DNA from: Abditibacterium sp.
GTDB taxonomy: Bacteria; Armatimonadota; Abditibacteriia; Abditibacteriales; Abditibacteriaceae
Direction of reading: 5' to 3'
Length of the DNA stretch: 64,000 nucleotides
NCBI GenBank assembly: GCA_965199495.1
Contig: CBDASK010000003.1
Coordinates: 384,001 to 448,000, forward strand
Shown piece by piece: positions 1 through 64,000 of the stretch (its first letter is position 1; every line of letters begins with the position of its first letter). Made by a program: the position numbers and the translations under genes. The notes below the pieces were generated by a model that was given only the letters and a program-made list of their open reading frames with translations, had not been told where the DNA came from and did no database searches.

Positions 1-657
1 ATCGAAGATTGCGCGCAATCGTGGGGCGCGACTTTGAACGGTCAGCAAACCGGCACATGGGGCGACGCCGGGACTTTTTCGTTTTTCCCTACCAAAAATT
101 TGGGCGCGTGCGGCGAAGGCGGCTTGATCTGTGCGAACGACGAAACGCTCGCTCTCAAGTCGCGCCAACTGCGCGTTCACGGCCAATCGCAACGTTATAT
201 CTACGATGAATTGGGCTACAACTCGCGTTTGCACGCGTTGCAAGCCGCGATTTTGAGCGTGAAAATGCGACACGCGCAAAGTTGGAACGATGCACGCCGC
301 GCGCACGCCGCGCATTACGCGCGTCTGCTCGAAGGCACGCCCTATATCGTGCCCGCGCAAAAGCCGGGCGCTCGCCACGTTTATCACCAATATACGTTGC
401 GCGTGCCCAAACCGCTCGACCGCGACCGCATTGCGGCGCATTTAACCAAGCGCGGCATCGGCAACGCGATTTATTATCCCAAGTCGCTGCATCTGCAACC
501 GGTTTTCGCTGATTTGGGTTATAAAACTGGCGATTTGCCGGTTTCGGAGCGCGTAACCGAAGAAGTTTTGTCGCTCCCAATTTTTCCCGAACTGCGCGAA
601 GATGAAGTCGCAGCCGTCGGCGCGGCGCTTTGCGAAGCGATTTCGGATGCCGGATAA
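1..657 (+). CDS. DegT/DnrJ/EryC1/StrS family PLP aminotransferase (5'-truncated)
   Basis: Frame 1 is open from base 1 (IEDCAQS); FSFFPTKNLG PLP-lysine motif, GYNSRL, HVYHQY, LSLPIFP. Confidence 0.92.
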   Translation: MEDCAQSWGATLNGQQTGTWGDAGTFSFFPTKNLGACGEGGLICANDETLALKSRQLRVHGQSQRYIYDELGYNSRLHALQAAILSVKMRHAQSWNDARRAHAAHYARLLEGTPYIVPAQKPGARHVYHQYTLRVPKPLDRDRIAAHLTKRGIGNAIYYPKSLHLQPVFADLGYKTGDLPVSERVTEEVLSLPIFPELREDEVAAVGAALCEAISDAG

Positions 658-770
658 CAGATGTCGGATTTCGGATAGTGGGCAAGCGGGATGCGAGCGC
701 GACGGTGTAACGCTTAAACTCACTTCGCGCCACAATCCGATTATCTGACATCCGAAATCCGCAATCCGAA
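642..770. repeat. Inverted pair of degenerate heptamer tandem arrays (TCGGATN / NATCCGA)
   Basis: ttcggat-gccggat-aacagat-gtcggat-ttcggat followed by the complementary atccgat..catccga-aatccgc-aatccga. Confidence 0.6.
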
Positions 771-772
771 CC

Positions 773-1441
773 ATGTCCGAGTCTTCGCCGCGTCCCGATC
801 CGCACTCGCTTTCGCGTCGTCTGGTGCCTTTGGCGTTGGTATTGCCGTTCGCCGTGGCTCTGGTTTTGACGCGGCCCAACTTCGCGAAATTGTTCGACCG
901 CAACGCCGTTGATCCGCAGACCGCCGGGTGTCTGAGCAATTTGCAACAGATCGGCAACGCCTATGCGCTTTACGCGCAGGATTACGACGGCAAAATCCCG
1001 ATGGGCGTTGATCCCGAAGACCGCAACAACTCTCAGATTTGGCGCGACAACAGCGCCTATGGCGGCGCGTTTTTCGATGACGCCAAGATAGTTCCGTATC
1101 TGCACGAAGTGTTGCGGCCCTACGTCAAATCGCCCGAAGTTTTCCATTGTCCGGCGGATATTGGCTGGACAACTCCGCGTTTGCCGGGCATAAATGGCGG
1201 TTTGCAAAACGTCAGACCGTCGTCGTTCGCGAAATATGGCACATCATATTATTGTTTTACGGTGTGGGGTTTCGCGCAAAATACCGCCAACGATATTCCC
1301 GAACCGGGCCAGACATTGTTAGTTTTCGACGGCGATTTGTGGCACAACAACGCCGGGCAAGATTTAATGAACGGTTTGTTCGCCGACGGCCATGCGCAAA
1401 AGTTGACGGCTCAACAATTCGAGAATTATTCGCGCGGTTGA
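773..1441 (+). CDS. DUF1559-like / prepilin-associated H-X9-DG domain protein
   Basis: N-terminal TM; CLSNLQQIGNAYALYAQDYD; FHCPAD; C-terminal HNN...NGLFADGHA. Confidence 0.8.
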   Translation: MSESSPRPDPHSLSRRLVPLALVLPFAVALVLTRPNFAKLFDRNAVDPQTAGCLSNLQQIGNAYALYAQDYDGKIPMGVDPEDRNNSQIWRDNSAYGGAFFDDAKIVPYLHEVLRPYVKSPEVFHCPADIGWTTPRLPGINGGLQNVRPSSFAKYGTSYYCFTVWGFAQNTANDIPEPGQTLLVFDGDLWHNNAGQDLMNGLFADGHAQKLTAQQFENYSRG

Positions 1442-1451
1442 GTGAGTTGTG

Positions 1452-2609
1452 TCAACCAATCAACTCGTCCCAAATCGCTTCGACTCGCCGCGCCGTGGCT
1501 GCTATCGTGAACCCCGCTTTCGCGCGCTCGCGCCCTATCGCACCCATTTTCCGCGCGCGTTGCGGATCGCGGGCTAATTCCAACATCGCGTGCGCCAATG
1601 GCTCAATTTCGCCCATCGGCACCAAGATGCCGGTTTCGCCGTCCAATACGATTTCCGGCACGCCGCCGCCGTTTGTCGCGATCACGGGCCGCGCCGCCGC
1701 CATGCCTTCGATGAGAACTTGGCCAAACGGCTCGCCCGTCGTCGAAGCGTGAACGAGCGCGTCCATTTGGGCGACAACGTCGGGAATATCGCGCCGAAAA
1801 CCGAGCCATTCGACCGCTTCGTCTAAACCCAATTGAGCGCATAATTCGCGCAGTTCGCGTTCGTAATTTTCCTCGCCAAACAACGTCGCGCCGACGATTT
1901 GGAATTTCGCGTCGGGCATTTGGGCTTTGACCAAAGCCGCCGCGCGCAGAAAAATATGCTGACCTTTCCACGGCGTCAGGCGCCCGACGATGCCGAAAAC
2001 CGGCGCGTTACCAGCAAACGGCGCGCGCGCGTTCAAATCATCGAAGTTCTCGAAAACTGTGCCATTATGAATCGCGACGCCGCGCACGCCCGGCAAAGTT
2101 TCGAGCGTCGCGCCCGAAACCGCGATGACGCGCGTGGGAATAACGCGCGCTAAAAGTCGAAACGCGCGCACGACGGGCGCGGGCAAATAATCGGTTTCGA
2201 TGCGGTCGCGAACGTGCCAGATCGCGGGCACGCCCGCCAACCTTGCAGCCACGCCGCCGATGAGGTCGCTTTTGAGCGAGTTGCAATGCACGACTTGGGC
2301 GCGCTCGCGCTTAATAATGCGGCGTAGTTGGCGAACCAATTTCCAGATCGAGCCGATTTGACGGATTTTCAACAGCGAAGCCGCGCCCATTTCGTCTTTG
2401 CGCGTCTGGCTCACACTTTCATCGAGCGCGATAATGCGCGTTTCGATGCGCGCTTCGTCCAGCTTTTCGCGGAGCGGGCCATCGGCGAACAAAATCACAA
2501 CCGGACGATATTTAGTTTGATCAATGTGCGTGACCAAGTTGAACAGCGAGATTTCGCCGCCGCTCCACTGCGCGGTGTGATCGAAAAATAGAATGGTGGC
2601 GCGAGGCAT
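1452..2609 (-). CDS. Glycosyltransferase family 4
   Basis: SGGE N-terminal motif, VGRLTPWKGQ, EPFGQVLIEGMAA, GGVPEIV. Confidence 0.92.
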   Translation of the reverse strand: MPRATILFFDHTAQWSGGEISLFNLVTHIDQTKYRPVVILFADGPLREKLDEARIETRIIALDESVSQTRKDEMGAASLLKIRQIGSIWKLVRQLRRIIKRERAQVVHCNSLKSDLIGGVAARLAGVPAIWHVRDRIETDYLPAPVVRAFRLLARVIPTRVIAVSGATLETLPGVRGVAIHNGTVFENFDDLNARAPFAGNAPVFGIVGRLTPWKGQHIFLRAAALVKAQMPDAKFQIVGATLFGEENYERELRELCAQLGLDEAVEWLGFRRDIPDVVAQMDALVHASTTGEPFGQVLIEGMAAARPVIATNGGGVPEIVLDGETGILVPMGEIEPLAHAMLELARDPQRARKMGAIGRERAKAGFTIAATARRVEAIWDELIG

Positions 2610-2686
2610 TGGGCTTAAATTTTAGCAGAACCGAAATCGCGCGCTCAAACGTCTGCAACCGAGGCAAACTCAAATTAGAAATTCCG

Positions 2687-3937
2687 ATGAAATTTTCTTC
2701 ACTTGTCGCGATGGGCGCCGTGGCTGTATGTTTGGCTCCGTCCGCGCGCGCCGAATCTCCGGGCGATTTGGCCAATCCGCGCACTACCAAACGCTCGTGG
2801 GTCAACGACCACGCGGGCGTTTTGGACGCGCAAACCGAGCGTAAAATCAACGATCTGCTGACGCCGCTCTATCGCAAAACCGGCGCGGAAGTGGCGGTTG
2901 CGACAGTTGATAATTTGGGCGGTGAATCAGTGGAAGATTTCGCCAACGACTTGTTTAAGCGCTGGAAAATCGGCAGCAAAGCCAAAGACAACGGCGTGCT
3001 GTTGCTGGTCGCGGTGCGCGACCGCAAAATGCGCATCGAAACTGGTTACGGCGCCGAAGCGCAAATTACCGACGCGCAGGCCAAAGAGATAACCGGCACC
3101 ATCATCAAACCGGCTTTCAAACGCGGCGATTATAAAAGCGGCATTTACGATGGCACTTACGCCATCGCGCGCCGCTTTGATCCGTCGTTGCCCACGCGCC
3201 AAAACTCGCCAGCATCTACTTCGCCTCAACCCAAACCGAATGCGGGCGCGCCCACTAACAATTCGCCGTTTCATGTTCCCAATGGCAGTTCGCCGTCAGA
3301 AATTCCGTTCGGTTCTCCCAATTATGGCCAACCCGCGCCGAGTTCGAGCGGCGGGGGCGGCGCGCTCATTTTGATGCTATTGGTGCTGGGCGGCGGCGGC
3401 GTGATCGCGATTTCGGCGTTGGGTTCGCGTCCGCCACGATGTCCGCGCTGCAAAAACGCGATGGAATTGGTGCCCGAAAATCAGGAAGACCCTTATTTGA
3501 CTGACGTTCAACAATTGGAAGAGAGTTTGGGCGGGCGCGAATGGAACGTTTGGCGTTGTCCGCGCGATGGTTATATCGCATTAATGCCACACGACAAATG
3601 GCTTTCGGGCGTCGAAGTTTGCCAACGTTGCCAGAATCGCACGGCGACTTCCAACACGCAAACGCTGCAATTCGCGACCGAATTTCAAAACGGTTTGCAA
3701 CAGACGACGCACTTTTGCCATAACCCCGCGTGCGGTTATAATTGGACGACGCAGCAAATTATTCCCCGCCAGATGCCGGTTGTAATCGGCACAGGCAGCG
3801 GAAATAGCGGCGGTTTTGATAGCGGTTCGAGTTCGAGCAGTTACGATAGCAGTTCGAGTTCGGGCAGTTACGACAGCGGGCCAAGCGACTTTGGCGGCGG
3901 CGATTCCGGTGGCGGCGGCGCCAGCGATAGTTGGTAA
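2687..3937 (+). CDS. TPM domain (YgcG-like) protein with TM, Cys-rich Zn-ribbon region and Gly/Ser tail
   Basis: Signal peptide at ATG 2687; VNDHAGVL, WKIG..KDNGVLLLVA, RIETGYGAE; CPRC/CQRC; FGGGDSGGGGASDSW end. Confidence 0.88.
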   Translation: MKFSSLVAMGAVAVCLAPSARAESPGDLANPRTTKRSWVNDHAGVLDAQTERKINDLLTPLYRKTGAEVAVATVDNLGGESVEDFANDLFKRWKIGSKAKDNGVLLLVAVRDRKMRIETGYGAEAQITDAQAKEITGTIIKPAFKRGDYKSGIYDGTYAIARRFDPSLPTRQNSPASTSPQPKPNAGAPTNNSPFHVPNGSSPSEIPFGSPNYGQPAPSSSGGGGALILMLLVLGGGGVIAISALGSRPPRCPRCKNAMELVPENQEDPYLTDVQQLEESLGGREWNVWRCPRDGYIALMPHDKWLSGVEVCQRCQNRTATSNTQTLQFATEFQNGLQQTTHFCHNPACGYNWTTQQIIPRQMPVVIGTGSGNSGGFDSGSSSSSYDSSSSSGSYDSGPSDFGGGDSGGGGASDSW

Positions 3938-3963
3938 AACGAGCGTTTCAGACGAATTTAAAC

Positions 3964-4803
3964 ATGGAAGAATCACAACCGCGCCCAACTGCGGCGCCCC
4001 AATCGGCGAGCCACGACGCGCAATTGGAGCGATTTTCGCCCGACGAGCGCGACGATATTTATCGGCGCGCAGCGCAGATCGAGGCCGATACATTGTTTCG
4101 CGATGACGACAGTTGGAGCGCCCAAGAATTGCAAGCGGGCGCGCGCGGCGCGGGCATCAGCGACGCGGCTCTAAAAACCGCCATCGCCGAACGCGAGCGC
4201 GATTTGGAGCGCCAACAACAAGAGAAAATCGTCGCCAAAAAGCAGAATTCTGCGTTGCGCCAAAAACTCATCATCGGCGCCGTGGCTGCCATCGCCATCG
4301 GCGGCCTGACGACATGGGCGACGCAGGCCAAACTTTCGGGTTCTTACGCGCAGGTCGAATCCACACGCGCGCAAATTGACAACAACTTGCAGCGCCGCCA
4401 CGATTTGGTGCCCAACTTAATTAGCGTCACCCAGAAAACTCTGGATAACCAAAGCGCGCTCATCGCCCAACTCAAGCGCGCCAACGACGCCGCAATCAAC
4501 GCCGCGCCCACCCAGAAAGCCGCCGCCGAAAACGAACTGAGCGCCGCCATCGGTGCAGCCACGGCGCAACTGAGCGCGCAGCAAAACGCCTCGGATAGCG
4601 CCCGCGATTTGGTGGCCGAGTTGGCGGGCAGCGAAAACCGTTTGGCCCAATCGCGCCGCCAGTTCAACAATGCGGCGGCGCAGTACAACCAGAAAGCGCG
4701 CGGTTTTCCGACGACTGTTGTGCGCCCGCTTTTAGGGTATCCGAGTCGCGTCGAGCCGCTTCAAGCCGACGTGGCTGCTCGCGCAGTGCCGAAGTTTGAG
4801 TAG
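3964..4803 (+). CDS. LemA family protein with N-terminal extension
   Basis: QIDNNLQRRHDLVPNL, ELAGSENRLAQSRRQFN, YNQKARGFP; next to a TPM gene as is typical. Confidence 0.85.
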   Translation: MEESQPRPTAAPQSASHDAQLERFSPDERDDIYRRAAQIEADTLFRDDDSWSAQELQAGARGAGISDAALKTAIAERERDLERQQQEKIVAKKQNSALRQKLIIGAVAAIAIGGLTTWATQAKLSGSYAQVESTRAQIDNNLQRRHDLVPNLISVTQKTLDNQSALIAQLKRANDAAINAAPTQKAAAENELSAAIGAATAQLSAQQNASDSARDLVAELAGSENRLAQSRRQFNNAAAQYNQKARGFPTTVVRPLLGYPSRVEPLQADVAARAVPKFE

Positions 4804-4811
4804 TGAGTTTC

Positions 4812-4981
4812 GGATTTGGCGCGATGTGTCATTTCGAGCGAAGCCGAGAAATTTTGCGGCCCCGCGCCAGCGGAAGCAAAACGTTCTTTTCATTTCGGAA
4901 GTGTCTTCAACCTGCGCTGCCGCGCGGGCGCAAGATTTCTCGGTTCGTGCCTCACTCGAAATGACACATCGCGCCAAATCC
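4812..4981. repeat. REP/REPIN-like palindromic element (GTCATTTCGAGCGAAGCCGAGAAAT family), copy 1
   Basis: Arms ggatttggcgcgatgtgtcatttcgag ... ctcgaaatgacacatcgcgccaaatcc; same core as 27291-27468. Confidence 0.8.
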
Positions 4982-5062
4982 ACAATCCGCCATCCGAAAC
5001 GACAATCCTCGCCATTTCCTTGCATCTTGAATCGCGCGTGGGGCTTACACTCGCGCCCAGTA

Positions 5063-5932
5063 ATGGCCGATATTTCCGAAGCAAACAGTAAAACAACCAC
5101 GCGCCGCCGATTTCTGCGCAACGCGAGTTATGGCCTCGCGGGCGCGGCTTTGCTCGGCGGCACATGGGCGCATTGGGTCGAACCCGATTGGGTCGAAGTC
5201 ACCAATCACACGATAAAAATTCCGCATTTGCCCGCCGCGTTCGATGGTTTTCGCATCGCGCAAATTTCCGATATTCACATCGAAGGCGGTTCGATGGGCG
5301 CAGATTTGCCAAACATCTGTCGCATGGTCAACGCGCAAAACGCCGATGCGATTGTCGTCACCGGCGACTACGTCACGACGCCGACCGAAGCGAATCCCGA
5401 TGTTTTGGCGCACGGTCTGGCGTCGCTGAGCGCGCCGATGGGCGTGTGGGGCATCATGGGCAATCACGATTATTGGAGCGGGCCAAGCACTGCTATTGTC
5501 GAGGAGATATTAGCAGCCACGCCGGTTCAAATTTTGATTAACCAAACGCACGTCTGGGAGAAAAATGGCGCGCGTTTGCATCTGGCGGGCTTCGACGACT
5601 TTTGGGATGGCACGCGCAAATTTGACGAAATGGCCGCCCAAATTCCCGATGGCGAAGCGGCGATTGCGCTGGGCCACGAACCTGATTTCGCCATCGAAGT
5701 CGCCGCTACGCGCAAGTTCGGATTAATGCTGAGCGGCCATTCGCACGGCGGACAAATCGCGTTGCCGGGCGGCATCCCGGTTCATGTGCCGACTTACGCC
5801 AATAAATTCCCGCGCGGCGCCTACAACGTGGATGGAATGCGACTTTACACCAATCGCGGTCTGGGCACTGTCGGCATTCCAATGCGATTTTGCTCGCGCC
5901 CGGAAATTAGCGTGTTTACGTTGCGCGTTTAA
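5063..5932 (+). CDS. Metallophosphoesterase (YkuE/YaeI-like), possible Tat signal
   Basis: SDIH, TGDY, GNHD, HEPD, GHSHGGQI, RGLG; TRRRFL twin-arginine-like N-terminus. Confidence 0.9.
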   Translation: MADISEANSKTTTRRRFLRNASYGLAGAALLGGTWAHWVEPDWVEVTNHTIKIPHLPAAFDGFRIAQISDIHIEGGSMGADLPNICRMVNAQNADAIVVTGDYVTTPTEANPDVLAHGLASLSAPMGVWGIMGNHDYWSGPSTAIVEEILAATPVQILINQTHVWEKNGARLHLAGFDDFWDGTRKFDEMAAQIPDGEAAIALGHEPDFAIEVAATRKFGLMLSGHSHGGQIALPGGIPVHVPTYANKFPRGAYNVDGMRLYTNRGLGTVGIPMRFCSRPEISVFTLRV

Positions 5933-5941
5933 ACTGAGATA

Positions 5942-6910
5942 ATGGCCGAAATCGCTCCGTGGGAAAACCCAAATTTGCCCGCGCCATTTGCCCACGTCGA
6001 ACGCGAAATCGAAGGTCGCAAACGCCACTTCGCGTTGTGGCGTTGGGACGAACGTTTAGTGTGGAACGACTTGGATCATCCGCGATTGTGGTGGGCCACG
6101 CTCGACGTGGCTGCATCGTTGGCCGATTGGGAACGCGCAATTGAAGATTGGCGATTTGGACGCGCGTTTTCCGAAAGGTGTAACTTTAGTGGCCGAGGCG
6201 AAGTCGTTGGATTTGATCGGTCGGTTTTGTTTTCCAGCAACTATCACCTTCCTCATGATTTCACAATTTTGGTGAATCCCGAAGGCAGCGGTACCGCGCG
6301 TTGGAGCCAAAGCGAAAAATGGCAAGATTTCGATTTCAACTCTTACAGTCGTTTGAAACACCAGCGCCAGAGAATAAAAACGAGACATAAATTCCAATTT
6401 CCATTGCCGATACCAATATGGAAATCCCAGTTCCAACCGCCCAAACTCGTCAATGCCTTACTCGAAGGTTTTAAGCCCGATTTCATTCAATATCTTTCGC
6501 CCGAACTGATACATCTTCTTCAACGTGGCGAACACGCTGAAGTTTTTCAGGTTATGAAAGATTTGGTGACTTGGCGCCTTCATTCGGTTACTCTTCCACG
6601 TCATCAAATCTACGACTTTGTGGATGGAATTAATAGCCAACATTCAAATGTAACCTTCAAAATTTGCAATTATTTCGGATTGCCCATAGATTTGCAATTT
6701 TCACTCGCAACATCGAGGATTCCTGATCTCACAACATTGCTGTGTTCTACATTGGTAGAATGCACAGCTTGGTCAATTTACTCTCGCTTAACTGAAATAT
6801 CCACCGCTCACGAATTGCTCGAACTTCAATTGCGCCTACGCGATGCCCTGAAACCGATTCTCACCCCAGCCGAAATCGAGGAAATTTTAGCCGTCCCGAC
6901 GCGTCCGTAA
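5942..6910 (+). CDS. Hypothetical protein with AT-richer central part
   Basis: 322-aa ORF tightly packed in a co-oriented run; no recognisable motif. Confidence 0.55.
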   Translation: MAEIAPWENPNLPAPFAHVEREIEGRKRHFALWRWDERLVWNDLDHPRLWWATLDVAASLADWERAIEDWRFGRAFSERCNFSGRGEVVGFDRSVLFSSNYHLPHDFTILVNPEGSGTARWSQSEKWQDFDFNSYSRLKHQRQRIKTRHKFQFPLPIPIWKSQFQPPKLVNALLEGFKPDFIQYLSPELIHLLQRGEHAEVFQVMKDLVTWRLHSVTLPRHQIYDFVDGINSQHSNVTFKICNYFGLPIDLQFSLATSRIPDLTTLLCSTLVECTAWSIYSRLTEISTAHELLELQLRLRDALKPILTPAEIEEILAVPTRP

Positions 6911-6917
6911 TTGCGGT

Positions 6918-8021
6918 TTGCAACTTCCCCCATTTATTCTGCGCCCCTTCGATGCGCCGCGCCCGCGACTGCACACGCCGCGCGCCGATTTCAGCATCGA
7001 AAGTGGCGCCAAAACTTATCTGGCGCGCGCGGCCAACGGCTTGCTTTTTCTGCGCGATGTCAAGCGCGACGGTGCCGATTTCACGCTCGCGATTGGCGAA
7101 CCACTTCCCGATCTTGAAGGAGCGGGGCTGACGCCCTCTTCCAATCGGTATGATTCTGAGGAACTCCGCCGATTGGAAGAGGGCGTCAGCCCCGCTACCG
7201 AAATGTCCGCCATCGAAACCTGGGCGCGCGAGCAAATTGCGTCTGGCAACGTCGCGCGCTACGTGTTGTTGCCGTTTGCGGGCGACTACTTTTTTCGCGA
7301 ATTCCCGCTCTTTTTTCGGCCCGACGGCACCGGCTTTTGCCGCGAAAGTTGGAATCGCGACGATTTCGCGTTTGAGCACGATTTATCGCTGCACGATTGG
7401 CTCGAAGCGCGCGCACCCTCGCTTTATCCCAGCGCGACGGAAATTTTTCGGCGCGAAGTGGCGCCCCAACTGTCCAATGCGCGTTTGCCCGCCGACCGCA
7501 ATCACGCGATGAATTTCGGCGACGGTTCGCGCGCCGATTTACGCGCGGTGTTACGCCACGCGTTCGCGCTCGAAAACATCGCGCGCGAAGGTTTGATTCG
7601 CGCGACGGGCCAAAGCGAAACGCCGTTTGATCGCGCCGGATTCTGGGCTGCGCGCGGCGAGGGCGGCGAAGGCGAAGTCTGGTTCGACCGCCAAACCGGA
7701 CAGCGTTTGCGCTTGCCGTGGAAAACCGATTCGCTGCGATTAAGCCGAAGATTTTGGATGTTGGGCGATCTGGCGATTGACGTGACGACGCCGACGGGCA
7801 TTTACTGGGATTATCACGACGAAGGGCGCGGAAGACTCTCCGAAACGCCGCACGCGCGCGATTTTTCGCTCCAATTCATCGCCGATAAACTGCCTTCGCG
7901 CGAAGAAGCGCGCGCTTGGCTGGCGACGTGGCTGCATCAAATCGGCGCCGATGAAGCGATTTTGAGTTGGGACGAAATCGAAGCGTTTGAAGAACGCGAA
8001 CCGGAGTTGCAAAGAGTTTAA
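6918..8021 (+). CDS. Hypothetical protein containing an in-frame palindromic insertion
   Basis: 367-aa ORF (TTG start), host-like codon usage. Confidence 0.6.
   Translation: MQLPPFILRPFDAPRPRLHTPRADFSIESGAKTYLARAANGLLFLRDVKRDGADFTLAIGEPLPDLEGAGLTPSSNRYDSEELRRLEEGVSPATEMSAIETWAREQIASGNVARYVLLPFAGDYFFREFPLFFRPDGTGFCRESWNRDDFAFEHDLSLHDWLEARAPSLYPSATEIFRREVAPQLSNARLPADRNHAMNFGDGSRADLRAVLRHAFALENIAREGLIRATGQSETPFDRAGFWAARGEGGEGEVWFDRQTGQRLRLPWKTDSLRLSRRFWMLGDLAIDVTTPTGIYWDYHDEGRGRLSETPHARDFSLQFIADKLPSREEARAWLATWLHQIGADEAILSWDEIEAFEEREPELQRV
7121..7196. repeat. Perfect 28-bp inverted repeat (REP-like) inside CDS
   Basis: agcggggctgacgccctcttccaatcgg / ccgattggaagagggcgtcagccccgct with a 20-nt loop. 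Confidence 0.85.
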
Positions 8022-8034
8022 ACTTTGATTGCGC

Positions 8035-8072
8035 CATTTGTAGGGACACGGCATGCCGTGTCCCTACAAATG
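8035..8072. repeat. GTAG-type REP, perfect 38-bp palindrome
   Basis: catttgtagggacacggcatgccgtgtccctacaaatg is self-complementary with GTAG...CTAC ends. Confidence 0.85.
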
Positions 8073-8104
8073 TGAGGCGAAGGTGCAAGGCTTAATTTTA
8101 TTCG

Positions 8105-9193
8105 ATGATTAATACATTTCCTCTGACGCCCGGCAAGTTGTTGCCGTGTTTAAATTCTCTGTGGCAATTGAAAATGCCCGCTTATCTGCATGGCGCGCCC
8201 GGCATCGGCAAATCGAGCATTATGCGTGATTTCGCCGCCGCGCACGATTTGCCTTTGATTGTTCTAATGCTCTCGCAAATCGAGGCCGCCGACCTGCGCG
8301 GTTTGCCCGCTTTGGATCACCAGACCAAACGCACTGTTTGGTACTCGCCCGAATTTTTACCGACGCCGGGCGATAATCGGCCCAACGGCATTTTGTTTTT
8401 GGACGAGCTTTCGGCGGCTGAACCGCGTTTGCAGGTCGCGGCTTACCAACTGATTTTAGATCGGCGCGTCGGCGATTATCAGTTGCCCGACGGTTGGTGG
8501 GTTGTCGGCGCGGGCAACGATCCCGACGACGGCGCCGTGGCTTTCGATATGGGCACGGCTCTGGCCGACCGTTTGGTGCATTTCAAAGTCGTGCCCGACG
8601 CGCGCGAATGGATTAAGTGGGGCCAAGAACACGATATCTCGCCCGAAGTTTTGACGTTTATTCAAGTCAAATCCGATTTTCTCGAAGGCAATCAAGGCCA
8701 GCAAAGCGCCGGACAACTCATCGGCCCGACGCCGCGTTCGTGGGAGCGCGTCAGCCGCGTTTTGGAACTCGAAAAGCAGCGCAGCGTGCGCGAGTTCATC
8801 GTCGCGGGCATCGTCGGCGAAGCGGCGAGTGCCGAATTTTTTCATGTCGTCGAAGAGTTGGCCGATTTGCCGCCCATCGAAGAACTGATAGCAGCCACCG
8901 GCAAGCCGTTGGACGCGATGCTGCCGAAAACGCTGCCCGGTTTGTATGGATTAACTTATAGTTTGGCGAGCTACGTTTCCGATTTGGAAAGCGCGCGTGC
9001 CGCGATGCGCGTGCTGATTCGCATGGGCGAAATCGAGGACAAATCGGATTTGCCGCGCGCCGAAGTGCAGGCGCTGGCGATGGAATTGTTGCTCGAAAAA
9101 GCGGGGAAACGCGGCTTTTTGCTGCAATTGGGCGATACGCCGGAATACGCGAAGTATCGCAGCAAAGCGCGCGAAATTGTCGAGTTGGGCTAA
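8105..9193 (+). CDS. MoxR-like / AAA_5 ATPase
   Basis: Walker A GAPGIGKS, DLRGLP, Walker B ILFLDEL, GAGN sensor, ALADR, TPRSWE. Confidence 0.88.
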   Translation: MINTFPLTPGKLLPCLNSLWQLKMPAYLHGAPGIGKSSIMRDFAAAHDLPLIVLMLSQIEAADLRGLPALDHQTKRTVWYSPEFLPTPGDNRPNGILFLDELSAAEPRLQVAAYQLILDRRVGDYQLPDGWWVVGAGNDPDDGAVAFDMGTALADRLVHFKVVPDAREWIKWGQEHDISPEVLTFIQVKSDFLEGNQGQQSAGQLIGPTPRSWERVSRVLELEKQRSVREFIVAGIVGEAASAEFFHVVEELADLPPIEELIAATGKPLDAMLPKTLPGLYGLTYSLASYVSDLESARAAMRVLIRMGEIEDKSDLPRAEVQALAMELLLEKAGKRGFLLQLGDTPEYAKYRSKAREIVELG

Positions 9194-10212
9194 TTCAATT
9201 GCGTCAAACGTATGCTGCTATCGTGGGCGTCATCTTCACCGCGACTTGCGCTGGCCAAATAGCGCCCATCGGGCGAGAACTGCAAGTTAGAAATGGCGCT
9301 GCGATGCGGCTTTAACATTCGGGTGAACCTGCGCGTTTGCGCGTTCCACAAGCGCACGCTTCCGTCTTCTGCGCCGCTCGCCCACATTTTGCCATCGCGC
9401 GAAACAGCTATAACCAGTGCCGGAACCGATTGTTTGAGGGAATATTTGACTTTTCCTGTTGCGAGTTCGCGAAGTTGAACAGCGCCCACGTCTCCTTTGC
9501 TGTTGATTTTTCTCTTACCTATAGCCGCTAAGAACGTTTTATTACCGGGCATCAGGGCCATATCGTTGAGGTCGGGTTGTGGTTGTTTCCACAGCAATTT
9601 TCCATCGGTGTTCCATGTGCGCAAACTATCCTTGCCGTATCCGTATTCATTGGGAAACGCGCCCAATATTATTCCATTAGGCGACCACAACATTTGCGCG
9701 AAACCGTCGCTTTGCGGCAAAGCTCGATTTTGTTTTTTTGCAATATTCCAGACATAAGCGAATACGGTTTCGCCAGTTTCAGCTATGTTGCTGCCGACAA
9801 CCAAACGCTTACCATCGCGCGAGTAATCAATGGAAGAAAGAAATTGGTCATCGCCTAAAACTCGTTTGGTGCGCCACGCAGCCACGTCCCACAAGCGAAT
9901 CGGATTCTTCGATTTTTCGACCACCGTCGTCATCGCCAACGTTTTGCCATCGGGCGAAAACGCGACCCCATCAACGCTGTAGACGTAGCGCGTTTTGTGC
10001 AGCAGTTTTCCATCGGACACGCGCCACAAACGCAAATCGCCGGGCGCGAGCCAATCTTCGATATTGCCGGTGGCTAAGGTTTTGCCATCGGGCGAAAATG
10101 CCAGCGAAGTCGGGCCTTGAAGTTTGTGTTGCCATTGCGCCGACGCGGGCACAACTGTTAAAACAGCGCTACAAAACGCGAAACCGCACGCGGCTAAAAT
10201 TGATATTTTCAT
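9190..10212 (-). CDS. Secreted WD40-repeat protein
   Basis: Signal peptide MKISILAAC...ASA; repeated AFSPDGKTLA, LRLW, DGSVRLWN, FSPDGRYLAS. Confidence 0.88.
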   Translation of the reverse strand: MKISILAACGFAFCSAVLTVVPASAQWQHKLQGPTSLAFSPDGKTLATGNIEDWLAPGDLRLWRVSDGKLLHKTRYVYSVDGVAFSPDGKTLAMTTVVEKSKNPIRLWDVAAWRTKRVLGDDQFLSSIDYSRDGKRLVVGSNIAETGETVFAYVWNIAKKQNRALPQSDGFAQMLWSPNGIILGAFPNEYGYGKDSLRTWNTDGKLLWKQPQPDLNDMALMPGNKTFLAAIGKRKINSKGDVGAVQLRELATGKVKYSLKQSVPALVIAVSRDGKMWASGAEDGSVRLWNAQTRRFTRMLKPHRSAISNLQFSPDGRYLASASRGEDDAHDSSIRLTQLN

Positions 10213-10247
10213 TGCGCGCGCAAGTGGCAAATTGTTCGCCCAATGAA

Positions 10248-10287
10248 AACAAAAAGCCCCGCGATTTTCGTCGCGGAGCTTTTCGTT
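10248..10287. terminator. Probable intrinsic terminator downstream of dksA-like gene
   Basis: aaaagccccgcga-ttttcg-tcgcggagctttt hairpin flanked by A/T runs. Confidence 0.6.
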
Positions 10288-10298
10288 GATCCAAATTT

Positions 10299-10850
10299 CT
10301 AATCGCCTTCGGCCATCATCTGCATTTGCGCGGTCAGGGCCGACCAAGGCAACAATTCCAAACGGCTGACGGGAATGTGGGCGCCGGAAACGTCGCAGAT
10401 GCCGTAGGTGCCGTCGTCAATTTTTTGAAACGCGTGTTCGATGGACGAGAGCGTTTCCTCGATTTCTTCTTCAAAGCCCATGTCCATCTCTTTGTCCATC
10501 AGTGACGAAGCCAAGTCAACCGTATCGTCGTCGCCTTCGGCGTCTTCGGGCAGGTTGCCGTCCATATCCGAGGCCGAGCGGCGCAGATAATCGCGCTCTT
10601 CTTCGAGGCGTTTCATCTCTTCGATTAAACGGTCGCGGAAATGAGCCACGTCCAAGTCGGTGCGTTCTTGCGGCGGAATGCCGTTTTCGGGCGAGTTGGC
10701 CACGCGGTCAATGGTGTCAACGGGCACATTGGCGTCGCCGGTTTGGGCAGTCGCGCCCGCTTTGTTGCCGATGGCGACTTTGCCGGTCGAGTCAGTTTTT
10801 AAATCTTTGGCGCTCGCTTTTGTTGCGGCGGGGTCAGTTTTTTTGGCCAT
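10299..10850 (-). CDS. DksA/TraR family transcription factor, Zn-free variant
   Basis: Coiled-coil tip DTVDLA; AFQKIDDGTYGICDVSGAHIPVSRLELLPW with only one Cys. Confidence 0.85.
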   Translation of the reverse strand: MAKKTDPAATKASAKDLKTDSTGKVAIGNKAGATAQTGDANVPVDTIDRVANSPENGIPPQERTDLDVAHFRDRLIEEMKRLEEERDYLRRSASDMDGNLPEDAEGDDDTVDLASSLMDKEMDMGFEEEIEETLSSIEHAFQKIDDGTYGICDVSGAHIPVSRLELLPWSALTAQMQMMAEGD

Positions 10851-10908
10851 GTTTGCGGGAATTATTTCCTTTTGAATAATGAACGGAATATGCCCGCAAG
10901 GCGGACGA

Positions 10909-12228
10909 TTAGCCGTTGAGTTTGTCTATGAGTTGCGCTTTCCAAGCCGCGCGGCGCGCCTGATAATCTTCGTTTTCGATGCGGCCCGCTTCGTGTTCGT
11001 CGTCCAGCCGCGCGATTTGCGCGATCAGCATTTGCGCCTGCGGAGTCAATGCCAAATCGGCGCCATTGTCGGCACTCGAAACGCCGTTTTGTGCCATCGT
11101 TGGCGAAGTCGCGACAGAAGCGGGCAATTTAACGCCTTGTCCCGCGTTCGGTTCCGCGCTTTTGGCCTGAACTGCCGTGCTTTTGTCACGCCGTGGCTTG
11201 ATCATCGCGATAGGCAAAAACACGATTAGCCCCACAACCATCGCCGAAAACGCCCAGAACAGCGGATTGACCGGGCGCGCGATCACGACGTGCATATTGG
11301 CGCCCGCGCTTAAAACCGGATCATTCTTTTCGCCGCCCGGCATACCCGGCATCTGCGGCGCGCCAATCGAATTGACGACACGCGTTTCGGTTTTGCCGTC
11401 AATCGGCAAATCGGCGTCGGTCGCTTTGCCCAGAAGCGGCGCCTCGACTTCCAGATTTTTGTCGTCGGGCAGACGCGCCACGAAGAAAAACTGCGTCGGA
11501 TAATTGATTTCGCGACTCAAATCAATCTGTTTGCCCCACGGCATTTGCGAGGGCCAATCCATGTTGTAACTGAAAATAATCGCGTTGCGCGCGCCATACG
11601 CTTGGGGCGTCATCGGGCGTTCAATGCCGTAGCCGCTCGTCGTTTTAATCAGTTTGGCGTCGGTAATTTTCGGATCGAGCGCCACATCTTTGGCGCCTTT
11701 GGGCACGTTCAAAAGCACCGAAATTTTGCGTGGCCCGATGCCCAGAAACGTCTTTTCGGTCGGGTTAATCACCACGATGCGCTCGATGACGTTCAGCCCG
11801 GTGGGAATAGATTTAATCGCCAGATGATGCACCTGAAACTGCAACGGCACTCCTTTGGTCGTGGTGTCGTAAGTCGAAACGTCTACCTGTCCCGGATTCA
11901 CCGTCATGCCGACGGCCTTGAGTTTGTTGCCGCCATCATAAGCCACGGCGGCGTAGTCGTAGCCCTGATGCGGCACGTTCGCCATCAACAGATCGTCGTT
12001 GCCCCACTCCTGCGCCGGAAAAACGTAGCGGCCCGCCGCGTCGGTGCGCACGGTTTCCAGCACTTTTTTGGCGCCCTTGTCGCCGGGTCGAATCAGTTGC
12101 ACCGTCGCATTGGGAAGCGGACGATTGCCAGTCGTGCCGTCGCGCACGGTGCCCGCAATCGGCGTCGGCGCGGCGAGGGCCAAAGAAGCGCTACACAGCG
12201 CGGCAAGAAAGAGAAACGTTGGTTTCAT
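10909..12228 (-). CDS. Secreted/membrane protein with carboxypeptidase-regulatory-like domain (ccm cluster)
   Basis: Signal peptide, IAGTVRDGTT..TDAAGRYVF, C-terminal TM and LIAQIARLDDEHEAGRI SHOCT-like helix. Confidence 0.7.
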   Translation of the reverse strand: MKPTFLFLAALCSASLALAAPTPIAGTVRDGTTGNRPLPNATVQLIRPGDKGAKKVLETVRTDAAGRYVFPAQEWGNDDLLMANVPHQGYDYAAVAYDGGNKLKAVGMTVNPGQVDVSTYDTTTKGVPLQFQVHHLAIKSIPTGLNVIERIVVINPTEKTFLGIGPRKISVLLNVPKGAKDVALDPKITDAKLIKTTSGYGIERPMTPQAYGARNAIIFSYNMDWPSQMPWGKQIDLSREINYPTQFFFVARLPDDKNLEVEAPLLGKATDADLPIDGKTETRVVNSIGAPQMPGMPGGEKNDPVLSAGANMHVVIARPVNPLFWAFSAMVVGLIVFLPIAMIKPRRDKSTAVQAKSAEPNAGQGVKLPASVATSPTMAQNGVSSADNGADLALTPQAQMLIAQIARLDDEHEAGRIENEDYQARRAAWKAQLIDKLNG

Positions 12229-12317
12229 GGTAACGGGAAGCCCAAGGGACGCGCGTGCGCCGGGCGTGTTGTTTGGGATTTGCTTATGGTTGAGGCGAAT
12301 TGTGATTGAACGTTCGT

Positions 12318-12436
12318 AAATAATGCGATATAAAATCGCAGCCAAGGAAGTCGTCGGCCTTCGCCGATAGATTGAACTTTCTTCTGTCGGCGAAGGCCGA
12401 CGACTTCCTTGGCTGCGATTTTATATCGCATTATTT
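12318..12436. repeat. Perfect 50-bp inverted repeat
   Basis: aaataatgcgatataaaatcgcagccaaggaagtcgtcggccttcgccga and its exact complement at 12387-12436. Confidence 0.88.
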
Positions 12437-12775
12437 TTCCATTTTGCGCCGCGCACGCGCGACCAAAACTTCGGCCTCGACCGACAAGTCCGTTTTGCGT
12501 TTGCGGCGAAACGCGCCAACCAACGATTCAACCATCACGCCGCCAAACTTCGGTTCTTCGCGCGGCAAGAGCGCGTTCAATTCGTCGTATTCGGTCGCGT
12601 CAATTTTGCCTAATTCGCGGTCTAACACCAACTGTTCGCGCGAAATCACGAGAGGCGCGCGGCGCAATTTCGTTTCGCGCGCGCTACCCATCCATAGCGG
12701 CATCGTGATAAACGCCAGCGCCAGAACGCCGATGATTATCGGCAAAACCATCGGTTCAATCGAAGCGAAGTTCAT
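12431..12775 (-). CDS. Small membrane protein, CcmI N-terminus-like
   Basis: ATG overlaps the ccmF stop (ATGA); TM followed by LDRELGKIDATEYDEL. Confidence 0.6.
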   Translation of the reverse strand: MNFASIEPMVLPIIIGVLALAFITMPLWMGSARETKLRRAPLVISREQLVLDRELGKIDATEYDELNALLPREEPKFGGVMVESLVGAFRRKRKTDLSVEAEVLVARARRKMEK

Positions 12776-14850
12776 TTCGTCACCAACTCGCGCGGCGGCG
12801 CGGCGATGGCTTCGACGGGCGAACCGGTCTCGACGACGCGGCCACGGCGCGCGGGCAGCATCGCGATGATGGTTCCCAAGACGTAAAATCCGACCGAAAT
12901 CCAAATCCACATCACGAGCGGATTAAGATAGGTTTTGATCTGAGCCGAGCCGTCTTTGGTATCGAAACCGGTCATCACCAGATAAATATCGTTGGAAGGT
13001 CGCGACAAAATGGACGGGCGTTGCGCAGTCTGCTCTTTCTGCCCGGCCATCGCTTCGGGGTTTTCTTCGCTGGCCGCTTTGAAAAAATCAATGTGCGGAT
13101 CCATCGGGCGCTGTTTGTCGGTCACCAGATTACCGTTGGAATCGGTCACCGAAACCAGAGCCACGACCTGATCTTTCAGGTTATCGGGCATCTTCGACGG
13201 GCGCGCCAGCGTCTCGAATTTGAGCGTGTATTCGCCCAAGGGCATCGTCTCGCCCGGCTTGAGCGTGATCGGGTCTTTCTCGATTTTAAAGACCGATGAA
13301 CCGGTCAAACCGATGAACATAATCGCCACGCCGATGTGAACGATGTAGCCGCCATAACGCGCCGGATTGAACGACATCAAGTTCGCAGTCGCGTCCAAAA
13401 CGTTGTCGCCGCGCTTAATCATCAAAGTTTTGATGCCGCGCCAGAACTCCCAGCCAATCGCCAAAAACACGAAAAACGCGAGCGTGAACGCCGTGGCTGC
13501 TCCGGTGCGCCATTGGCCCAGATAGATCAAAATCGGCGAAAACGCGACTGCCCACAAAAAGGGAAATTTAACCGCTTTCCATACGCTCTTCCACGTCGCG
13601 TTGCGCCACGGCAACAACGGCCCGATGCCGGTCAAAGCCAACAGCGCGAGGCCAATCGGCGCCATAATCGCGTTGAAATACGGCTTTTCGACCACGACGC
13701 GCGCACCGCCAATCGCTTCGGATAACGTCGGATAAACCGTGCCTAACAACACCGCGAAAGTCGCGCCCAACAAAAGCCAGTTGTTGAGCATGAACACGCC
13801 TTCGCGCGAAAGCGGATTATCAATGCGCGCGTCCGAAACCAATTGTTCGCGGCGCGTTAAAATGAGCAACATCGTCGCAACCGCCGCAATGCCCATGAAC
13901 GCCAGAAAGTGCCCGCCGATGCCGCTTTCGGCGAACGAATGCACGCTCTGCACCACGCCCGAACGCGTCAAAAACGTTCCGAAAATAGACAGCAAAAACG
14001 TAAGAGTGACGAGCGCGATGTTCCAGTTCTTGAGCAGACCGCGCCGCGCTTGCAGCATAATCGAGTGCAGGAACGCCGTGGCTGCCAGCCACGGCATCAG
14101 GCTGGCGTTTTCGACGGGATCCCACGCCCAGTAACCGCCCCAGCCCAGAGTTTCGTAGGCCCACACGCCGCCCAAAACGATGCCAACTGTGAGGATAATC
14201 CAAGTAAACAAAACCCATTTGCGAATGACCGCGACCCACTGCTCATCGAATTTGCGGTGCAACAGTGCCGAAACCGCGAAGGCAAACGGCACGGCGCAAC
14301 CGACATAACCGGTGTAAAGCGTCGGCGGATGAATCTGCATCCAGTAATTTTGGAGCAAAGGATTCATGCCGTTGCCATCGGCGGGAATCGAACCGCTCAC
14401 GGGCGTAAACGGGTTGGACGTGAACGCAACTAATCCAGCGAAAAATATCGTCGTGGCGCAAATGACTGACGTTGCGGCGGGCGACATCTCTTGGCCCGAC
14501 CGACGCCCGCCCGCCGAAACGGCCCACGCGTAGCAAGTTAAAACGAATGTCCACAACAGCAAACTGCCGCCCTGCCCGGCCCATAATGCCGAGATTTTAA
14601 ACGGCAAAGGTTGCGAGCGCGCCGAGTTGCCGACGACGTATTGCAACGAGAAATTATCGGTCACAAACGCCGTAATGAGCAATCCGCAGGCGGCGGCAAT
14701 TAAAGCCCACGAAGCGAACGCCGCGTTGTGCGCGACTTCGAGCCATCGGGCTTTATCGGTGGCGCGATAGGCGAACATCGTCGCGCCAATGTTGAAAACG
14801 CACGCGCCAATGGCGAGCACGATCAACCAGTATCCAAGTGTGGGAATCAT
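12772..14850 (-). CDS. ccmF: Cytochrome c heme lyase CcmF
   Basis: LWAGQGGSLLLW, GMNPLLQ, HPPTLYTGY, WGGYWAWDPVENASLMPW, LTRSG..SVHSF. Confidence 0.96.
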   Translation of the reverse strand: MIPTLGYWLIVLAIGACVFNIGATMFAYRATDKARWLEVAHNAAFASWALIAAACGLLITAFVTDNFSLQYVVGNSARSQPLPFKISALWAGQGGSLLLWTFVLTCYAWAVSAGGRRSGQEMSPAATSVICATTIFFAGLVAFTSNPFTPVSGSIPADGNGMNPLLQNYWMQIHPPTLYTGYVGCAVPFAFAVSALLHRKFDEQWVAVIRKWVLFTWIILTVGIVLGGVWAYETLGWGGYWAWDPVENASLMPWLAATAFLHSIMLQARRGLLKNWNIALVTLTFLLSIFGTFLTRSGVVQSVHSFAESGIGGHFLAFMGIAAVATMLLILTRREQLVSDARIDNPLSREGVFMLNNWLLLGATFAVLLGTVYPTLSEAIGGARVVVEKPYFNAIMAPIGLALLALTGIGPLLPWRNATWKSVWKAVKFPFLWAVAFSPILIYLGQWRTGAATAFTLAFFVFLAIGWEFWRGIKTLMIKRGDNVLDATANLMSFNPARYGGYIVHIGVAIMFIGLTGSSVFKIEKDPITLKPGETMPLGEYTLKFETLARPSKMPDNLKDQVVALVSVTDSNGNLVTDKQRPMDPHIDFFKAASEENPEAMAGQKEQTAQRPSILSRPSNDIYLVMTGFDTKDGSAQIKTYLNPLVMWIWISVGFYVLGTIIAMLPARRGRVVETGSPVEAIAAPPRELVTK

Positions 14851-14856
14851 TTTTTC

Positions 14857-15000
14857 AGGGGACAGAAGACAGGAGACGAGGGAGACAGGAGTTAAAACGA
14901 ACAAGCATCTGGCGTAACATTACTTGGTGGTCAGCGAAATCTTCGACATTTCGCCCGGTTTGTTCTCCTGACTCCTGTCTCCCTTGTTTCCTGCCTCCTG
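14857..15000. repeat. Inverted pair of degenerate heptamer arrays (GGAGACA / TGTCTCC) overlapping the ccmE 3' end
   Basis: caggagacgagggagacaggagt vs actcctgtctcccttgtttcctg. Confidence 0.55.
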
Positions 15001-15417
15001 AAGAGCGCCCTCGCCTTCCTGATATTTCGATGGGCATTTAGTCAAAACGTGGTCGGCCTTCATCACGCCGGGCGCGACGTAAACGCCGTCAACCTGAACC
15101 GGGCCGCCCGCGCGAAAGCTGTCGGGCAAAGCGTCGGTGTAGACGACTTTCACGACCGATTTGCCCTCGACGACATCGAAGTGCGCGGTGTTAATCACGC
15201 CGTTTTCGGTTTGCGAGGGCGTTTTTTTGACCGGCGTCTGGCCGACGAAACCGACCATGCGCAAACGCTGGCCGACGAATTTAGTCGGTTGGGCATCGGC
15301 GGCGCGCAAATCCTGAACGGGAATCGATTTGAGCGTGCCCGCTTGCAAGGACGAGAAAACTAAGTAGCCCAACGCGCCCACGATGAGCGCGCTTCCGGCG
15401 ATATATTTGATTTGCAT
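14920..15417 (-). CDS. ccmE: Heme chaperone CcmE, CxxxY type
   Basis: N-terminal TM, LRMVGFV, LPDSFRAG, VLTKCPSKY; directly upstream of ccmF. Confidence 0.9.
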   Translation of the reverse strand: MQIKYIAGSALIVGALGYLVFSSLQAGTLKSIPVQDLRAADAQPTKFVGQRLRMVGFVGQTPVKKTPSQTENGVINTAHFDVVEGKSVVKVVYTDALPDSFRAGGPVQVDGVYVAPGVMKADHVLTKCPSKYQEGEGALQEAGNKGDRSQENKPGEMSKISLTTK

Positions 15418-15612
15418 GGGGACTTTGAATCTATCCCAAAGTTTAACGCGCAAGAGTATCATCGGGCATTGACGCGATGAGCCATCCTGTGATAAGTGCG
15501 AGCGAATATCGCGAAATCCGGCATTCCCCTTGCCACGCACTGGCTGCGCTCCGGTAAACTGCGCGCACGAAAACGCGCGACACGCGCGTCTTTTTGTCGA
15601 AACTTTCAAATT

Positions 15613-16047
15613 ATGCAACCATTTCCCAGTTGGGTCACCATCGGCATTGGCCTCGCCAGTTACTTCATTATCGTGGCCGCGTTTGTCATGATCATCTTAG
15701 GTCTCGTCGGCGTCAAAATTCTGCTGTCCATCAAGGACATCGCCGTGACAATGGATGATGTCGTCAACAAAGAACTGCGCCGCGAACTGTTGCCGACACT
15801 AACAGCCACGGCGAAGAACGTCGAGCGCATGAGCGATGACGCCGCCGACACCACGCACAATGTCACCGCCGCCGCCAATCGCGTGGCCAATCTGGTCGGC
15901 AGCGCCGCCAATCGCATCGAATCGCCGCTGATTAAAGCCGTCGGTCTGGGCAGCGGACTTTTGGCGGCGGGTCGCGCCATCAAAGGCAACGACAAACGTC
16001 AGAAAATTATCATCGAGAAAAAAGGAGGCAGATTCCGTGGCAAATAA
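15613..16047 (+). CDS. DUF948-like membrane protein
   Basis: N-terminal TM then helical region; paired with YtxH-like gene. Confidence 0.55.
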   Translation: MQPFPSWVTIGIGLASYFIIVAAFVMIILGLVGVKILLSIKDIAVTMDDVVNKELRRELLPTLTATAKNVERMSDDAADTTHNVTAAANRVANLVGSAANRIESPLIKAVGLGSGLLAAGRAIKGNDKRQKIIIEKKGGRFRGK

Positions 16048-16540
16048 AGATTATTACGAGGGCACGCCCGAACGCATCGTCATCGTCAACGGCCCGACGT
16101 TTGGGCAGGGCATCAAATATATGTTCGTCGGCGCCATTATCGGCGCGGGCGCGACCTACTACGTTTTGGGCGGTATTCGCCGCAAGTCCATCGCCGGACG
16201 CGCCCGCGCCAAAGCCGCCGATAAAGCCAAAGCCGCCGCCAGCCACGTCATTGACGAAGTCGAAGACCGCGTCGAAGCGGCGGGCGATTCGGTCGAAGAA
16301 AAATTGCATTCGCTGGCCGAGCGTGTACGCGACTTGAGCGAAAAAGCCAAAAACACACTTGACGCCGCTGGAGTCGTGGCCAAACCCGTCATGGAACGCG
16401 CCGTGGCTGAAGGCAAGCGCGCCGCCGCTGCGACACGCGCGAACCTCAAAAAAGACGTGGACGAAGCGGGCGACCGCCCCGCGATTTACGAACAAGACGA
16501 AGATTTGCCCAGCCAGCACGAAGACAAATTCGTCGAGTAA
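16037..16540 (+). CDS. YtxH-like protein
   Basis: MFVGAIIGAGA TM followed by Ala/Lys/Glu-rich helices. Confidence 0.6.
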   Translation: MANKDYYEGTPERIVIVNGPTFGQGIKYMFVGAIIGAGATYYVLGGIRRKSIAGRARAKAADKAKAAASHVIDEVEDRVEAAGDSVEEKLHSLAERVRDLSEKAKNTLDAAGVVAKPVMERAVAEGKRAAAATRANLKKDVDEAGDRPAIYEQDEDLPSQHEDKFVE

Positions 16541-16549
16541 ATTGGGCGA

Positions 16550-16594
16550 AACAAAAAAGCCCGCGCCGAATTTTAAATCGGCGCGGGCGTTTTT
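16550..16594. terminator. Bidirectional intrinsic terminator
   Basis: aaaaaagcccgcgccga-attttaaa-tcggcgcgggcgttttt between convergent genes. Confidence 0.8.
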
Positions 16595-16599
16595 GCTTC

Positions 16600-17415
16600 T
16601 CATTTCGCTTCTTCTGTAGCGAAAACGTAAGTCTTGAAAGAGTAATCCAATTCAATCGAAATTTTCTTTCCATCCTTCGCTTCGATGGGTTTGCTTTTGT
16701 ATTCACCCTGCTCGACTTGCAATCGGGAAAGCAGAAACGTGTCTTTTTCTATCCACAAAGTCGTGGTCTTGCCACCGTCTTTGCGCGCGATGACATAACA
16801 GAGCGTTTTGCCCAACATTTGTTCGGGGAGCAATTGAGTGTCTCCCGCAGTTGAAAACAGATCGGATGAACTTTTGCTTCCATCCAACGCATTCCAAATG
16901 AGCGTGCCCGCGCCACTGGCCTGGGGGGCAAGGTTGATTTGCAGCAGACGCGTTTTGGAAATATGCTCTTTGTCCTCGAACACCTCGCGTTTCGGTTCTT
17001 CCGCTTTGTTACTCAACTTGGAAGTTTCCAAATACGTTTCTGTTCCTCCGCCGTCAATCGCCGTGAAGGATTGAGAACCATCGTTGACAAATACCGCGAC
17101 GAGTTGTCCTCTTTGATAGGAAATCGAGGAGCGCGCCGCCGTAATGATATGCCGAGGAGAATCGTCTAACCCCGGCATTTTCACTTTCGCGTCGCTCAAC
17201 ACGACGCAATTGCCTTTATATTGCTCGAAGCTGGCGTAAGTCGCTGCCGATTTTATCAATATCTGCCGCGCCGACAAATCCGGCGCCAAAAGCGTCGTCG
17301 CTGGCGCAATTACACCGTTTTTCAAGGCGTCTTGCGCATTGGCCATCGGCAGATTGGCGTTTATCGCGCACGCGCAACCCAGAAACAAAATGAGCGAATG
17401 TTGAATTTTCATCAT
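16600..17415 (-). CDS. Secreted LolA/DUF2092-like protein, paralog A
   Basis: Signal peptide; LSARQIL.KS..TYA; CYVI; LWIEKDTFLL; ends YVFATEEAK like 18170-18994. Confidence 0.6.
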   Translation of the reverse strand: MMKIQHSLILFLGCACAINANLPMANAQDALKNGVIAPATTLLAPDLSARQILIKSAATYASFEQYKGNCVVLSDAKVKMPGLDDSPRHIITAARSSISYQRGQLVAVFVNDGSQSFTAIDGGGTETYLETSKLSNKAEEPKREVFEDKEHISKTRLLQINLAPQASGAGTLIWNALDGSKSSSDLFSTAGDTQLLPEQMLGKTLCYVIARKDGGKTTTLWIEKDTFLLSRLQVEQGEYKSKPIEAKDGKKISIELDYSFKTYVFATEEAK

Positions 17416-17487
17416 CGAAAATTATAGCTCAAAATATATGTGACTCGCGCATTTATTTTTTGTCCGTCAATCGAGCGTCTCGAATTC

Positions 17488-17889
17488 TCAGCGAAAGAAG
17501 CGAATTCTCGCGATATTGGCCGCGTTCAAAACATCCATTTCGTGATGATCGGCGGTGATGAATTCGGCGTTGAGGCGCCGCGCCAATGCGAGGCCGCAGC
17601 AATCGGCGAGCGAGACGCGGCGCCAATCGGCTTTGAGTTGCGCGACATCTTCGCGAAAAGCGCTGTCCATATCGGTGCGCTCGATCACACCAAGGGCCGC
17701 GAATTGCTCCAAGGCGATGCGCGCGGTTAAAACGTCGATTTTACGCGAAACGTGATAAAAAACTTCCACGACATTGAGGCTGTGAATCAAACACTGTTCG
17801 GAAGAATTGAGTAATTTTCCGATTTCAGGCGCGCCGTCCTCGTCTTCTAAAAAGGCGATGAACGCGCCAGAATCAAACACTTTCGCCAT
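17488..17889 (-). CDS. vapC: VapC PIN-domain toxin
   Basis: VFDSGAFIAFL, NVVEV, SLADCCGLALA, FITAD acidic PIN residues. Confidence 0.88.
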   Translation of the reverse strand: MAKVFDSGAFIAFLEDEDGAPEIGKLLNSSEQCLIHSLNVVEVFYHVSRKIDVLTARIALEQFAALGVIERTDMDSAFREDVAQLKADWRRVSLADCCGLALARRLNAEFITADHHEMDVLNAANIARIRFFR

Positions 17890-18148
17890 AATGGGCCTCC
17901 CATTTTGCTTCTTCGCGTTCGTTTTCCAAGCGTCGCTCTGCGTAAAAATCGTCCACACTTCCTAACTTTCCTCTGAGAGAACCTTGAAGTTCATCCAAAA
18001 TTCGAGCGCGCTCGACGCGTTTTTCGTCGGCGCGCGCTTTTTCGCTCACGCCTTCGAGCGCCAACGCTTCCACGCTGATACCGCGTTCGCGGGCGCGTTC
18101 GTGCAGCGCGGCTTCGACTTCGGTGGGCAATTCTAAAACAAGTGTCAT
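17873..18148 (-). CDS. Antitoxin (RHH/FitA-like) of VapC
   Basis: MTLVLELPTEVEAALHERARERGISVE; overlaps the toxin start. Confidence 0.75.
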   Translation of the reverse strand: MTLVLELPTEVEAALHERARERGISVEALALEGVSEKARADEKRVERARILDELQGSLRGKLGSVDDFYAERRLENEREEAKWEAHYGESV

Positions 18149-18169
18149 AGGGTCAGTTTAAATCATTTG

Positions 18170-18994
18170 CTACTTCGCTTCGGTCGTCGCGAAAACGTAT
18201 TGGTTTTGCGAATAGGCCACGCGCATAATCGGTTGTCCGACGCCTTTGCGTTTGGGCAAATCGTCGTAAATTTGCTCGCCCAATTCCTGAGTCATGCGGC
18301 GCAGCAAGAACGTTTTCTGCTCGATGGTATAGGTTCTCACGCTTTTGAGTTCAGAATCCGTCGCTTTAACAACATAACACGCGACGTTGCCCAGATTGCG
18401 CGTGGGCAAAAGTTCGAGTTGGCTTTTTGGGCCGGGAAAAGGGTTGCTCCAAATGTCATCGCGGAGCGCGGCGGGAATCGTCGAAGCGGTGCCTCCGGTG
18501 AACCCGCTCAATCCGGCGACCATGCTGTCAACGGCGCTCTCATTTGGAGTGTCTGCTTTGTCTTTGTAGTCGCTGCGCACGAGTTCGCCCGCCGCCGCGA
18601 TGGTGGCGCCGCGTTTCACTTGTTCGATGTAAGCCGCGCCCGGTTTCCACAGCGCCTTGAAGGGACTGCCGCCCGCATCCACGCCTTCGAGGGACAAATA
18701 CTGGCCGCGCACGAACTCGATTTGTGCGTTCGCGCTCGAAACGTTTTGCGTGGGCGCACCGTCGCCAACGGCCAAAACGACCTCGCTCGCGACGCTACAC
18801 GAACCTTTGTAGCTCGAAAATCCGGCGTAAGTCTGGCGCGATTTTTCGAGAATTTGCGCCGCCGTCAGCGTGGCGGCGGGTGCAGCCACGTCCGCCGTGG
18901 CTGTATCGGGCGCCGCGTTCTGCGCGCGGGCGATTGGCAAATGGACACAAGCGCAACCCAACGCTAAAATGAGCGAAATTTGAGTTTTCATCAA
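18170..18994 (-). CDS. Secreted LolA/DUF2092-like protein, paralog B
   Basis: Signal peptide; LTAAQILEKSRQTYA; CYVV; IEQKTFLLRR; ends YVFATTEAK. Confidence 0.6.
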   Translation of the reverse strand: MMKTQISLILALGCACVHLPIARAQNAAPDTATADVAAPAATLTAAQILEKSRQTYAGFSSYKGSCSVASEVVLAVGDGAPTQNVSSANAQIEFVRGQYLSLEGVDAGGSPFKALWKPGAAYIEQVKRGATIAAAGELVRSDYKDKADTPNESAVDSMVAGLSGFTGGTASTIPAALRDDIWSNPFPGPKSQLELLPTRNLGNVACYVVKATDSELKSVRTYTIEQKTFLLRRMTQELGEQIYDDLPKRKGVGQPIMRVAYSQNQYVFATTEAK

Positions 18995-19023
18995 CAGAAA
19001 TTATAACGCGAAACGGGTTTGAT

Positions 19024-19437
19024 TCACGCGTTTTTCTGCCCGGCAATCGAGCGCAGGAGCGCGATCATTTCTTTGTTTTGTTCGACGTTTTGCTGCGACA
19101 AATCAGAGACGGTGACATCTTCGGTCGGCGCGGGCTTGCTTTCGACATCGCGGCGCAAACGGTTGGCGGCTTTGACGACCAGAAACAGCGCGAACGCCAC
19201 GATGAGAAATTGGATAACGGCGTTGACGAAATTGCCGATGCCAAACGGCCCAAACGGGCCAAGGTGAACCGAGTATTTGGCGAAATCCACGCTGTTGGTT
19301 AGCGGCGAAAGCAACGGCGTTAGGATGTTGGCGACGAGAGAATCCACGATTTTAGAAAACGCGTTGCCGATAATGACGCCAACAGCCAAATCTAAAACGT
19401 TGCCTTTGGCGATAAATTCTTGAAATTCTTTGAGCAT
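19024..19437 (-). CDS. mscL: Large-conductance mechanosensitive channel
   Basis: MLKEFQEFIAKGNVLDLAVGVIIG, GNFVNAVIQFLIVAF, LLRSI. Confidence 0.95.
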   Translation of the reverse strand: MLKEFQEFIAKGNVLDLAVGVIIGNAFSKIVDSLVANILTPLLSPLTNSVDFAKYSVHLGPFGPFGIGNFVNAVIQFLIVAFALFLVVKAANRLRRDVESKPAPTEDVTVSDLSQQNVEQNKEMIALLRSIAGQKNA

Positions 19438-19511
19438 CTACGCTCTGCATTTTACGCGATTCCGATGAGTTAAACTGCGCGCCACACAGTTAAAAGTTGC
19501 GCTTATTTCTC

Positions 19512-20138
19512 ATGCTCAAAACGCTCTCGCTTTGTCTGGCCTGCGCCATCTCCGCCGGTTCGTGGATGCGTCCACCCAAAGCGGCGCCCACAATCGAAGT
19601 CGTCGGGCCATCGGTTTTGCTCAACGCGCGCGAATTGGGCGCCGTCCAAATTCTCGATTTGCGCGCGTCGGGCCGCGTCGTGCCGGGCGCACAAACCAAA
19701 TATCAACGCAATAACGCGCCATTATTTGTGCTGGCCGATGCAGCCACGGCGACGGCGTGGCTGCGGGCGCGCGACATCCAAAGCGCGATGATTGTTCCGC
19801 CGCGTTTCATCGAATACGAGAAATTAGCGGGCGTCCCGCAAATCGAACCGCGCGCGGCTGAAATCAAAGTCGCGGCGGGTTGGCCGATTTTCGATGTGTC
19901 CGAACAGTTCGAGTTCGACAAATCGCGTTTACCGCGCAGCCAACGTTTCGATTACGCCGCGTTTCGTGCGGGCAATAGGACAATTTTGCCGCGCGACAAA
20001 CCGTTTATCGTCGCCTGTCGCGTCGGCCACCGCTCGCAGTTGGTGACGCGCGAACTGCGGCGCCGTGGCTACGATGCGCGCAATTTGGATGGCGGTTTAT
20101 GGCAATGGGAATGCGACGGATTGAAGGTGGCGCGATGA
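19512..20138 (+). CDS. Secreted rhodanese-like protein
   Basis: VACRVGHRS active-site loop, NLDGGLWQW. Confidence 0.8.
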   Translation: MLKTLSLCLACAISAGSWMRPPKAAPTIEVVGPSVLLNARELGAVQILDLRASGRVVPGAQTKYQRNNAPLFVLADAATATAWLRARDIQSAMIVPPRFIEYEKLAGVPQIEPRAAEIKVAAGWPIFDVSEQFEFDKSRLPRSQRFDYAAFRAGNRTILPRDKPFIVACRVGHRSQLVTRELRRRGYDARNLDGGLWQWECDGLKVAR

Positions 20139-20728
20139 AGCCGCGTCACGTCGCGGTTGGCGTTGTTTTGTGCGGTTTGGCAGGTTTGATTTACGCGGCT
20201 TCGCGTCCGCTCAAACGGAGCGGACAAACTTGGAATTGTCAGTCGAATCTCAAGCAAATTGGACTGGGAATGATGCAATATTCTCGTGATTACGACGAAC
20301 AATTTCCGCGCGCCGCGAATTGGTCGGAAGGATTGCGGCCTTACGTCAGAGGCTTCGGGCAAAATCATGGATCCGACGCGGTCGTTGGCGCGCGTTATCT
20401 TTGCCCCACGACAAACGGTTACTACGCGCTCAACTTTTATTACGACCGACTTTCGATGATTCAAGATAAATCGCCAAGTTCATCGCCGCTCGTATTCGAC
20501 TTCGTTAATGGGCGTCTCAATCAGAGCGACAACGGCAAAAATTGGCCGATTCCACCGATTCATACAACTTTGCAAACGACCGGCAATAACGTGCTTTTTG
20601 GCGATTTTCACGTCGAGCTACGCCAGAGTAAACCGCTGTTTCACCCATTCGCGCCGCGACCAGCAGCCACGGCGACGCCGTTGCCGAAATCAGCCAAAAG
20701 ACCAAAATCCAAGAAGGCCAAACCATGA
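20135..20728 (+). CDS. DUF1559-like / H-X9-DG protein
   Basis: CQSNLKQIGLGMMQYSRDYDE; YLCP; NVLFGDFHV. Confidence 0.8.
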   Translation: MKPRHVAVGVVLCGLAGLIYAASRPLKRSGQTWNCQSNLKQIGLGMMQYSRDYDEQFPRAANWSEGLRPYVRGFGQNHGSDAVVGARYLCPTTNGYYALNFYYDRLSMIQDKSPSSSPLVFDFVNGRLNQSDNGKNWPIPPIHTTLQTTGNNVLFGDFHVELRQSKPLFHPFAPRPAATATPLPKSAKRPKSKKAKP

Positions 20729-21348
20729 AATCGAAGATACAACCGCGTTATATCGCGTTGGGCGCCCTCTTGTGCGGCTTTGGCGGCGCGCTTTATCTGG
20801 CGGCGCAACCGCGTTTGCGCGCGGTGCAAACCAAAAATTGCCAGATTAATCTTAAAATCATCGGATTGGCAATGATGCAATATGTGGACGATTACGACGA
20901 ACATTATCCCATCGCCGCGAATTGGGCCGATAGTTTGAAACCCTACGCGATTGGCTCAGAACTTTATGCGGTTGGTTCGAGCGATCCTCGTCCCAACGAG
21001 AAGTTCGACAAAATTTTTCACTGCCCGACGACAGACAATTTTTACTCGTATAATCGCAATTTGGGTGCGGTCAGCATGGAAACACTCGTGGGAAGCGATA
21101 ACCAAATGCCGACCGATCTGCCTTTGGTCATCGAAGTTGCGGCGGGCCAGACGCAAACGAATCTCAACGGTGGCGCAGAATTGTGGCCGTCGTCGCTCAT
21201 TCACGAAACGGCGGGCGCGAGCGGCAATCACGTTTTGTTTGCCGATGGGCACGTCGAATTGACAAAAATCAAACCGAATTTTCGCGCGTTCACGGCGCCA
21301 ACTCCCAAACCGGCAGAAATTAAACCCGCGCGAACTGCCACGCCGTAA
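20725..21348 (+). CDS. DUF1559-like / H-X9-DG protein (tandem paralog)
   Basis: CQINLKIIGLAMMQYVDDYDE; FHCP; HVLFADGHV. Confidence 0.8.
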   Translation: MKSKIQPRYIALGALLCGFGGALYLAAQPRLRAVQTKNCQINLKIIGLAMMQYVDDYDEHYPIAANWADSLKPYAIGSELYAVGSSDPRPNEKFDKIFHCPTTDNFYSYNRNLGAVSMETLVGSDNQMPTDLPLVIEVAAGQTQTNLNGGAELWPSSLIHETAGASGNHVLFADGHVELTKIKPNFRAFTAPTPKPAEIKPARTATP

Positions 21349-21357
21349 ACTCTGGGC

Positions 21358-23220
21358 ATGAGCTTAATTTCGCCGCTCAACCTGCTTTTCGCCGGATTGT
21401 TGAGCGCCATCGTGCTGCTTTATATGCTGCGCCTCAAACGCCGCGAGCGCGTGGTGCCGTCGAACCTGCTGTGGCAAAGCGCGATTCGCGACTTGCAGGC
21501 CAACACGCCGTGGCAAAAATTGCGTTCGAGTTTGCTGATGTGGCTGCAACTGGCGTTTTTGGCTTTGGCGGTTTTCGCTCTGGCGCGTCCGGCGATCAAA
21601 GTTTTCGCGGCGGGCGGCCAAACCGTGGCGATAATTATTGACGGCTCGGCTTCGATGGGCGCGACCGACGTTTCGCCGACGCGCTTCGACAACGCCCGTT
21701 CACGCGCCGATAAGTTAATCAATACTTTGGCGAGCAGCGATAGCGGCACGGTTTTATTGGCGGGCGCACGCACGCGGGTTTTGGCGCCTTTGACCGCCGA
21801 GAAAAATTCGCTCAAACGCGCGATTGACAACGCGGGACAAACTGATACTTCGTCCGATTTGCGCGAATCTATCGTGTTGGCGGCATCGCTATTGAAAGAT
21901 AAAAAAAACCCGCAAATCTACGTGTTTTCCGATGGCGCCGCGCCCGCGCTGCAAGATTTGGATGTCGGCAAAGTCGGTTTGCAGTTCGTCAAAATCGGCC
22001 AATCCAACGACAACCTGGCGATTACGGCGATGGACGCACGCCGCGATTATGCTGGCTCCAACAACGCGCAGGTTTTCGCGACGGTTTCCAATTACGGCGA
22101 CGCGCCCAAAAACATCAATCTCGAACTGGCGCGCGACGGCAATTTATTGACGGTGCGCCCGATGAGAATCCCCGCCGCCACGGTCAAAGACGGCGTGCGC
22201 ACGCCCGGTTCGGCGAGCGAACTGTTCGATAATCTGAATTTCGATTCCGGCTTATTCAGCGCCAAATTCGACAATCAAGATGCCCTATCTTCCGATAATA
22301 TGGCATGGGCGAATCTGGACGCGCCTCGCCAATTATCGGTTTTGTTGACCAGCGACAATCTGTTTTTGCAGCGCGCTTTGAATCTCGATCCCAACGTCAA
22401 AGTTTTCGTCGGCGCGCCGCCTGCGGGCCAAACTTTCGATGTCGTGGTTTGCGATGGCAGCGTGCCGCCCAATTTGCCCGATACCAATCAATTGCTGTTC
22501 AACGTGATAACGCCGCTCGCGCCAGTCGAGAAAACTGGCATTGCCGAGCAACCGAGTGTGGCCGATTACGACCGTCAAAATCCGGTGACGCGTTACGCGC
22601 CGTGGAATGATATTAAATTTGTGCAAAGTCTGGCGGTGAAACTCAAGCCGTGGGGCCAATCGGTCGTGGATGCCGAGCGCACGCCGCTCGTCGTGGCTGG
22701 CGAAAAGGGCGGCAAACGCGTCGTCTGGTGCGGCTTCGATTTGCGCGATACCGATTTGCCCCTGCGCGTGGCGTTTCCGATTTTCATCACCAACTCGCTG
22801 CGTTGGCTGACCGCGCCGCGCGGTTTGGATTCGAGCAGCGAAGGCTCGACTTTGCGCACCGGCGGCGCCGTTCCGTTATTCGCGCCCGAAGCCGTGAAGC
22901 AAATCAATATCAGTGGCCCCGGCGGCTTTAAAACCGTCGTGCCCAATCGCGGCGACGGCGCGCCGGTTTTGTTCGACGGCGCATCTCGCGTCGGCCAATA
23001 TGCAGCCACGAGCGGCGAGTGGAAACAAGAATTCGCGGTTTCGCTCTTAGATAAACGCGAAAGTGACATCACGCCACGCGACGCCTTGAAGATCGGCGAC
23101 ACCAAACAAGTCAGCGCCGAAAACAACGCGCGCGCCAACAAAGAATTGTGGGGTTACATCATCGTCGCGGCGCTGGCGCTGTTGGGTTTGGAATGGTGGG
23201 TTTTCCATCGCGGCGCGTGA
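21358..23220 (+). CDS. BatA N-terminal double-TM + vWA domain protein
   Basis: VPSNLLW, ALARP, IIDGSASM MIDAS, FSDG, C-terminal LLGLEWW. Confidence 0.88.
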   Translation: MSLISPLNLLFAGLLSAIVLLYMLRLKRRERVVPSNLLWQSAIRDLQANTPWQKLRSSLLMWLQLAFLALAVFALARPAIKVFAAGGQTVAIIIDGSASMGATDVSPTRFDNARSRADKLINTLASSDSGTVLLAGARTRVLAPLTAEKNSLKRAIDNAGQTDTSSDLRESIVLAASLLKDKKNPQIYVFSDGAAPALQDLDVGKVGLQFVKIGQSNDNLAITAMDARRDYAGSNNAQVFATVSNYGDAPKNINLELARDGNLLTVRPMRIPAATVKDGVRTPGSASELFDNLNFDSGLFSAKFDNQDALSSDNMAWANLDAPRQLSVLLTSDNLFLQRALNLDPNVKVFVGAPPAGQTFDVVVCDGSVPPNLPDTNQLLFNVITPLAPVEKTGIAEQPSVADYDRQNPVTRYAPWNDIKFVQSLAVKLKPWGQSVVDAERTPLVVAGEKGGKRVVWCGFDLRDTDLPLRVAFPIFITNSLRWLTAPRGLDSSSEGSTLRTGGAVPLFAPEAVKQINISGPGGFKTVVPNRGDGAPVLFDGASRVGQYAATSGEWKQEFAVSLLDKRESDITPRDALKIGDTKQVSAENNARANKELWGYIIVAALALLGLEWWVFHRGA

Positions 23221-23242
23221 CGGGCTTAAGGAGCATCAAACG

Positions 23243-23767
23243 ATGAAACGATTTTACAAATTCTGGAATGTCGCCGCCGCGCTACTGTTGATTTCCACAC
23301 TAAGCGGCTGCCAATTCGATCCTTATTATGACGCTTACACACGAAAGAAGCCCGCGCAAGCGGATATCGTTGGCACTTACACTCTGACAAGCCAAACTTT
23401 GAGCAACGACCGAAGCATTACACATATGGTGGCCAATAACGGATCAACGGCGACAATTCACACGATTTCGCTGCGCGCCGATGGGACTTGGGCGGCCACC
23501 AAGTTCCCCGTGTGGGTCGGGAATTGGGCCAACAAAACCGATCAATGGTCGATCAGCAAATTTGTAACTGGCACGGGGAAATGGAGTCTGGGAATCGTTG
23601 GCTCAGTCGATCAAGCGGATATTTGGGGTTTGCGACTTACGTCAAAGACAATTCCAACGCCATTTGCGATGCAGTTCGGCAATCAGAAGCCGCCTTACAC
23701 TTTGATTTTGGGTTACGACGATCCCGATGGCGGTTATGCGATGTTTTACGATCGCACAAGTAAATAA
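23243..23767 (+). CDS. Lipoprotein, hypothetical
   Basis: Lipobox LSGC; RBS aaggag. Confidence 0.65.
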   Translation: MKRFYKFWNVAAALLLISTLSGCQFDPYYDAYTRKKPAQADIVGTYTLTSQTLSNDRSITHMVANNGSTATIHTISLRADGTWAATKFPVWVGNWANKTDQWSISKFVTGTGKWSLGIVGSVDQADIWGLRLTSKTIPTPFAMQFGNQKPPYTLILGYDDPDGGYAMFYDRTSK

Positions 23768-23867
23768 AATGCCTTTCGGAATATTCTTTTCTGAAGTTGA
23801 TCTGTCATGGCGCGGGAATCTTCCCATTCATTCGTCTGGCTCTTTAAGAAATATTAAAATAGATTTC

Positions 23868-24097
23868 ATGCAAGTGACCGCAATTATCTACCCCGACGAA
23901 ATGCCCGATGGCGGTGCGATGCTCACTGTCCCGAATTGGACGTGACGACGCAAGGCGAAACTCGAACGGAGGCTTTAGCTAATCTCAAGGAAGCCGTCGA
24001 ACTGTTTCTGGAAATCGCCGACGATGCCGAAGTTGGTCGCCGTTTGCGCAGCGAACATCAGGGAGCCATCGTTTTGGCGCTGGAAGTCGCCGCCTAA
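23868..24097 (+). pseudogene. hicB: HicB antitoxin, frameshifted
   Basis: MQVTAIIYPDE.PDGG in one frame, AHCPELDVTTQGETRTEALANLKEAVELFLE in another; stop overlaps the hicA start (TAATG). Confidence 0.8.
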
Positions 24098-24321
24098 TGC
24101 CCAAACTTCGGACGCTTTCTGGCGCACAAACTCGTGCTATTCTCGAAGCTCAGGGTTTTGTTTTAGTGCGTCAAAAAGGCAGTCACCTAATGTTGGAATT
24201 GCAAGAGGCGTCTGTAACGCGACTGATGCCCATTCCAAATCACAAGATGTTGATACGCGGAATATTGGACAGCATTATTCGACTTTCGTGTTTGCCACGC
24301 TCACTTTTTGAAACAGATTGA
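24097..24321 (+). CDS. hicA: HicA mRNA interferase toxin
   Basis: LSG...ILEAQGF..VRQKGSH...IPNH...GILDSII. Confidence 0.85.
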   Translation: MPKLRTLSGAQTRAILEAQGFVLVRQKGSHLMLELQEASVTRLMPIPNHKMLIRGILDSIIRLSCLPRSLFETD

Positions 24322-24441
24322 GATCATCTGCCGCCCGAACTATTGAAGTGCGCAATTTAAAGAGGTGCAACAACGCGGATTAGCGCAAATCGTGGCGCGT
24401 CAAACGCCAATTGATGAGGATTGACATCAATTTCCATCGCA

Positions 24442-25002
24442 ATGTTTTTTGAATTCTTGCTCCCCCTCATCCTTGCGATAACCGCGATACTTTGTCTCGT
24501 CTGGCTCGGTTCGCTGATATTTTTCATCATTGGATACCGGCAACGAGCGCGCGCCAAAATGTGGGGGAGCGCAATCACATTCGTTTTAATCTCGATTTTC
24601 GGCGGCATGAATTACCTCGCGTTTCACGTTGCGCCCGATCCGGCACAAATTTATCAAGATGCTTTTGCTCGCAAACCGCCGCGCGACGTGACGAATTTGC
24701 GCTGCGATACCGATTACGGCTCGGATACGCGAATTTTTCTGGCGTTCCAAGCGTCAGCGGAGACGATAAAACGCATCGAATCCGATAATTGGAAATGGCG
24801 CGACGCCGAGAGTTGGGCCGAATTTGGCGGAGAAAATAATTATGGCACATCAAAACCCGATTGGTGGAATCCCCGTCTCAGCGCGCGCACGCAGGTTTAC
24901 GAGCGCATCAACCGCACCGGCGATTTCATGACCGAAGACGAAAGATTGATTTATGATGTCGGCACGCAGCAAGCGTATTATTCTTATCACAGCGCGGAAT
25001 GA
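24442..25002 (+). CDS. Hypothetical 2-TM membrane protein
   Basis: Two hydrophobic helices, then a soluble domain with PDWWNP. Confidence 0.55.
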   Translation: MFFEFLLPLILAITAILCLVWLGSLIFFIIGYRQRARAKMWGSAITFVLISIFGGMNYLAFHVAPDPAQIYQDAFARKPPRDVTNLRCDTDYGSDTRIFLAFQASAETIKRIESDNWKWRDAESWAEFGGENNYGTSKPDWWNPRLSARTQVYERINRTGDFMTEDERLIYDVGTQQAYYSYHSAE

Positions 25003-25116
25003 TGACATTCCGACCAAACAACCCACGCCGCGAAGTGAAATAACAGTTTCGTCCCAGCGAAGGCGACCTAATTTTAAGTCGAACTATTTGAGTTGTCGGG
25101 AAGTCAAGTCACGTTT

Positions 25117-27220
25117 ATGAAAAAAATCCTGCTTTGTCTGTTGCTGTTGTTTGCCGCATATCCGGCGCGCGCTCGATTGGAATGCGCAACGCGGGCAATT
25201 CACCTTTTGTATGCTGGCGGCGCACGACGGTTTTTGGGTTGGCACCGAAGACAACGGTTTATGGCGCCGCGATGCGCGCGGCGTTTGGACGCAGTTCGGC
25301 GCCGCCGACGGTTTGGGCGGCGATTCGGTGCGTTGTCTGCTGGAACGCGGCGGGCAAATCTGGGCCGGACATGCGCGCGGTGGCTTGAGCATTTGGGATG
25401 GCGCGAATTGGAGCCACGTCGGCGTGCTTGATGGTTTGCCTAACGCGCGCGTCAATGATTTGGCGTTGGATTCGACAAGCGGCGATGTCTGGGTCGCGAC
25501 CGATGGCGGTCTGTGCAAGTGGAACGATAACGGCGGTTGGACGAGACCCGATTCGGCTTTGACGCAACATCAAATCGTGGGTTTGGCGTGCGCGCGCGGT
25601 CAAGTCTGGGCTGCTACGGCGTGCGATGGATTGTTGCAATCGGCGGATCGGGGTAAAACTTGGCGCGCGATTCACGGGCCGGTGATTCAGCCGAATTTGG
25701 CAACGGGCGTGGGTTTGCCTTCGGACGTTCTCAACGATGTCGCGGTTGATGAATTAGGGCAAATCTGGGTGGCGAGCGTTTACGGTGTGGCCAAATCGAG
25801 CGACGACGGAAAAAGTTGGTTTTATCTGCGCGGCGCCGATTGGGAGAAAAACGTCGAAGGCAGCGAAGTCGGTTTGGTGCCGGGGCGCGAAGAAGCGGGC
25901 GTCGAGCCGCCGGGCGAGGATTGGGTGCAATCGCTGGCGCCCGATGGCGATGGGCATATTTGGCTCGGCTTTCGGCAGCAGGGGGCCGAAATGCGCGATA
26001 TTCAAACCAACGAACTGATCTTCGCCACGCGCTTTGCGCCCGGCCAGGCTCAGGCGCCCGGCCAGGAATGGGTGCGCGCGATTTATCCAATGGCGAATAA
26101 TCGCGCGATTACGGCGAATTACGGCTCCGGTCTCAACGCGATTCTGAACGCCGATTTCCCTCGCGTCGAGGCGCAGAATAATGTGGCGCCCAAACTCGCC
26201 GTTCCGGGCGCGTTTCCGACGCTGAGCGCGACGCAAATCGCCGCGTTGCAGCCCGAAGCAACCAATGCCAAAGGCGCGTTTTGGAACACGGATTGGCAGA
26301 CGCGCGGCGATTGGGTCGGGCGCTATGGCGACAGTTTGGCGGAGATTTATGAGTGGGGCGGCGCGCGCGAGATGCGGCGCGATCAGAACGCTCAACTTGA
26401 CGTGGAGTTGGGGCCGCACGTCAAAAAGGAAGTCGGCGGGCCGTTTACTTACACCTCTTCTGAGAGCAGCGACAACCCCGTCGCGCCCTATAGTCCGGCG
26501 CTTGGCACGCGGATTATAGGCGAAATCAACGACGGCACCTGGCACACCGACGCTTATCCGTATAGCTGGGACGGCCCGGATTTGTGGGTGAGCGCCGACG
26601 TGCCCACGGGTGCGCATCGCGTGGCGATCTACTTCGTCAATTTCGACGGGCACGGCGGCGGCACGCGCTACCGCGATTATGTGTTGCAGCTTAAGCCGCC
26701 GAGCAATGGCGTGGCACAGGCCGACGGCGCTCCCGACCTCGCGCGTTGTCGAATTTCGGATTTCTGGGGCGGCGGCACCGCCAGTTTCGCGGTGCAGGGG
26801 CCGGGCCAATACTGGATCAAAGTCGGGCGCAACCGCTCGGAAGTCACCAAAGTCAGCGGCCTTTTTATTGATCCGATTGACGTAAAACCGCTCGCGCCCG
26901 GCCAACCGCTTCTGCTGTCGCCGCTGATGCAAAACGAACCCTACGTGACCACAGCCACGCCGCCGCCGAGCGCGGGCGAAAACGCGATTGTCACGGCGGC
27001 GCGCGCCGCGTGGCAACGCTTGGACGCAGCCGCGCCCGCACCGGGAACGTGGGAGCAACGGTTGCAATTGTGGCGCGCCGCCCAAGCGGCGGGCGCGGAC
27101 GAACAACTGCTTTATAACTGGCGCTGGAAATTGGCGCTACTGACGCCCGCCGACCGCGCCGAATTTGACGCGACGATGGCGCGCGTCGAAGCGAAAAGAA
27201 CGGCGAAAGTGACGAATTAA
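25117..27220 (+). pseudogene. Secreted beta-propeller (two-component regulator propeller-like) protein with frameshift after the signal peptide
   Basis: MKKILLCLLLLFAAYPARA at 25117 is out of frame with the body (LDWNAQ...WVGTEDNGL, DGLPNARVNDLA, VWVATDGGL). Confidence 0.6.
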
Positions 27221-27290
27221 CCGAAAACTTTTAGCGGCTAAAACTCCGCTTTCGGTCTGCGGAGCAAGCGGTGAGGGAAGCCAGTGATGT

Positions 27291-27468
27291 CATTGCGCGA
27301 TTCGACTTGGCCTGTCATTTCGAGCGAAGCCGAGAAATCTTGCGCCCGCGCGGCAGCGCAGGTTCAAGAAACTTCGATTTTCAAGATAAACCGAGACTTG
27401 CGCTGCCGCGCGGGCGCAAGATTTCTCGGCTTCGCTCGAAATGACAGGCCAAGTCGAATCGCGCAATG
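27291..27468. repeat. REP/REPIN-like palindromic element, copy 2
   Basis: Long near-perfect arms cattgcgcgattcgacttggcctgtcatttcgagcgaagccgagaaatcttgcgcccgcgcggcagcgca and complement. Confidence 0.85.
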
Positions 27469-27535
27469 CTTAAATAAAAGGGTCTACGCACCTTCCACTT
27501 CGATGCGTTGTCTATATATCGCCCGTTTTCGTTTC

Positions 27536-28759
27536 ATGGCCATCGCCGATTCTCCCCGCCCCTCGACCGACCATTCGCCGCCCGCGCCGCAATCTTCGCC
27601 GCCGCAACCAGTGCCGTATGGCGTGCGTAGCGCCCGCCGTGGCTCCTTCTTTCGGCTCCACGCTTTGGACGCCGCCTACGCGCGTGAAATGCTGTTGCCG
27701 ATGACGCTCGGTCTCATCGTTTTGGTGCTGGTGATGGCGGGCAATTTCGTTTACTGGGCGATCAATTCCATCGTCAATCAGGGCATCACGGTCGCGCCGA
27801 TTGTCAAATTGTTCTTTCTGGCGCTGCCCGGTTTCGCCGTTCTGGGCATTCCCGTCGGCGTGATTTTGGGCGTGTGTCTGGTTTTGAATCGCGCGGTGCG
27901 CGACAACGAGATTTTAGCACTGCGCGTGGGCGGCGCTTCGATGCCGCGCATCGTGATGCCATTTTTGTTTATGGCCTTATTGGCGGCGGGCATGGATTAT
28001 TACGTCGTCGAGAAAGTCGCGCCCGTTACCAACGAACGCGCTACTAAATTGACGGCGGTCGTGATGTCGCAAAACACGGCGCCGCTCGTTCAAACCGACC
28101 GTTATTTCCGCGCCGGTTCGTATTATTTTTACGTCGGCTCGGTTTCCAAAGGCGTTTTGCAAAACGTGATGATTTATCAGCGCGCCGAAAACAAATACTC
28201 CTCGTTTGTGCCGACGACTTTCCCGACGGCTTTCATCGCGCAGACCGCCCACGAAAACCCCGAACGCAAAGGGGAATGGATTCTGGAAAACGGTTATATT
28301 CACGCTTATAATTCGGGCGGTGGCCAACAATATCAGACTCAATTCAAGACATTTTCGATTAAAGTTGACCAAGAATTGACCTCGTATTTCGGCGAGGAAA
28401 AAACGGCGGCTTCGATGACGGCGCAGGAAATCACCGATAAAATTAAAACGCTGGAAAACAGCGCTGGCGATTCCAACGCACTCAACACTTTGCGCGTCGA
28501 TTATTTCCGGCATTTTTCCCTGCCCGCCGCCTGTTTCGTGATGGCGTTGTGCGCCGCGCCGTTGTCGTTGCGTTACGCGCGTCATGGCTCGTTCGCCGGT
28601 TTAGTCGCGGCGTTTCTGCTGGCGTTTCTGTGGCAGGGCTTCGACGGCTGGTTTCGCGCCTTGGGCATCGCCGGATATATGCCACCGATTGTCGCGGCGT
28701 GGGCGACCGACGCGCTGTTTTTGGTCGTCGGCACGGCGCTACTGGTGCGCGAACGATGA
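27536..28759 (+). CDS. LptF/LptG family LPS export permease
   Basis: Three TMs, DNEILALRVGGAS..RI..P, periplasmic domain, three C-terminal TMs, PPIVAAW. Confidence 0.88.
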   Translation: MAIADSPRPSTDHSPPAPQSSPPQPVPYGVRSARRGSFFRLHALDAAYAREMLLPMTLGLIVLVLVMAGNFVYWAINSIVNQGITVAPIVKLFFLALPGFAVLGIPVGVILGVCLVLNRAVRDNEILALRVGGASMPRIVMPFLFMALLAAGMDYYVVEKVAPVTNERATKLTAVVMSQNTAPLVQTDRYFRAGSYYFYVGSVSKGVLQNVMIYQRAENKYSSFVPTTFPTAFIAQTAHENPERKGEWILENGYIHAYNSGGGQQYQTQFKTFSIKVDQELTSYFGEEKTAASMTAQEITDKIKTLENSAGDSNALNTLRVDYFRHFSLPAACFVMALCAAPLSLRYARHGSFAGLVAAFLLAFLWQGFDGWFRALGIAGYMPPIVAAWATDALFLVVGTALLVRER

Positions 28760-28775
28760 AAGATTTCCCTACAAC

Positions 28776-28876
28776 CCCGTAGAGACACCGACTTATCGTG
28801 TCTAAAATGTCAATGAACCCGCCAAATTGGAAGCAAGTTCGACATTTTAGACACGACAAGTCGGTGTCTCTACGGG
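28776..28876. repeat. GTAG-type REP doublet (REPIN)
   Basis: cccgtagagacaccgacttatcgtgtctaaaatgtc ... gacattttagacacgacaagtcggtgtctctacggg. Confidence 0.85.
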
Positions 28877-28893
28877 TATAATTTCCCCGACAG

Positions 28894-31635
28894 ATGAGAA
28901 CTCCCCTGCTCGCGCCCGAATTACTCGCCCTCGCCGTGGCTGCCAGCGCGTCGCTTGCGCTCGTCGCAAGACCGGTGCGGGCGCAAGAAAAGACCATCGA
29001 AACTCCAGAGAAATATATTTTGGCGTTGGGCGAAAAAGAAGTCAAACTGCGCCAAATCGCGCTCAAAACGACAGCGCCCGCCGATGAAACGCCCGCGCCC
29101 AAAGGCGTCGCGACCGCGCCGACGGACACCCCGCGCGCCGACGATGGCGCGCCGATCACGCCGCCGCCCGCGCCCATCACGGCGCCGCAAACTCCGGCGC
29201 CCGCCGCGCCGCCGCGCGATTTGCCCATAGAAAACCCGCCGACGCAGCCCAATACGCAAATCGAAAATCCAAACGCGGTCTTGCCCGCCGCGCCTCTGGC
29301 GGGCGTCACGGTTCCGCCCGCCGCCGATACAGCCACGGCGCCCGATGGCGGGCCAATTGGCAGCGCGCAGGGTATTGATGTGCCGCCGCCGATTCCGCCT
29401 GATTTTACCAACATTCCGTCGTCGCCCGACACCGACATCGCGCAGGGACAGGAAAACCCGAACGGTCAATTCGCCATCGAAGCGCCCGGCGGCGTGATTT
29501 ACGACCGCGAGCGCGGCCTCGCCATCGCCAAGGGCGCCGTCAAATTTACTTATCGCGATTTCACCGTGACGGGCGATCAGGGCGTCATAGATTACAACGT
29601 CAATCGCGCGACTTTAGCGGGCAATTTACAGGTCACGGCGCAGGGCCAAACTTTTCAGGGCCAAAGCCTGACTTTCGATCTCGATACCGGGCGCTGGTTG
29701 CTCTCGTCGGTCGCCAAGACCTTCCCGCCCGAACTGTTTCCGCCCGGCACCGTTTTGGAGCCGCTCTACATTCGCGATGGCCGCGTTTTAGGTCAGGGCG
29801 ACACCGGCATCGGCGAGAATTTCAAGTTCACCAGTTGCGACCGCGACCACTATTATCTCAAGTCGAATCGCATCGAATTTTATCGCGATCCCAACGGCCA
29901 GCCGAAGCGCTTGGTATTGCGCAAAAACGCGCTCTATGTATTGGGTCACAAGGTATTGCCTTTGCCGGTTTATGTTATTGCCCTCGTTGCGGGCGCGGGT
30001 TCGCGGCGCTCGCCGGTCAATGCGACCGTGGGGCAAAACAATGTGGACGGATTTTTCGTGCGCTCGTTTTACGACATCAGCGCGACCAACAATTACACCA
30101 ACTCGGTTTTGGTGGACGCGCTGCAAAAACGCGGTCTGGGTTTGGGTTTGCAGCAGCTCGACGCGGCGGGCGGCGTGCTTTATGCCTACGCGCTTTCGAG
30201 CAAAACCGGGGGCCGCGAAACCAACTTTCGCGTGTTGAAAAACAAGAAGCTCTCGGATATTATCAGCATCAACACGCGCCTCGAATCCACCTCGAACAAC
30301 TCGTTGACTGGCCCCGGCGTGGCCGCTCAAAACGGCGATTTTACCGTCGCGCGCAACGGCGCCAAAGCTCAGACCAACGCGATTTTGCGATTCAACAGTT
30401 CGGATTATAGCGGCGGCAGCAACAACTCCGGCTCATTCTCGCTCGATCATCATCAGGATTTCGGGCGCGGTTTTCGCTTGACGGCGAGCGGCCAGTTGAA
30501 CCAATCGAAAAGTGCGTTCGCTTCAACGGGAGCGGCGCCCACAACCAACGATGCCGCAACGGGCGATTTGAACGTGGAACTGGCGAAAACCACCAAAAAC
30601 TTCGACCTATTTTTGCGCACCGAATTGCATCCCGATTTGGTCAACAACCGCATCAACCAGTTGGAACGTTTGCCCGAACTGACGTTTCAAACCGATTCCA
30701 AACGTTTGCCATTGCCGGTCGTATCGAAATATTTGCCGGGCAATTTCACACTCGGCCTGGGTCAATTCAACGAGCCACGCGCCGTCACTGGCGCCGATGG
30801 CCAAACGGATTTCGCCGGATTAAAAAAAGATCGGGCCGACCTTTTTTATAATTTTAGCGACCGCAGCGCTCGATTGTTGGGTAATGGCCGTTCGACATCG
30901 GTTTTTCGCGCGGGTGGGAACTTTGAACAAGCGTTTTATTCGGATAATTTCTCGCGTTATAACTATGGATATAACTTCAATTTATTGAATACTCTGGGTA
31001 ACTTACAATTACAGGCCAACTATTTTAACACGCGCACTTTTGGCGCGACACCTTTTCAATTCGATTTTTTTACGCCATCAGAAAACGTGGATTATACCGT
31101 CAGTTATAATCTCGGCCAAAAGTTGCGGTTGAATGCAAGCGGTGGCAGCGATTTATATAATCATTATCAGCGCGACTTGATCTTCAACGCGCAGTTCGCA
31201 CCGTCGCCCAATTTTTATGGAAGTCTGGGCACCTCTTACGCCCTCGAAAACTCGAATTTTGGCGAGATTTACGGCAACTTTAATCTGGCGCGCAATCGCC
31301 GCAAGTTTGGCGGCGGCACGCTGGCGTTTGGTTTTCGCTACAATCCCAACGGCCAGGGTTTGACGCGCGCCAACGTTTCGGCGGACGTGAATCTGGGCGC
31401 CAAAACGCGCGTGCAGGGTTTGACGACTTACAACGGTTTCAGCAGCAAATTCGAGTTCTCCCAGATTCGCGTGATTCAGGATTTGCACTGCTTCAATCTC
31501 TACGTCAATTACGACGATCAGCGCAAGCAAGTCCGCTTCGATCTGGCGCTCAAAGCCTTCCCGTTCGCCGACACGCGCTTTGGCCGCAACGTCTTTTCCG
31601 AAGGCTTCGATTCGTCAGTCGGCACGGCGCGGTAG
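28894..31635 (+). CDS. LptD-like outer-membrane LPS assembly protein
   Basis: Signal peptide, Pro-rich linker, OstA-like jellyroll, FTSCD..HY, ERLPEL, aromatic beta-barrel, DLHC; follows lptF/G. Confidence 0.75.
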   Translation: MRTPLLAPELLALAVAASASLALVARPVRAQEKTIETPEKYILALGEKEVKLRQIALKTTAPADETPAPKGVATAPTDTPRADDGAPITPPPAPITAPQTPAPAAPPRDLPIENPPTQPNTQIENPNAVLPAAPLAGVTVPPAADTATAPDGGPIGSAQGIDVPPPIPPDFTNIPSSPDTDIAQGQENPNGQFAIEAPGGVIYDRERGLAIAKGAVKFTYRDFTVTGDQGVIDYNVNRATLAGNLQVTAQGQTFQGQSLTFDLDTGRWLLSSVAKTFPPELFPPGTVLEPLYIRDGRVLGQGDTGIGENFKFTSCDRDHYYLKSNRIEFYRDPNGQPKRLVLRKNALYVLGHKVLPLPVYVIALVAGAGSRRSPVNATVGQNNVDGFFVRSFYDISATNNYTNSVLVDALQKRGLGLGLQQLDAAGGVLYAYALSSKTGGRETNFRVLKNKKLSDIISINTRLESTSNNSLTGPGVAAQNGDFTVARNGAKAQTNAILRFNSSDYSGGSNNSGSFSLDHHQDFGRGFRLTASGQLNQSKSAFASTGAAPTTNDAATGDLNVELAKTTKNFDLFLRTELHPDLVNNRINQLERLPELTFQTDSKRLPLPVVSKYLPGNFTLGLGQFNEPRAVTGADGQTDFAGLKKDRADLFYNFSDRSARLLGNGRSTSVFRAGGNFEQAFYSDNFSRYNYGYNFNLLNTLGNLQLQANYFNTRTFGATPFQFDFFTPSENVDYTVSYNLGQKLRLNASGGSDLYNHYQRDLIFNAQFAPSPNFYGSLGTSYALENSNFGEIYGNFNLARNRRKFGGGTLAFGFRYNPNGQGLTRANVSADVNLGAKTRVQGLTTYNGFSSKFEFSQIRVIQDLHCFNLYVNYDDQRKQVRFDLALKAFPFADTRFGRNVFSEGFDSSVGTAR

Positions 31636-31759
31636 AATGGGAACAGAACGATGAATTTCGTCGCCTGCATCGCAACCGCTTGGCGCCGTGGCTGCATTGC
31701 GCGCAGTTGTCGCGCCTATGTGACACGCAAAATATTTTCCGAAAATTTGCCCGAACATC

Positions 31760-31788
31760 TTGCACCAAGCGCGATAACTTGTTAGAAT
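31760..31788 (+). promoter_or_regulatory. Sigma70-type promoter of tRNA-Asn
   Basis: TTGCAC-N17-TAGAAT with extended TGn, ~35 nt upstream of the tRNA. Confidence 0.6.
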
Positions 31789-31822
31789 CTAATTCCGTTG
31801 TTTGCACAAGCAAATACGAATT

Positions 31823-31894
31823 TGGCCCGTAGCTCAGTGGTAGAGCGGTCGGCTGTTAACCGATTTGTCGCTGGTTCGAGTCCGGCCGGGCCAG
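31823..31894 (+). tRNA. tRNA-Asn (GTT), CCA not encoded
   Basis: Acceptor TGGCCCG/CGGGCCA, D-arm GCTC..GAGC, anticodon arm GTCGG-CTGTTAA-CCGAT, T-arm GCTGG-TTCGAGT-CCGGC. Confidence 0.96.
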
Positions 31895-33546
31895 GTGGAA
31901 CGTATGTTAGTTTCGAACCAGTCTTTGTCCTTGGATAAAGACTGGTTTTTTGTTTTTCCGAGCGCGTATAGCTCGATATAGTGAGCTTCACCGTCTGGGT
32001 GCCACTCAACACGATGCACCAACGTTCGTATCAATTGCTGCATCTCTTGTGGCTCTGCGGCACCAAGTAACGTGTCAAATTGAGAGAGCGTGTCACGCAG
32101 TTCCTGTGCGTCAAAGCCATTGTGAAGAGGAATTAAGGCTTGCTCAAGTCCGCGCTGCTCGATCTTAAGTTGCTCTTGCTCACGCTGTAATTCAGTCGCT
32201 TTGCTGTTAAGCATAGCCAGCAGAGAACCCGCGACTTCGCCAGAGGTGATGCTTTCGATTAGACGATCCACCTTAATCTGATTCTCTCTTATGGCGTGAC
32301 GATTGAGTTCTAAAGCCTGCTGCTGCGGTTCCAAATCCGCCGAACACTTGGTGCGCGCCAACTCGACGGCTCGCTCAATCAATCCTTCAACTTTCACCAA
32401 GCTTTTCAGTTGTTCTTTAATCCATGATTCGGAGATTCTGGCTAAAACTCGGTTGCTGTGCCCCGCTCCTTTACGGCCATGCTTTTGGTGCTGGGCACAG
32501 ATGTAGTAGTGAACGTAACTTGGATTAACCCGCTTCTCTTTGAGATTGGGCTTGTGAAAAACATAGTAAGGCGTCATTGAATGGCCACATTCCGAACAAA
32601 AGAAACGGCCTTGCAACGGATATACACGGTCACATTGATTTTGGCTGTAAGAACGTGGTCTGCCGATTCTGTTCGGAGAAGCGAATGCCTTCTCTTTGCG
32701 AACAGACTGAGCCAGCTCAAACAGCCCGACAGCGATGAGCGGCTCGTGAGGTGCCTTCACGATACGATAAGAGATGTCGCCGTGCAAACCTTCGACATCT
32801 TTGTTCCTTTTGTTGATTTCAATTTCGCCGATGTAGCGGCGATTCATCAGCAAGTCGCGGATGGTGCCGACTGCCCAAACTTGGGCGCCACCAGGAGCCA
32901 GAATCTGGTGAGCTTTAAGCCAATCACGCACGGCAAAGTCGGAGGCATTCTCTGCGTAAACTTGGAATATCTGAGTGAGTAAATCCAGCTTTTCGGGATC
33001 GGGGCTAAGGACATGATCCGCCCCGCGCACAAAGCCAAACGGCACCTGTCCGCCGTTCCACATCCCCTTTTCGGCGCGCATCCGCATTTTGATGCTGACC
33101 TTCTCACCGGTTTGCTCGCGCTCGTAAGCTTTGGCGCCGACCAGCATCATTTCCATGAACCGACCAGACGCCGTGTTACGGTCGGCGGGATCGTGCAAGG
33201 TGATGAATTCGACGTTGTGCGTGCGAAATTCTTTGTCCAGAATATAGAACTCGCGGCTACGAGTCAGGCGGTCATACCAGGTGCAGAGCACGCCATCTAC
33301 TTGATCGCTCTCGACAAGGTAGCGGATATGCGACAGACCAGGACGCTTGAGCGAGCCAGCACTATGTCCCTCATCCTTGATGATCTCGGTGACTTCCCAA
33401 TCTTTCAAGCGGCAGTGCGCTTCCAATTCTTCAACCTGCGATTCGCAGCTTGGGTAATCTTTCTTTGTCTGCTCCTGCGTGCTGACGCGGGCGTAAAGCA
33501 CCATACGCTTGGCGTTCACGGGAGTATTAGTCTTGGGATTTTTCAT
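31834..33546 (-). CDS. Large serine recombinase (integrase)
   Basis: YARVST catalytic Ser, DRLTR, GGQVPFGF, YIG, Zn ribbon CSECG..YYIC, coiled coil; 3' end runs into the tRNA antisense. Confidence 0.93.
   Translation of the reverse strand: MKNPKTNTPVNAKRMVLYARVSTQEQTKKDYPSCESQVEELEAHCRLKDWEVTEIIKDEGHSAGSLKRPGLSHIRYLVESDQVDGVLCTWYDRLTRSREFYILDKEFRTHNVEFITLHDPADRNTASGRFMEMMLVGAKAYEREQTGEKVSIKMRMRAEKGMWNGGQVPFGFVRGADHVLSPDPEKLDLLTQIFQVYAENASDFAVRDWLKAHQILAPGGAQVWAVGTIRDLLMNRRYIGEIEINKRNKDVEGLHGDISYRIVKAPHEPLIAVGLFELAQSVRKEKAFASPNRIGRPRSYSQNQCDRVYPLQGRFFCSECGHSMTPYYVFHKPNLKEKRVNPSYVHYYICAQHQKHGRKGAGHSNRVLARISESWIKEQLKSLVKVEGLIERAVELARTKCSADLEPQQQALELNRHAIRENQIKVDRLIESITSGEVAGSLLAMLNSKATELQREQEQLKIEQRGLEQALIPLHNGFDAQELRDTLSQFDTLLGAAEPQEMQQLIRTLVHRVEWHPDGEAHYIELYALGKTKNQSLSKDKDWFETNIRSTWPGRTRTSDKSVNSRPLYH
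31916..31951 (+). terminator. Terminator-like hairpin after tRNA-Asn, inside the integrase CDS
   Basis: aaccagtctttgtcc-tt-ggataaagactggtt followed by a T run. Confidence 0.65.
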
Positions 33547-33682
33547 GGCTTTGTTTTACGACTCGAAGGGCAATACCCGCCAGAATATCGGCGACAACTT
33601 CCAATCGCTGCTCTGGCGAAAGAAACTCGACTTCGCTTAGGTTTTGCTTCTCCTGTTCCTGTATTTGAGACATGGTTTCCAT
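33527..33682 (-). CDS. Small helical protein (51 aa) upstream of the integrase; not in ORF track
   Basis: Hand translation METMSQIQEQEKQNLSEVEFLSPEQRLEVVADILAGIALRVVKQSHEKSQD; overlaps the integrase start. Confidence 0.55.
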   Translation of the reverse strand: METMSQIQEQEKQNLSEVEFLSPEQRLEVVADILAGIALRVVKQSHEKSQD

Positions 33683-33776
33683 TTACGGATTTCCACTTCA
33701 AATTACGCTTAAAGTTAATTACTGTCAACTGTTTAGTATAAAACAAGGCGAACAAAGTCGCCATTCAAAAACTTGC

Positions 33777-34316
33777 CTACTTTTTCTTTTTCCTGGGTTC
33801 GGCTTCGAGACCGGCAATCTTCAACAATAGACGGCCAAGGTAATAAAACCCGCGCTCCACCACTTTGAAAAAGAGCTTGATCGCGTGCATCACGATGTTC
33901 GACATCGCGGCTCGAAACTGCTTGCCCGCTTCTCCTGGCATGAACGCCGAAAGAAAGTAGAAGACGAACAGAATGATTATGACATGGGCAAACTTCTCGA
34001 CCAACCAGACGGCGGGACTTTTGAAGCCAGTTAAACCTTGGAAACTCAGGTTTGGAACCTGAGCGACGTTTAGCAGCAACCATCGTCCGCCGAAGAATAG
34101 TCCGGCCACGATGGCGAGACGACTGACCCAGCCCAGAGGAATGGAACTGGCGCCTTCTTCCAGGCTGTTGGTGCCACAAAAGTTACAAAAGAGCGCGTCG
34201 AACGGGTTGAGATGACGCGTGCGGCCCCGACAGAGCCGACCGCCAAACGATCTACCACAGTGAGTGCAAAGAGGGCCGCCACCAGAAAAGTTGCGGCAAC
34301 GCAGACAAAATCGCAT
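33777..34316 (-). CDS. Double zinc-ribbon + TM membrane protein
   Basis: CLRC, CTHC, C...H, CNFC then two TM helices and a basic tail. Confidence 0.65.
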   Translation of the reverse strand: MRFCLRCRNFSGGGPLCTHCGRSFGGRLCRGRTRHLNPFDALFCNFCGTNSLEEGASSIPLGWVSRLAIVAGLFFGGRWLLLNVAQVPNLSFQGLTGFKSPAVWLVEKFAHVIIILFVFYFLSAFMPGEAGKQFRAAMSNIVMHAIKLFFKVVERGFYYLGRLLLKIAGLEAEPRKKKK

Positions 34317-34382
34317 CCTTACTCCTTGGGGGTAAAATTCCCGGTGCTATTTTACACTGATGCACGGTATCTCGAAAACCTC

Positions 34383-35876
34383 ATGCTCACACGACTCATC
34401 GACTATTTTCTTATTGGCGCTCTGAACCGAACCGTTGGACGCCACGACAATCCCAGTCCGCCGGAACTCCCTGCGGCTTCCGCACCCGCCGATCACGCCG
34501 CCATCGGACATCTTATCGGCGAGGAAAGTCGAGTCACGGCCCAAGAAATCGCGCTTTCGCCCCAAGCGCGGATGCGTCATCTTTATCTGCTGGGCGCGAC
34601 GGGCACCGGCAAAACTAACCTGCTGCTTCGCTTGATTGAATCGGACATCGCTAACTCGCGCGCCTTTTGCGTTATTGACCTGCGCGGCGATTTGGTTGAC
34701 CGCATCCTGCTCCGGTTGGCGGCTCACGGGCCTCCCGAAGCGTGGAGCGAGCGGTTGCTATTGATGGACTTGCGCGAAGCCGATCATGTCGTTGGCTTCA
34801 ATCCCCTGCTGGGCGAAACCGACGTTTATAGTCGCGCCCTGCATCTGCTTTCCGTTCTCAAATACCAGTCGGATTCTTGGGGCGTGCAGCTTGAGGAAAC
34901 ACTTCGTAACTCGTTGTTGGCTCTGGCAGAAACTGGCGGTTCACTGTTGGAAATTGAGCCGCTACTGACAAACGCTTCGTTTCGAGCGGCGACGATGGCC
35001 CGCGTGAGCGATTCGCGGGTGCGCTCTTTCTTCGAGCGGTTCGAGGCACTTTCGTCCGCCAACCAGATGACTTGGACTCTGGCCGTTCTGAACAAGATCA
35101 CGCCGCTTTTGTCGGTGCCTTCGATGCGGCTGACTTTTGGGCAACAACAATCGTTTTCGTTCCGGCAATTGATGGATAATCAGCCTGGAATGATCGTGCT
35201 AATTTCATTGGCCGTTGATCGCTTGCACGATGCGGCGAGACTGGCTGGTGGACTGTTAGTGTCCGGATTTCAGAGTGCGATTATGTCGCGCGCCGATGTG
35301 CCTGAGCAGCAGCGTGTTCCGGCTCACCTTTATGTGGATGAGTTCGAGTGCATGGCCAGCGACCGTTTTGAATCCATCGTCGCCGAAGGTCGGCGCTTTG
35401 GTTTGGGGCTGACGCTTTCGCACCAGAACATCAGCCAGCTTTCGACGGGCCTTCGCAACGTGCTTCGCAACAATGTTCATACTCAGACTTACTTTCAAAC
35501 CGGCGCTTTGGATGCCGCTGAATTGGTCAAAGAAATCGGCTGCGAGATCAACGACGAAGTGCGTTCGACGCTGATTTCGCAGGGCGTGGGACAAGCATAT
35601 TTGGTGAGGCGTGGTCAACCGAGCGTTCGCGTGCAAGTGGCTCACTGCCCCGACCCGCGCGTGAGCGCTGCCAAAGTTGCGGCGGTAAAGGCGGCTTCTC
35701 TGGCGACTTACGCCCGTCCGCGCAGCGAAGTCGAAGCCGAAATCGCCGAACGCGAGCGCAGTTACTCCGCGCCAACGGTCTCGACACCGGCGGCGCCGGT
35801 TTACGAGATTCGCCATTCCCAAACCGCCAACTTTAAACCCAAAAAGAGAAAAGCGCCGGAGAGTGATGAAGATTGA
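34383..35876 (+). CDS. Type IV coupling protein-like ATPase (TraD/VirD4/HerA-like)
   Basis: RHLYLLGATGTGKT, VIDLRGD, GFNPL, LYVDEF, EGRRFGLGLTLSHQ. Confidence 0.88.
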   Translation: MLTRLIDYFLIGALNRTVGRHDNPSPPELPAASAPADHAAIGHLIGEESRVTAQEIALSPQARMRHLYLLGATGTGKTNLLLRLIESDIANSRAFCVIDLRGDLVDRILLRLAAHGPPEAWSERLLLMDLREADHVVGFNPLLGETDVYSRALHLLSVLKYQSDSWGVQLEETLRNSLLALAETGGSLLEIEPLLTNASFRAATMARVSDSRVRSFFERFEALSSANQMTWTLAVLNKITPLLSVPSMRLTFGQQQSFSFRQLMDNQPGMIVLISLAVDRLHDAARLAGGLLVSGFQSAIMSRADVPEQQRVPAHLYVDEFECMASDRFESIVAEGRRFGLGLTLSHQNISQLSTGLRNVLRNNVHTQTYFQTGALDAAELVKEIGCEINDEVRSTLISQGVGQAYLVRRGQPSVRVQVAHCPDPRVSAAKVAAVKAASLATYARPRSEVEAEIAERERSYSAPTVSTPAAPVYEIRHSQTANFKPKKRKAPESDED

Positions 35877-36751
35877 AACCTGCTGCCAAAAGCCGATCAC
35901 TTGAGGAAAAATCCGAGCCGCGCAGCCGATTTCAGCCGCAGAAAAGCGTTGGGATGCGTCTGGAAGAGCGCGATGAACAAATTTTGAGCAACCTATTTTT
36001 GCATCGTTTGATGGCGCGCGGGCAAATTGAACGGGTTTATTTTTCCTCGACCGTGCGCTGCAACGCGCGCTTGCGTCTGCTCTTCGATCACAAGTTCGTC
36101 TTACGCCACTTTCCGCCTGCCGCGCCGTTTGGAGCGCAAGCAATTTACAGCGTTGGCAAAGCGGCATTGCCGATTGTTTCTCGCCGCCTCGAAATGGATT
36201 TGCCCGAAGTCACCCGCTTTTATCGGCGCACCCAAACTCCGACGTTCATCGAACACACTCTGTCGGTAGTGGATATTTGGATCAAGATTCGAGAAGCGGT
36301 CGCAGACACAGAAAACTTGGCTCTCGATTTATGGTTGGCCGAAATGCAATGCCGCCATGAATGGGACATCCGAGCCGGTAGCGGCAAATGGCATAAGGAA
36401 AGTTTCAAACCAGACGCTTTCTTCCGTTTGGCGCACGGAGATACGTTTCACAATTTCTTTGTCGAAAGCGATCTGGGGCACACATCGGCAAAACAGTTCA
36501 CCGGCAAACTGCTCACGCATCAGCGTTACTTTGAGAGTGGTCTATTCCAGCAACGCTACGGAGAGGATGGCTTTCACACTCTGGTCGTGACGACGGGCGA
36601 ACGGCGGCTCAAAAATCTAAAAGAGTTGGCTGCCACTCAGAACAGCCAACTCTTTTGGTTCACCACTTTCGCTCGGCTCGAAAACGCGACCATTCTGAAT
36701 TCAATTTGGGAAAAGCCAAATCTAAACTCGGATGCTCTCTTAAGAATTTGA
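35873..36751 (+). CDS. Replication-relaxation family relaxase (Replic_Relax)
   Basis: RDEQIL..L..HR, FIEHTL, FKPDAFF, FFVESDLGH, LVVTT..RR; coupled to the T4CP gene. Confidence 0.85.
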   Translation: MKPAAKSRSLEEKSEPRSRFQPQKSVGMRLEERDEQILSNLFLHRLMARGQIERVYFSSTVRCNARLRLLFDHKFVLRHFPPAAPFGAQAIYSVGKAALPIVSRRLEMDLPEVTRFYRRTQTPTFIEHTLSVVDIWIKIREAVADTENLALDLWLAEMQCRHEWDIRAGSGKWHKESFKPDAFFRLAHGDTFHNFFVESDLGHTSAKQFTGKLLTHQRYFESGLFQQRYGEDGFHTLVVTTGERRLKNLKELAATQNSQLFWFTTFARLENATILNSIWEKPNLNSDALLRI

Positions 36752-37543
36752 TTCGCCAGATACGACGTTTCTGGCCTGCTCCATACCCGCTTGTCGCTCG
36801 GCGTCGATCAGAATTTTCTTCACCTCTTCCAAGGTCTGCTCCGCATTGGTAAAGATTGCGTTATATTCGTGGAGCGGTTGAAAGGCGAGCAGCTTTTCGG
36901 TGATTTGTGCTTGCTGCTCCGCGTTCAGAACCGATTCGCCTTCTGCATTTGATTCTTGCATTCTCATCATTCTATCGGTGACTTGCTGCACCTGCGTCGT
37001 CAATAAATTTAAGTCGTGAGAAATCTGCATCATCTGCTTTTCTACGGCGCGTGGCTGCTCGCGGTATTTGCGAGCGGCATCTTGCCAAGTCTCGGTGTAA
37101 GCATCAACCTGGATGCGTTTGCCCGCGATTTCTATCACCGGAGCGGCGTTGTTGGTTTCCCGTGACTCCGCATTTTCCTGAGCTTCTTCTCTTTCGATTT
37201 TGGCTTCTACCAAATCGAAAATTTCTTGATCCGTCATCGTATCAATCATATGCTCGATCTGAGCATTCTTATTTCTCGCGTTCTCAGATGCTTCTTCAGT
37301 TTTCAACTCTTGCATCGCCGATCCGAACACCTCTTGGTCGCTCATAGTGGCGGCCATACGATCGATCTCAGTTTTTCTCCTGTTTTCTGCCTCTTTAGCA
37401 TCTGATTCAGCCAATTCACGGTTCGCCTCCCCAAATACTTCTTCATCGCTCATGGTAGCAGCCATGTGATCAATTTCAGCTTTTCTTCTGGATTCTTCCC
37501 CTTGAGACGCCGCAGATTGAGAGTTAGGATTCTCGAAACTCAT
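36740..37543 (-). CDS. Acidic helical hypothetical protein with three ~36-aa repeats
   Basis: RRKAEIDHMAATMSDEEVFG / RRKTEIDRMAATMSDQEVFG / NKNAQIEHMIDTMTDQEIFD. Confidence 0.65.
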   Translation of the reverse strand: MSFENPNSQSAASQGEESRRKAEIDHMAATMSDEEVFGEANRELAESDAKEAENRRKTEIDRMAATMSDQEVFGSAMQELKTEEASENARNKNAQIEHMIDTMTDQEIFDLVEAKIEREEAQENAESRETNNAAPVIEIAGKRIQVDAYTETWQDAARKYREQPRAVEKQMMQISHDLNLLTTQVQQVTDRMMRMQESNAEGESVLNAEQQAQITEKLLAFQPLHEYNAIFTNAEQTLEEVKKILIDAERQAGMEQARNVVSGESNS

Positions 37544-37621
37544 ATTAATTTGTTTAGTGCTTTGCGTTCACGCTACGCTTTCTGATAAATTGTGTCAACG
37601 AAGCTGGCGCGCGGAATTCTT

Positions 37622-38263
37622 ATGCTCACCATCCCCTTGCGAATTCATCATTGGCTCCCAAAAGTGCGCGACACTCTGGGGCCAGGAACGCGCGCCATCG
37701 TTTGGGTTCAGGGCTGCACGTTGGCCTGCAAAGGTTGCATGGTGCCCGAAACATGGTCTGCGGAAAACTCGACTGCCATCGAGCCGCAAGACTTGGCGCG
37801 TCAAATCTTGGAAATGCCCAACATTGAGGGTGTGACCGTAAGCGGCGGGGAACCGACTCAGCAAGCCATTGCGGTCGCCGAACTTCTTTCTATTCTCAAG
37901 TCCAAAGGCTTAAATACCTGGCTTTATAGCGGCTACACCATCGAAGAATTAGTCGAGCGCAACGATGCGGAAACCGACCAACTTTTGAGCTGCGTGGATG
38001 TTCTGGTAGATGGCCGCTTCCAACAAGAACACGCTGGAATTTATCGCTGGCGTGGTTCGGCCAATCAACGAATTATCCACTTGACGGACGTAATTCCGCA
38101 AGCCCTGACGGAAGGCGAAGAGTCGGGCGGCGTCGAGATTACCGTTGATGCCCAAGGCGAACTCATTGTCGTGGGCGTGCCTCCGCCCCATTTTTTAGAA
38201 CAGTTTCGGGCGCGTCTAAAAGAGCGCGGGGTGACTCTGAAAAGCGATGCGGTTTGGAAATAA
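37622..38263 (+). CDS. Radical SAM protein, NrdG/glycyl-radical-activase-like
   Basis: GPGTRAIVWVQGCTLACKGC (CxxxCxxC), VTVSGGEP, YSGYT, DVLVDGRF, WRGSANQR. Confidence 0.9.
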   Translation: MLTIPLRIHHWLPKVRDTLGPGTRAIVWVQGCTLACKGCMVPETWSAENSTAIEPQDLARQILEMPNIEGVTVSGGEPTQQAIAVAELLSILKSKGLNTWLYSGYTIEELVERNDAETDQLLSCVDVLVDGRFQQEHAGIYRWRGSANQRIIHLTDVIPQALTEGEESGGVEITVDAQGELIVVGVPPPHFLEQFRARLKERGVTLKSDAVWK

Positions 38264-38341
38264 AATTTCTCAAGAAGTGGGTTGCAGAAGCTGGTTGAAT
38301 GAATTACAGTTTGTCCGTTGCTTTAAGTTTTCGGAGTTATT

Positions 38342-40987
38342 ATGCCCGTCTCCCAGGTCCACCGCTTCCTGTATGGCATCACGCCAATGACCGTTGAAAA
38401 ACGGCTGTGGATTCTTGGCGACACTCAAACCCACGACCTCTTTTTCCACAACCTCTTTCACGGTTGCGTCAGTCTTCGCCGCACTCTGGAGTTGTGGGCG
38501 CTGGAACACGGAACCGAATTGACCGCGTTTTTGGATGCTTCTGGTGAGATAGATTTCGATGGCAACGCCGATCCAGAAGCGGCCAAGCAGCTCTTTGATC
38601 AGCTCCTTCCGAATCGCACACCTCCTGAAGGATTTACACGACGCGCGCGACGCCAACCCCCCACCACAGAGGAAGCGTCGTCCGAGTCAACCGAAGCACG
38701 GGCGCAACAGGCGGCCAACCAAACCGACGATGCTCTGGGTGGCCAAGGCGCAGGACTTCGCAACACGTTTCAACATCTCGCCCACGCATTGGGCAACCGT
38801 GAGCATCCATTTCTGCTGATCGTAGAAGATTTTCACGAATTCATCGTCAACCGACTCGAACTCAATCCAGCGCGAGTCGAAATCGCTCAAGAACTCAAAT
38901 TTACCGTCCGCAAGAAATGGCAAGAGGCCGTCACACCATCGCCCAATTTGGTGGTTTTTCTCACCGATACGCCGCACGGTTTCAGATTTTTGTCCAATGA
39001 AGCTCTACCCTATCCAACGGTCGAGCAAAGGGAGATCAAAGAACCGACGATGCCAGAAGTCGAAGCCTCGATAGAGCGGCTGGCACTGCGACATCAGTTT
39101 GGGTTGAACGGGCAAAAAGCTATCGCCAAAACTTTATTTCGGCACAAACATTTGGAAGTTTCTCTGGCTTCCATTCGACGCGTTGTCAACGAAGGAAACA
39201 TGGAGGTTACTGTGGAAAACGTCTTGAGATTGCCGCCTATTAACGAACAAGCCGTCAGCGAAATCAAAGCCGAACTTGATCGTTTGGTCGGGTTGGATGA
39301 TTTAAAAGACAAAGTGCGACGCTTGGAAACCAAGGCGCGCCAGTTCCGGCAACGGCTGGAAGATGGCGAGTCCGATCTGCCCGAAGAAACTCTACACCTG
39401 GTATTCACCGGCAAACCGGGCACGGGCAAGACGACCGTCGCCGACATCGTGGCCCGGCTGTTTCACGCTTTGGGTTTGCTACGACTGGAAACCGTTCGTC
39501 CCGTTACCGCTTCGACGCTGATGAGTTCTAACGTGGGCGGAACACGGGAAAATATGCAGCGCGAGCTGACCGAATCGCTAGGCGGTGTGCTCTTCTTGGA
39601 CGAAGCTCACCAATTTGGCGACGCTCAAAACATCGCGGCTAAAGAAGCCGTGCAGGCTATCGTGCCGATGGCGTGGAATCACCGGCACGAGTTCGTGATC
39701 ATTCTGGCCGGATACGAAAACGAAATGCACGAGTTCTACAAGATGGATGACGGTCTGGATCGCCGCTTTCCAACCTTTAATCGTGTGCATTTCCCCGACT
39801 ACACGCCGAGCGAATTATGGATAATCTTGGAGCGTAAACTCGCCAAAAGTGGTTATTCTATCGCACCCGAAGTGCAGCCACGCCTTCGTTCTATTTTGAG
39901 TCAAAGGTCACAGCGCCAGGGTTTTGGTAACGCAGGTGGCGTGGACAACTTGGTCGCTGAACTACTGGAAACTCACGCGGTTTCCTCCGATCCAAGCTCG
40001 CGTGTTTTAACCGATGAAGCGTTGCCGCTTCTGGTGCGCCGTAACGCGAGCGTCTTCGATGCTGCGCAAGCCAAGTTGGACGACATGGTGGGACTAACTC
40101 CAGTGCGTGAGAAAATCCGTAGTCTCATTGATCGCATTGAATATCAACTGCAAGAAGTCGAGGAAGGCCGAGAATCCAACCTCAAACTTCATCCCGGCAA
40201 TATGCTCTTCGTTGGGCCGCCCGGCACCGGAAAGTCAACAATTGGGGCATTAATCGCCGATCTGCTTTTCGGCTTGGGAGCTATCGAGCGACGCATCTGT
40301 CATGTTGTCTCGCGCGGCGATTTGGTCGGTCAGTTCCAGGGACACTCCGCAGCGCAGGTGCGTTTGGCAGTGGAGAAAGCGCGCGACGGCGTGCTGTTTA
40401 TAGACGAGGCTTACGGACTTTCTCTCGATCCAAGGGATACATTTGGCAATGAGGCCGTGACCGAACTCGTCCGCCAGATCACAGACGGCCAAAATAGCGG
40501 CACGACTTTCATTTTGGCGGGCTACGAAGACGCGGTGACGGAGTTCCTCAACACTAATGCGGGGTTGGGGCGTCGTTTCGGCGAAACGATTCGCTTCCCC
40601 AACTTCTCGCCCGCCGATTGCGCTGAATTGGTGCGCCGACGGTTGGAAGAAGAGAATTACAGTTGGGAGGACGGCGTTCTGCAAGCCGTCGAGCGCATGG
40701 CTGATGTCACTGCCCGCGTCACGGGAGACAATTTCGGCAATGCGGGCTGGGTCGGAACCATTGTCACTCAGGCGCTTGATCGGATGATGTCACGCGTTAT
40801 TCAAAGTTCGATGCCGCGTAGTGACGCCAATCGTCGTCGGCTTCTAATCCAAGATTTGTTGAGCGATGGTTACGAGGAAGAGATACTAACCGCCGAAGCT
40901 CCAATTGACACAGAAGAAAACGGGGCTGAATCTGAGGAAGACTGTTCTCCAGAGGAGGTGGAAACCGATGACACCTCTGGGGCTTGA
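38342..40987 (+). CDS. SpoVK/CbbX/EccA-like ATPase with two AAA+ domains and a degenerate N-terminal domain
   Basis: GKPGTGKT/VLFLDEAH/ILAGY/GLDRRF/FGNA and GPPGTGKS/VLFIDEAY/GLGRRF/FGNA; acidic tail. Confidence 0.9.
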   Translation: MPVSQVHRFLYGITPMTVEKRLWILGDTQTHDLFFHNLFHGCVSLRRTLELWALEHGTELTAFLDASGEIDFDGNADPEAAKQLFDQLLPNRTPPEGFTRRARRQPPTTEEASSESTEARAQQAANQTDDALGGQGAGLRNTFQHLAHALGNREHPFLLIVEDFHEFIVNRLELNPARVEIAQELKFTVRKKWQEAVTPSPNLVVFLTDTPHGFRFLSNEALPYPTVEQREIKEPTMPEVEASIERLALRHQFGLNGQKAIAKTLFRHKHLEVSLASIRRVVNEGNMEVTVENVLRLPPINEQAVSEIKAELDRLVGLDDLKDKVRRLETKARQFRQRLEDGESDLPEETLHLVFTGKPGTGKTTVADIVARLFHALGLLRLETVRPVTASTLMSSNVGGTRENMQRELTESLGGVLFLDEAHQFGDAQNIAAKEAVQAIVPMAWNHRHEFVIILAGYENEMHEFYKMDDGLDRRFPTFNRVHFPDYTPSELWIILERKLAKSGYSIAPEVQPRLRSILSQRSQRQGFGNAGGVDNLVAELLETHAVSSDPSSRVLTDEALPLLVRRNASVFDAAQAKLDDMVGLTPVREKIRSLIDRIEYQLQEVEEGRESNLKLHPGNMLFVGPPGTGKSTIGALIADLLFGLGAIERRICHVVSRGDLVGQFQGHSAAQVRLAVEKARDGVLFIDEAYGLSLDPRDTFGNEAVTELVRQITDGQNSGTTFILAGYEDAVTEFLNTNAGLGRRFGETIRFPNFSPADCAELVRRRLEEENYSWEDGVLQAVERMADVTARVTGDNFGNAGWVGTIVTQALDRMMSRVIQSSMPRSDANRRRLLIQDLLSDGYEEEILTAEAPIDTEENGAESEEDCSPEEVETDDTSGA

Positions 40988-42362
40988 ATATCAAAACTCG
41001 CGCTGGCGAGCGAGCGGAATCGGCAACGAAGATTTCCCAGAAATACTTGCCGAAGGCGAGAGCGTGGAGTCCCTGCGCACGCTTTTGCCCGACCAGAATT
41101 GGGACGCCATTACTCTGGCGCTACCATACGGACTTTTGCGGCAAGAACCTCAACAAGTTGTAGAATTACGCCAGGAGTTAGAAAGCACCTTTCCTAACGC
41201 TGAAATCCGCGTAATTCCGCGTGCCGTCGCCGCTTCTGTTGCCGCGCTCTGGCCGAGGCGCACACCGGATCAAACCAAATTGCCCCTATTCGAGGGGCAA
41301 CATATCCTGGTTTGTTCTTTTGGCAACGAAAGCAGCGATTTCTTTATCATTCAGCGTGGGTCGGAAGAGTTGCCTTTGGTAGTAGTCAAGCAGCACACCA
41401 TTGCTTTTTCGAGCGAAGCTGTTGATGCCGCCTTAGTTGATGCTCTGCGGAATGCAAATCAACCAGTTGACAAAATTGCGCCTGAAATCATCGCTGGGTT
41501 ACGGCGCACTATCAGCCGAAATCTGAGTCGCGCCGTCGCAGGCCGCAAGGTAATTCCTGCGAGGGCGAAGTGGGCCGACGGACACGGTGTTGAAGTTCAA
41601 ACTGCATTGTCTGCCGAGCTTTACTTGGAAACTCTTGAAGTATTGCTTTCTGAAGCGCGCGAGAACCTGATTTCATTTTTGCAAGAACAGCAGTTAGATT
41701 TGCAATCTATCGCGCTATGCGGCGACGGGGCAGATATTCACGGAGTTCAGCAAAACATTGTAACTGCGGCTTTAACCCAAGTTTACGGCGCCGGAAGTTC
41801 CCTGCTCCAGCACCAAATTTCCGTCTTCTCGCCCCATGAGTTGGTAGCAACTGGCGCTGCTCTTTTGGCAGAAGGTAAAATATCATTTCAACAGAAATTA
41901 CCGTATAATGTTGGCGTCAGAATGCAAGTTGAGCCAAATAGTGCGTTGGCGGAATTGTTAAAACTACCAAAGGATTCGGCGGATTTTTGGCTCTATCCTT
42001 TGCTGTCACAGGGAACGGCATTGCCAGCACATTTTTGCAGTGAAGATTTAGAGATGTTCAATGTGTTGGAGGAAGGAGAAACTCTCGATTGGGAGTTGTA
42101 TTTAGCCGATGAGAGGACTCAGCATCAAAAATCTCAATCTTTGTGCTTCGACACACGAGCATCTACTGTTGTAAATTGGGAAATACTGGCGGACGCTCAA
42201 GGAACATTACATTCAAGATTTAGCGATGAAAACTCGCGGCAACTTGGCCATCAAGAAATTGAGTGGTTCGCCTCCAATTTGCCAAGTGCCGAAACGGGCA
42301 CTTTACCAACTATTTCCCCTGCTCAACTGAAGTATCAGCTTGATGCACAACAGAATGTTTGA
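40968..42362 (+). CDS. Degenerate Hsp70/actin-fold protein
   Basis: RBS aggagg; colinear Hsp70-like motifs LGLEY, IPRAVAAS, ILVCSFG, VDAALVD, IALCGDGA, PHELVATGAALLA, LLSQGTALP. Confidence 0.65.
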   Translation: MTPLGLEYQNSRWRASGIGNEDFPEILAEGESVESLRTLLPDQNWDAITLALPYGLLRQEPQQVVELRQELESTFPNAEIRVIPRAVAASVAALWPRRTPDQTKLPLFEGQHILVCSFGNESSDFFIIQRGSEELPLVVVKQHTIAFSSEAVDAALVDALRNANQPVDKIAPEIIAGLRRTISRNLSRAVAGRKVIPARAKWADGHGVEVQTALSAELYLETLEVLLSEARENLISFLQEQQLDLQSIALCGDGADIHGVQQNIVTAALTQVYGAGSSLLQHQISVFSPHELVATGAALLAEGKISFQQKLPYNVGVRMQVEPNSALAELLKLPKDSADFWLYPLLSQGTALPAHFCSEDLEMFNVLEEGETLDWELYLADERTQHQKSQSLCFDTRASTVVNWEILADAQGTLHSRFSDENSRQLGHQEIEWFASNLPSAETGTLPTISPAQLKYQLDAQQNV

Positions 42363-42386
42363 TCGGGCTTCAAATTTGGAATCGCT

Positions 42387-43451
42387 ATGCAAACCATCTC
42401 TCCTCAAAGTTCTGCCCCCTTGACCAATTTGCTCGGCGCCTTGCGGCGTCGGCGCAACTCTATCGCTTGGTCGGAATGGTTGCCGATTATCACCTTAGAT
42501 GCCGCAACGCCCGGCACATGGTTTCATTCGTTTAACGCGTTACCTGTCGATGAGCAGTGTGACGTGCTGGACTTACTGCTACGCCCAGATGCGGGGCCAC
42601 TATCAAACGTGCTTCTGATTGGTCTGGCCGCTCAAGCCGATCAGATCGAGGATGAGCAGGTGCGGCAAACCATTCTGCATGAAGTCGCTTCGGCGTGGGA
42701 AGCCAGCCTCGACGCCGTTAAGCATCAACTAAAATCGCTGAAGTCCAATGTTAGTAACTTTCAGAAAAGAGAGAGCGAGGCGTTTGATCTCGCGGCGAAC
42801 ATCCTGGAATCGGAGGGCGAATTAGCCGAACTGAGAGCCAACGAGTTCGAGATGGAAGAAGCATTCAGTCGGCTTCACGCTCTGGAAAGTAATTGTCAAG
42901 ATTTAGAGCGCCGCAAGAGAACTCTCGCACTTTATGATTTCAAGAAATCTGAAGAACGAGTTCAAACGCTGCAAAGCGAGTTGGAACAGGGCGAAGTTGA
43001 ACGTGCCGAGCTTGAAAGCGCAATCCAATCCTTAGACACTGACCTGAAGCGGTTGCGCGCCGATGTGGATAGCGCCAAAGTGCGGCAAACCGTTTTGCAA
43101 CCGGAAGTCGCCGGATTGGAAGCGGAACAGAACGAGTTGCGGAGTTCTGTTGCCGACGCACAAGCCTTAATTACGCAATTGCGCGATAGCAATGCAACGG
43201 CTCGCGCGCGCAAGAAAGAGTTAGAAGCAGAACAGCAAACACTCCAAACCCAGGCTGATAACATCGCGGCGGAAACAAGCGAGTGGACGACCAAATGCAA
43301 TCGTGAGCGCGAACGGCTCGAACAGTTACAGCGCGATGCCGAGAGCGCCCAGCGCACCGACATCAGTGACAAAATTAGCGAAGTCTTTCAACTTTTGCCC
43401 GCCGACCGAGCGGACGAAGGTTTTCATGCGACAGCAGGTAGCCGCAGCTAA
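42387..43451 (+). CDS. Coiled-coil protein
   Basis: Long heptad E/Q/L-rich region after a small N-terminal domain. Confidence 0.75.
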   Translation: MQTISPQSSAPLTNLLGALRRRRNSIAWSEWLPIITLDAATPGTWFHSFNALPVDEQCDVLDLLLRPDAGPLSNVLLIGLAAQADQIEDEQVRQTILHEVASAWEASLDAVKHQLKSLKSNVSNFQKRESEAFDLAANILESEGELAELRANEFEMEEAFSRLHALESNCQDLERRKRTLALYDFKKSEERVQTLQSELEQGEVERAELESAIQSLDTDLKRLRADVDSAKVRQTVLQPEVAGLEAEQNELRSSVADAQALITQLRDSNATARARKKELEAEQQTLQTQADNIAAETSEWTTKCNRERERLEQLQRDAESAQRTDISDKISEVFQLLPADRADEGFHATAGSRS

Positions 43452-43511
43452 ATTGCTGCGCGTTGTCTGCATCAACCTACTTTTTGCCAGTCATTTCAAG
43501 GAGAAAATACT

Positions 43512-45020
43512 ATGAGCGGCCCCAAAAGAGCGGATGTCGAAGCCCAATTGAAAGCAGCACAAAACGGCAAGCGCAAATGCGCCACGCTAATCGCCGATTC
43601 CGAGGTGCGCGCCCTGCTGCACCAGTTAAGAACAGCCGACAAGCTGGAAAACGAAGCGGCTCGCGTGTCCCACGAAGCGTCGCAGGCTCTCGACGGCCTG
43701 ACGCCCGAACTGCGTAATGCGGCGGGCGAAATTTTGTCCGATGTGACTTTTTTGGTGAACGAAGCGGCCAACCAAGCCCGTAATGCCAAAGTTCAAGGCG
43801 AGGAGGTTCGCGGTCTGCTCGACAGCGCACAAAATCAAGCGCGTAGCGCCGAAGCCACGCACAACAGAGCGACCCAAGCCCTCGATAGCGCCCAAGCCGC
43901 GCTGAGTGCCAAAGGCGGTCATTACCTGAGCGCCGAAATGCAGCAAGCCAGAGGCGCGACTCAACTCTTCAATCAGGCCGAGCAGGAGTTGGGTGAAGCC
44001 GCGCGGATTCGGCAGCAAGCCGCAGGACGCGCCAGCGACGCAATTCGCCGCGCGGAAGAGGCTAAAGCGACGGCTCGAAGCGCGGTGCAACGGGCGCAAA
44101 CCTTGCGGGCCGAAGCGCAAAAGCGCGTGAAAGCTGAGGAAGAAGCGCGCCGCATCGCCGAAGAGAAACAGCGACAAGCAACTCTGGCACTGAATAGTGC
44201 TCGAAGCGCGCTGGATTCGTTGCGTGATTCGTCGCACCAAAAGTTCCGCCCTGGCGCCTTAGCCGAGATGGAAAATTTGGTCAACACTGCCCAAAGCAAA
44301 CTGAACAGTGAGCAGTGGGACGAGTGCGTTCGCCAAGCCGAAGGGATCGAAAAACGTGGGCAACGGTTGATTCAAGAGATCGCCGAAGCGCAACGTGAAT
44401 ACGAGCGCAAACGGGCCGAATCGGAATCCCACATCCAAACTCTTTTGTCCGCGATTGACGGCGCCGACGGCGTGCGCATTAAGCAGTGGGCCGACGCGCC
44501 AAACGCTTACGCCGAAGCAGAAAAGGCGGCTCAATCCGCGCGCGAGGCGTTGAAGAGTGAAGCGTGGAGCGAAGCCAACTTCCTTTCGCAAAACGCACAG
44601 TCAAAATTGACACAGGCCATCGAAAGCGCGGCGCGCAACCAAAGTCAAGACGAAGTTCGCACCGAAATTGGCGAGGCTGTAATGGATGTTTTGGAAGACT
44701 TGGGCTTCGAGGTCTCTTCTAAAAACGGCTCTCGCAGCGAACCACTCCGCATTAAAGGCCAGACGCCTGATGCAAAGGGACGCGGTGATTTCGACGTTTC
44801 CATTCCCCTGTCAGGCGAAGTGGATTTCCACGTCGAAACGCCCGATGGCAGCACAAGCTGCGTCGCCGCCGTGCGCGAGTTACAAGACCGTTTGAAAGCG
44901 CGCGGCGTGAACTGGGAAACGACTGATTGGGGCCATGCTCAAGGCGCTGAGAATGCTGGGGGCAAAGTCAAAAGAACAGTCACTCAGACAGAACAAACCA
45001 AAATCAAGCAAACCCGTTAA
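43512..45020 (+). CDS. Long Ala/Gln coiled-coil protein with C-terminal alpha/beta domain
   Basis: RBS aaggag; MSGPK start; C-terminal VLEDLGFEV...SCVAAVRELQDRLKARGV. Confidence 0.75.
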   Translation: MSGPKRADVEAQLKAAQNGKRKCATLIADSEVRALLHQLRTADKLENEAARVSHEASQALDGLTPELRNAAGEILSDVTFLVNEAANQARNAKVQGEEVRGLLDSAQNQARSAEATHNRATQALDSAQAALSAKGGHYLSAEMQQARGATQLFNQAEQELGEAARIRQQAAGRASDAIRRAEEAKATARSAVQRAQTLRAEAQKRVKAEEEARRIAEEKQRQATLALNSARSALDSLRDSSHQKFRPGALAEMENLVNTAQSKLNSEQWDECVRQAEGIEKRGQRLIQEIAEAQREYERKRAESESHIQTLLSAIDGADGVRIKQWADAPNAYAEAEKAAQSAREALKSEAWSEANFLSQNAQSKLTQAIESAARNQSQDEVRTEIGEAVMDVLEDLGFEVSSKNGSRSEPLRIKGQTPDAKGRGDFDVSIPLSGEVDFHVETPDGSTSCVAAVRELQDRLKARGVNWETTDWGHAQGAENAGGKVKRTVTQTEQTKIKQTR

Positions 45021-45047
45021 AGCTCAACGGATCAACTTTCCACGATT

Positions 45048-46307
45048 ATGCCCTCGCTCACCCTTGCGCTTTCGCATCCGCAATCCGTCGCCCGCTTTGA
45101 AGCGGCGGCGGAAGAGTTGCTGTGCGCGCAAGGGTTTTGGGACGAGACAATCGAAGCCAAACTCCGGCAAGAAGCGCAGGGTTTGCACGCGCTCGATGTC
45201 GAGCCGGTGACGAGAAAGGTGCGCGGTTTGGATTCGGTTCAGGAAGCGTTTGCAGAAGAGGCGCGCAAAAGGCCGCACGAGAAATGGTTTGAGTTAGTTT
45301 CAACCTCACCCTTTAAGTTGGCGATCATCGTTGATAATTCGGATAGCTCTTGGCCTTATGCCGAATCCATCGCCGAATACGCGCGCGAGTTGGAAGCAGC
45401 CGCGCAAGCGATGGGCGCCGTTCAGTTTTGGGCGTGGGATCAACCGACGGCAAGTTGCGCTTCGGCGATAAACGCCAGCCGAGGCAACGCCAGTTTGTTC
45501 GCGCCGGTGTGGAACAAGTTGAAGCCCGAATTGGAGACGGGCACGGTTACACACGCGATAGTGTTGGGCGCGGGACAACTGTTTGACATCGAGGATTACG
45601 CGGAAGAAGAGGCTATAAAAGACGTTAAGTTCGTTCCTTTGGCCCAAACGCTAACCGATGACATTATCCCTGAATATAGGCTTGATCCGGCCCAACTGCT
45701 CGCACAGATGACAGCAGCCAACAGCACTTGCTCCATCGGTAGCGAGGGCGCGATTCCAGTCTGGTGGGATGATCCGGCGTGGGTTTGGAATGGGAAGAGA
45801 TTGGAGTTCAAACAGGAGAATTCTAACGCGCGCTTTGGTTTGCGCTCGGCGTGGCTGTGCGCGGATGGTCAAACGCCTAATGTCAAGTCGGATGTGGATG
45901 CCGCTACTCTGCAAGTTCATTCGGCTGCCGTTCCATTCTCGAATCAACATCGCTGGCAAAACACGCATTACCAGACCGATTCGCTACCCGATTCCGTGAC
46001 CGATTTTCGCCTTTCGAGCGGCCATGAAGCGGACGCCCAAGACATCTCGCCTCTGGAGTTGGCGCCAGAACAAAAAGGTTGGCTGTGGCTCTCATTCAGT
46101 GAGAATCCGGCGTCAAAAGGGCGTTATGACGTGCAGTTTTGCGTTCATCCGACGGGTGCTGTCGTGCTTCAGGAAAGCGTTGAGGTGGCGTTGTCGCAAA
46201 GCGACGGCATTCACGTTTACCGATTCCGCAATGATCGCTGGGAAAGCCGTCTACTTTCGCAATCCCATCTCAAAATTAAGGAGAATATTTATGCGTTTGC
46301 TTTGTGA
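45048..46307 (+). CDS. vWA-like domain protein
   Basis: LAIIVDNSDS (MIDAS DxSxS-like), SLFAPV, IVLGAGQLFD. Confidence 0.55.
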   Translation: MPSLTLALSHPQSVARFEAAAEELLCAQGFWDETIEAKLRQEAQGLHALDVEPVTRKVRGLDSVQEAFAEEARKRPHEKWFELVSTSPFKLAIIVDNSDSSWPYAESIAEYARELEAAAQAMGAVQFWAWDQPTASCASAINASRGNASLFAPVWNKLKPELETGTVTHAIVLGAGQLFDIEDYAEEEAIKDVKFVPLAQTLTDDIIPEYRLDPAQLLAQMTAANSTCSIGSEGAIPVWWDDPAWVWNGKRLEFKQENSNARFGLRSAWLCADGQTPNVKSDVDAATLQVHSAAVPFSNQHRWQNTHYQTDSLPDSVTDFRLSSGHEADAQDISPLELAPEQKGWLWLSFSENPASKGRYDVQFCVHPTGAVVLQESVEVALSQSDGIHVYRFRNDRWESRLLSQSHLKIKENIYAFAL

Positions 46308-46947
46308 CGACGGTTTCCCGATGCTGGAGTTGCCCAGCTACGGCTTTGTCGTGGGAGCTTTGCCGTTTACCAAAGCGCAATATGAAAAGCTGTGGGCGCT
46401 CGTTGGTTGCCCGCGCAATTTGCCGCAGGAAGAAACACCGTTTAGTGACAATTGCTACGATGGATGTCTCGCGCTCAATCCTCGTCCCGCGAAGCAGTCG
46501 AAGATTATAAAGCCGCTCAACTTTTGGCTAACCGGCCTCTCGCCACAGCACACGGAGAGATTGCTTTCTCATCTGCCCAATGCCCGTTTGCCGGAGTCAC
46601 AAATTTGGTTGAACGTCGAAAAGTATCTGAGCCAAAAACCGTTTACCGACGAGGACAAATTGCAGTGGGAACAGTTGGAGTTGAGCGAAGCCGCGCGCCA
46701 TGCCGTTCGAGTTTTGTGGGGACAGAAGAAGCCACATAACTGGGCACAAGCCACTGCACTTCAAGATGGCATTTTGGAATGGGTCAAGTGGCAACAGGAC
46801 TCATGGGACAGAAATGCCTCTGACGTGGGAGCTTTAGGCAGCCCGCAGGGGACTTCTTTTGTGCCGCAGCTTGACGGGCCGCGTCGCCATAGCGCAACGG
46901 ACCAACCGGATGGGTGGAACGGATTTAGAGTTTGGAAAACTTTGTAA
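46291..46947 (+). CDS. FGE-sulfatase (SUMF1)-like fold protein, divergent
   Basis: RBS aaggag; LPFTKAQYE, ARLPESQIW, GILEWV, terminal GFRV in FGE-like order. Confidence 0.6.
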   Translation: MRLLCDDGFPMLELPSYGFVVGALPFTKAQYEKLWALVGCPRNLPQEETPFSDNCYDGCLALNPRPAKQSKIIKPLNFWLTGLSPQHTERLLSHLPNARLPESQIWLNVEKYLSQKPFTDEDKLQWEQLELSEAARHAVRVLWGQKKPHNWAQATALQDGILEWVKWQQDSWDRNASDVGALGSPQGTSFVPQLDGPRRHSATDQPDGWNGFRVWKTL

Positions 46948-46951
46948 CGCC

Positions 46952-48646
46952 ATGAGCCATGCCAACACTATCAGTGCGCGCCAACTGATCTACACCAACG
47001 TCGAAGCCGACCAATCGCCCAGTAAGCGAGCCGGCTTTCAGATTCTGCTCGCCAGCAAAGGCATCAGTGAGGCTGACAAAGCGGAGGTTTCGCAAAGACT
47101 GGTCTATAGTTCTCCATCTAAAGAGAACGCGCCCACAAAAAACGTTTTCTATCCGACGCAGAGCGGCGATTTGCTGTTGGCGCAAATTGTTTTGCTGCCT
47201 GAACCTGACGGCGCCAACAGGTTCGGTCGCTATCTCGCGCACGCGCTGATATTTTCGCCCGCAGAATTTGAAGAGTTGAACAACGATCCATTTCCGATTT
47301 TCGAGAATTTCAGTTTCCTCGTGACAGTCCAAGCCGCTTTGGAGCGTGGCGACCGAGTAACAGGCGAAATCGCCGCAGAAGGCAGAAGCTCCGCAGAATG
47401 GGACAGAACGGGTTTGGATTCCACCCTTTCGAGAACGCGAATTTTGGACGAAGTAGATTCGCAGAACCGCCGACAACTGCTGTTGCTCGCCACGCAACTC
47501 GCCAGTAACGAGAACGAACGCAACTCGTTGGCGCTGTTTGGCGAGCCGACGACGGCTTACCGATATCTTTCGGCTTTGATAGCCATCACGCCCAAATCTC
47601 TGCGGCCTCGGTGTAGCTTCGACACGTTCGCTGGCGGCGGCAACTTGAACTCGGCGCATTACTGGGCGGTCGGACTACCCGCCGAAGCGCAACGAACGTC
47701 GCGTTTGTTCGCTTTCAACCTCGCACAAGAAGAATTTGACCAGGAGATTTTTCGCTCGCCTGAAACGACTTACCAAAAATGGTTGGACGAACAGAGCCAC
47801 CGCAAGGCATCGGAGATCGCCGAAGAGTCGGGTGTCGTGGCGCAGTTTATGGAGTGGTTGGAAAACCCAGAGACACGTTTAGTTCCACCACAAAATCGAG
47901 CAGAAAGTTTGGTGTTAACAACATTGACAAATCTCAACATGAACGCAATTGAGAAACGATTGCAGGATCGGTTGACGCAGCAAACCGGCGAGTATCTGGC
48001 GCCGGTGCTGGCGCCTCAAATCATTTCACCTCTGCTGCTTCAGCACTCCATTGGCAGCGCAATTACGATTTGTCAAAGAGGTTTTACCCTCGATCAGTTG
48101 GAGGATTCTACTCGGACGCTGTGCGTTAATTCAAAAATTGGTTTAACCCCTGATGTTTTAAGCGACATCGAAAGGTTTGCCAATGCCAACAACCTCAATC
48201 AACTCAAATTGGCAGTTTTGCGTTTAGCTCAACAGTGGGAACAGCTCACTAATGCACTGCACAAAGCCTCGGAGAGCGACTACCAATTTTTTGCGAACTG
48301 GGCTTTGGAGTCTCTACCGATACGTTTGCAGTGGAATATTGAACACAAAGGTAGTAGCCTCTCGTTTGGGCCGGAACTTAAGCTCGTAGGCGCGCAGAAA
48401 TCGGACCTTGAAGCAGATTTTTGTCCCTTGCTCTACGCACTTTTGGGTAAAACTTGGCCGGAGCAAACAAGTTGGTTCAATCCGGTCAGAAGACACCGCG
48501 AAGACGTTCCCGCGCACCCAAACATCAGGCGCTGGTTTTGGTTGATGGATGAACTCGAAAAAAGACACGACCAACGCACCCAACACAATCGTTCTTCAGC
48601 GCCAATTTCCACTCGCAAAATGAACCCAAATCCGTTTAAACGCTGA
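46952..48646 (+). CDS. GAP1-N2 (GTPase-associated protein 1)-like protein
   Basis: QLIYT....SP..RAGFQ ... DGANRFGRYLAHAL; R..CSFDTF; directly upstream of a GTPase. Confidence 0.7.
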   Translation: MSHANTISARQLIYTNVEADQSPSKRAGFQILLASKGISEADKAEVSQRLVYSSPSKENAPTKNVFYPTQSGDLLLAQIVLLPEPDGANRFGRYLAHALIFSPAEFEELNNDPFPIFENFSFLVTVQAALERGDRVTGEIAAEGRSSAEWDRTGLDSTLSRTRILDEVDSQNRRQLLLLATQLASNENERNSLALFGEPTTAYRYLSALIAITPKSLRPRCSFDTFAGGGNLNSAHYWAVGLPAEAQRTSRLFAFNLAQEEFDQEIFRSPETTYQKWLDEQSHRKASEIAEESGVVAQFMEWLENPETRLVPPQNRAESLVLTTLTNLNMNAIEKRLQDRLTQQTGEYLAPVLAPQIISPLLLQHSIGSAITICQRGFTLDQLEDSTRTLCVNSKIGLTPDVLSDIERFANANNLNQLKLAVLRLAQQWEQLTNALHKASESDYQFFANWALESLPIRLQWNIEHKGSSLSFGPELKLVGAQKSDLEADFCPLLYALLGKTWPEQTSWFNPVRRHREDVPAHPNIRRWFWLMDELEKRHDQRTQHNRSSAPISTRKMNPNPFKR

Positions 48647-48706
48647 ATCAACAACCTCTTTTTTCTACCCGTTAAGCTCTCGAAAATTCGCTATTCCTAA
48701 TCCGCC

Positions 48707-49927
48707 ATGAACAGGTCATCTACTGCCGCCAAACAAAGAAAGCTTTGCCCTATGTGCTTGAAGTTCGTGGACGAGTTCTCCGTCGAGGAGGGCGCGGACG
48801 GTTCTTCGGTGCAAAGGTGCCCAGAGTGTGACAATGACGTGCCCTGGCTTTATGTGAGTGATTACGAGAAGTTTCCTCCAGCAGTTTTCAGCGTCATCGG
48901 GTTTCGGAGTCACGGCAAATCCGTGTTCTTAGGCAGCCTTTTTCACGAACTAACAGCCGCCGCCACTGCAAACTCACCCAAGGAATGGCCGCACTTTTCT
49001 TATTCATCGCTCGACCAGGCGGGCATGGATCAAGTTCTTGAAATTAAAAGGAATTTAGAAGACCGCAAGCTACCCGCGCCAACTTTAGAATCGTTTTTTC
49101 AACCCGCAATTTTGAAGATGAGGAACTTGCCCCAATTTGGCTCGCGGCACCTGTTGGCCTACGACACATCGGGAGAACTACTGCAACAAACCGCCAGAAT
49201 CAAAAGCTACCAAAAGGGTTATATCAGCCGAGTTTCTACGATTGTGTTGATCGTGAGTTGGAAGCAATTGGATGTCGCCGAACAATCAAAATATCATCTG
49301 GACGAGTTAATCACCATCTACCGAGAAGCGTTGATTTCCCTGGGCGGCGATCCACAGCAGCAAAGTTTGCTGGTTGTTTTGAGCAAAGGCGACCGCCTGT
49401 TGGGAGAATCAGGTTTGCCCGAACGCGTGACCGAGTTCTTGAAGCCCATCGCAGCAAACGAAAACGGTCAAGGCGTTCACGAAAACGGAGATGCCGCGCA
49501 TTTCGCGCGACTCGACACGCTGTCGCAGGAAATCGAGTTATGGCTGGAAGGCCAAAGGCACTTCAGCACTTTCGTGCGTGAAGCGCGCGCAGAGTTTCAC
49601 CGCGTCGAGTATTGCGTGGCAACAGCGACCGGACATGAGGCCAAAGATAACGTTTTACCCTACGATATCGCGCCGCGCGGAGTGCTTTCGTCTTTGCTGT
49701 GGACATTACGCCTCCAGACGCCCGACGCCCAGGAAGAGCAAGCCCACAAAGCCACTGTCGCCCAGGCCAAGAAACTTTTAGAGCATAGAGATTACGTCAA
49801 ATTCTTTCGTCAAGCCAATCGAGACAAGGATCGGCTACACGCGTTGGATTTTCTCACGGTTGGACGCGGGCGCACCCTGCCCGCAAAGAAATTAGTGTTG
49901 GAATTTAGAAACCGCAGTGAGAGCTGA
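48707..49927 (+). CDS. Zn-ribbon + TRAFAC GTPase (double-GTPase family-like)
   Basis: CPMC..CPEC; G1 GFRSHGKS; G3 YDTSGE; G4 LSKGD; ATG..PRGV. Confidence 0.8.
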   Translation: MNRSSTAAKQRKLCPMCLKFVDEFSVEEGADGSSVQRCPECDNDVPWLYVSDYEKFPPAVFSVIGFRSHGKSVFLGSLFHELTAAATANSPKEWPHFSYSSLDQAGMDQVLEIKRNLEDRKLPAPTLESFFQPAILKMRNLPQFGSRHLLAYDTSGELLQQTARIKSYQKGYISRVSTIVLIVSWKQLDVAEQSKYHLDELITIYREALISLGGDPQQQSLLVVLSKGDRLLGESGLPERVTEFLKPIAANENGQGVHENGDAAHFARLDTLSQEIELWLEGQRHFSTFVREARAEFHRVEYCVATATGHEAKDNVLPYDIAPRGVLSSLLWTLRLQTPDAQEEQAHKATVAQAKKLLEHRDYVKFFRQANRDKDRLHALDFLTVGRGRTLPAKKLVLEFRNRSES

Positions 49928-49964
49928 TGCAGACAAGTTCGACTAAACGAAGGAGATTACAAAC

Positions 49965-50819
49965 ATGGATACAAATTCACCAGATCACGACGTTTTCGGT
50001 GCAGCGAGCCAAGACCTTCAAAACGAAGCTAACACCTCAACTGGAGCTTTTAAGCTCTTCGGCACCATCGCTGTGCTTGCCGTTCTCGGAGTCGTTTCTT
50101 GGATGGGATGGCAGAGTTACTCTTCCAAAAATGAGGTTGCCGTAGCGCCACAACCAACGATTCAAGTAGCAGCAGCGCCTGAAACACCTGTTGCCGCTCC
50201 TGCCTCTGAAACTGCCGATGACCATGATGAACACAAGGCAAATCCGGCTGTTTCGGCGGAAGAGGCCGAAGGCGCGCATCACAAGCATTTCGAGGCCCAG
50301 GGCGCTCTGGTAACTAATCACGAAATCGCGTTATTCATGGAGACACAAAAGGCAGGCGGCGTCTCACCCTCTGAACGCGCGCAAATCGTGACGCAAAGAC
50401 TGAATGAGACGGCGGAATCTACTGGGCTTGACCCAGAAAAAATTGTGGCTCGGATGGAAAACGATTTGGCAACGGTTTACTACGCCAAGCCAGGCAAAGC
50501 GGGCTATGTTTTGGCGACCGTTGATCCCAAGACAGCCGCACAATTCGGTTTCGGCAAAAACCCTGCGCTTCTGACATATTGGTGGCGCGATGTTTTGCGA
50601 GATCATGCGTGCATTATTGCGGGCAATCCACCAATTTATACCACACCTTATTCGAGTATTTTGCAGAGGGTTTACTCGCTCTGTCAGGCAGAGCAAAAAG
50701 GAGTTCCTACTCACGAAAGTTTTGAAACCGCCATCAGCAAACTTTCGCGCGAAGAACACGATGCGTTACAGGGGCTTTATGTTCAGGTGCCCACCAACTA
50801 TCGTCCCCAGACCGATTAA
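49965..50819 (+). CDS. Single-TM protein with His/acidic linker
   Basis: RBS aaggag; TM IAVLAVLGVVSWMGW; DDHDEHK..HHKH; last gene before a terminator. Confidence 0.65.
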   Translation: MDTNSPDHDVFGAASQDLQNEANTSTGAFKLFGTIAVLAVLGVVSWMGWQSYSSKNEVAVAPQPTIQVAAAPETPVAAPASETADDHDEHKANPAVSAEEAEGAHHKHFEAQGALVTNHEIALFMETQKAGGVSPSERAQIVTQRLNETAESTGLDPEKIVARMENDLATVYYAKPGKAGYVLATVDPKTAAQFGFGKNPALLTYWWRDVLRDHACIIAGNPPIYTTPYSSILQRVYSLCQAEQKGVPTHESFETAISKLSREEHDALQGLYVQVPTNYRPQTD

Positions 50820-50829
50820 AAAAAGCAAA

Positions 50830-50872
50830 AACAAAATCCCCGTATCTTAATTGGTGCGGGGATTTTTTGTTG
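50830..50872 (+). terminator. Intrinsic terminator ending the 10-gene operon
   Basis: aaaatccccgtatc-ttaatt-ggtgcggggatttttt. Confidence 0.7.
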
Positions 50873-50977
50873 CGCGGAAGCAACATAATTTGTGAGATTT
50901 CCATCGCGAGTTTATGGTGAAGGCGCAAAGAGAAGCGGCGCAAGTCGCAAATTTCCCTCTTTGACACAAGGAACACC

Positions 50978-52585
50978 GTGAAACTTGAAAACTCACCCTC
51001 TCCCCAGGTCAATGGCATGGCTTACGGCCCGTCCCATCGCCCCGCAACGAAATCTGAGCCACCAGCCCAGCCCAAAGCCGCTCCCGCCAACTGGCAGATC
51101 GTAATGATCCCCGTCGGTCAGATCGGCCCCAACCCGTATCAGCCACGCTTGCAGTTCGATGAGGAAGAGATGACCGAACTGATCGCCAGCGTGCGCGAAC
51201 GCGGCGTGCAACAACCGATCCTGGTTCGCACGACGCCGACTTCCAAAAGTGACGAAAGTGAGAAGCCGACACAGCAATACCAACTGGTCGCGGGCGAACG
51301 ACGTTTGCGGGCCTGCAAAGCCGCTAAACGTCGCCTTATCCCCGCCATCGTGCGCGACGACTTGAGCGATGTGCAAGCGGCTGAATTGGCACTTTTGGAG
51401 AACGTGCAACGCTCCAACCTTAACGTCATCGAAGAGGCCAGAGCTTTTCGGCGGCTGATGCTCGACTTTCGCATGAAGGAAGAGCGCATCGCCAAAAAGG
51501 TGGGCAAATCGGTGGCGACGGTGAAAGACACGCTGCGTTTGCTGGCACTACCAAGCGAAGTTCAGACGCTGATGATCGCGCGTAAGCTGACGGCTTCGCA
51601 CGGCCAACAGTTGCTTCGATTGGCACCTTTCGAGTCAGTGTGCCGCGAAGTGGCGCGCCGAGCAGCGACTGAAGGCATTCCGGCGACGGCGCTTTCGCAA
51701 GAGCCATTGCCAGGTGCCCGTCAACTCCGCGATAGCAAGCTGATTGTGGAACTGGACTTTCGCACCCGCTTCGACTGGAAGAGCGAATGCGGTTCTTGCC
51801 CGCATAAGGCTTACGTTGTGAGCGGCTACCATTCGTATTGCCTCAAGCCCGACGAATGGCAACGCAAGCAAAACGAAGCTATCGAACGAGCCAAACAGGA
51901 AGCGGCGCGTGTGCTGGACGAAGCCAAGCAGAACGACAACGGCGAAGTGGATACCGAGTCACTACCGCCTGGTTCGTATCGTGATTTGACTCACGCGCAA
52001 TTGCCCGCCGGATGCTGCGAAGTCTGCCCGTGTCGCGGCGAGACCACTGATCCGCGTGATCCAACGCAAAAGAAGCCTATTTGTCTGGCGCCAGAACGCT
52101 TTGCCGAACTGGTGCGCGCCGAACGTCAGGCTCACGAAGAAGCGCGCCAACGCAAATTCACCGAGTTCTGGCGCGAAGCACTGCGACGCTTAAACGACGC
52201 AGAGCAGGAACCCGTCGTCTCTTGGGCGACGCTTGCGCTTTGGCCCCTCGTCAAGGGCACGCATCTGCGCTACGGAGAACAGCAAAGCTGGAATGAACTG
52301 GGGCAGCAGGTCGCAACCGAACTCTCACTCGATTTGCCTTGGCAACTCTGGCAGGACGAGGAAACTTCGACCGACCAGCTTCTCACCGAGTTGAAGCGGG
52401 TCGAAACCAACGATCTGCTGCGATTCTTCGGCGCTCTTCTGCTCGCGCAGGAGGCGCTTCAAGCGATTCGCTACGGCGATGAAACGCCACTACTTTCTGC
52501 TGTTCTGGGCCACCAGACGGCGACTCAAGGAGAACTCTCCAATTCAGACGAAACGGAATCTTCCGATTCCGACGAAGAAGAGTAA
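50978..52585 (+). CDS. ParB/RepB/Spo0J family protein with duplicated Cys-rich motifs
   Basis: PNPYQPR, GVQQPILVR, LVAGERRLRA, LENVQRSNL, HTH; CGSCP..YC and CEVCPC..IC. Confidence 0.9.
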   Translation: MKLENSPSPQVNGMAYGPSHRPATKSEPPAQPKAAPANWQIVMIPVGQIGPNPYQPRLQFDEEEMTELIASVRERGVQQPILVRTTPTSKSDESEKPTQQYQLVAGERRLRACKAAKRRLIPAIVRDDLSDVQAAELALLENVQRSNLNVIEEARAFRRLMLDFRMKEERIAKKVGKSVATVKDTLRLLALPSEVQTLMIARKLTASHGQQLLRLAPFESVCREVARRAATEGIPATALSQEPLPGARQLRDSKLIVELDFRTRFDWKSECGSCPHKAYVVSGYHSYCLKPDEWQRKQNEAIERAKQEAARVLDEAKQNDNGEVDTESLPPGSYRDLTHAQLPAGCCEVCPCRGETTDPRDPTQKKPICLAPERFAELVRAERQAHEEARQRKFTEFWREALRRLNDAEQEPVVSWATLALWPLVKGTHLRYGEQQSWNELGQQVATELSLDLPWQLWQDEETSTDQLLTELKRVETNDLLRFFGALLLAQEALQAIRYGDETPLLSAVLGHQTATQGELSNSDETESSDSDEEE

Positions 52586-52603
52586 CTTTCTCAAAACCCA
52601 CTT

Positions 52604-52637
52604 TAGCCCGCTCTTATGAGAGCGGGCTTCTTTTTTA
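52604..52637 (+). terminator. Intrinsic terminator
   Basis: agcccgctct-tatg-agagcgggct followed by tctttttt. Confidence 0.7.
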
Positions 52638-52761
52638 CGTTACTTTCGCTTTGTTGTCTCGACGCAACTGGATTCGTTCTTTCACTCATTTCAGGCCAAT
52701 ATAAGCGGGAAGAGTAAAGCGCCTTGGCGTTTTAAATCTCACTCTTCGCACTTTGAAAAGG

Positions 52762-53913
52762 ATGAGTGAAATGACAATCGAAACCAATGAAGTGAAAGGC
52801 CAAAGCCTCGACTGCGCCCGCGAGTTCGTGCGCGCCGACGACGCTGGCAAGTGGGACACCATCGTGCCCCGACAAAATGTGCAAATGTGCGACGGTCGCC
52901 TGAGTTTCGGTGGCAGGGAGCAACCGCTCACGCCTTCGGGCTGGGCGACAGGACAACTGTGCGCCCGCCTGGGCATTCCGGCGCCCTACTTTCGCAAGTG
53001 CCCGACTGACTTGCAAGACGAGCAAGCCAACTACTGGCTGGAACATGGCCCGCAAAAGCACGGCGAAACGTGGCTGATGCGCGCCAAAGACGAGAATCTG
53101 CGCGCAGTCTTGAGTGATCGTTACAGCCCGCTCGATAACACGACGCTATTGGACGAACTACGAATGCTGTTGCCCGACAGCTATCGCGTGGACTGGTTCG
53201 GATTGCAGGACGAAAGTCTGCATTTGCGCGTGGTTGATCCCACGCGCACCCGCGAACTACTGCCTGACGATGCTTTGACGGTGGGTATCCACCTCGTCAA
53301 CAGCGAAGTCGGTCTGCGCTCGGTTACGGTGGATGCAATGGTTTTTCGCCTGGTTTGCACCAACGGCCTGATTCGTCTGGTCAAAGGGAAAAGTCTGCTG
53401 CGACAACGGCATCTGCACGTGTCGCATCACCGCTTTATCGGCGCGTTGGGCGAAGCCATCGACAACGCACTCAAAGAGTCGGAAGGCTTTTTGAACCAGT
53501 TGGCGACCACGACACAAACCCCCGTGCCCAATATCAGCGATGTGATGGAAAAGATCGCCGACCGGTGGAACTTGAGCGACGAAACGCAGGAGCGCGCGAA
53601 ACTGGCCTTGCGCCAGGAAAACTCGTCCCAGCAAGAATCGCTCTACGGCTTGGTCAACGCCTACACCTCTGCCGCGCAACGCTTGCCAGACTCTGGTCGC
53701 TACGATTTGGAAGTCCTGGCGGGCAATCTGGCCCAGCATGGCGTGGCGGCGTTTGCGCCCGATCGTTCTTCGGTTTCGCCGCGTTTACCCAAACAAAGCG
53801 AAACGAGAAACGGTGACGGCGACGAACCGTTCGACGTGGTGGAAACCGCGCGCGAGATGTTCGAGGCGCAGGTCATGTCGCGCTCTCCCCGCAAGGAGAT
53901 GGTGCGGCCATGA
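52762..53913 (+). CDS. DUF932/DUF945 family protein
   Basis: RAVLSDRYSPLDN, GIHLVNSEVG, FRLVCTNG, LYGLVNAYT. Confidence 0.8.
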   Translation: MSEMTIETNEVKGQSLDCAREFVRADDAGKWDTIVPRQNVQMCDGRLSFGGREQPLTPSGWATGQLCARLGIPAPYFRKCPTDLQDEQANYWLEHGPQKHGETWLMRAKDENLRAVLSDRYSPLDNTTLLDELRMLLPDSYRVDWFGLQDESLHLRVVDPTRTRELLPDDALTVGIHLVNSEVGLRSVTVDAMVFRLVCTNGLIRLVKGKSLLRQRHLHVSHHRFIGALGEAIDNALKESEGFLNQLATTTQTPVPNISDVMEKIADRWNLSDETQERAKLALRQENSSQQESLYGLVNAYTSAAQRLPDSGRYDLEVLAGNLAQHGVAAFAPDRSSVSPRLPKQSETRNGDGDEPFDVVETAREMFEAQVMSRSPRKEMVRP

Positions 53914-54716
53914 CGACACAAACGCAAGATAAACCTGTCGCGATGCAGACCGCCGAGATGACGTGGAGCGCGACGCGGCTCAAGTCTTACCTGACTTGTC
54001 CGCGCCAGTTCCGCTATTCGTATGTGGATGGTATCGCCTCGATCCCGACTTCGCCGCTCGTGTTTGGTCGCGCTTTGCATGGTGCCCTGTGCTTCGTGCA
54101 TGAGCGCCAAATGCAGAGCGGCTCGTTGCCGCCGGTCGGCGATGTGTTGGAACACTTCGATGCGCTATGGAGTGAAGCCTTAAAGGCCGATCCGTTCTTT
54201 CGGGACGGCTCGCCTTCGCCCGCACAGCACTTGACGATGGGCCACGAAATCATACGCGCATATCTGGCCGCGCCCGAAAACCAGAAATTGCCGCTCGCGG
54301 CAGAACTGGCGTTCGAGGTGCAAGCCGGAGACTACCGTCTTGCGGGTATCGTGGATCGTTTAGACGAGAGTGAGAACAGCTTAATCGTCGTGGATTTCAA
54401 GAGCGGAACGCGCAAGCCTTCGCCTAAAGACCTCGACGACGATTTGCAGTTCACTATTTACGCTTTTGCCATCGAGCAGATGATGGGGCGACCCGTTGAA
54501 AAGGTCGTTCACTGCCATCTGCGAACCGGCGATTGCTTTGATACGCACCGAAGCAACGATCACTTCGCGTGGTTGCTGGATGAGGTGCTACCATTTGTGG
54601 CCGGTGGCGTCGCGCGAGGCGAATTTGCTCCGCGTTCCGGTTACTGGTGCAACTGGTGTGACTACCGCGAACTGTGTCGCGCCGAAAATGCGCGAGACGC
54701 TGGGGAGGTGATGTAA
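53910..54716 (+). CDS. PD-(D/E)XK exonuclease (RecB/AddB-like, Fe-S staple Cys)
   Basis: SATRL..YLTCPRQF, FG.ALH, GIVDRLD, VVDFKSG, Q..IY, CNWCDYRELC. Confidence 0.88.
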   Translation: MTTQTQDKPVAMQTAEMTWSATRLKSYLTCPRQFRYSYVDGIASIPTSPLVFGRALHGALCFVHERQMQSGSLPPVGDVLEHFDALWSEALKADPFFRDGSPSPAQHLTMGHEIIRAYLAAPENQKLPLAAELAFEVQAGDYRLAGIVDRLDESENSLIVVDFKSGTRKPSPKDLDDDLQFTIYAFAIEQMMGRPVEKVVHCHLRTGDCFDTHRSNDHFAWLLDEVLPFVAGGVARGEFAPRSGYWCNWCDYRELCRAENARDAGEVM

Positions 54717-55262
54717 ATGGCGTATCCCATTCAACTAACGATTGGCACTGGAAACAAGGTGTCAGTCAATTACCAGTCACAGGAAGTGAATGTTTCTGTG
54801 ACTTACCAACTGGAAAGCGAAGACACCGATCTGTTGAGCTTCGCCCGCGACAAAGCGAGCGAGGTCGCAGCAGTTCACGGAATCGCCTGGAAGCAAATGC
54901 AAGGGAACGCTCAGGCGAAAACCGCGACTCGGACAAAAGTCAAATCTTCTGACGAACCGGATTCAAAACCTGAGTTAGCACCGCAGAATGCAATTCCAAA
55001 AACTGAAAATTCAGCGCCCCCATCTCCCATTACCGATGGACAGTTGGCGGCACTTGAAGCTCTGACACATCAAGCGGATTGGAGCAAAGAGCAGACGCGT
55101 GAGACACTTAGCGACCGCTTTAACAAAGCCGAGTTGAGCGAACTCTCAACGGCTCAGGCCGCGCAACTATTACTCGAACTGCAACGCGCCGAGCGCCTCA
55201 AAACGCAAGCGCGCAGCCGAGAAAGGCGAGCTGCCACAACCCGACAAAACGGTCATCACTAA
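54717..55262 (+). CDS. Hypothetical protein, possible ssDNA-annealing partner
   Basis: Abuts the nuclease; C-terminal ITDGQL...ELSTAQAAQLL motif like the tails of phage annealing proteins. Confidence 0.5.
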   Translation: MAYPIQLTIGTGNKVSVNYQSQEVNVSVTYQLESEDTDLLSFARDKASEVAAVHGIAWKQMQGNAQAKTATRTKVKSSDEPDSKPELAPQNAIPKTENSAPPSPITDGQLAALEALTHQADWSKEQTRETLSDRFNKAELSELSTAQAAQLLLELQRAERLKTQARSRERRAATTRQNGHH

Positions 55263-55307
55263 GATGAACCGCTCCCCCTTCCTGATGGACGAGAGTCCAT
55301 CGTTTAT

Positions 55308-55342
55308 CGCCGCGTTTGCCCTTGGCAGACGCGGTTTTTTGT
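55308..55342 (+). terminator. Intrinsic terminator
   Basis: ccgcgtttgcc-ctt-ggcagacgcgg followed by a T run. Confidence 0.65.
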
Positions 55343-55596
55343 TGCGATTTGACCCGAAACGGTGCGAACAAAACCCCAATCAAGGTCACTCGTCCCAATT
55401 TGTGTCGATTTGAGCGTGAATGTGGCTTAATTCAGCCGTAGAAAAACCAGATTATATTGAGTAATTGCTCTTTCGTTTTCTTTCTCAATATTTTTGTGGA
55501 TGGGGTGAGGGTTGTCTGCTCGCAACTTGATGGGTTTAAACAGTAAGACCGAGCCATAATGGAGCAACCAAACATAAACCGAAAGGTAACATCTCC

Positions 55597-55770
55597 ATGA
55601 ATTTACCCACTCCAACTCCCCAACAAGTCAACGAATTCGCTACTATCTATAAGGAAGAATTTGGTGTAACTTTGAGCCATAGTGAGGCTTGGGAAACGGC
55701 GACGATCACGCTTCAGCTTTTCTATCTGGGCACCTACGGCCTCAAGACCAAAGCTCCCGATCCGACCTGA
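55597..55770 (+). CDS. Small protein (57 aa) upstream of recombinase 2; not in ORF track
   Basis: Hand translation MNLPTPTPQQVNEFATIYKEEFGVTLSHSEAWETATITLQLFYLGTYGLKTKAPDPT; RBS-like gaaaggt. Confidence 0.6.
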   Translation: MNLPTPTPQQVNEFATIYKEEFGVTLSHSEAWETATITLQLFYLGTYGLKTKAPDPT

Positions 55771-55804
55771 ATACAAATACAATCAGCCGCTCTAATCTCA
55801 TGCT

Positions 55805-57421
55805 ATGCCTTACTTTCTCTACGCCCGCAAAAGTCAGGAAGACGACGGACGCCAGGTGCAATCCATCGGTGACCAGTTAAAGATCGGCCACGATTTAGCG
55901 GAGAGTTTGGGAACGACGATCAGCCATGTTTTTCAAGAGGCGCGCTCGGCCAAACGGCCCGGTCGTCCCATCTTCAACGAGATGATCGCCCGCATCGAAG
56001 CCGGTGAAGCTCAGGGCATCATTGCCTGGCATCCCGACCGACTATCCCGCAACGCCGTTGACGCCGGGATGATCATCGACCTGATCGACCGGGGCAAACT
56101 CGTTGACCTCAAGTTTCAATCTTACAATTTCGAGAACACGCCCGAAGGCAAATGGATGCTTAACATCGTGTTAGGTCAGAGCAAATATCAGGTGGATAAG
56201 CTGTCCAAAGACGTGAAGCGCGGTATCCGCTCGAAGTTGGAGAAGGGGCACTATCCGCAAGCCGCTCTGCCTGGCTACCAAAACGATAAAGAGCAGCACA
56301 CCATCATCGCTGATCCGGAACGCTTTGAGATGGTTCAGAGCGCATTCAAATTGATACTAACTGGCGCTTACAGTGCGCCGCAAGCTCTTAACGTTCTCAA
56401 TAATGAATGGGGTTTCCGCACCGCGCGGCGCGCCCGAACCGGCGGAAAACCGTTGAGCCGTTCGTCATTCTTCAGAATGCTTTCCAACGTCTTCTATACC
56501 GGACTGATGGATCACAAAGGAGAGATTTACCCCGGTAAGCATCCAGCGATGTTAACACAAGAGGAGTTCGAGCAGATTCAGCGTATTCAGGGGCGCAGAA
56601 ACATCGTGCAACAGAAGCACGAGTTCGACTTTACCGGCCTAATTCGCTGCGGATTATGCGGCTGCATGATTACCGCCGAAACCAAACGCAAACACTACAA
56701 AGGCACCAATCGCACCGTCTCCTACACCTACTATCACTGCACCGGCAAGCGTGGTGGTTGCGTTAAACAGAGCGTTACCCATGAGATGATCGAGGCGCAG
56801 ATTAAAGAACTGCTGAGTCGCGTGACGCTGCATGAGCGCGTGGCACGCTGGTGTCTCGATCCCGCGCGCGACTATCACCAAGAAGAATCCGGCACCAGCC
56901 ACAACGAAATTGAGGCACTGCAAAAGGCGTTGGCGGGCGCGCAGCGCAAAAAGACCAACCTCATCCAAGCCCAGTTGATCGACTTGGAGATGTTCTCTGC
57001 CATCGAGTTCAAACAGGAGAAAGAACGGCTACAAAATGAGATTAATCAGCTTCAACAGAATTTGAAAAAGGCCGAGCAGAAGTTGGAGCAAGTGCGCCAA
57101 ACCGTCGAGAATGTTTTCGACTTCGCGGTCAACGCCGCCTATAACTTCGAGCATGGCACTACCAAGCTCCGCAAAGAAATCGTCGCGCGATTGGGCGTGA
57201 AATACGTTCTCACTCTGGGAAAGCTCGAAATCGAGCCTCATCCACTGATGGTGCCAATCCTTGGGTTAGAACCTTGCGAAAGAGGCTCTGACAACAAGAA
57301 AGACGGCTCCGGTGAAGCCGTCCGTCCCTCTTGGCTGGCCATGTGGGACGAGATTCTCAATCTGGCTTCAGATTCAGAAGTCAGCGTATTCCCAAAAACA
57401 ATCTGGGGATGTCCGGCGTAA
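55805..57421 (+). CDS. Large serine recombinase 2
   Basis: YARKS, SAKRPGRP.F, WHPDRLSRN, PGY, FYTG, CGLCG..YYHC, coiled coil. Confidence 0.93.
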   Translation: MPYFLYARKSQEDDGRQVQSIGDQLKIGHDLAESLGTTISHVFQEARSAKRPGRPIFNEMIARIEAGEAQGIIAWHPDRLSRNAVDAGMIIDLIDRGKLVDLKFQSYNFENTPEGKWMLNIVLGQSKYQVDKLSKDVKRGIRSKLEKGHYPQAALPGYQNDKEQHTIIADPERFEMVQSAFKLILTGAYSAPQALNVLNNEWGFRTARRARTGGKPLSRSSFFRMLSNVFYTGLMDHKGEIYPGKHPAMLTQEEFEQIQRIQGRRNIVQQKHEFDFTGLIRCGLCGCMITAETKRKHYKGTNRTVSYTYYHCTGKRGGCVKQSVTHEMIEAQIKELLSRVTLHERVARWCLDPARDYHQEESGTSHNEIEALQKALAGAQRKKTNLIQAQLIDLEMFSAIEFKQEKERLQNEINQLQQNLKKAEQKLEQVRQTVENVFDFAVNAAYNFEHGTTKLRKEIVARLGVKYVLTLGKLEIEPHPLMVPILGLEPCERGSDNKKDGSGEAVRPSWLAMWDEILNLASDSEVSVFPKTIWGCPA

Positions 57422-57452
57422 TATGAAAGGTAGATAAGCATCTTTTAAGACT

Positions 57453-59723
57453 TTACGGCGAGACCAAGTAGGAGCGAATCTTACTGTTTTGACAGGCGAT
57501 AAGCATAAGTGCAGGTCTTCCTTCAGGATGTAGCTTCTCAGTGAGCCACTGCATCTGTTTTTTGTCCTGCTTGCTTTCTTTGCAGGGAACGTTATCTGGA
57601 TGTGAATGCCATTCGCCGATGTAAGTGACTTGGTTCATCGTCACTTCGCCAACGCGTTTCAAAGTCTCTTCCATTCCTTCAACTCCCCTCTCGCAACCGC
57701 ACAATTCTTCTACAGAGTCAGCAGGAGCGGGCAACGCCTGGCAAATGTAAGCTCGCTTGCGCTGCATATCCAAGTAACCCAGCAGTGCGCCGCAAGTTTC
57801 GCGTGGCAAACATTCTGAACGGTATCCAAGGATAGTTCGCTTTAAGTCCTCGTCAAAAATTATCGTCCATCCATCTGCCTGATGCAAAACAGGTTTTGAC
57901 AAAGCAATATCTACACGCGTCACCGTCATCTCTTCCGAGTGACAGCGCCAAATATGCAAAACGGCCTCGGAGCTATTTGCAATGCGACGCACGGCACTGG
58001 CGCCGATGGCGGCGTGCAGTGCCACGGCCTCCTGCGAGATATGCGATGTCAAATCACGGCATCCACCGCTATAGCGGCTTTGTGTTTCAGAATTGCCGAA
58101 GTATCCTTCCAACCGAGCGTCTTCAAGCAGTGCGCGCAGATATTGAAGTTCGATAACATCTAACGGAATAGTGCGATTGCCGTCTTCGGCCATCGCAACC
58201 AAATCTAAACCGCTCGGACTTAAAAATAGCGAAGCGCGCTTCGAGACCGCTTTCCAATTTAAAGCGAGATGACGTGAGACCGCAACGGAAGCGCTCATGT
58301 CCAAAATCAATTCTGCGGCTTCGGCGCTTTTTTCTAAATCTGATGCATCAATCAACGGCGTCAAAACATCAGTAACTATGGCTTGCGCCAGAGGTGTGCC
58401 GTCAAACATTTGATTCGCTTGAGTTGCCATCTCGACTGCTTTCGCTAAACCAAAGCGGCTTCCCAGAATGGCATGACGCACGGCGTTGTGAGGCGCAAAA
58501 TAGTCGCTATCGACAAGCGTCCATTGTCCCCATCCTTGACGAGCAAGATTCTCAAAGACCTGAGAACCCAAAGCACCCATTCCTACCGCGAGAACAGAAG
58601 TTTTATTACGCGAATCCTGACCGCTCAATACGGATGCTCTTTGGGCTGTCAATTTGAACTCAGGCGAAAGCATGGTCACGCGCACTTGTTTGGCTCGTTC
58701 GCGCACGGTATCCAAAGACGTGAACAAAATTTGAGACGACGTTGCCGGTTTAGAGCCAGCAATAACGGATGGTGCTCGTCCCAAAATTTCGAGAGTGACA
58801 CCAAGCTCAACGGGATTAATATCTACTAAATGCCCAGATTTGAGGGTTTGACACCTGAATCCAAAAACATCGGTGGCCTCAGCATTTTGTCCGGCGTTGC
58901 GTGCTTTTGGAATTCCGACTACTAAAATAGTTCCGACAGCATTTGGCAGTAGCTGACTCGCTTTTTCCTGAAGTCGCCTCTTTAGATTGGCCGCGAGATC
59001 GTAACCTGCACGCTGACAAAGTTGGTCGAGATCATATAACGTTACCGGTTCAGCTCTTATGATGCCATGTTCTTGAACTGGTAATTGAAAGGGGAAAAGC
59101 AGGAAGGGCTGACCTGGACGCCCTTGTGCCATGCTGCCCAGCCTGTCTGCAATTAGGATTTCTCTCTCTCCGGTGTTCGCGCTATAAACCATCAACATTT
59201 CCAGAGCGGACGAGGTAAAAATATCAGGAGGCAAAATCAAGGGACGACTAAATCCGCCGATGAATGGCTCCAGACTTTGATCCTCTTTGTGCAAGGTGCC
59301 GCAAGCGGTTTCTCTAAGCCACCATAATATCCTCTCCCCCAGCAACGCGGGAGTCCAACGCAAGTTAAGGTCTTCTCTACGTTCTGCAAATAGACACAGG
59401 CTCTTGGGAAATTCCGATCTGGAAAGGTTCAAATGCGGGACTTGCGGGAAGTCCTCGCGCATGGACACGACTTCGGGTAAATGACTGGGGTCATCACCAA
59501 ACAGCACCGCCAATTGCTCTTCATAACGGATGTCGTTAATCGAACGTTGCGGCACCTGGGGTTTAGCGGTGACAATGATGATTTCAGAACCATTGATTTT
59601 GTAGCACTCGCCCAGTTCAAGATAAGGATTTAAATCGGACGAGACATAGCGAGCAAATGACTTCGCCCGCTCCAAAGACAATTCAGTGACCGAGATGAGC
59701 GACTCAGACTCGAAAAGTTCCAT
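57453..59723 (-). CDS. E2-E1(ThiF)-JAB fusion (Cap2/Cap3-like ubiquitin-like transferase/peptidase)
   Basis: E2: FPQVPHLN..SLCLF; E1: GMGALGS, DSDYFAPHNAVRH, GGC; JAB: ETCG, YIGEWHSHP, SKQD. Confidence 0.9.
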   Translation of the reverse strand: MELFESESLISVTELSLERAKSFARYVSSDLNPYLELGECYKINGSEIIIVTAKPQVPQRSINDIRYEEQLAVLFGDDPSHLPEVVSMREDFPQVPHLNLSRSEFPKSLCLFAERREDLNLRWTPALLGERILWWLRETACGTLHKEDQSLEPFIGGFSRPLILPPDIFTSSALEMLMVYSANTGEREILIADRLGSMAQGRPGQPFLLFPFQLPVQEHGIIRAEPVTLYDLDQLCQRAGYDLAANLKRRLQEKASQLLPNAVGTILVVGIPKARNAGQNAEATDVFGFRCQTLKSGHLVDINPVELGVTLEILGRAPSVIAGSKPATSSQILFTSLDTVRERAKQVRVTMLSPEFKLTAQRASVLSGQDSRNKTSVLAVGMGALGSQVFENLARQGWGQWTLVDSDYFAPHNAVRHAILGSRFGLAKAVEMATQANQMFDGTPLAQAIVTDVLTPLIDASDLEKSAEAAELILDMSASVAVSRHLALNWKAVSKRASLFLSPSGLDLVAMAEDGNRTIPLDVIELQYLRALLEDARLEGYFGNSETQSRYSGGCRDLTSHISQEAVALHAAIGASAVRRIANSSEAVLHIWRCHSEEMTVTRVDIALSKPVLHQADGWTIIFDEDLKRTILGYRSECLPRETCGALLGYLDMQRKRAYICQALPAPADSVEELCGCERGVEGMEETLKRVGEVTMNQVTYIGEWHSHPDNVPCKESKQDKKQMQWLTEKLHPEGRPALMLIACQNSKIRSYLVSP

Positions 59724-59725
59724 AT

Positions 59726-60850
59726 TCAACCCGCGCGGGTGGGAGTTTGTGTGGCTGCTGACGCCGGAGCCGGAGTTGAAGCAGACTCGATTTCAAAACC
59801 AGAGCTACCGATGTTCACGACCATCGGTTTAGGTGCTGTTGGCGAAGGATGCTCCATCGTAACTTTGAACTGCCCATTAACACGATTGATGTTTTCGACG
59901 TGATAATTTTTGGATTGAAAGTGAGGCGGCTGCGTTTGCTCCTGACTCATCACGCGTTCGCTGGTGGAAATAACCAAAGCTCGCTCCGACGCCATTTCAA
60001 ACCATTCTTTGATCAGGGGTTTGGGCACTGTTTTCGTTGCACCTTTGATGTCGCTCAAAGATTTGTAGCTACAATGATGAGGCAACTTGAAAACATCGAA
60101 CTCCAAGCGGTGCTGGTTACCATGCTTTTTGGATATGCTCACGATATCCTCCATTGAGACCCATGTGGTATCGCCACCAAAAATCACCCTTGTTTCAACG
60201 CCGCCACTCACAAAAACGGTCTGCATCACAATGGAATCTTGATTGCGATCTTCGACTTCTCGTTCGTTAATCCGGTGGGCGTGCGGCGAGTGCAGAAAGA
60301 ACTCGACTTTATCCTCATCTTTGGTAAAGCCCTCGATAGTCTGGCCCGCATCGGTAATAAGATGTTTGCGCGATTCCAGTGTCAAACCTTCGCCTTCGAG
60401 CCACTGTTTCAAACGCGCGGGTCGCCCAAAGACGCGAATGCCTTCACCTTTTTTGAGCCGGTGTCTGGCCTCAGCGCGCCAAATGCGCGAGTCGTCCTCG
60501 ACGCCAGCCTCAGTGATTGCGCCAGAAGGCACCCACAGCGTTTTGATTTTGTAGCGGCCTTCGCCCTGGTATTTTTGTGCGTGTTCCAGATGGAAGAAGT
60601 CGGCTGCTCCCGCAATATGATCGTTGTCGATATGGGTGATACAGAAAACATCGACATCGGTTCTCTTCTTGGCTGCCAGCTTCGCCGAAATATCCGATTT
60701 GATGTCCCATCTCAAGTCAAACTTATTGGTTGAACTCTTGACGTTCGCGTAATCAAGGACAAAAACTCGGTCGAGACCCGAAACGGTCTCCTCGAAGTCA
60801 ATGAAAAGAGTGTCGGCGTTGCCAAGAGGATAAAAGGTGAGTTGGTGCAT
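59726..60850 (-). CDS. Metallo-beta-lactamase fold (ComEC-like) protein ending in a flexible Gly tail
   Basis: LGNAD, THIDNDHIAG, NQDSIV, GGD, KLPHHCS; tail ...TPAPASAATQTPTRAG. Confidence 0.88.
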   Translation of the reverse strand: MHQLTFYPLGNADTLFIDFEETVSGLDRVFVLDYANVKSSTNKFDLRWDIKSDISAKLAAKKRTDVDVFCITHIDNDHIAGAADFFHLEHAQKYQGEGRYKIKTLWVPSGAITEAGVEDDSRIWRAEARHRLKKGEGIRVFGRPARLKQWLEGEGLTLESRKHLITDAGQTIEGFTKDEDKVEFFLHSPHAHRINEREVEDRNQDSIVMQTVFVSGGVETRVIFGGDTTWVSMEDIVSISKKHGNQHRLEFDVFKLPHHCSYKSLSDIKGATKTVPKPLIKEWFEMASERALVISTSERVMSQEQTQPPHFQSKNYHVENINRVNGQFKVTMEHPSPTAPKPMVVNIGSSGFEIESASTPAPASAATQTPTRAG

Positions 60851-61026
60851 AGTGAGTTATTTCTGAATTGATCCCGCTTAACGCAAAGATAAATACAATT
60901 ATAGCACATCAGGGGCCATTTATTCGGTTTCAGTGACCTGTATGAATACTTTGTCGCGTTTTCATCGTTAAAGAGCAATAGAAAATTACTATAAGAGGTT
61001 GAGGTTTCTTTGCCGCGAGCGAGTAT

Positions 61027-61743
61027 TTACAAATCTTCAATGGCTTCCAGCAGACGTAAAGCGTAAGCCTCTGCTCCAAGCCTCACGAAATTCTCGTTAA
61101 CAACAAAAAACCAAACTACAAAAGCGAGAATACACGCTCCCAAACTGAAAAGAGTTAATGGATTGGCAACTGTTACGCCATTAAAATCTCGGTAGAGCTT
61201 GAAACCTGACAAGGCGATCCCGCTTAGAGAAGAAGCGATCCCGTAATGGCGTAAGCCATAAAGGTTGCGCCGAAATCCGTAATTCATGTTTTCTTCTTTA
61301 ACTAATGGAAACTTTTTATCGTCACGCGTTAACCGGAGAAGAAAATTTCCACAAGAACGATACTGTTCATCGGCGGCGGCATGATCGTGGATTTCCTGCT
61401 GTGGAGTTGGAATTTGAACGTTCTCAATCGCTCGCTGGAGTTTGGCGTGATAGCGTTCTTTGGTAACTCGATCAATCGCAATGTCATTGTGCCTCAACAT
61501 CAAAACAGACGGTAAACCACCCCACTTTTGAACCAGTTGAGACTCCGCCTTCTTGCCAGCATCACGGGCAATAGAAATCAAAATAAATAGCACTCCGGCA
61601 GATACAGCCACGCCCGTCACGGGTTCGGCCAGGCTCTTGATGTTTGGCACCCAGGCAAGAAGGCCAAACAAAACAGGAAGTAGCGTCAAAAGCGCCGGAG
61701 AAAGCCTGGCTCGCAGATTATAAGCATCCATCAATTTGTTCAT
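61027..61743 (-). CDS. Multi-TM (about 4) protein upstream of the MBL/E2-E1-JAB pair
   Basis: Two TMs, soluble loop (WGGLPS..LR, ENMNYGFRRNL), two TMs; co-oriented and AT-rich like the cassette. Confidence 0.7.
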   Translation of the reverse strand: MNKLMDAYNLRARLSPALLTLLPVLFGLLAWVPNIKSLAEPVTGVAVSAGVLFILISIARDAGKKAESQLVQKWGGLPSVLMLRHNDIAIDRVTKERYHAKLQRAIENVQIPTPQQEIHDHAAADEQYRSCGNFLLRLTRDDKKFPLVKEENMNYGFRRNLYGLRHYGIASSLSGIALSGFKLYRDFNGVTVANPLTLFSLGACILAFVVWFFVVNENFVRLGAEAYALRLLEAIEDL

Positions 61744-61879
61744 TGTCTTACATGAAGCATACGCTTCGTGATCATGTTAGTATCTCAATTTACTCTACCA
61801 TAATTGGTTTTCAGGTCAGTAACTCAACATTCATTTTTTCGTCAGCACAAGTTCATAAAGATGAGCTATGATGAAGTGA

Positions 61880-61974
61880 GTTCGGTTTTTGTTCGCGTTG
61901 CGTCCATGCAACACCATGAGCCAATGTCTTCTGCCCGACTTAATGTAGGGACATCAAGCAAACATAAACCGAAC
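61880..61974. promoter_or_regulatory. Candidate operator pair (GTTC-N7-GTTC and an inverted near-copy)
   Basis: gttcggtttttgttc at 61880-61894; gcaaacataaaccgaac at 61958-61974; related copy at 55565-55583. Confidence 0.4.
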
Positions 61975-62032
61975 GCTCATGTCTTCATCCACGTTGGCCG
62001 TATTTTCTGCGGCCCCAACTAATCCACTTTCC

Positions 62033-62458
62033 ATGCCTCGGTCTGCGCCGACTAAAATTAACGGCTCACAAGTCCACAATCGTATCATGGCGCTAATGGC
62101 GCACACAACTCGCTATGCGTTTCAGGGCGAAACACGCTTGGCCAATGATGCGGGCGTATCCAAATCCGCCGTTTCGCGTTTACTGACTGGTCAATCCAGT
62201 CCGTCTTTTGCGTTGGTCGTCGCTCTGACCAAAGCGTTAGAAAAGCGACTGGGGCGCCCCCTCGATCCGCGTGACCTGATTTCGCTGGACGGTAATTATC
62301 CGACGGCTTCCGCCTGCGAGTTAGCGGGTTGCAGAGGGTGTCTGCCAGCCGAAGCCTACGACAAACACAACCGGATCAAACCAGAATACAAAGACATAAA
62401 GCCGGGACAGTGGGCGGTTTCTTTGGATGCAACCGGCGCAATGAAGGAGGTTCGATGA
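62033..62458 (+). CDS. XRE-family HTH regulator with Cys-rich tail
   Basis: RLANDAGVSKSAVSRLLTGQSSPS; C...GC.GC. Confidence 0.8.
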   Translation: MPRSAPTKINGSQVHNRIMALMAHTTRYAFQGETRLANDAGVSKSAVSRLLTGQSSPSFALVVALTKALEKRLGRPLDPRDLISLDGNYPTASACELAGCRGCLPAEAYDKHNRIKPEYKDIKPGQWAVSLDATGAMKEVR

Positions 62459-63132
62459 GTCGCGTAGAAGATGCGGTGTCTCTCGCCGCTTTACTGGCAA
62501 CGCCTACACTCATTTTGCCGATGATCTTGTTACTGAATAGAAAAACTCAGACAGACATAGCTTCCACCAAACCGGAAAGTCCGACACCGCTGCCAGATTT
62601 TCACGAGAAATTCCAAGCTCAACTGCTCGACCTAAGCATCCAAAGTTATGAACAGCTCATCGCTCAGGTGCTACGCGCTGTCGGCTACGAGAACGTGCGC
62701 GTGTTGCGCGATCCGCGTCCTGCGAGGCGCTCTCACAAAGGGCGCAATCGGCACGGCGGTTTTGACATTACCGCTCTGGTCAGCACCGAATTCGATACGC
62801 AACCGATTTTGGTTCAAGTCAAACAATATCAGCGCCCGATCTCACGCCGGTTCGTTGACGAACTGCGCGGCGCGCTGCTGCGCACGCAGGCTCGTCAAGG
62901 TTTGCTGATTACCACTTCGACGTTTGCGCCACGCGCGCACCAAGCGGCCAGCGAAGATCATATCGGGCCGATTCACTTGATTGACGGTTCGGGTTTGCGC
63001 GATCTTTTGGTGCGCCACCGATTGGGAGTTGGTGAAAACAAGCGCGGAAAACTTTATCTGCAAAAACGCTTCTTTCGGCGCTTGGAACACTTCGTTACCC
63101 GCGCTACGGAGGCGACCTGGGAGCAAGTGTGA
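62455..63132 (+). CDS. Mrr-like restriction endonuclease (Mrr_cat)
   Basis: RBS aaggagg; YEQLIAQVL..GY, HGGFDI, VQVKQY, GLLITTSTF, LIDG. Confidence 0.85.
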   Translation: MSRVEDAVSLAALLATPTLILPMILLLNRKTQTDIASTKPESPTPLPDFHEKFQAQLLDLSIQSYEQLIAQVLRAVGYENVRVLRDPRPARRSHKGRNRHGGFDITALVSTEFDTQPILVQVKQYQRPISRRFVDELRGALLRTQARQGLLITTSTFAPRAHQAASEDHIGPIHLIDGSGLRDLLVRHRLGVGENKRGKLYLQKRFFRRLEHFVTRATEATWEQV

Positions 63133-63656
63133 TGGGCCGAACTCACGCTCTCGCGGGCGTGGCTTCTTTGTGGTGTCTGCAACTGTTCCCTGCGGTTGTC
63201 CAGCCCGACTTACTGGCTCCTTTGAGTCTCTTGGCAGCATTGGGAGCGCTACTCCCTGATTTGGACGCGTCCCAATCACAAATCAAGTATTTGTCTTTCG
63301 CTGGTATCACGCCGTTCGTGCCCCTGGCTTCGCTGCTCAACCGCAGATTGGGACATCGCGGTTTATTGCATTCCGCTTTGGGCTGGGGCATCGTTTCCTT
63401 CTTGCTGCTGCCACTTTCTTTTCTCGGAGGCATTGCGGTTCCTCTGGCACTTTCTTTGGGATATGCCAGCCATCTGGCGACCGACGCTTGCACCAAAAGC
63501 GGCATTCCATTTTTGTATCCCAAACGCAAACGCTATCACCTGTTGCCACGCCCGTTGCGCCTGACGACCGGCTCGATGGCCGAAGATGCGGTCTTTGCGA
63601 TCTCCGCCGTTTTGGTGGCGGGACTGATGCTGCGTCAACTTCCGTTTCTCTCTTAA
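63129..63656 (+). CDS. YdjM-family inner-membrane metal-dependent hydrolase
   Basis: GRTH, GALLPDLD, GHRGLLHS, GYASHLATD.CT.SG. Confidence 0.88.
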   Translation: MMGRTHALAGVASLWCLQLFPAVVQPDLLAPLSLLAALGALLPDLDASQSQIKYLSFAGITPFVPLASLLNRRLGHRGLLHSALGWGIVSFLLLPLSFLGGIAVPLALSLGYASHLATDACTKSGIPFLYPKRKRYHLLPRPLRLTTGSMAEDAVFAISAVLVAGLMLRQLPFLS

Positions 63657-63843
63657 CACGACAAAAGTCGCCTTCCGCAAGCGGATAAGCGACCTTCCCC
63701 GGCTCCTTGTCCAAGAGTGGGTCAGCCGAGGCTGCCGCGCTCTCAGACCGGTCTGCCCTTTCAATTTATCCAATCCGCAAAGTCAAAGCTCATCGTGTCG
63801 CGTGTCGGCAACTTCTGATTTATTTCTAATTTTAGTCATCCCT

Positions 63844-64000
63844 ATGATGTTTCCTCTCTTCCGCTACAACTCGGATCAAGAAGAACCCACTCAACCGCCT
63901 TTGAGTATTTTGGTGATGCCACGAGACGTAGGGCGAGAAGGAGCCTGGCGTCCTGACGCACTTATAGCACTGACCAAAACGTTGCGAACATCGGGCTTTT
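63844..64000 (+). CDS. Hypothetical protein, 3'-truncated
   Basis: ATGATG start, open to the window end (MMFPLFRYNSDQEE...). Confidence 0.35.
   Translation, partial: MMFPLFRYNSDQEEPTQPPLSILVMPRDVGREGAWRPDALIALTKTLRTSGF

Follow-up and report, generated by a model that had tools for sequence, protein, structure and literature searches.

We identified, in a window of 64,000 nucleotides from an Abditibacterium sp. genome, a ten-gene operon (O1–O10) that is composite: its 5' half (O1–O5, module A) and its 3' half (O6–O10, module B) also occur apart. Module B is a planctomycete GAP1-N2 GTPase system of the FGS type, a class set out in the main text of Kaur et al. 2020 (PMC7159879). Module A is an unusual form of a core that is common in Planctomycetes, in which an NrdG-derived radical SAM enzyme is accompanied by an AAA+ ATPase and a Y-domain protein; this form is rare. 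The initial annotation had rightly linked the operon to the GTPase-centred conflict systems that Kaur et al. described, and O8 and O9 have the matching domains; it had also presented the ten genes as one new unitary system, which does not hold, the 3' half belonging to a published class and the 5' half being separable. Tentatively, we read the whole as an NTP-driven machine of the conflict-system type built from the two modules.

The ten co-oriented genes (Table 1) are tightly packed, with gaps of -20 to +78 nucleotides. They form one operon, because the genes overlap or nearly abut, RBS-like sites are present (AAGGAG ahead of the O7 ATG at 46291 and GAAGGAG ahead of the O10 ATG) and a single strong terminator closes the series, much as the initial annotation had described. 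The terminator hairpin has a predicted free energy of -26.4 kcal/mol (z -5.4), and none of 200 shuffled sequences was as stable. In a sample from a second study, a contig about 96% identical spans the O5/O6 junction, and further contigs span O6/O7/O8 and O8/O9. The complete ten-gene set was found only in the window's genome and in one near-identical population. A generic terminator scan overlooked the hairpin, and its count of sites was not above that in shuffles (22 versus 23.1).

Table 1. Features of the operon and of the surrounding island (positions in the window)
Feature	Position	Strand	Description or best evidence
tRNA-Asn (GTT)	31822-31895	+	left attachment point of island; ARAGORN
Large serine recombinase	31834-33546	-	island integrase; Resolvase 1.7e-26, Recombinase, Zn_ribbon_recom
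T4 coupling protein (T4CP)	34212-35876	+	TrwB_AAD_bind 2.2e-11
Replic_Relax relaxase	35873-36751	+	Replic_Relax 3.5e-21
Operon, O1-O10	37592/37622-50819	+
O1	37592/37622-38263	+	NrdG-like radical SAM; start GTG 37592 or ATG 37622
O2	38342-40987	+	tandem CbbX/SpoVK AAA+
O3	40968-42362	+	degenerate Hsp70-like
O4	42387-43451	+	N-terminal domain and long coiled coil
O5	43512-45020	+	helical N-terminal part, alpha/beta C-terminal domain
O6	45048-46307	+	helical adaptor, vWA, beta-rich C-terminal region
O7	46291-46947	+	stand-alone FGE-sulfatase/FGS (C-type-lectin-like) domain
O8	46952-48646	+	GAP1 with GAP1-N2 domain; start alternatives 46910/46859
O9	48707-49927	+	Zn-ribbon DO-GTPase2
O10	49965-50819	+	single-pass membrane protein
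Intrinsic terminator of operon	50833-50868	+	14-bp stem hairpin and U-run
ParB	50978-52585	+	element backbone, downstream of slot
DUF932	52753-53913	+	element backbone, downstream of slot
PD-(D/E)XK nuclease	53910-54716	+	element backbone, downstream of slot

The operon occupies the variable cargo slot, from relaxase to ParB, of a mobilisable island at tRNA-Asn. The tRNA gene, whose 21-nucleotide 3' end occurs nowhere else in the genome, abuts one of the island's two serine recombinase genes. The T4CP and Replic_Relax genes form the element backbone immediately upstream of the operon, and the same pair stands ahead of the variable slot in a sister genome (G096) and in a third genome of the genus (G084). 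The ParB is 51% identical to that of G096. Slot content varies among these three genomes, the G096 element carries restriction-modification genes, and the island also bears E2-ThiF-JAB (E2-E1-JAB) and Mrr genes, in agreement with the earlier description of cargo on a mobile island with ubiquitin-like and Mrr genes. Together these features suggest a conflict-type setting.

Module B is recognized by its GTPase pair. O8, present in single copy in the genome, matches GAP1-N2 (PF20013; 1.1e-12, 48.6 bits, cutoff 24), and O9 matches DO-GTPase2 (PF19993; 6.4e-8, 33 bits, cutoff 27) and carries the motifs CxxC...CxxC, GxxxxGKS, DTSGE and SKGD. In O6 an N-terminal helical adaptor (aa 1-85) precedes a vWA domain whose DxSxS MIDAS motif is intact, D96, S98 and S100 being invariant; AF2 pLDDT is about 80 over aa 85-200, and vWA folds dominate the top Foldseek matches (best 2.4e-4). 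The first 60 amino acids of O6 align with the gene that follows O5 in G096 (29%, E 6e-5), and P0043, a protein 44% identical to O6, retains this segment. O7 itself has no Pfam match; three of its six aligned relatives match FGE-sulfatase (PF03781) above cutoff (L016, 8.7e-8; L017, 4.1e-7; L019, 7.5e-6). O10 has one hydrophobic window (aa 25-50), a Pro/Ala-rich linker and a C-terminal domain without known family. It found no match in Pfam, PADLOC or PHROGs and no usable one in an atlas search, and two weak NCBIfam YidC matches over the membrane segment (E about 2e-3) are far below cutoff. Relatives of O8 occur in 12 of 400 other genomes of the phylum. In the 12 loci of O8 relatives that were fetched, blastp detected a GTPase in seven, an FGS protein in six, an O6-type vWA protein in four, a ClpB-like AAA_2 protein in four and a radical SAM enzyme in three, and the order vWA-FGS-GAP1-GTPase recurs on metagenome contig L042.

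O1 resembles NrdG and other activases of glycyl-radical enzymes in its size, its Fer4_12 (5.9e-36) and Radical_SAM fold, its CxxxCxxC and GGE motifs and its match to NrdG (3e-34). Were it an ordinary NrdG that merely travels with the operon and has its target, an anaerobic ribonucleotide reductase, encoded at another site, one would expect what is seen in its best match, the NrdG model TIGR02491 (118.2 bits, full length), and in its PHROG match to 'anaerobic RNR small subunit' (7.6e-32). However, that score lies under the equivalog cutoff of 126.1, relatives share a conserved C-terminal extension of about 50 amino acids, and neither NrdD nor a glycyl-radical domain was found in the 95%-complete genome, where controls were detected. 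The conserved partners are instead AAA+ ATPases and Y proteins: in 20 loci of the O1 family, a ClpB-like AAA+ (AAA_2) is present in 17, a classical AAA in two more and a Y protein in 14, with vWA, FHA, PP2C and kinase (Pkinase) genes as the usual neighbours. We regard this passenger explanation as extremely unlikely. No operon protein carries a glycyl-radical motif, and the substrate of the radical SAM enzyme is therefore a guess. The initial annotation had called O1 an orphan glycyl-radical-activase-like enzyme; the genome indeed has no glycyl-radical enzyme, but the family is a common planctomycete one that travels with AAA+ ATPases and is present in 61 of the 400 further planctomycete genomes that were sampled.

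O2 consists of an N-terminal domain of about 300 amino acids without known family and two AAA+ domains, each with Walker A and B motifs. Like the CbbX, SpoVK and EccA remodellers it has AAA and AAA_lid_6 domains, and both of its AAA+ domains match the models strongly (SpoVK 6e-92, EccA 4.8e-87, CbbX 5.9e-80). It differs from them in having two such domains in tandem behind this N-terminal domain, and its operon has no connection with Rubisco, sporulation or type VII secretion. Its only full-length orthologue among 400 genomes of the phylum is in G096. O3 has a full-length DnaK fold (AF2 pLDDT 86.3; Foldseek DnaK 1.6e-22) with NBD and beta-sandwich SBD, but its phosphate-1, phosphate-2 and adenosine motifs are lost and a subdomain insert is missing; judged from these motifs, it is probably an ATP-dead Hsp70 that retains the substrate-binding domain. 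Its relatives number 40 in 1.84e9 representatives, and 27 of 30 aligned relatives match Pfam HSP70, which O3 does not. O4 joins an N-terminal domain of about 100 amino acids to a long coiled coil with weak SMC, Rad50, crescentin and LmuB-type matches. The initial domain calls are all supported, that for O7 through relatives only and that for the O4 coiled coil through these weak matches. O5, found in one of 400 genomes, has a C-terminal alpha/beta domain that appears remotely Y-like: with a profile built from two sequences, hhalign against Y families gave probabilities of about 88% (88.7, E 2.5e-6; in a second comparison 87.6, E 3.5e-6), and Y HMMs did not match O5 at 1e-5. Cys450 of O5 is conserved, with Cys in 13 of 14 sequences. 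In GTPase-type operons, the protein encoded upstream of AAA_2 is a homologue of Y (probability 99.6).

The two modules occur apart in related genomes. G096 has module A alone, between Replic_Relax and ParB in the corresponding slot of a related element (identities: radical SAM 61%, AAA+ 47%, Hsp70 30%, coiled coil 32%, O5 36%), and no relatives of O8 or O9 were found there. G084 has in this slot a GTPase module with a ClpB-like AAA+ and no module A; the other loci with an O8 relative likewise have GTPase modules and no module A. Each module is found alone, so the modules may work separately. The operon could even hold two independent five-gene systems, one of radical SAM/AAA+/Hsp70/coiled-coil type and one of vWA/FGS/GAP1/GTPase/membrane type, which share promoter and terminator and were stacked in the slot by recombination. 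Defence genes commonly stack in such slots. In the radical SAM tree (partial L016 left out), O1 groups with the G096 enzyme and that of a kinase-type locus, apart from the GTPase-linked enzymes (97/95 support); this would fit integration, and equally a recent merger of the two modules. On the other hand, only 27 nucleotides and no terminator separate O5 from O6, and O6 is chimeric, with a module-A-linked N-terminus fused to a vWA domain, a make-up that is kept at 44% identity. Moreover, other GTPase-type operons have their own radical SAM, AAA+ and Y proteins, in place of which the window operon has O1, O2 and O5. We consider two independent systems unlikely and prefer a composite machine.

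Comparison with published systems was made against the main text of Kaur et al. (PMC7159879). The operon resembles the FGS-effector form of GAP1-N2 systems described there in having GAP1-N2 next to a Zn-ribbon DO-GTPase2, FGS, vWA and membrane components, an Hsp70-family accessory, a mobile neighbourhood and a planctomycete host (as classed in our analysis); Hsp70 and vWA accessories are already described there. It differs in gene order, GAP1 preceding the GTPase, and in a GTPase with a single Zn ribbon rather than two; the Hsp70 is apparently ATP-dead and lacks GrpE or DnaJ, and an NrdG-like radical SAM enzyme and tandem CbbX/SpoVK AAA+ are added. An FNIII-repeat protein, said to typify these systems, was not detected. 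The simple-type FtsH ternary systems of that text also occur in planctomycetes, and like the operon they combine a protein of two AAA domains and a radical SAM enzyme with private alpha-helical proteins and a divergent vWA protein whose N-terminal region is helical. However, the operon has a GTPase-GAP1 pair and no MoxR gene, and O2 keeps Walker A and B in both AAA domains, the first of which is dead in FtsH systems, and belongs to the CbbX/SpoVK/EccA family (6e-92) rather than FtsH (6.5e-5). The main text contains no occurrence of 'cbbx' or 'spovk', its single mention of 'radical SAM' concerns the FtsH systems, and neither this main text nor any other paper that we found describes the radical SAM/AAA+/Y core.

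A non-immune role must also be weighed. The radical SAM/AAA+/Y/vWA core, which is usually under the control of Ser/Thr kinase, PP2C and FHA proteins in this reading, could be a planctomycete pathway for cellular signalling or protein remodelling, or could serve element transfer, establishment or partition. The window operon is unlike the triads of vWA, PP2C and Ser/Thr kinase (TerY-P type) in having no kinase, phosphatase or FHA gene, and we found no paper joining such triads to radical SAM and AAA+. The commonest relatives of the O1 core do resemble these triads, and theme 3 of the GAP1-N2 systems in the main text of PMC7159879, in their vWA, FHA, PP2C and Pkinase operons. The breadth of the radical SAM family and these signalling neighbours would fit a cellular pathway, as would G142, where relatives of the core are flanked by housekeeping genes (aroA, amidohydrolases, LacI) in a setting with little resemblance to a defence island; an element function would fit the placement of the cluster, which in three genomes of the genus has relaxase/T4CP and ParB as its direct neighbours. 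However, the distribution is patchy (GAP1 in 12 of 400 genomes, O2 and O5 in one), modules are swapped between closely related elements, and E2-E1-JAB, Mrr and restriction genes adjoin the cluster. In addition, passages of PMC7159879 and PMC10907252 interpret FGS and vWA as sensors or as binders of antigen. We judge a non-immune role to be unlikely. In agreement with the initial annotation, the gene set found no match to a named defence system: no PADLOC v2 model matches the specific operon proteins, which gave only generic AAA and coiled-coil matches. A literature search found no experiment on any DO-GTPase/GAP1 system.

In the composite machine that we favour, whose interactions and anti-phage or anti-MGE role we infer, the vWA protein, with its intact metal site, and the lectin-like FGS protein would bind a target, and GAP1 with the Zn-ribbon DO-GTPase2 would form a GTP-dependent switch that gates this binding. 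O10 may link the output to the membrane. The AAA+ motor would remodel a scaffold of O4 and O5, with the pseudo-Hsp70 as client adaptor, and the N-terminal helical adaptor of O6 could couple the two modules. The radical SAM enzyme would place a radical-dependent modification on a protein of the system, the best candidate being the conserved Cys loop of the O5/Y domain, perhaps presented by the AAA+ protein; such a modification would render activation SAM- and redox-gated. The operon thus joins a published, putative GTPase conflict switch to a radical SAM enzyme, a double motor ATPase and a presumably dead Hsp70, and its radical SAM/ATPase part is one form of a far more widespread gene set.

The ten co-oriented ORFs O1-O10 are separated by intergenic distances of -20 to +78 nt, and RBS-like sequences precede their refined starts. 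At its 3' end the predicted operon carries a hairpin with a 14-bp stem and a U-run behind it (dG -26.4 kcal/mol, z -5.4, with 0 of 200 shuffles equally stable). This hairpin was overlooked because of its loop by a generic terminator scan, which overall performed at chance (22 sites versus 23.1 in shuffles). The operon lies on an island that starts at tRNA-Asn, followed by a serine recombinase, and contains genes for a T4 coupling protein (T4CP), a Replic_Relax relaxase, ParB, DUF932, a PD-(D/E)XK nuclease, a second serine recombinase and an Mrr nuclease. The second recombinase may indicate nested or tandem elements within the island. The tRNA-Asn 3' end, searched for as an att repeat at the right border, returned a single copy only, and the right end was not found. 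The coordinates of these and other features are collected below.

Features of the window and of related loci
Feature	Sequence	Coordinates	Strand
Rhodanese, two DUF1559 proteins and a BatA/VWA_2 protein, outside the island	Window	19497-23220	+
tRNA-Asn, start of the island	Window	31822-31895	
Acidic protein of 267 aa with three ~35-aa repeats (RRKxEIDxMAATMSDxEVFG-like), between relaxase and operon	Window	36740-37543	-
Operon O1-O10	Window	37592/37622-50819	+
Hairpin and U-run at the operon 3' end	Window	50833-50868	
Second large serine recombinase, inside the island	Window	55805-57421	+
E2 (Prok-E2_A)-ThiF-JAB fusion and, after it, a metallo-beta-lactamase-fold gene; ubiquitin-like conjugation cassette, same island	Window	57453-60850	-
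Three Ser/Thr kinases flanking a radical SAM core	L092 (G109:C40)	6873-18500	
Family X protein	L016	9717-10967	
Family X protein	L017	13838-16760	
Family X protein	L018	14292-16813	
Family X protein	L019	11282-12316	
HEAT-repeat protein between FGS and GAP1	L018	5983-9565	
HEAT-repeat protein between FGS and GAP1	L019	13240-14610	
HEAT-repeat protein between FGS and GAP1	L023	7740-8666	

The acidic repeat protein belongs to no convincing family, with a weak sub-cutoff match to Pfam WPP (E 1.3e-3), and is unlike the gene at the equivalent position in G096, a genome of the same genus. The genes listed outside the island look ordinary, and the DUF1559 proteins, which are upstream of it, are in keeping with a planctomycete.

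O1 encodes a small radical SAM enzyme (Fer4_12, 5.9e-36; Radical_SAM, 1.3e-8) in which the motif CxxxCxxC can be read, and alignment of its family reveals a C-terminal extension. It shares the radical SAM core of the glycyl-radical enzyme activases and matches the NrdG model from end to end. However, the score of 118.2 bits is just below the equivalog cutoff of 126.1, and no partner enzyme was detected in the 95%-complete genome, in which PF13597 and PF01228 had no match (no NrdD and no glycyl-radical domain) while controls were detected. We consider it highly improbable that O1 is an ordinary NrdG. In addition, the glycyl-radical motif R[VITLA][CSAT]G[YFW] was found in none of the scanned proteins of the operon and its relatives. 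Since the genome lacks NrdD and glycyl-radical domains and the operon proteins lack the motif, we conclude that O1 has a new substrate.

O2, the sole AAA+ gene of the operon, encodes a 300-residue N-terminus without family assignment and two AAA+ domains (SpoVK, 6e-92; EccA, 4.8e-87; CbbX, 5.9e-80), both of which retain Walker A (GxxGxGK[ST]) and Walker B (DEA[HY]). Comparison with ClpB-like proteins by hhalign gave an alignment confined to the AAA domain, and a common N-terminal domain was not found. O3 has no Pfam match of its own, yet 27 of 30 aligned relatives match HSP70. Its AlphaFold model (pLDDT 86.3, pTM 0.82) retrieves full-length DnaK in Foldseek (1.6e-22, TM 0.62), covering the NBD and SBD-beta, while a search of PDB sequences gave nothing significant. 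Relative to Hsp70, one subdomain is missing and the phosphate-1, phosphate-2 and adenosine motifs are degraded (GIDLGTSNT to GLEYQNSRW, CDxGGGTFD to CSFGNESSDF, and GGGSRI to GDGADI). The initial annotation had read O3 as a degraded Hsp70, which the fold and the loss of all three ATP-binding motifs bear out; with the missing subdomain, they justify the name pseudo-Hsp70. O4 has weak coiled-coil-type matches alone, and O5 combines a helical part with a globular domain at its C-terminus. Neither O3 nor O5 had a tblastn match in plasmids.

The second half of the operon belongs to a published class. GTPase-centric systems are defined by a DO-GTPase/GAP1 pair (Kaur et al. 2020, PMC7159879). O8 carries GAP1-N2 (PF20013, 1.1e-12, 48.6 bits versus a cutoff of 24), the one GAP1 domain reported at E <= 0.01, with neither GAP1-M nor GAP1-C listed, and its relatives align to about aa 500. 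O9 is the matching DO-GTPase2 (PF19993, 6.4e-8, 33 bits versus a cutoff of 27), in which GFRSHGKS and DTSGE, with the Walker B Glu, can be read. O9 has one N-terminal zinc ribbon (CxxC...CxxC, aa 14-41), whereas the published GTPases usually have two. Likewise, the published order is typically GTPase then GAP1, but GAP1 precedes the GTPase here and in the loci L042 and L020. The variable effector of the class, reported in planctomycete GAP1-N2 systems as an FGE-sulfatase (FGS) protein, is matched by O7, which has no Pfam match or significant PDB profile match itself and aligns with six relatives, three of which match PF03781 above cutoff. An FNIII-repeat protein is also listed as a component; none of O1-O10 has a Pfam fn3 match at E <= 0.01, and the beta-rich C-terminus of O6 is modelled at low confidence. 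O6 has no Pfam match, but it has the DxSxS MIDAS motif of vWA domains (D96/S98/S100, invariant in 8 sequences) and a predicted vWA-like fold. The moderate model is confident over residues 85-200 only, and its Foldseek matches are nearly all vWA folds (best 2.4e-4). A PDB search gave nothing significant, the O6 profile reaching only E about 1 with the vWA domain of a host receptor, and the protein atlas gave weak VWA leads alone (0.81). O10, a membrane protein with a single pass, could be placed in no known family, and the atlas gave nothing usable for it.

The operon was also compared with the FtsH ternary systems from the same study. These pair a MoxR AAA+ with vWA and have two FtsH-type AAA domains, the first of which is inactive. 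In contrast, the operon has no MoxR, and O2 is of the SpoVK/CbbX/EccA type with both domains intact (FtsH model 6.5e-5, versus 6e-92 for SpoVK). The assignment of the GAP1-N2 and GTPase pair to the GTPase-centred systems in the initial annotation stands for O8 and O9, but only half of the operon belongs to that class. Several accessories are also already in print, vWA and HSP70/GrpE having been reported from other phyla in PMC7159879. In the main text of that paper radical SAM comes up a single time, in connection with FtsH ternary systems, and CbbX and SpoVK are absent. A literature search on DO-GTPase/GAP1-N2 returned no second paper describing these systems and no experiment on them. The earlier failure to recognize a named system also holds in PADLOC-DB 2.0, where the ten proteins gave generic matches only (IetA/TRIP13 AAA, LmuB/JetC coiled coil, and pVip at 2.8e-4) and O3 and O5-O10 gave none.

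O8 is single-copy in its genome, and 12 of 400 other genomes sampled from the phylum have relatives of it. By blastp, the 12 fetched loci, 5 of which are on contigs shorter than 9 kb, include a DO-GTPase in 7, an O7-like FGS in 6, an O6-like vWA in 4 and an O1-like radical SAM in 3; O2, O3, O4, O5 and O10 were found in none. Pfam identified a ClpB-D2-like AAA_2 protein immediately upstream of vWA in 4 of them. In G084, of the same genus as the window, the order is T4CP, Replic_Relax, AAA_2, vWA, FGS, GAP1, radical SAM, GTPase and Y, where Y is a small protein family found near radical SAM genes. The element backbone is identical in kind to that of the window, whereas the motor is different. 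Pfam GAP1-N2 overlooks the GAP1 of G084, so family-model searches undercount. A metagenome contig (L042) has vWA, FGS, GAP1 and GTPase in the same order as the window, with no radical SAM between GAP1 and GTPase. Searches for related loci gave no result with O8 or Hsp70 alignments in genome contigs, with an O6 alignment in metagenome contigs, or with P0002 or an O5 alignment in viral contigs, and P0043, an O6 relative, led to two short contigs only. Proteins of Family X (a four-Cys zinc ribbon and an unassigned C-terminal domain of ~250 aa) recur in planctomycete GAP1-N2 operons and are absent from the window, and in several such operons FGS and GAP1 are separated by inserted HEAT-repeat proteins. 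In the genome G142 the order is radical SAM, GTPase, X, X, Y, AAA_2, vWA, FGS, intervening genes and GAP1, and the cluster is surrounded by ordinary metabolic genes. Such a setting would fit non-immune signalling. A non-immune function of O1-O10, in signalling or for the element, we consider quite unlikely.

The first half of the operon occurs separately. A search of the class with O3 (31 genomes, G000 included) found one relative, in G096, and full-length orthologues of O2 and O5 were found only there among 400 genomes. The G096 genes lie between T4CP/Replic_Relax and ParB (51% identical) and encode a radical SAM protein (61% identical to O1), a tandem AAA+ (47%), an Hsp70-like protein that does match Pfam HSP70 (30%), a coiled coil (32%) and an O5-like protein (36%), as well as small membrane, TPR and ankyrin proteins. 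A search of G096 for O8 and O9 relatives found none. Because its 5' half stands alone in this way, the operon can be divided into module A (O1-O5) and module B (O6-O10). The G096 element (L030/L031, G096:C25) also has an Eco57I/MmeI-like methylase upstream, and an inserted type I restriction system separates its ParB from DUF932.

Two independent systems stacked in one slot would account for the separate occurrence of the modules, though we regard this as unlikely. Over its first 60 residues, O6 matches the N-terminus of the gene following O5 in G096 (29%, E 6e-5), and relatives of O6 with as little as 44% identity retain this N-terminus. The shared N-terminus suggests that the modules are probably coupled rather than just adjacent. 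In the sample of a second study, contigs about 96% identical span the whole region, one of them bridging the O5/O6 junction. We tentatively favor the reading that O1-O10 could form a composite single machine.

The radical SAM gene has wider associations. The O1 family, C-terminal extension included, is present in 61 of 400 other genomes. Our own HMMs detected a ClpB-like AAA_2 in 17 of 20 fetched loci and Y in 14 (7 in the HMM-building alignment and 7 independent, excluding L105); in two more loci the neighbors are classical AAA proteins. An ORF between AAA_2 and radical SAM in L105 was rejected as a Y member (13% identity, no Cys). The usual operons are radical SAM, Y, AAA_2, VWA, FHA, PP2C and kinase, or Y, AAA_2, radical SAM, FHA, PP2C and kinase. 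The kinases flanking one radical SAM-Y-AAA_2-VWA-FHA-PP2C core (L092) include one fused to Sel1 repeats and two fused to FGE-sulfatase domains. In GTPase-type operons, the protein encoded upstream of AAA_2 is a homolog of Y (hhalign prob 99.6, E 8e-25). The similarity of Y to the O5 C-terminus is remote (prob 88.7 and 87.6), and O5 is not detected by the Y HMMs. In 13 of 14 sequences the last helix begins with a Cys. In a radical SAM tree of 24 rows, with the partial L016 dropped, O1 clusters with G096 and one kinase-type locus (97/95), and the GTPase-linked proteins form a separate clade (97/95).

Given the constant company of AAA+ and Y/O5 proteins, the most economical guess is that the O1 substrate would be a protein presented by the AAA+ motor. 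From published comparative arguments (PMC7159879; PMC10907252), vWA/FGS would serve as binder or sensor and GTPase/GAP1 as switch. A more general interpretation, of which we are doubtful, is that the NrdG-derived radical SAM, the Y domain, whose Cys loop is conserved, and an AAA+ unfoldase might constitute an undescribed radical-based protein-activation module in ~1 in 7 of the planctomycete genomes sampled. Y, presented by the AAA+, would receive a radical or Cys modification from the radical SAM enzyme. The module would connect to exchangeable switches (a DO-GTPase/GAP1 pair, a Ser/Thr kinase together with PP2C and FHA, or Hsp70-like proteins) and to vWA/FGS binders. The window would then hold the rarest and most elaborate combination, an immune device on a mobile element.

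As far as our literature searches go, the following are new: the NrdG-like radical SAM and the AAA+ and Y partners conserved with it, the combination of a CbbX-type tandem motor and a dead Hsp70, and the three-way exchange of modules at the same slot in related elements. The DO-GTPase/GAP1 systems were predicted in 2020, with no experimental test found in the literature searched. Three elements of one genus that carry module A, B, or both in the same slot are a compact natural experiment, and the distribution of the modules shows which genes to move together experimentally. An NrdG-like radical SAM is conserved alongside three different AAA+ families and a private domain that carries a Cys, which points to a radical reaction that is directed at protein and is not part of metabolism. 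If true, this would be new chemistry for bacterial signalling or immunity, and orphan NrdG-like genes would gain a function.
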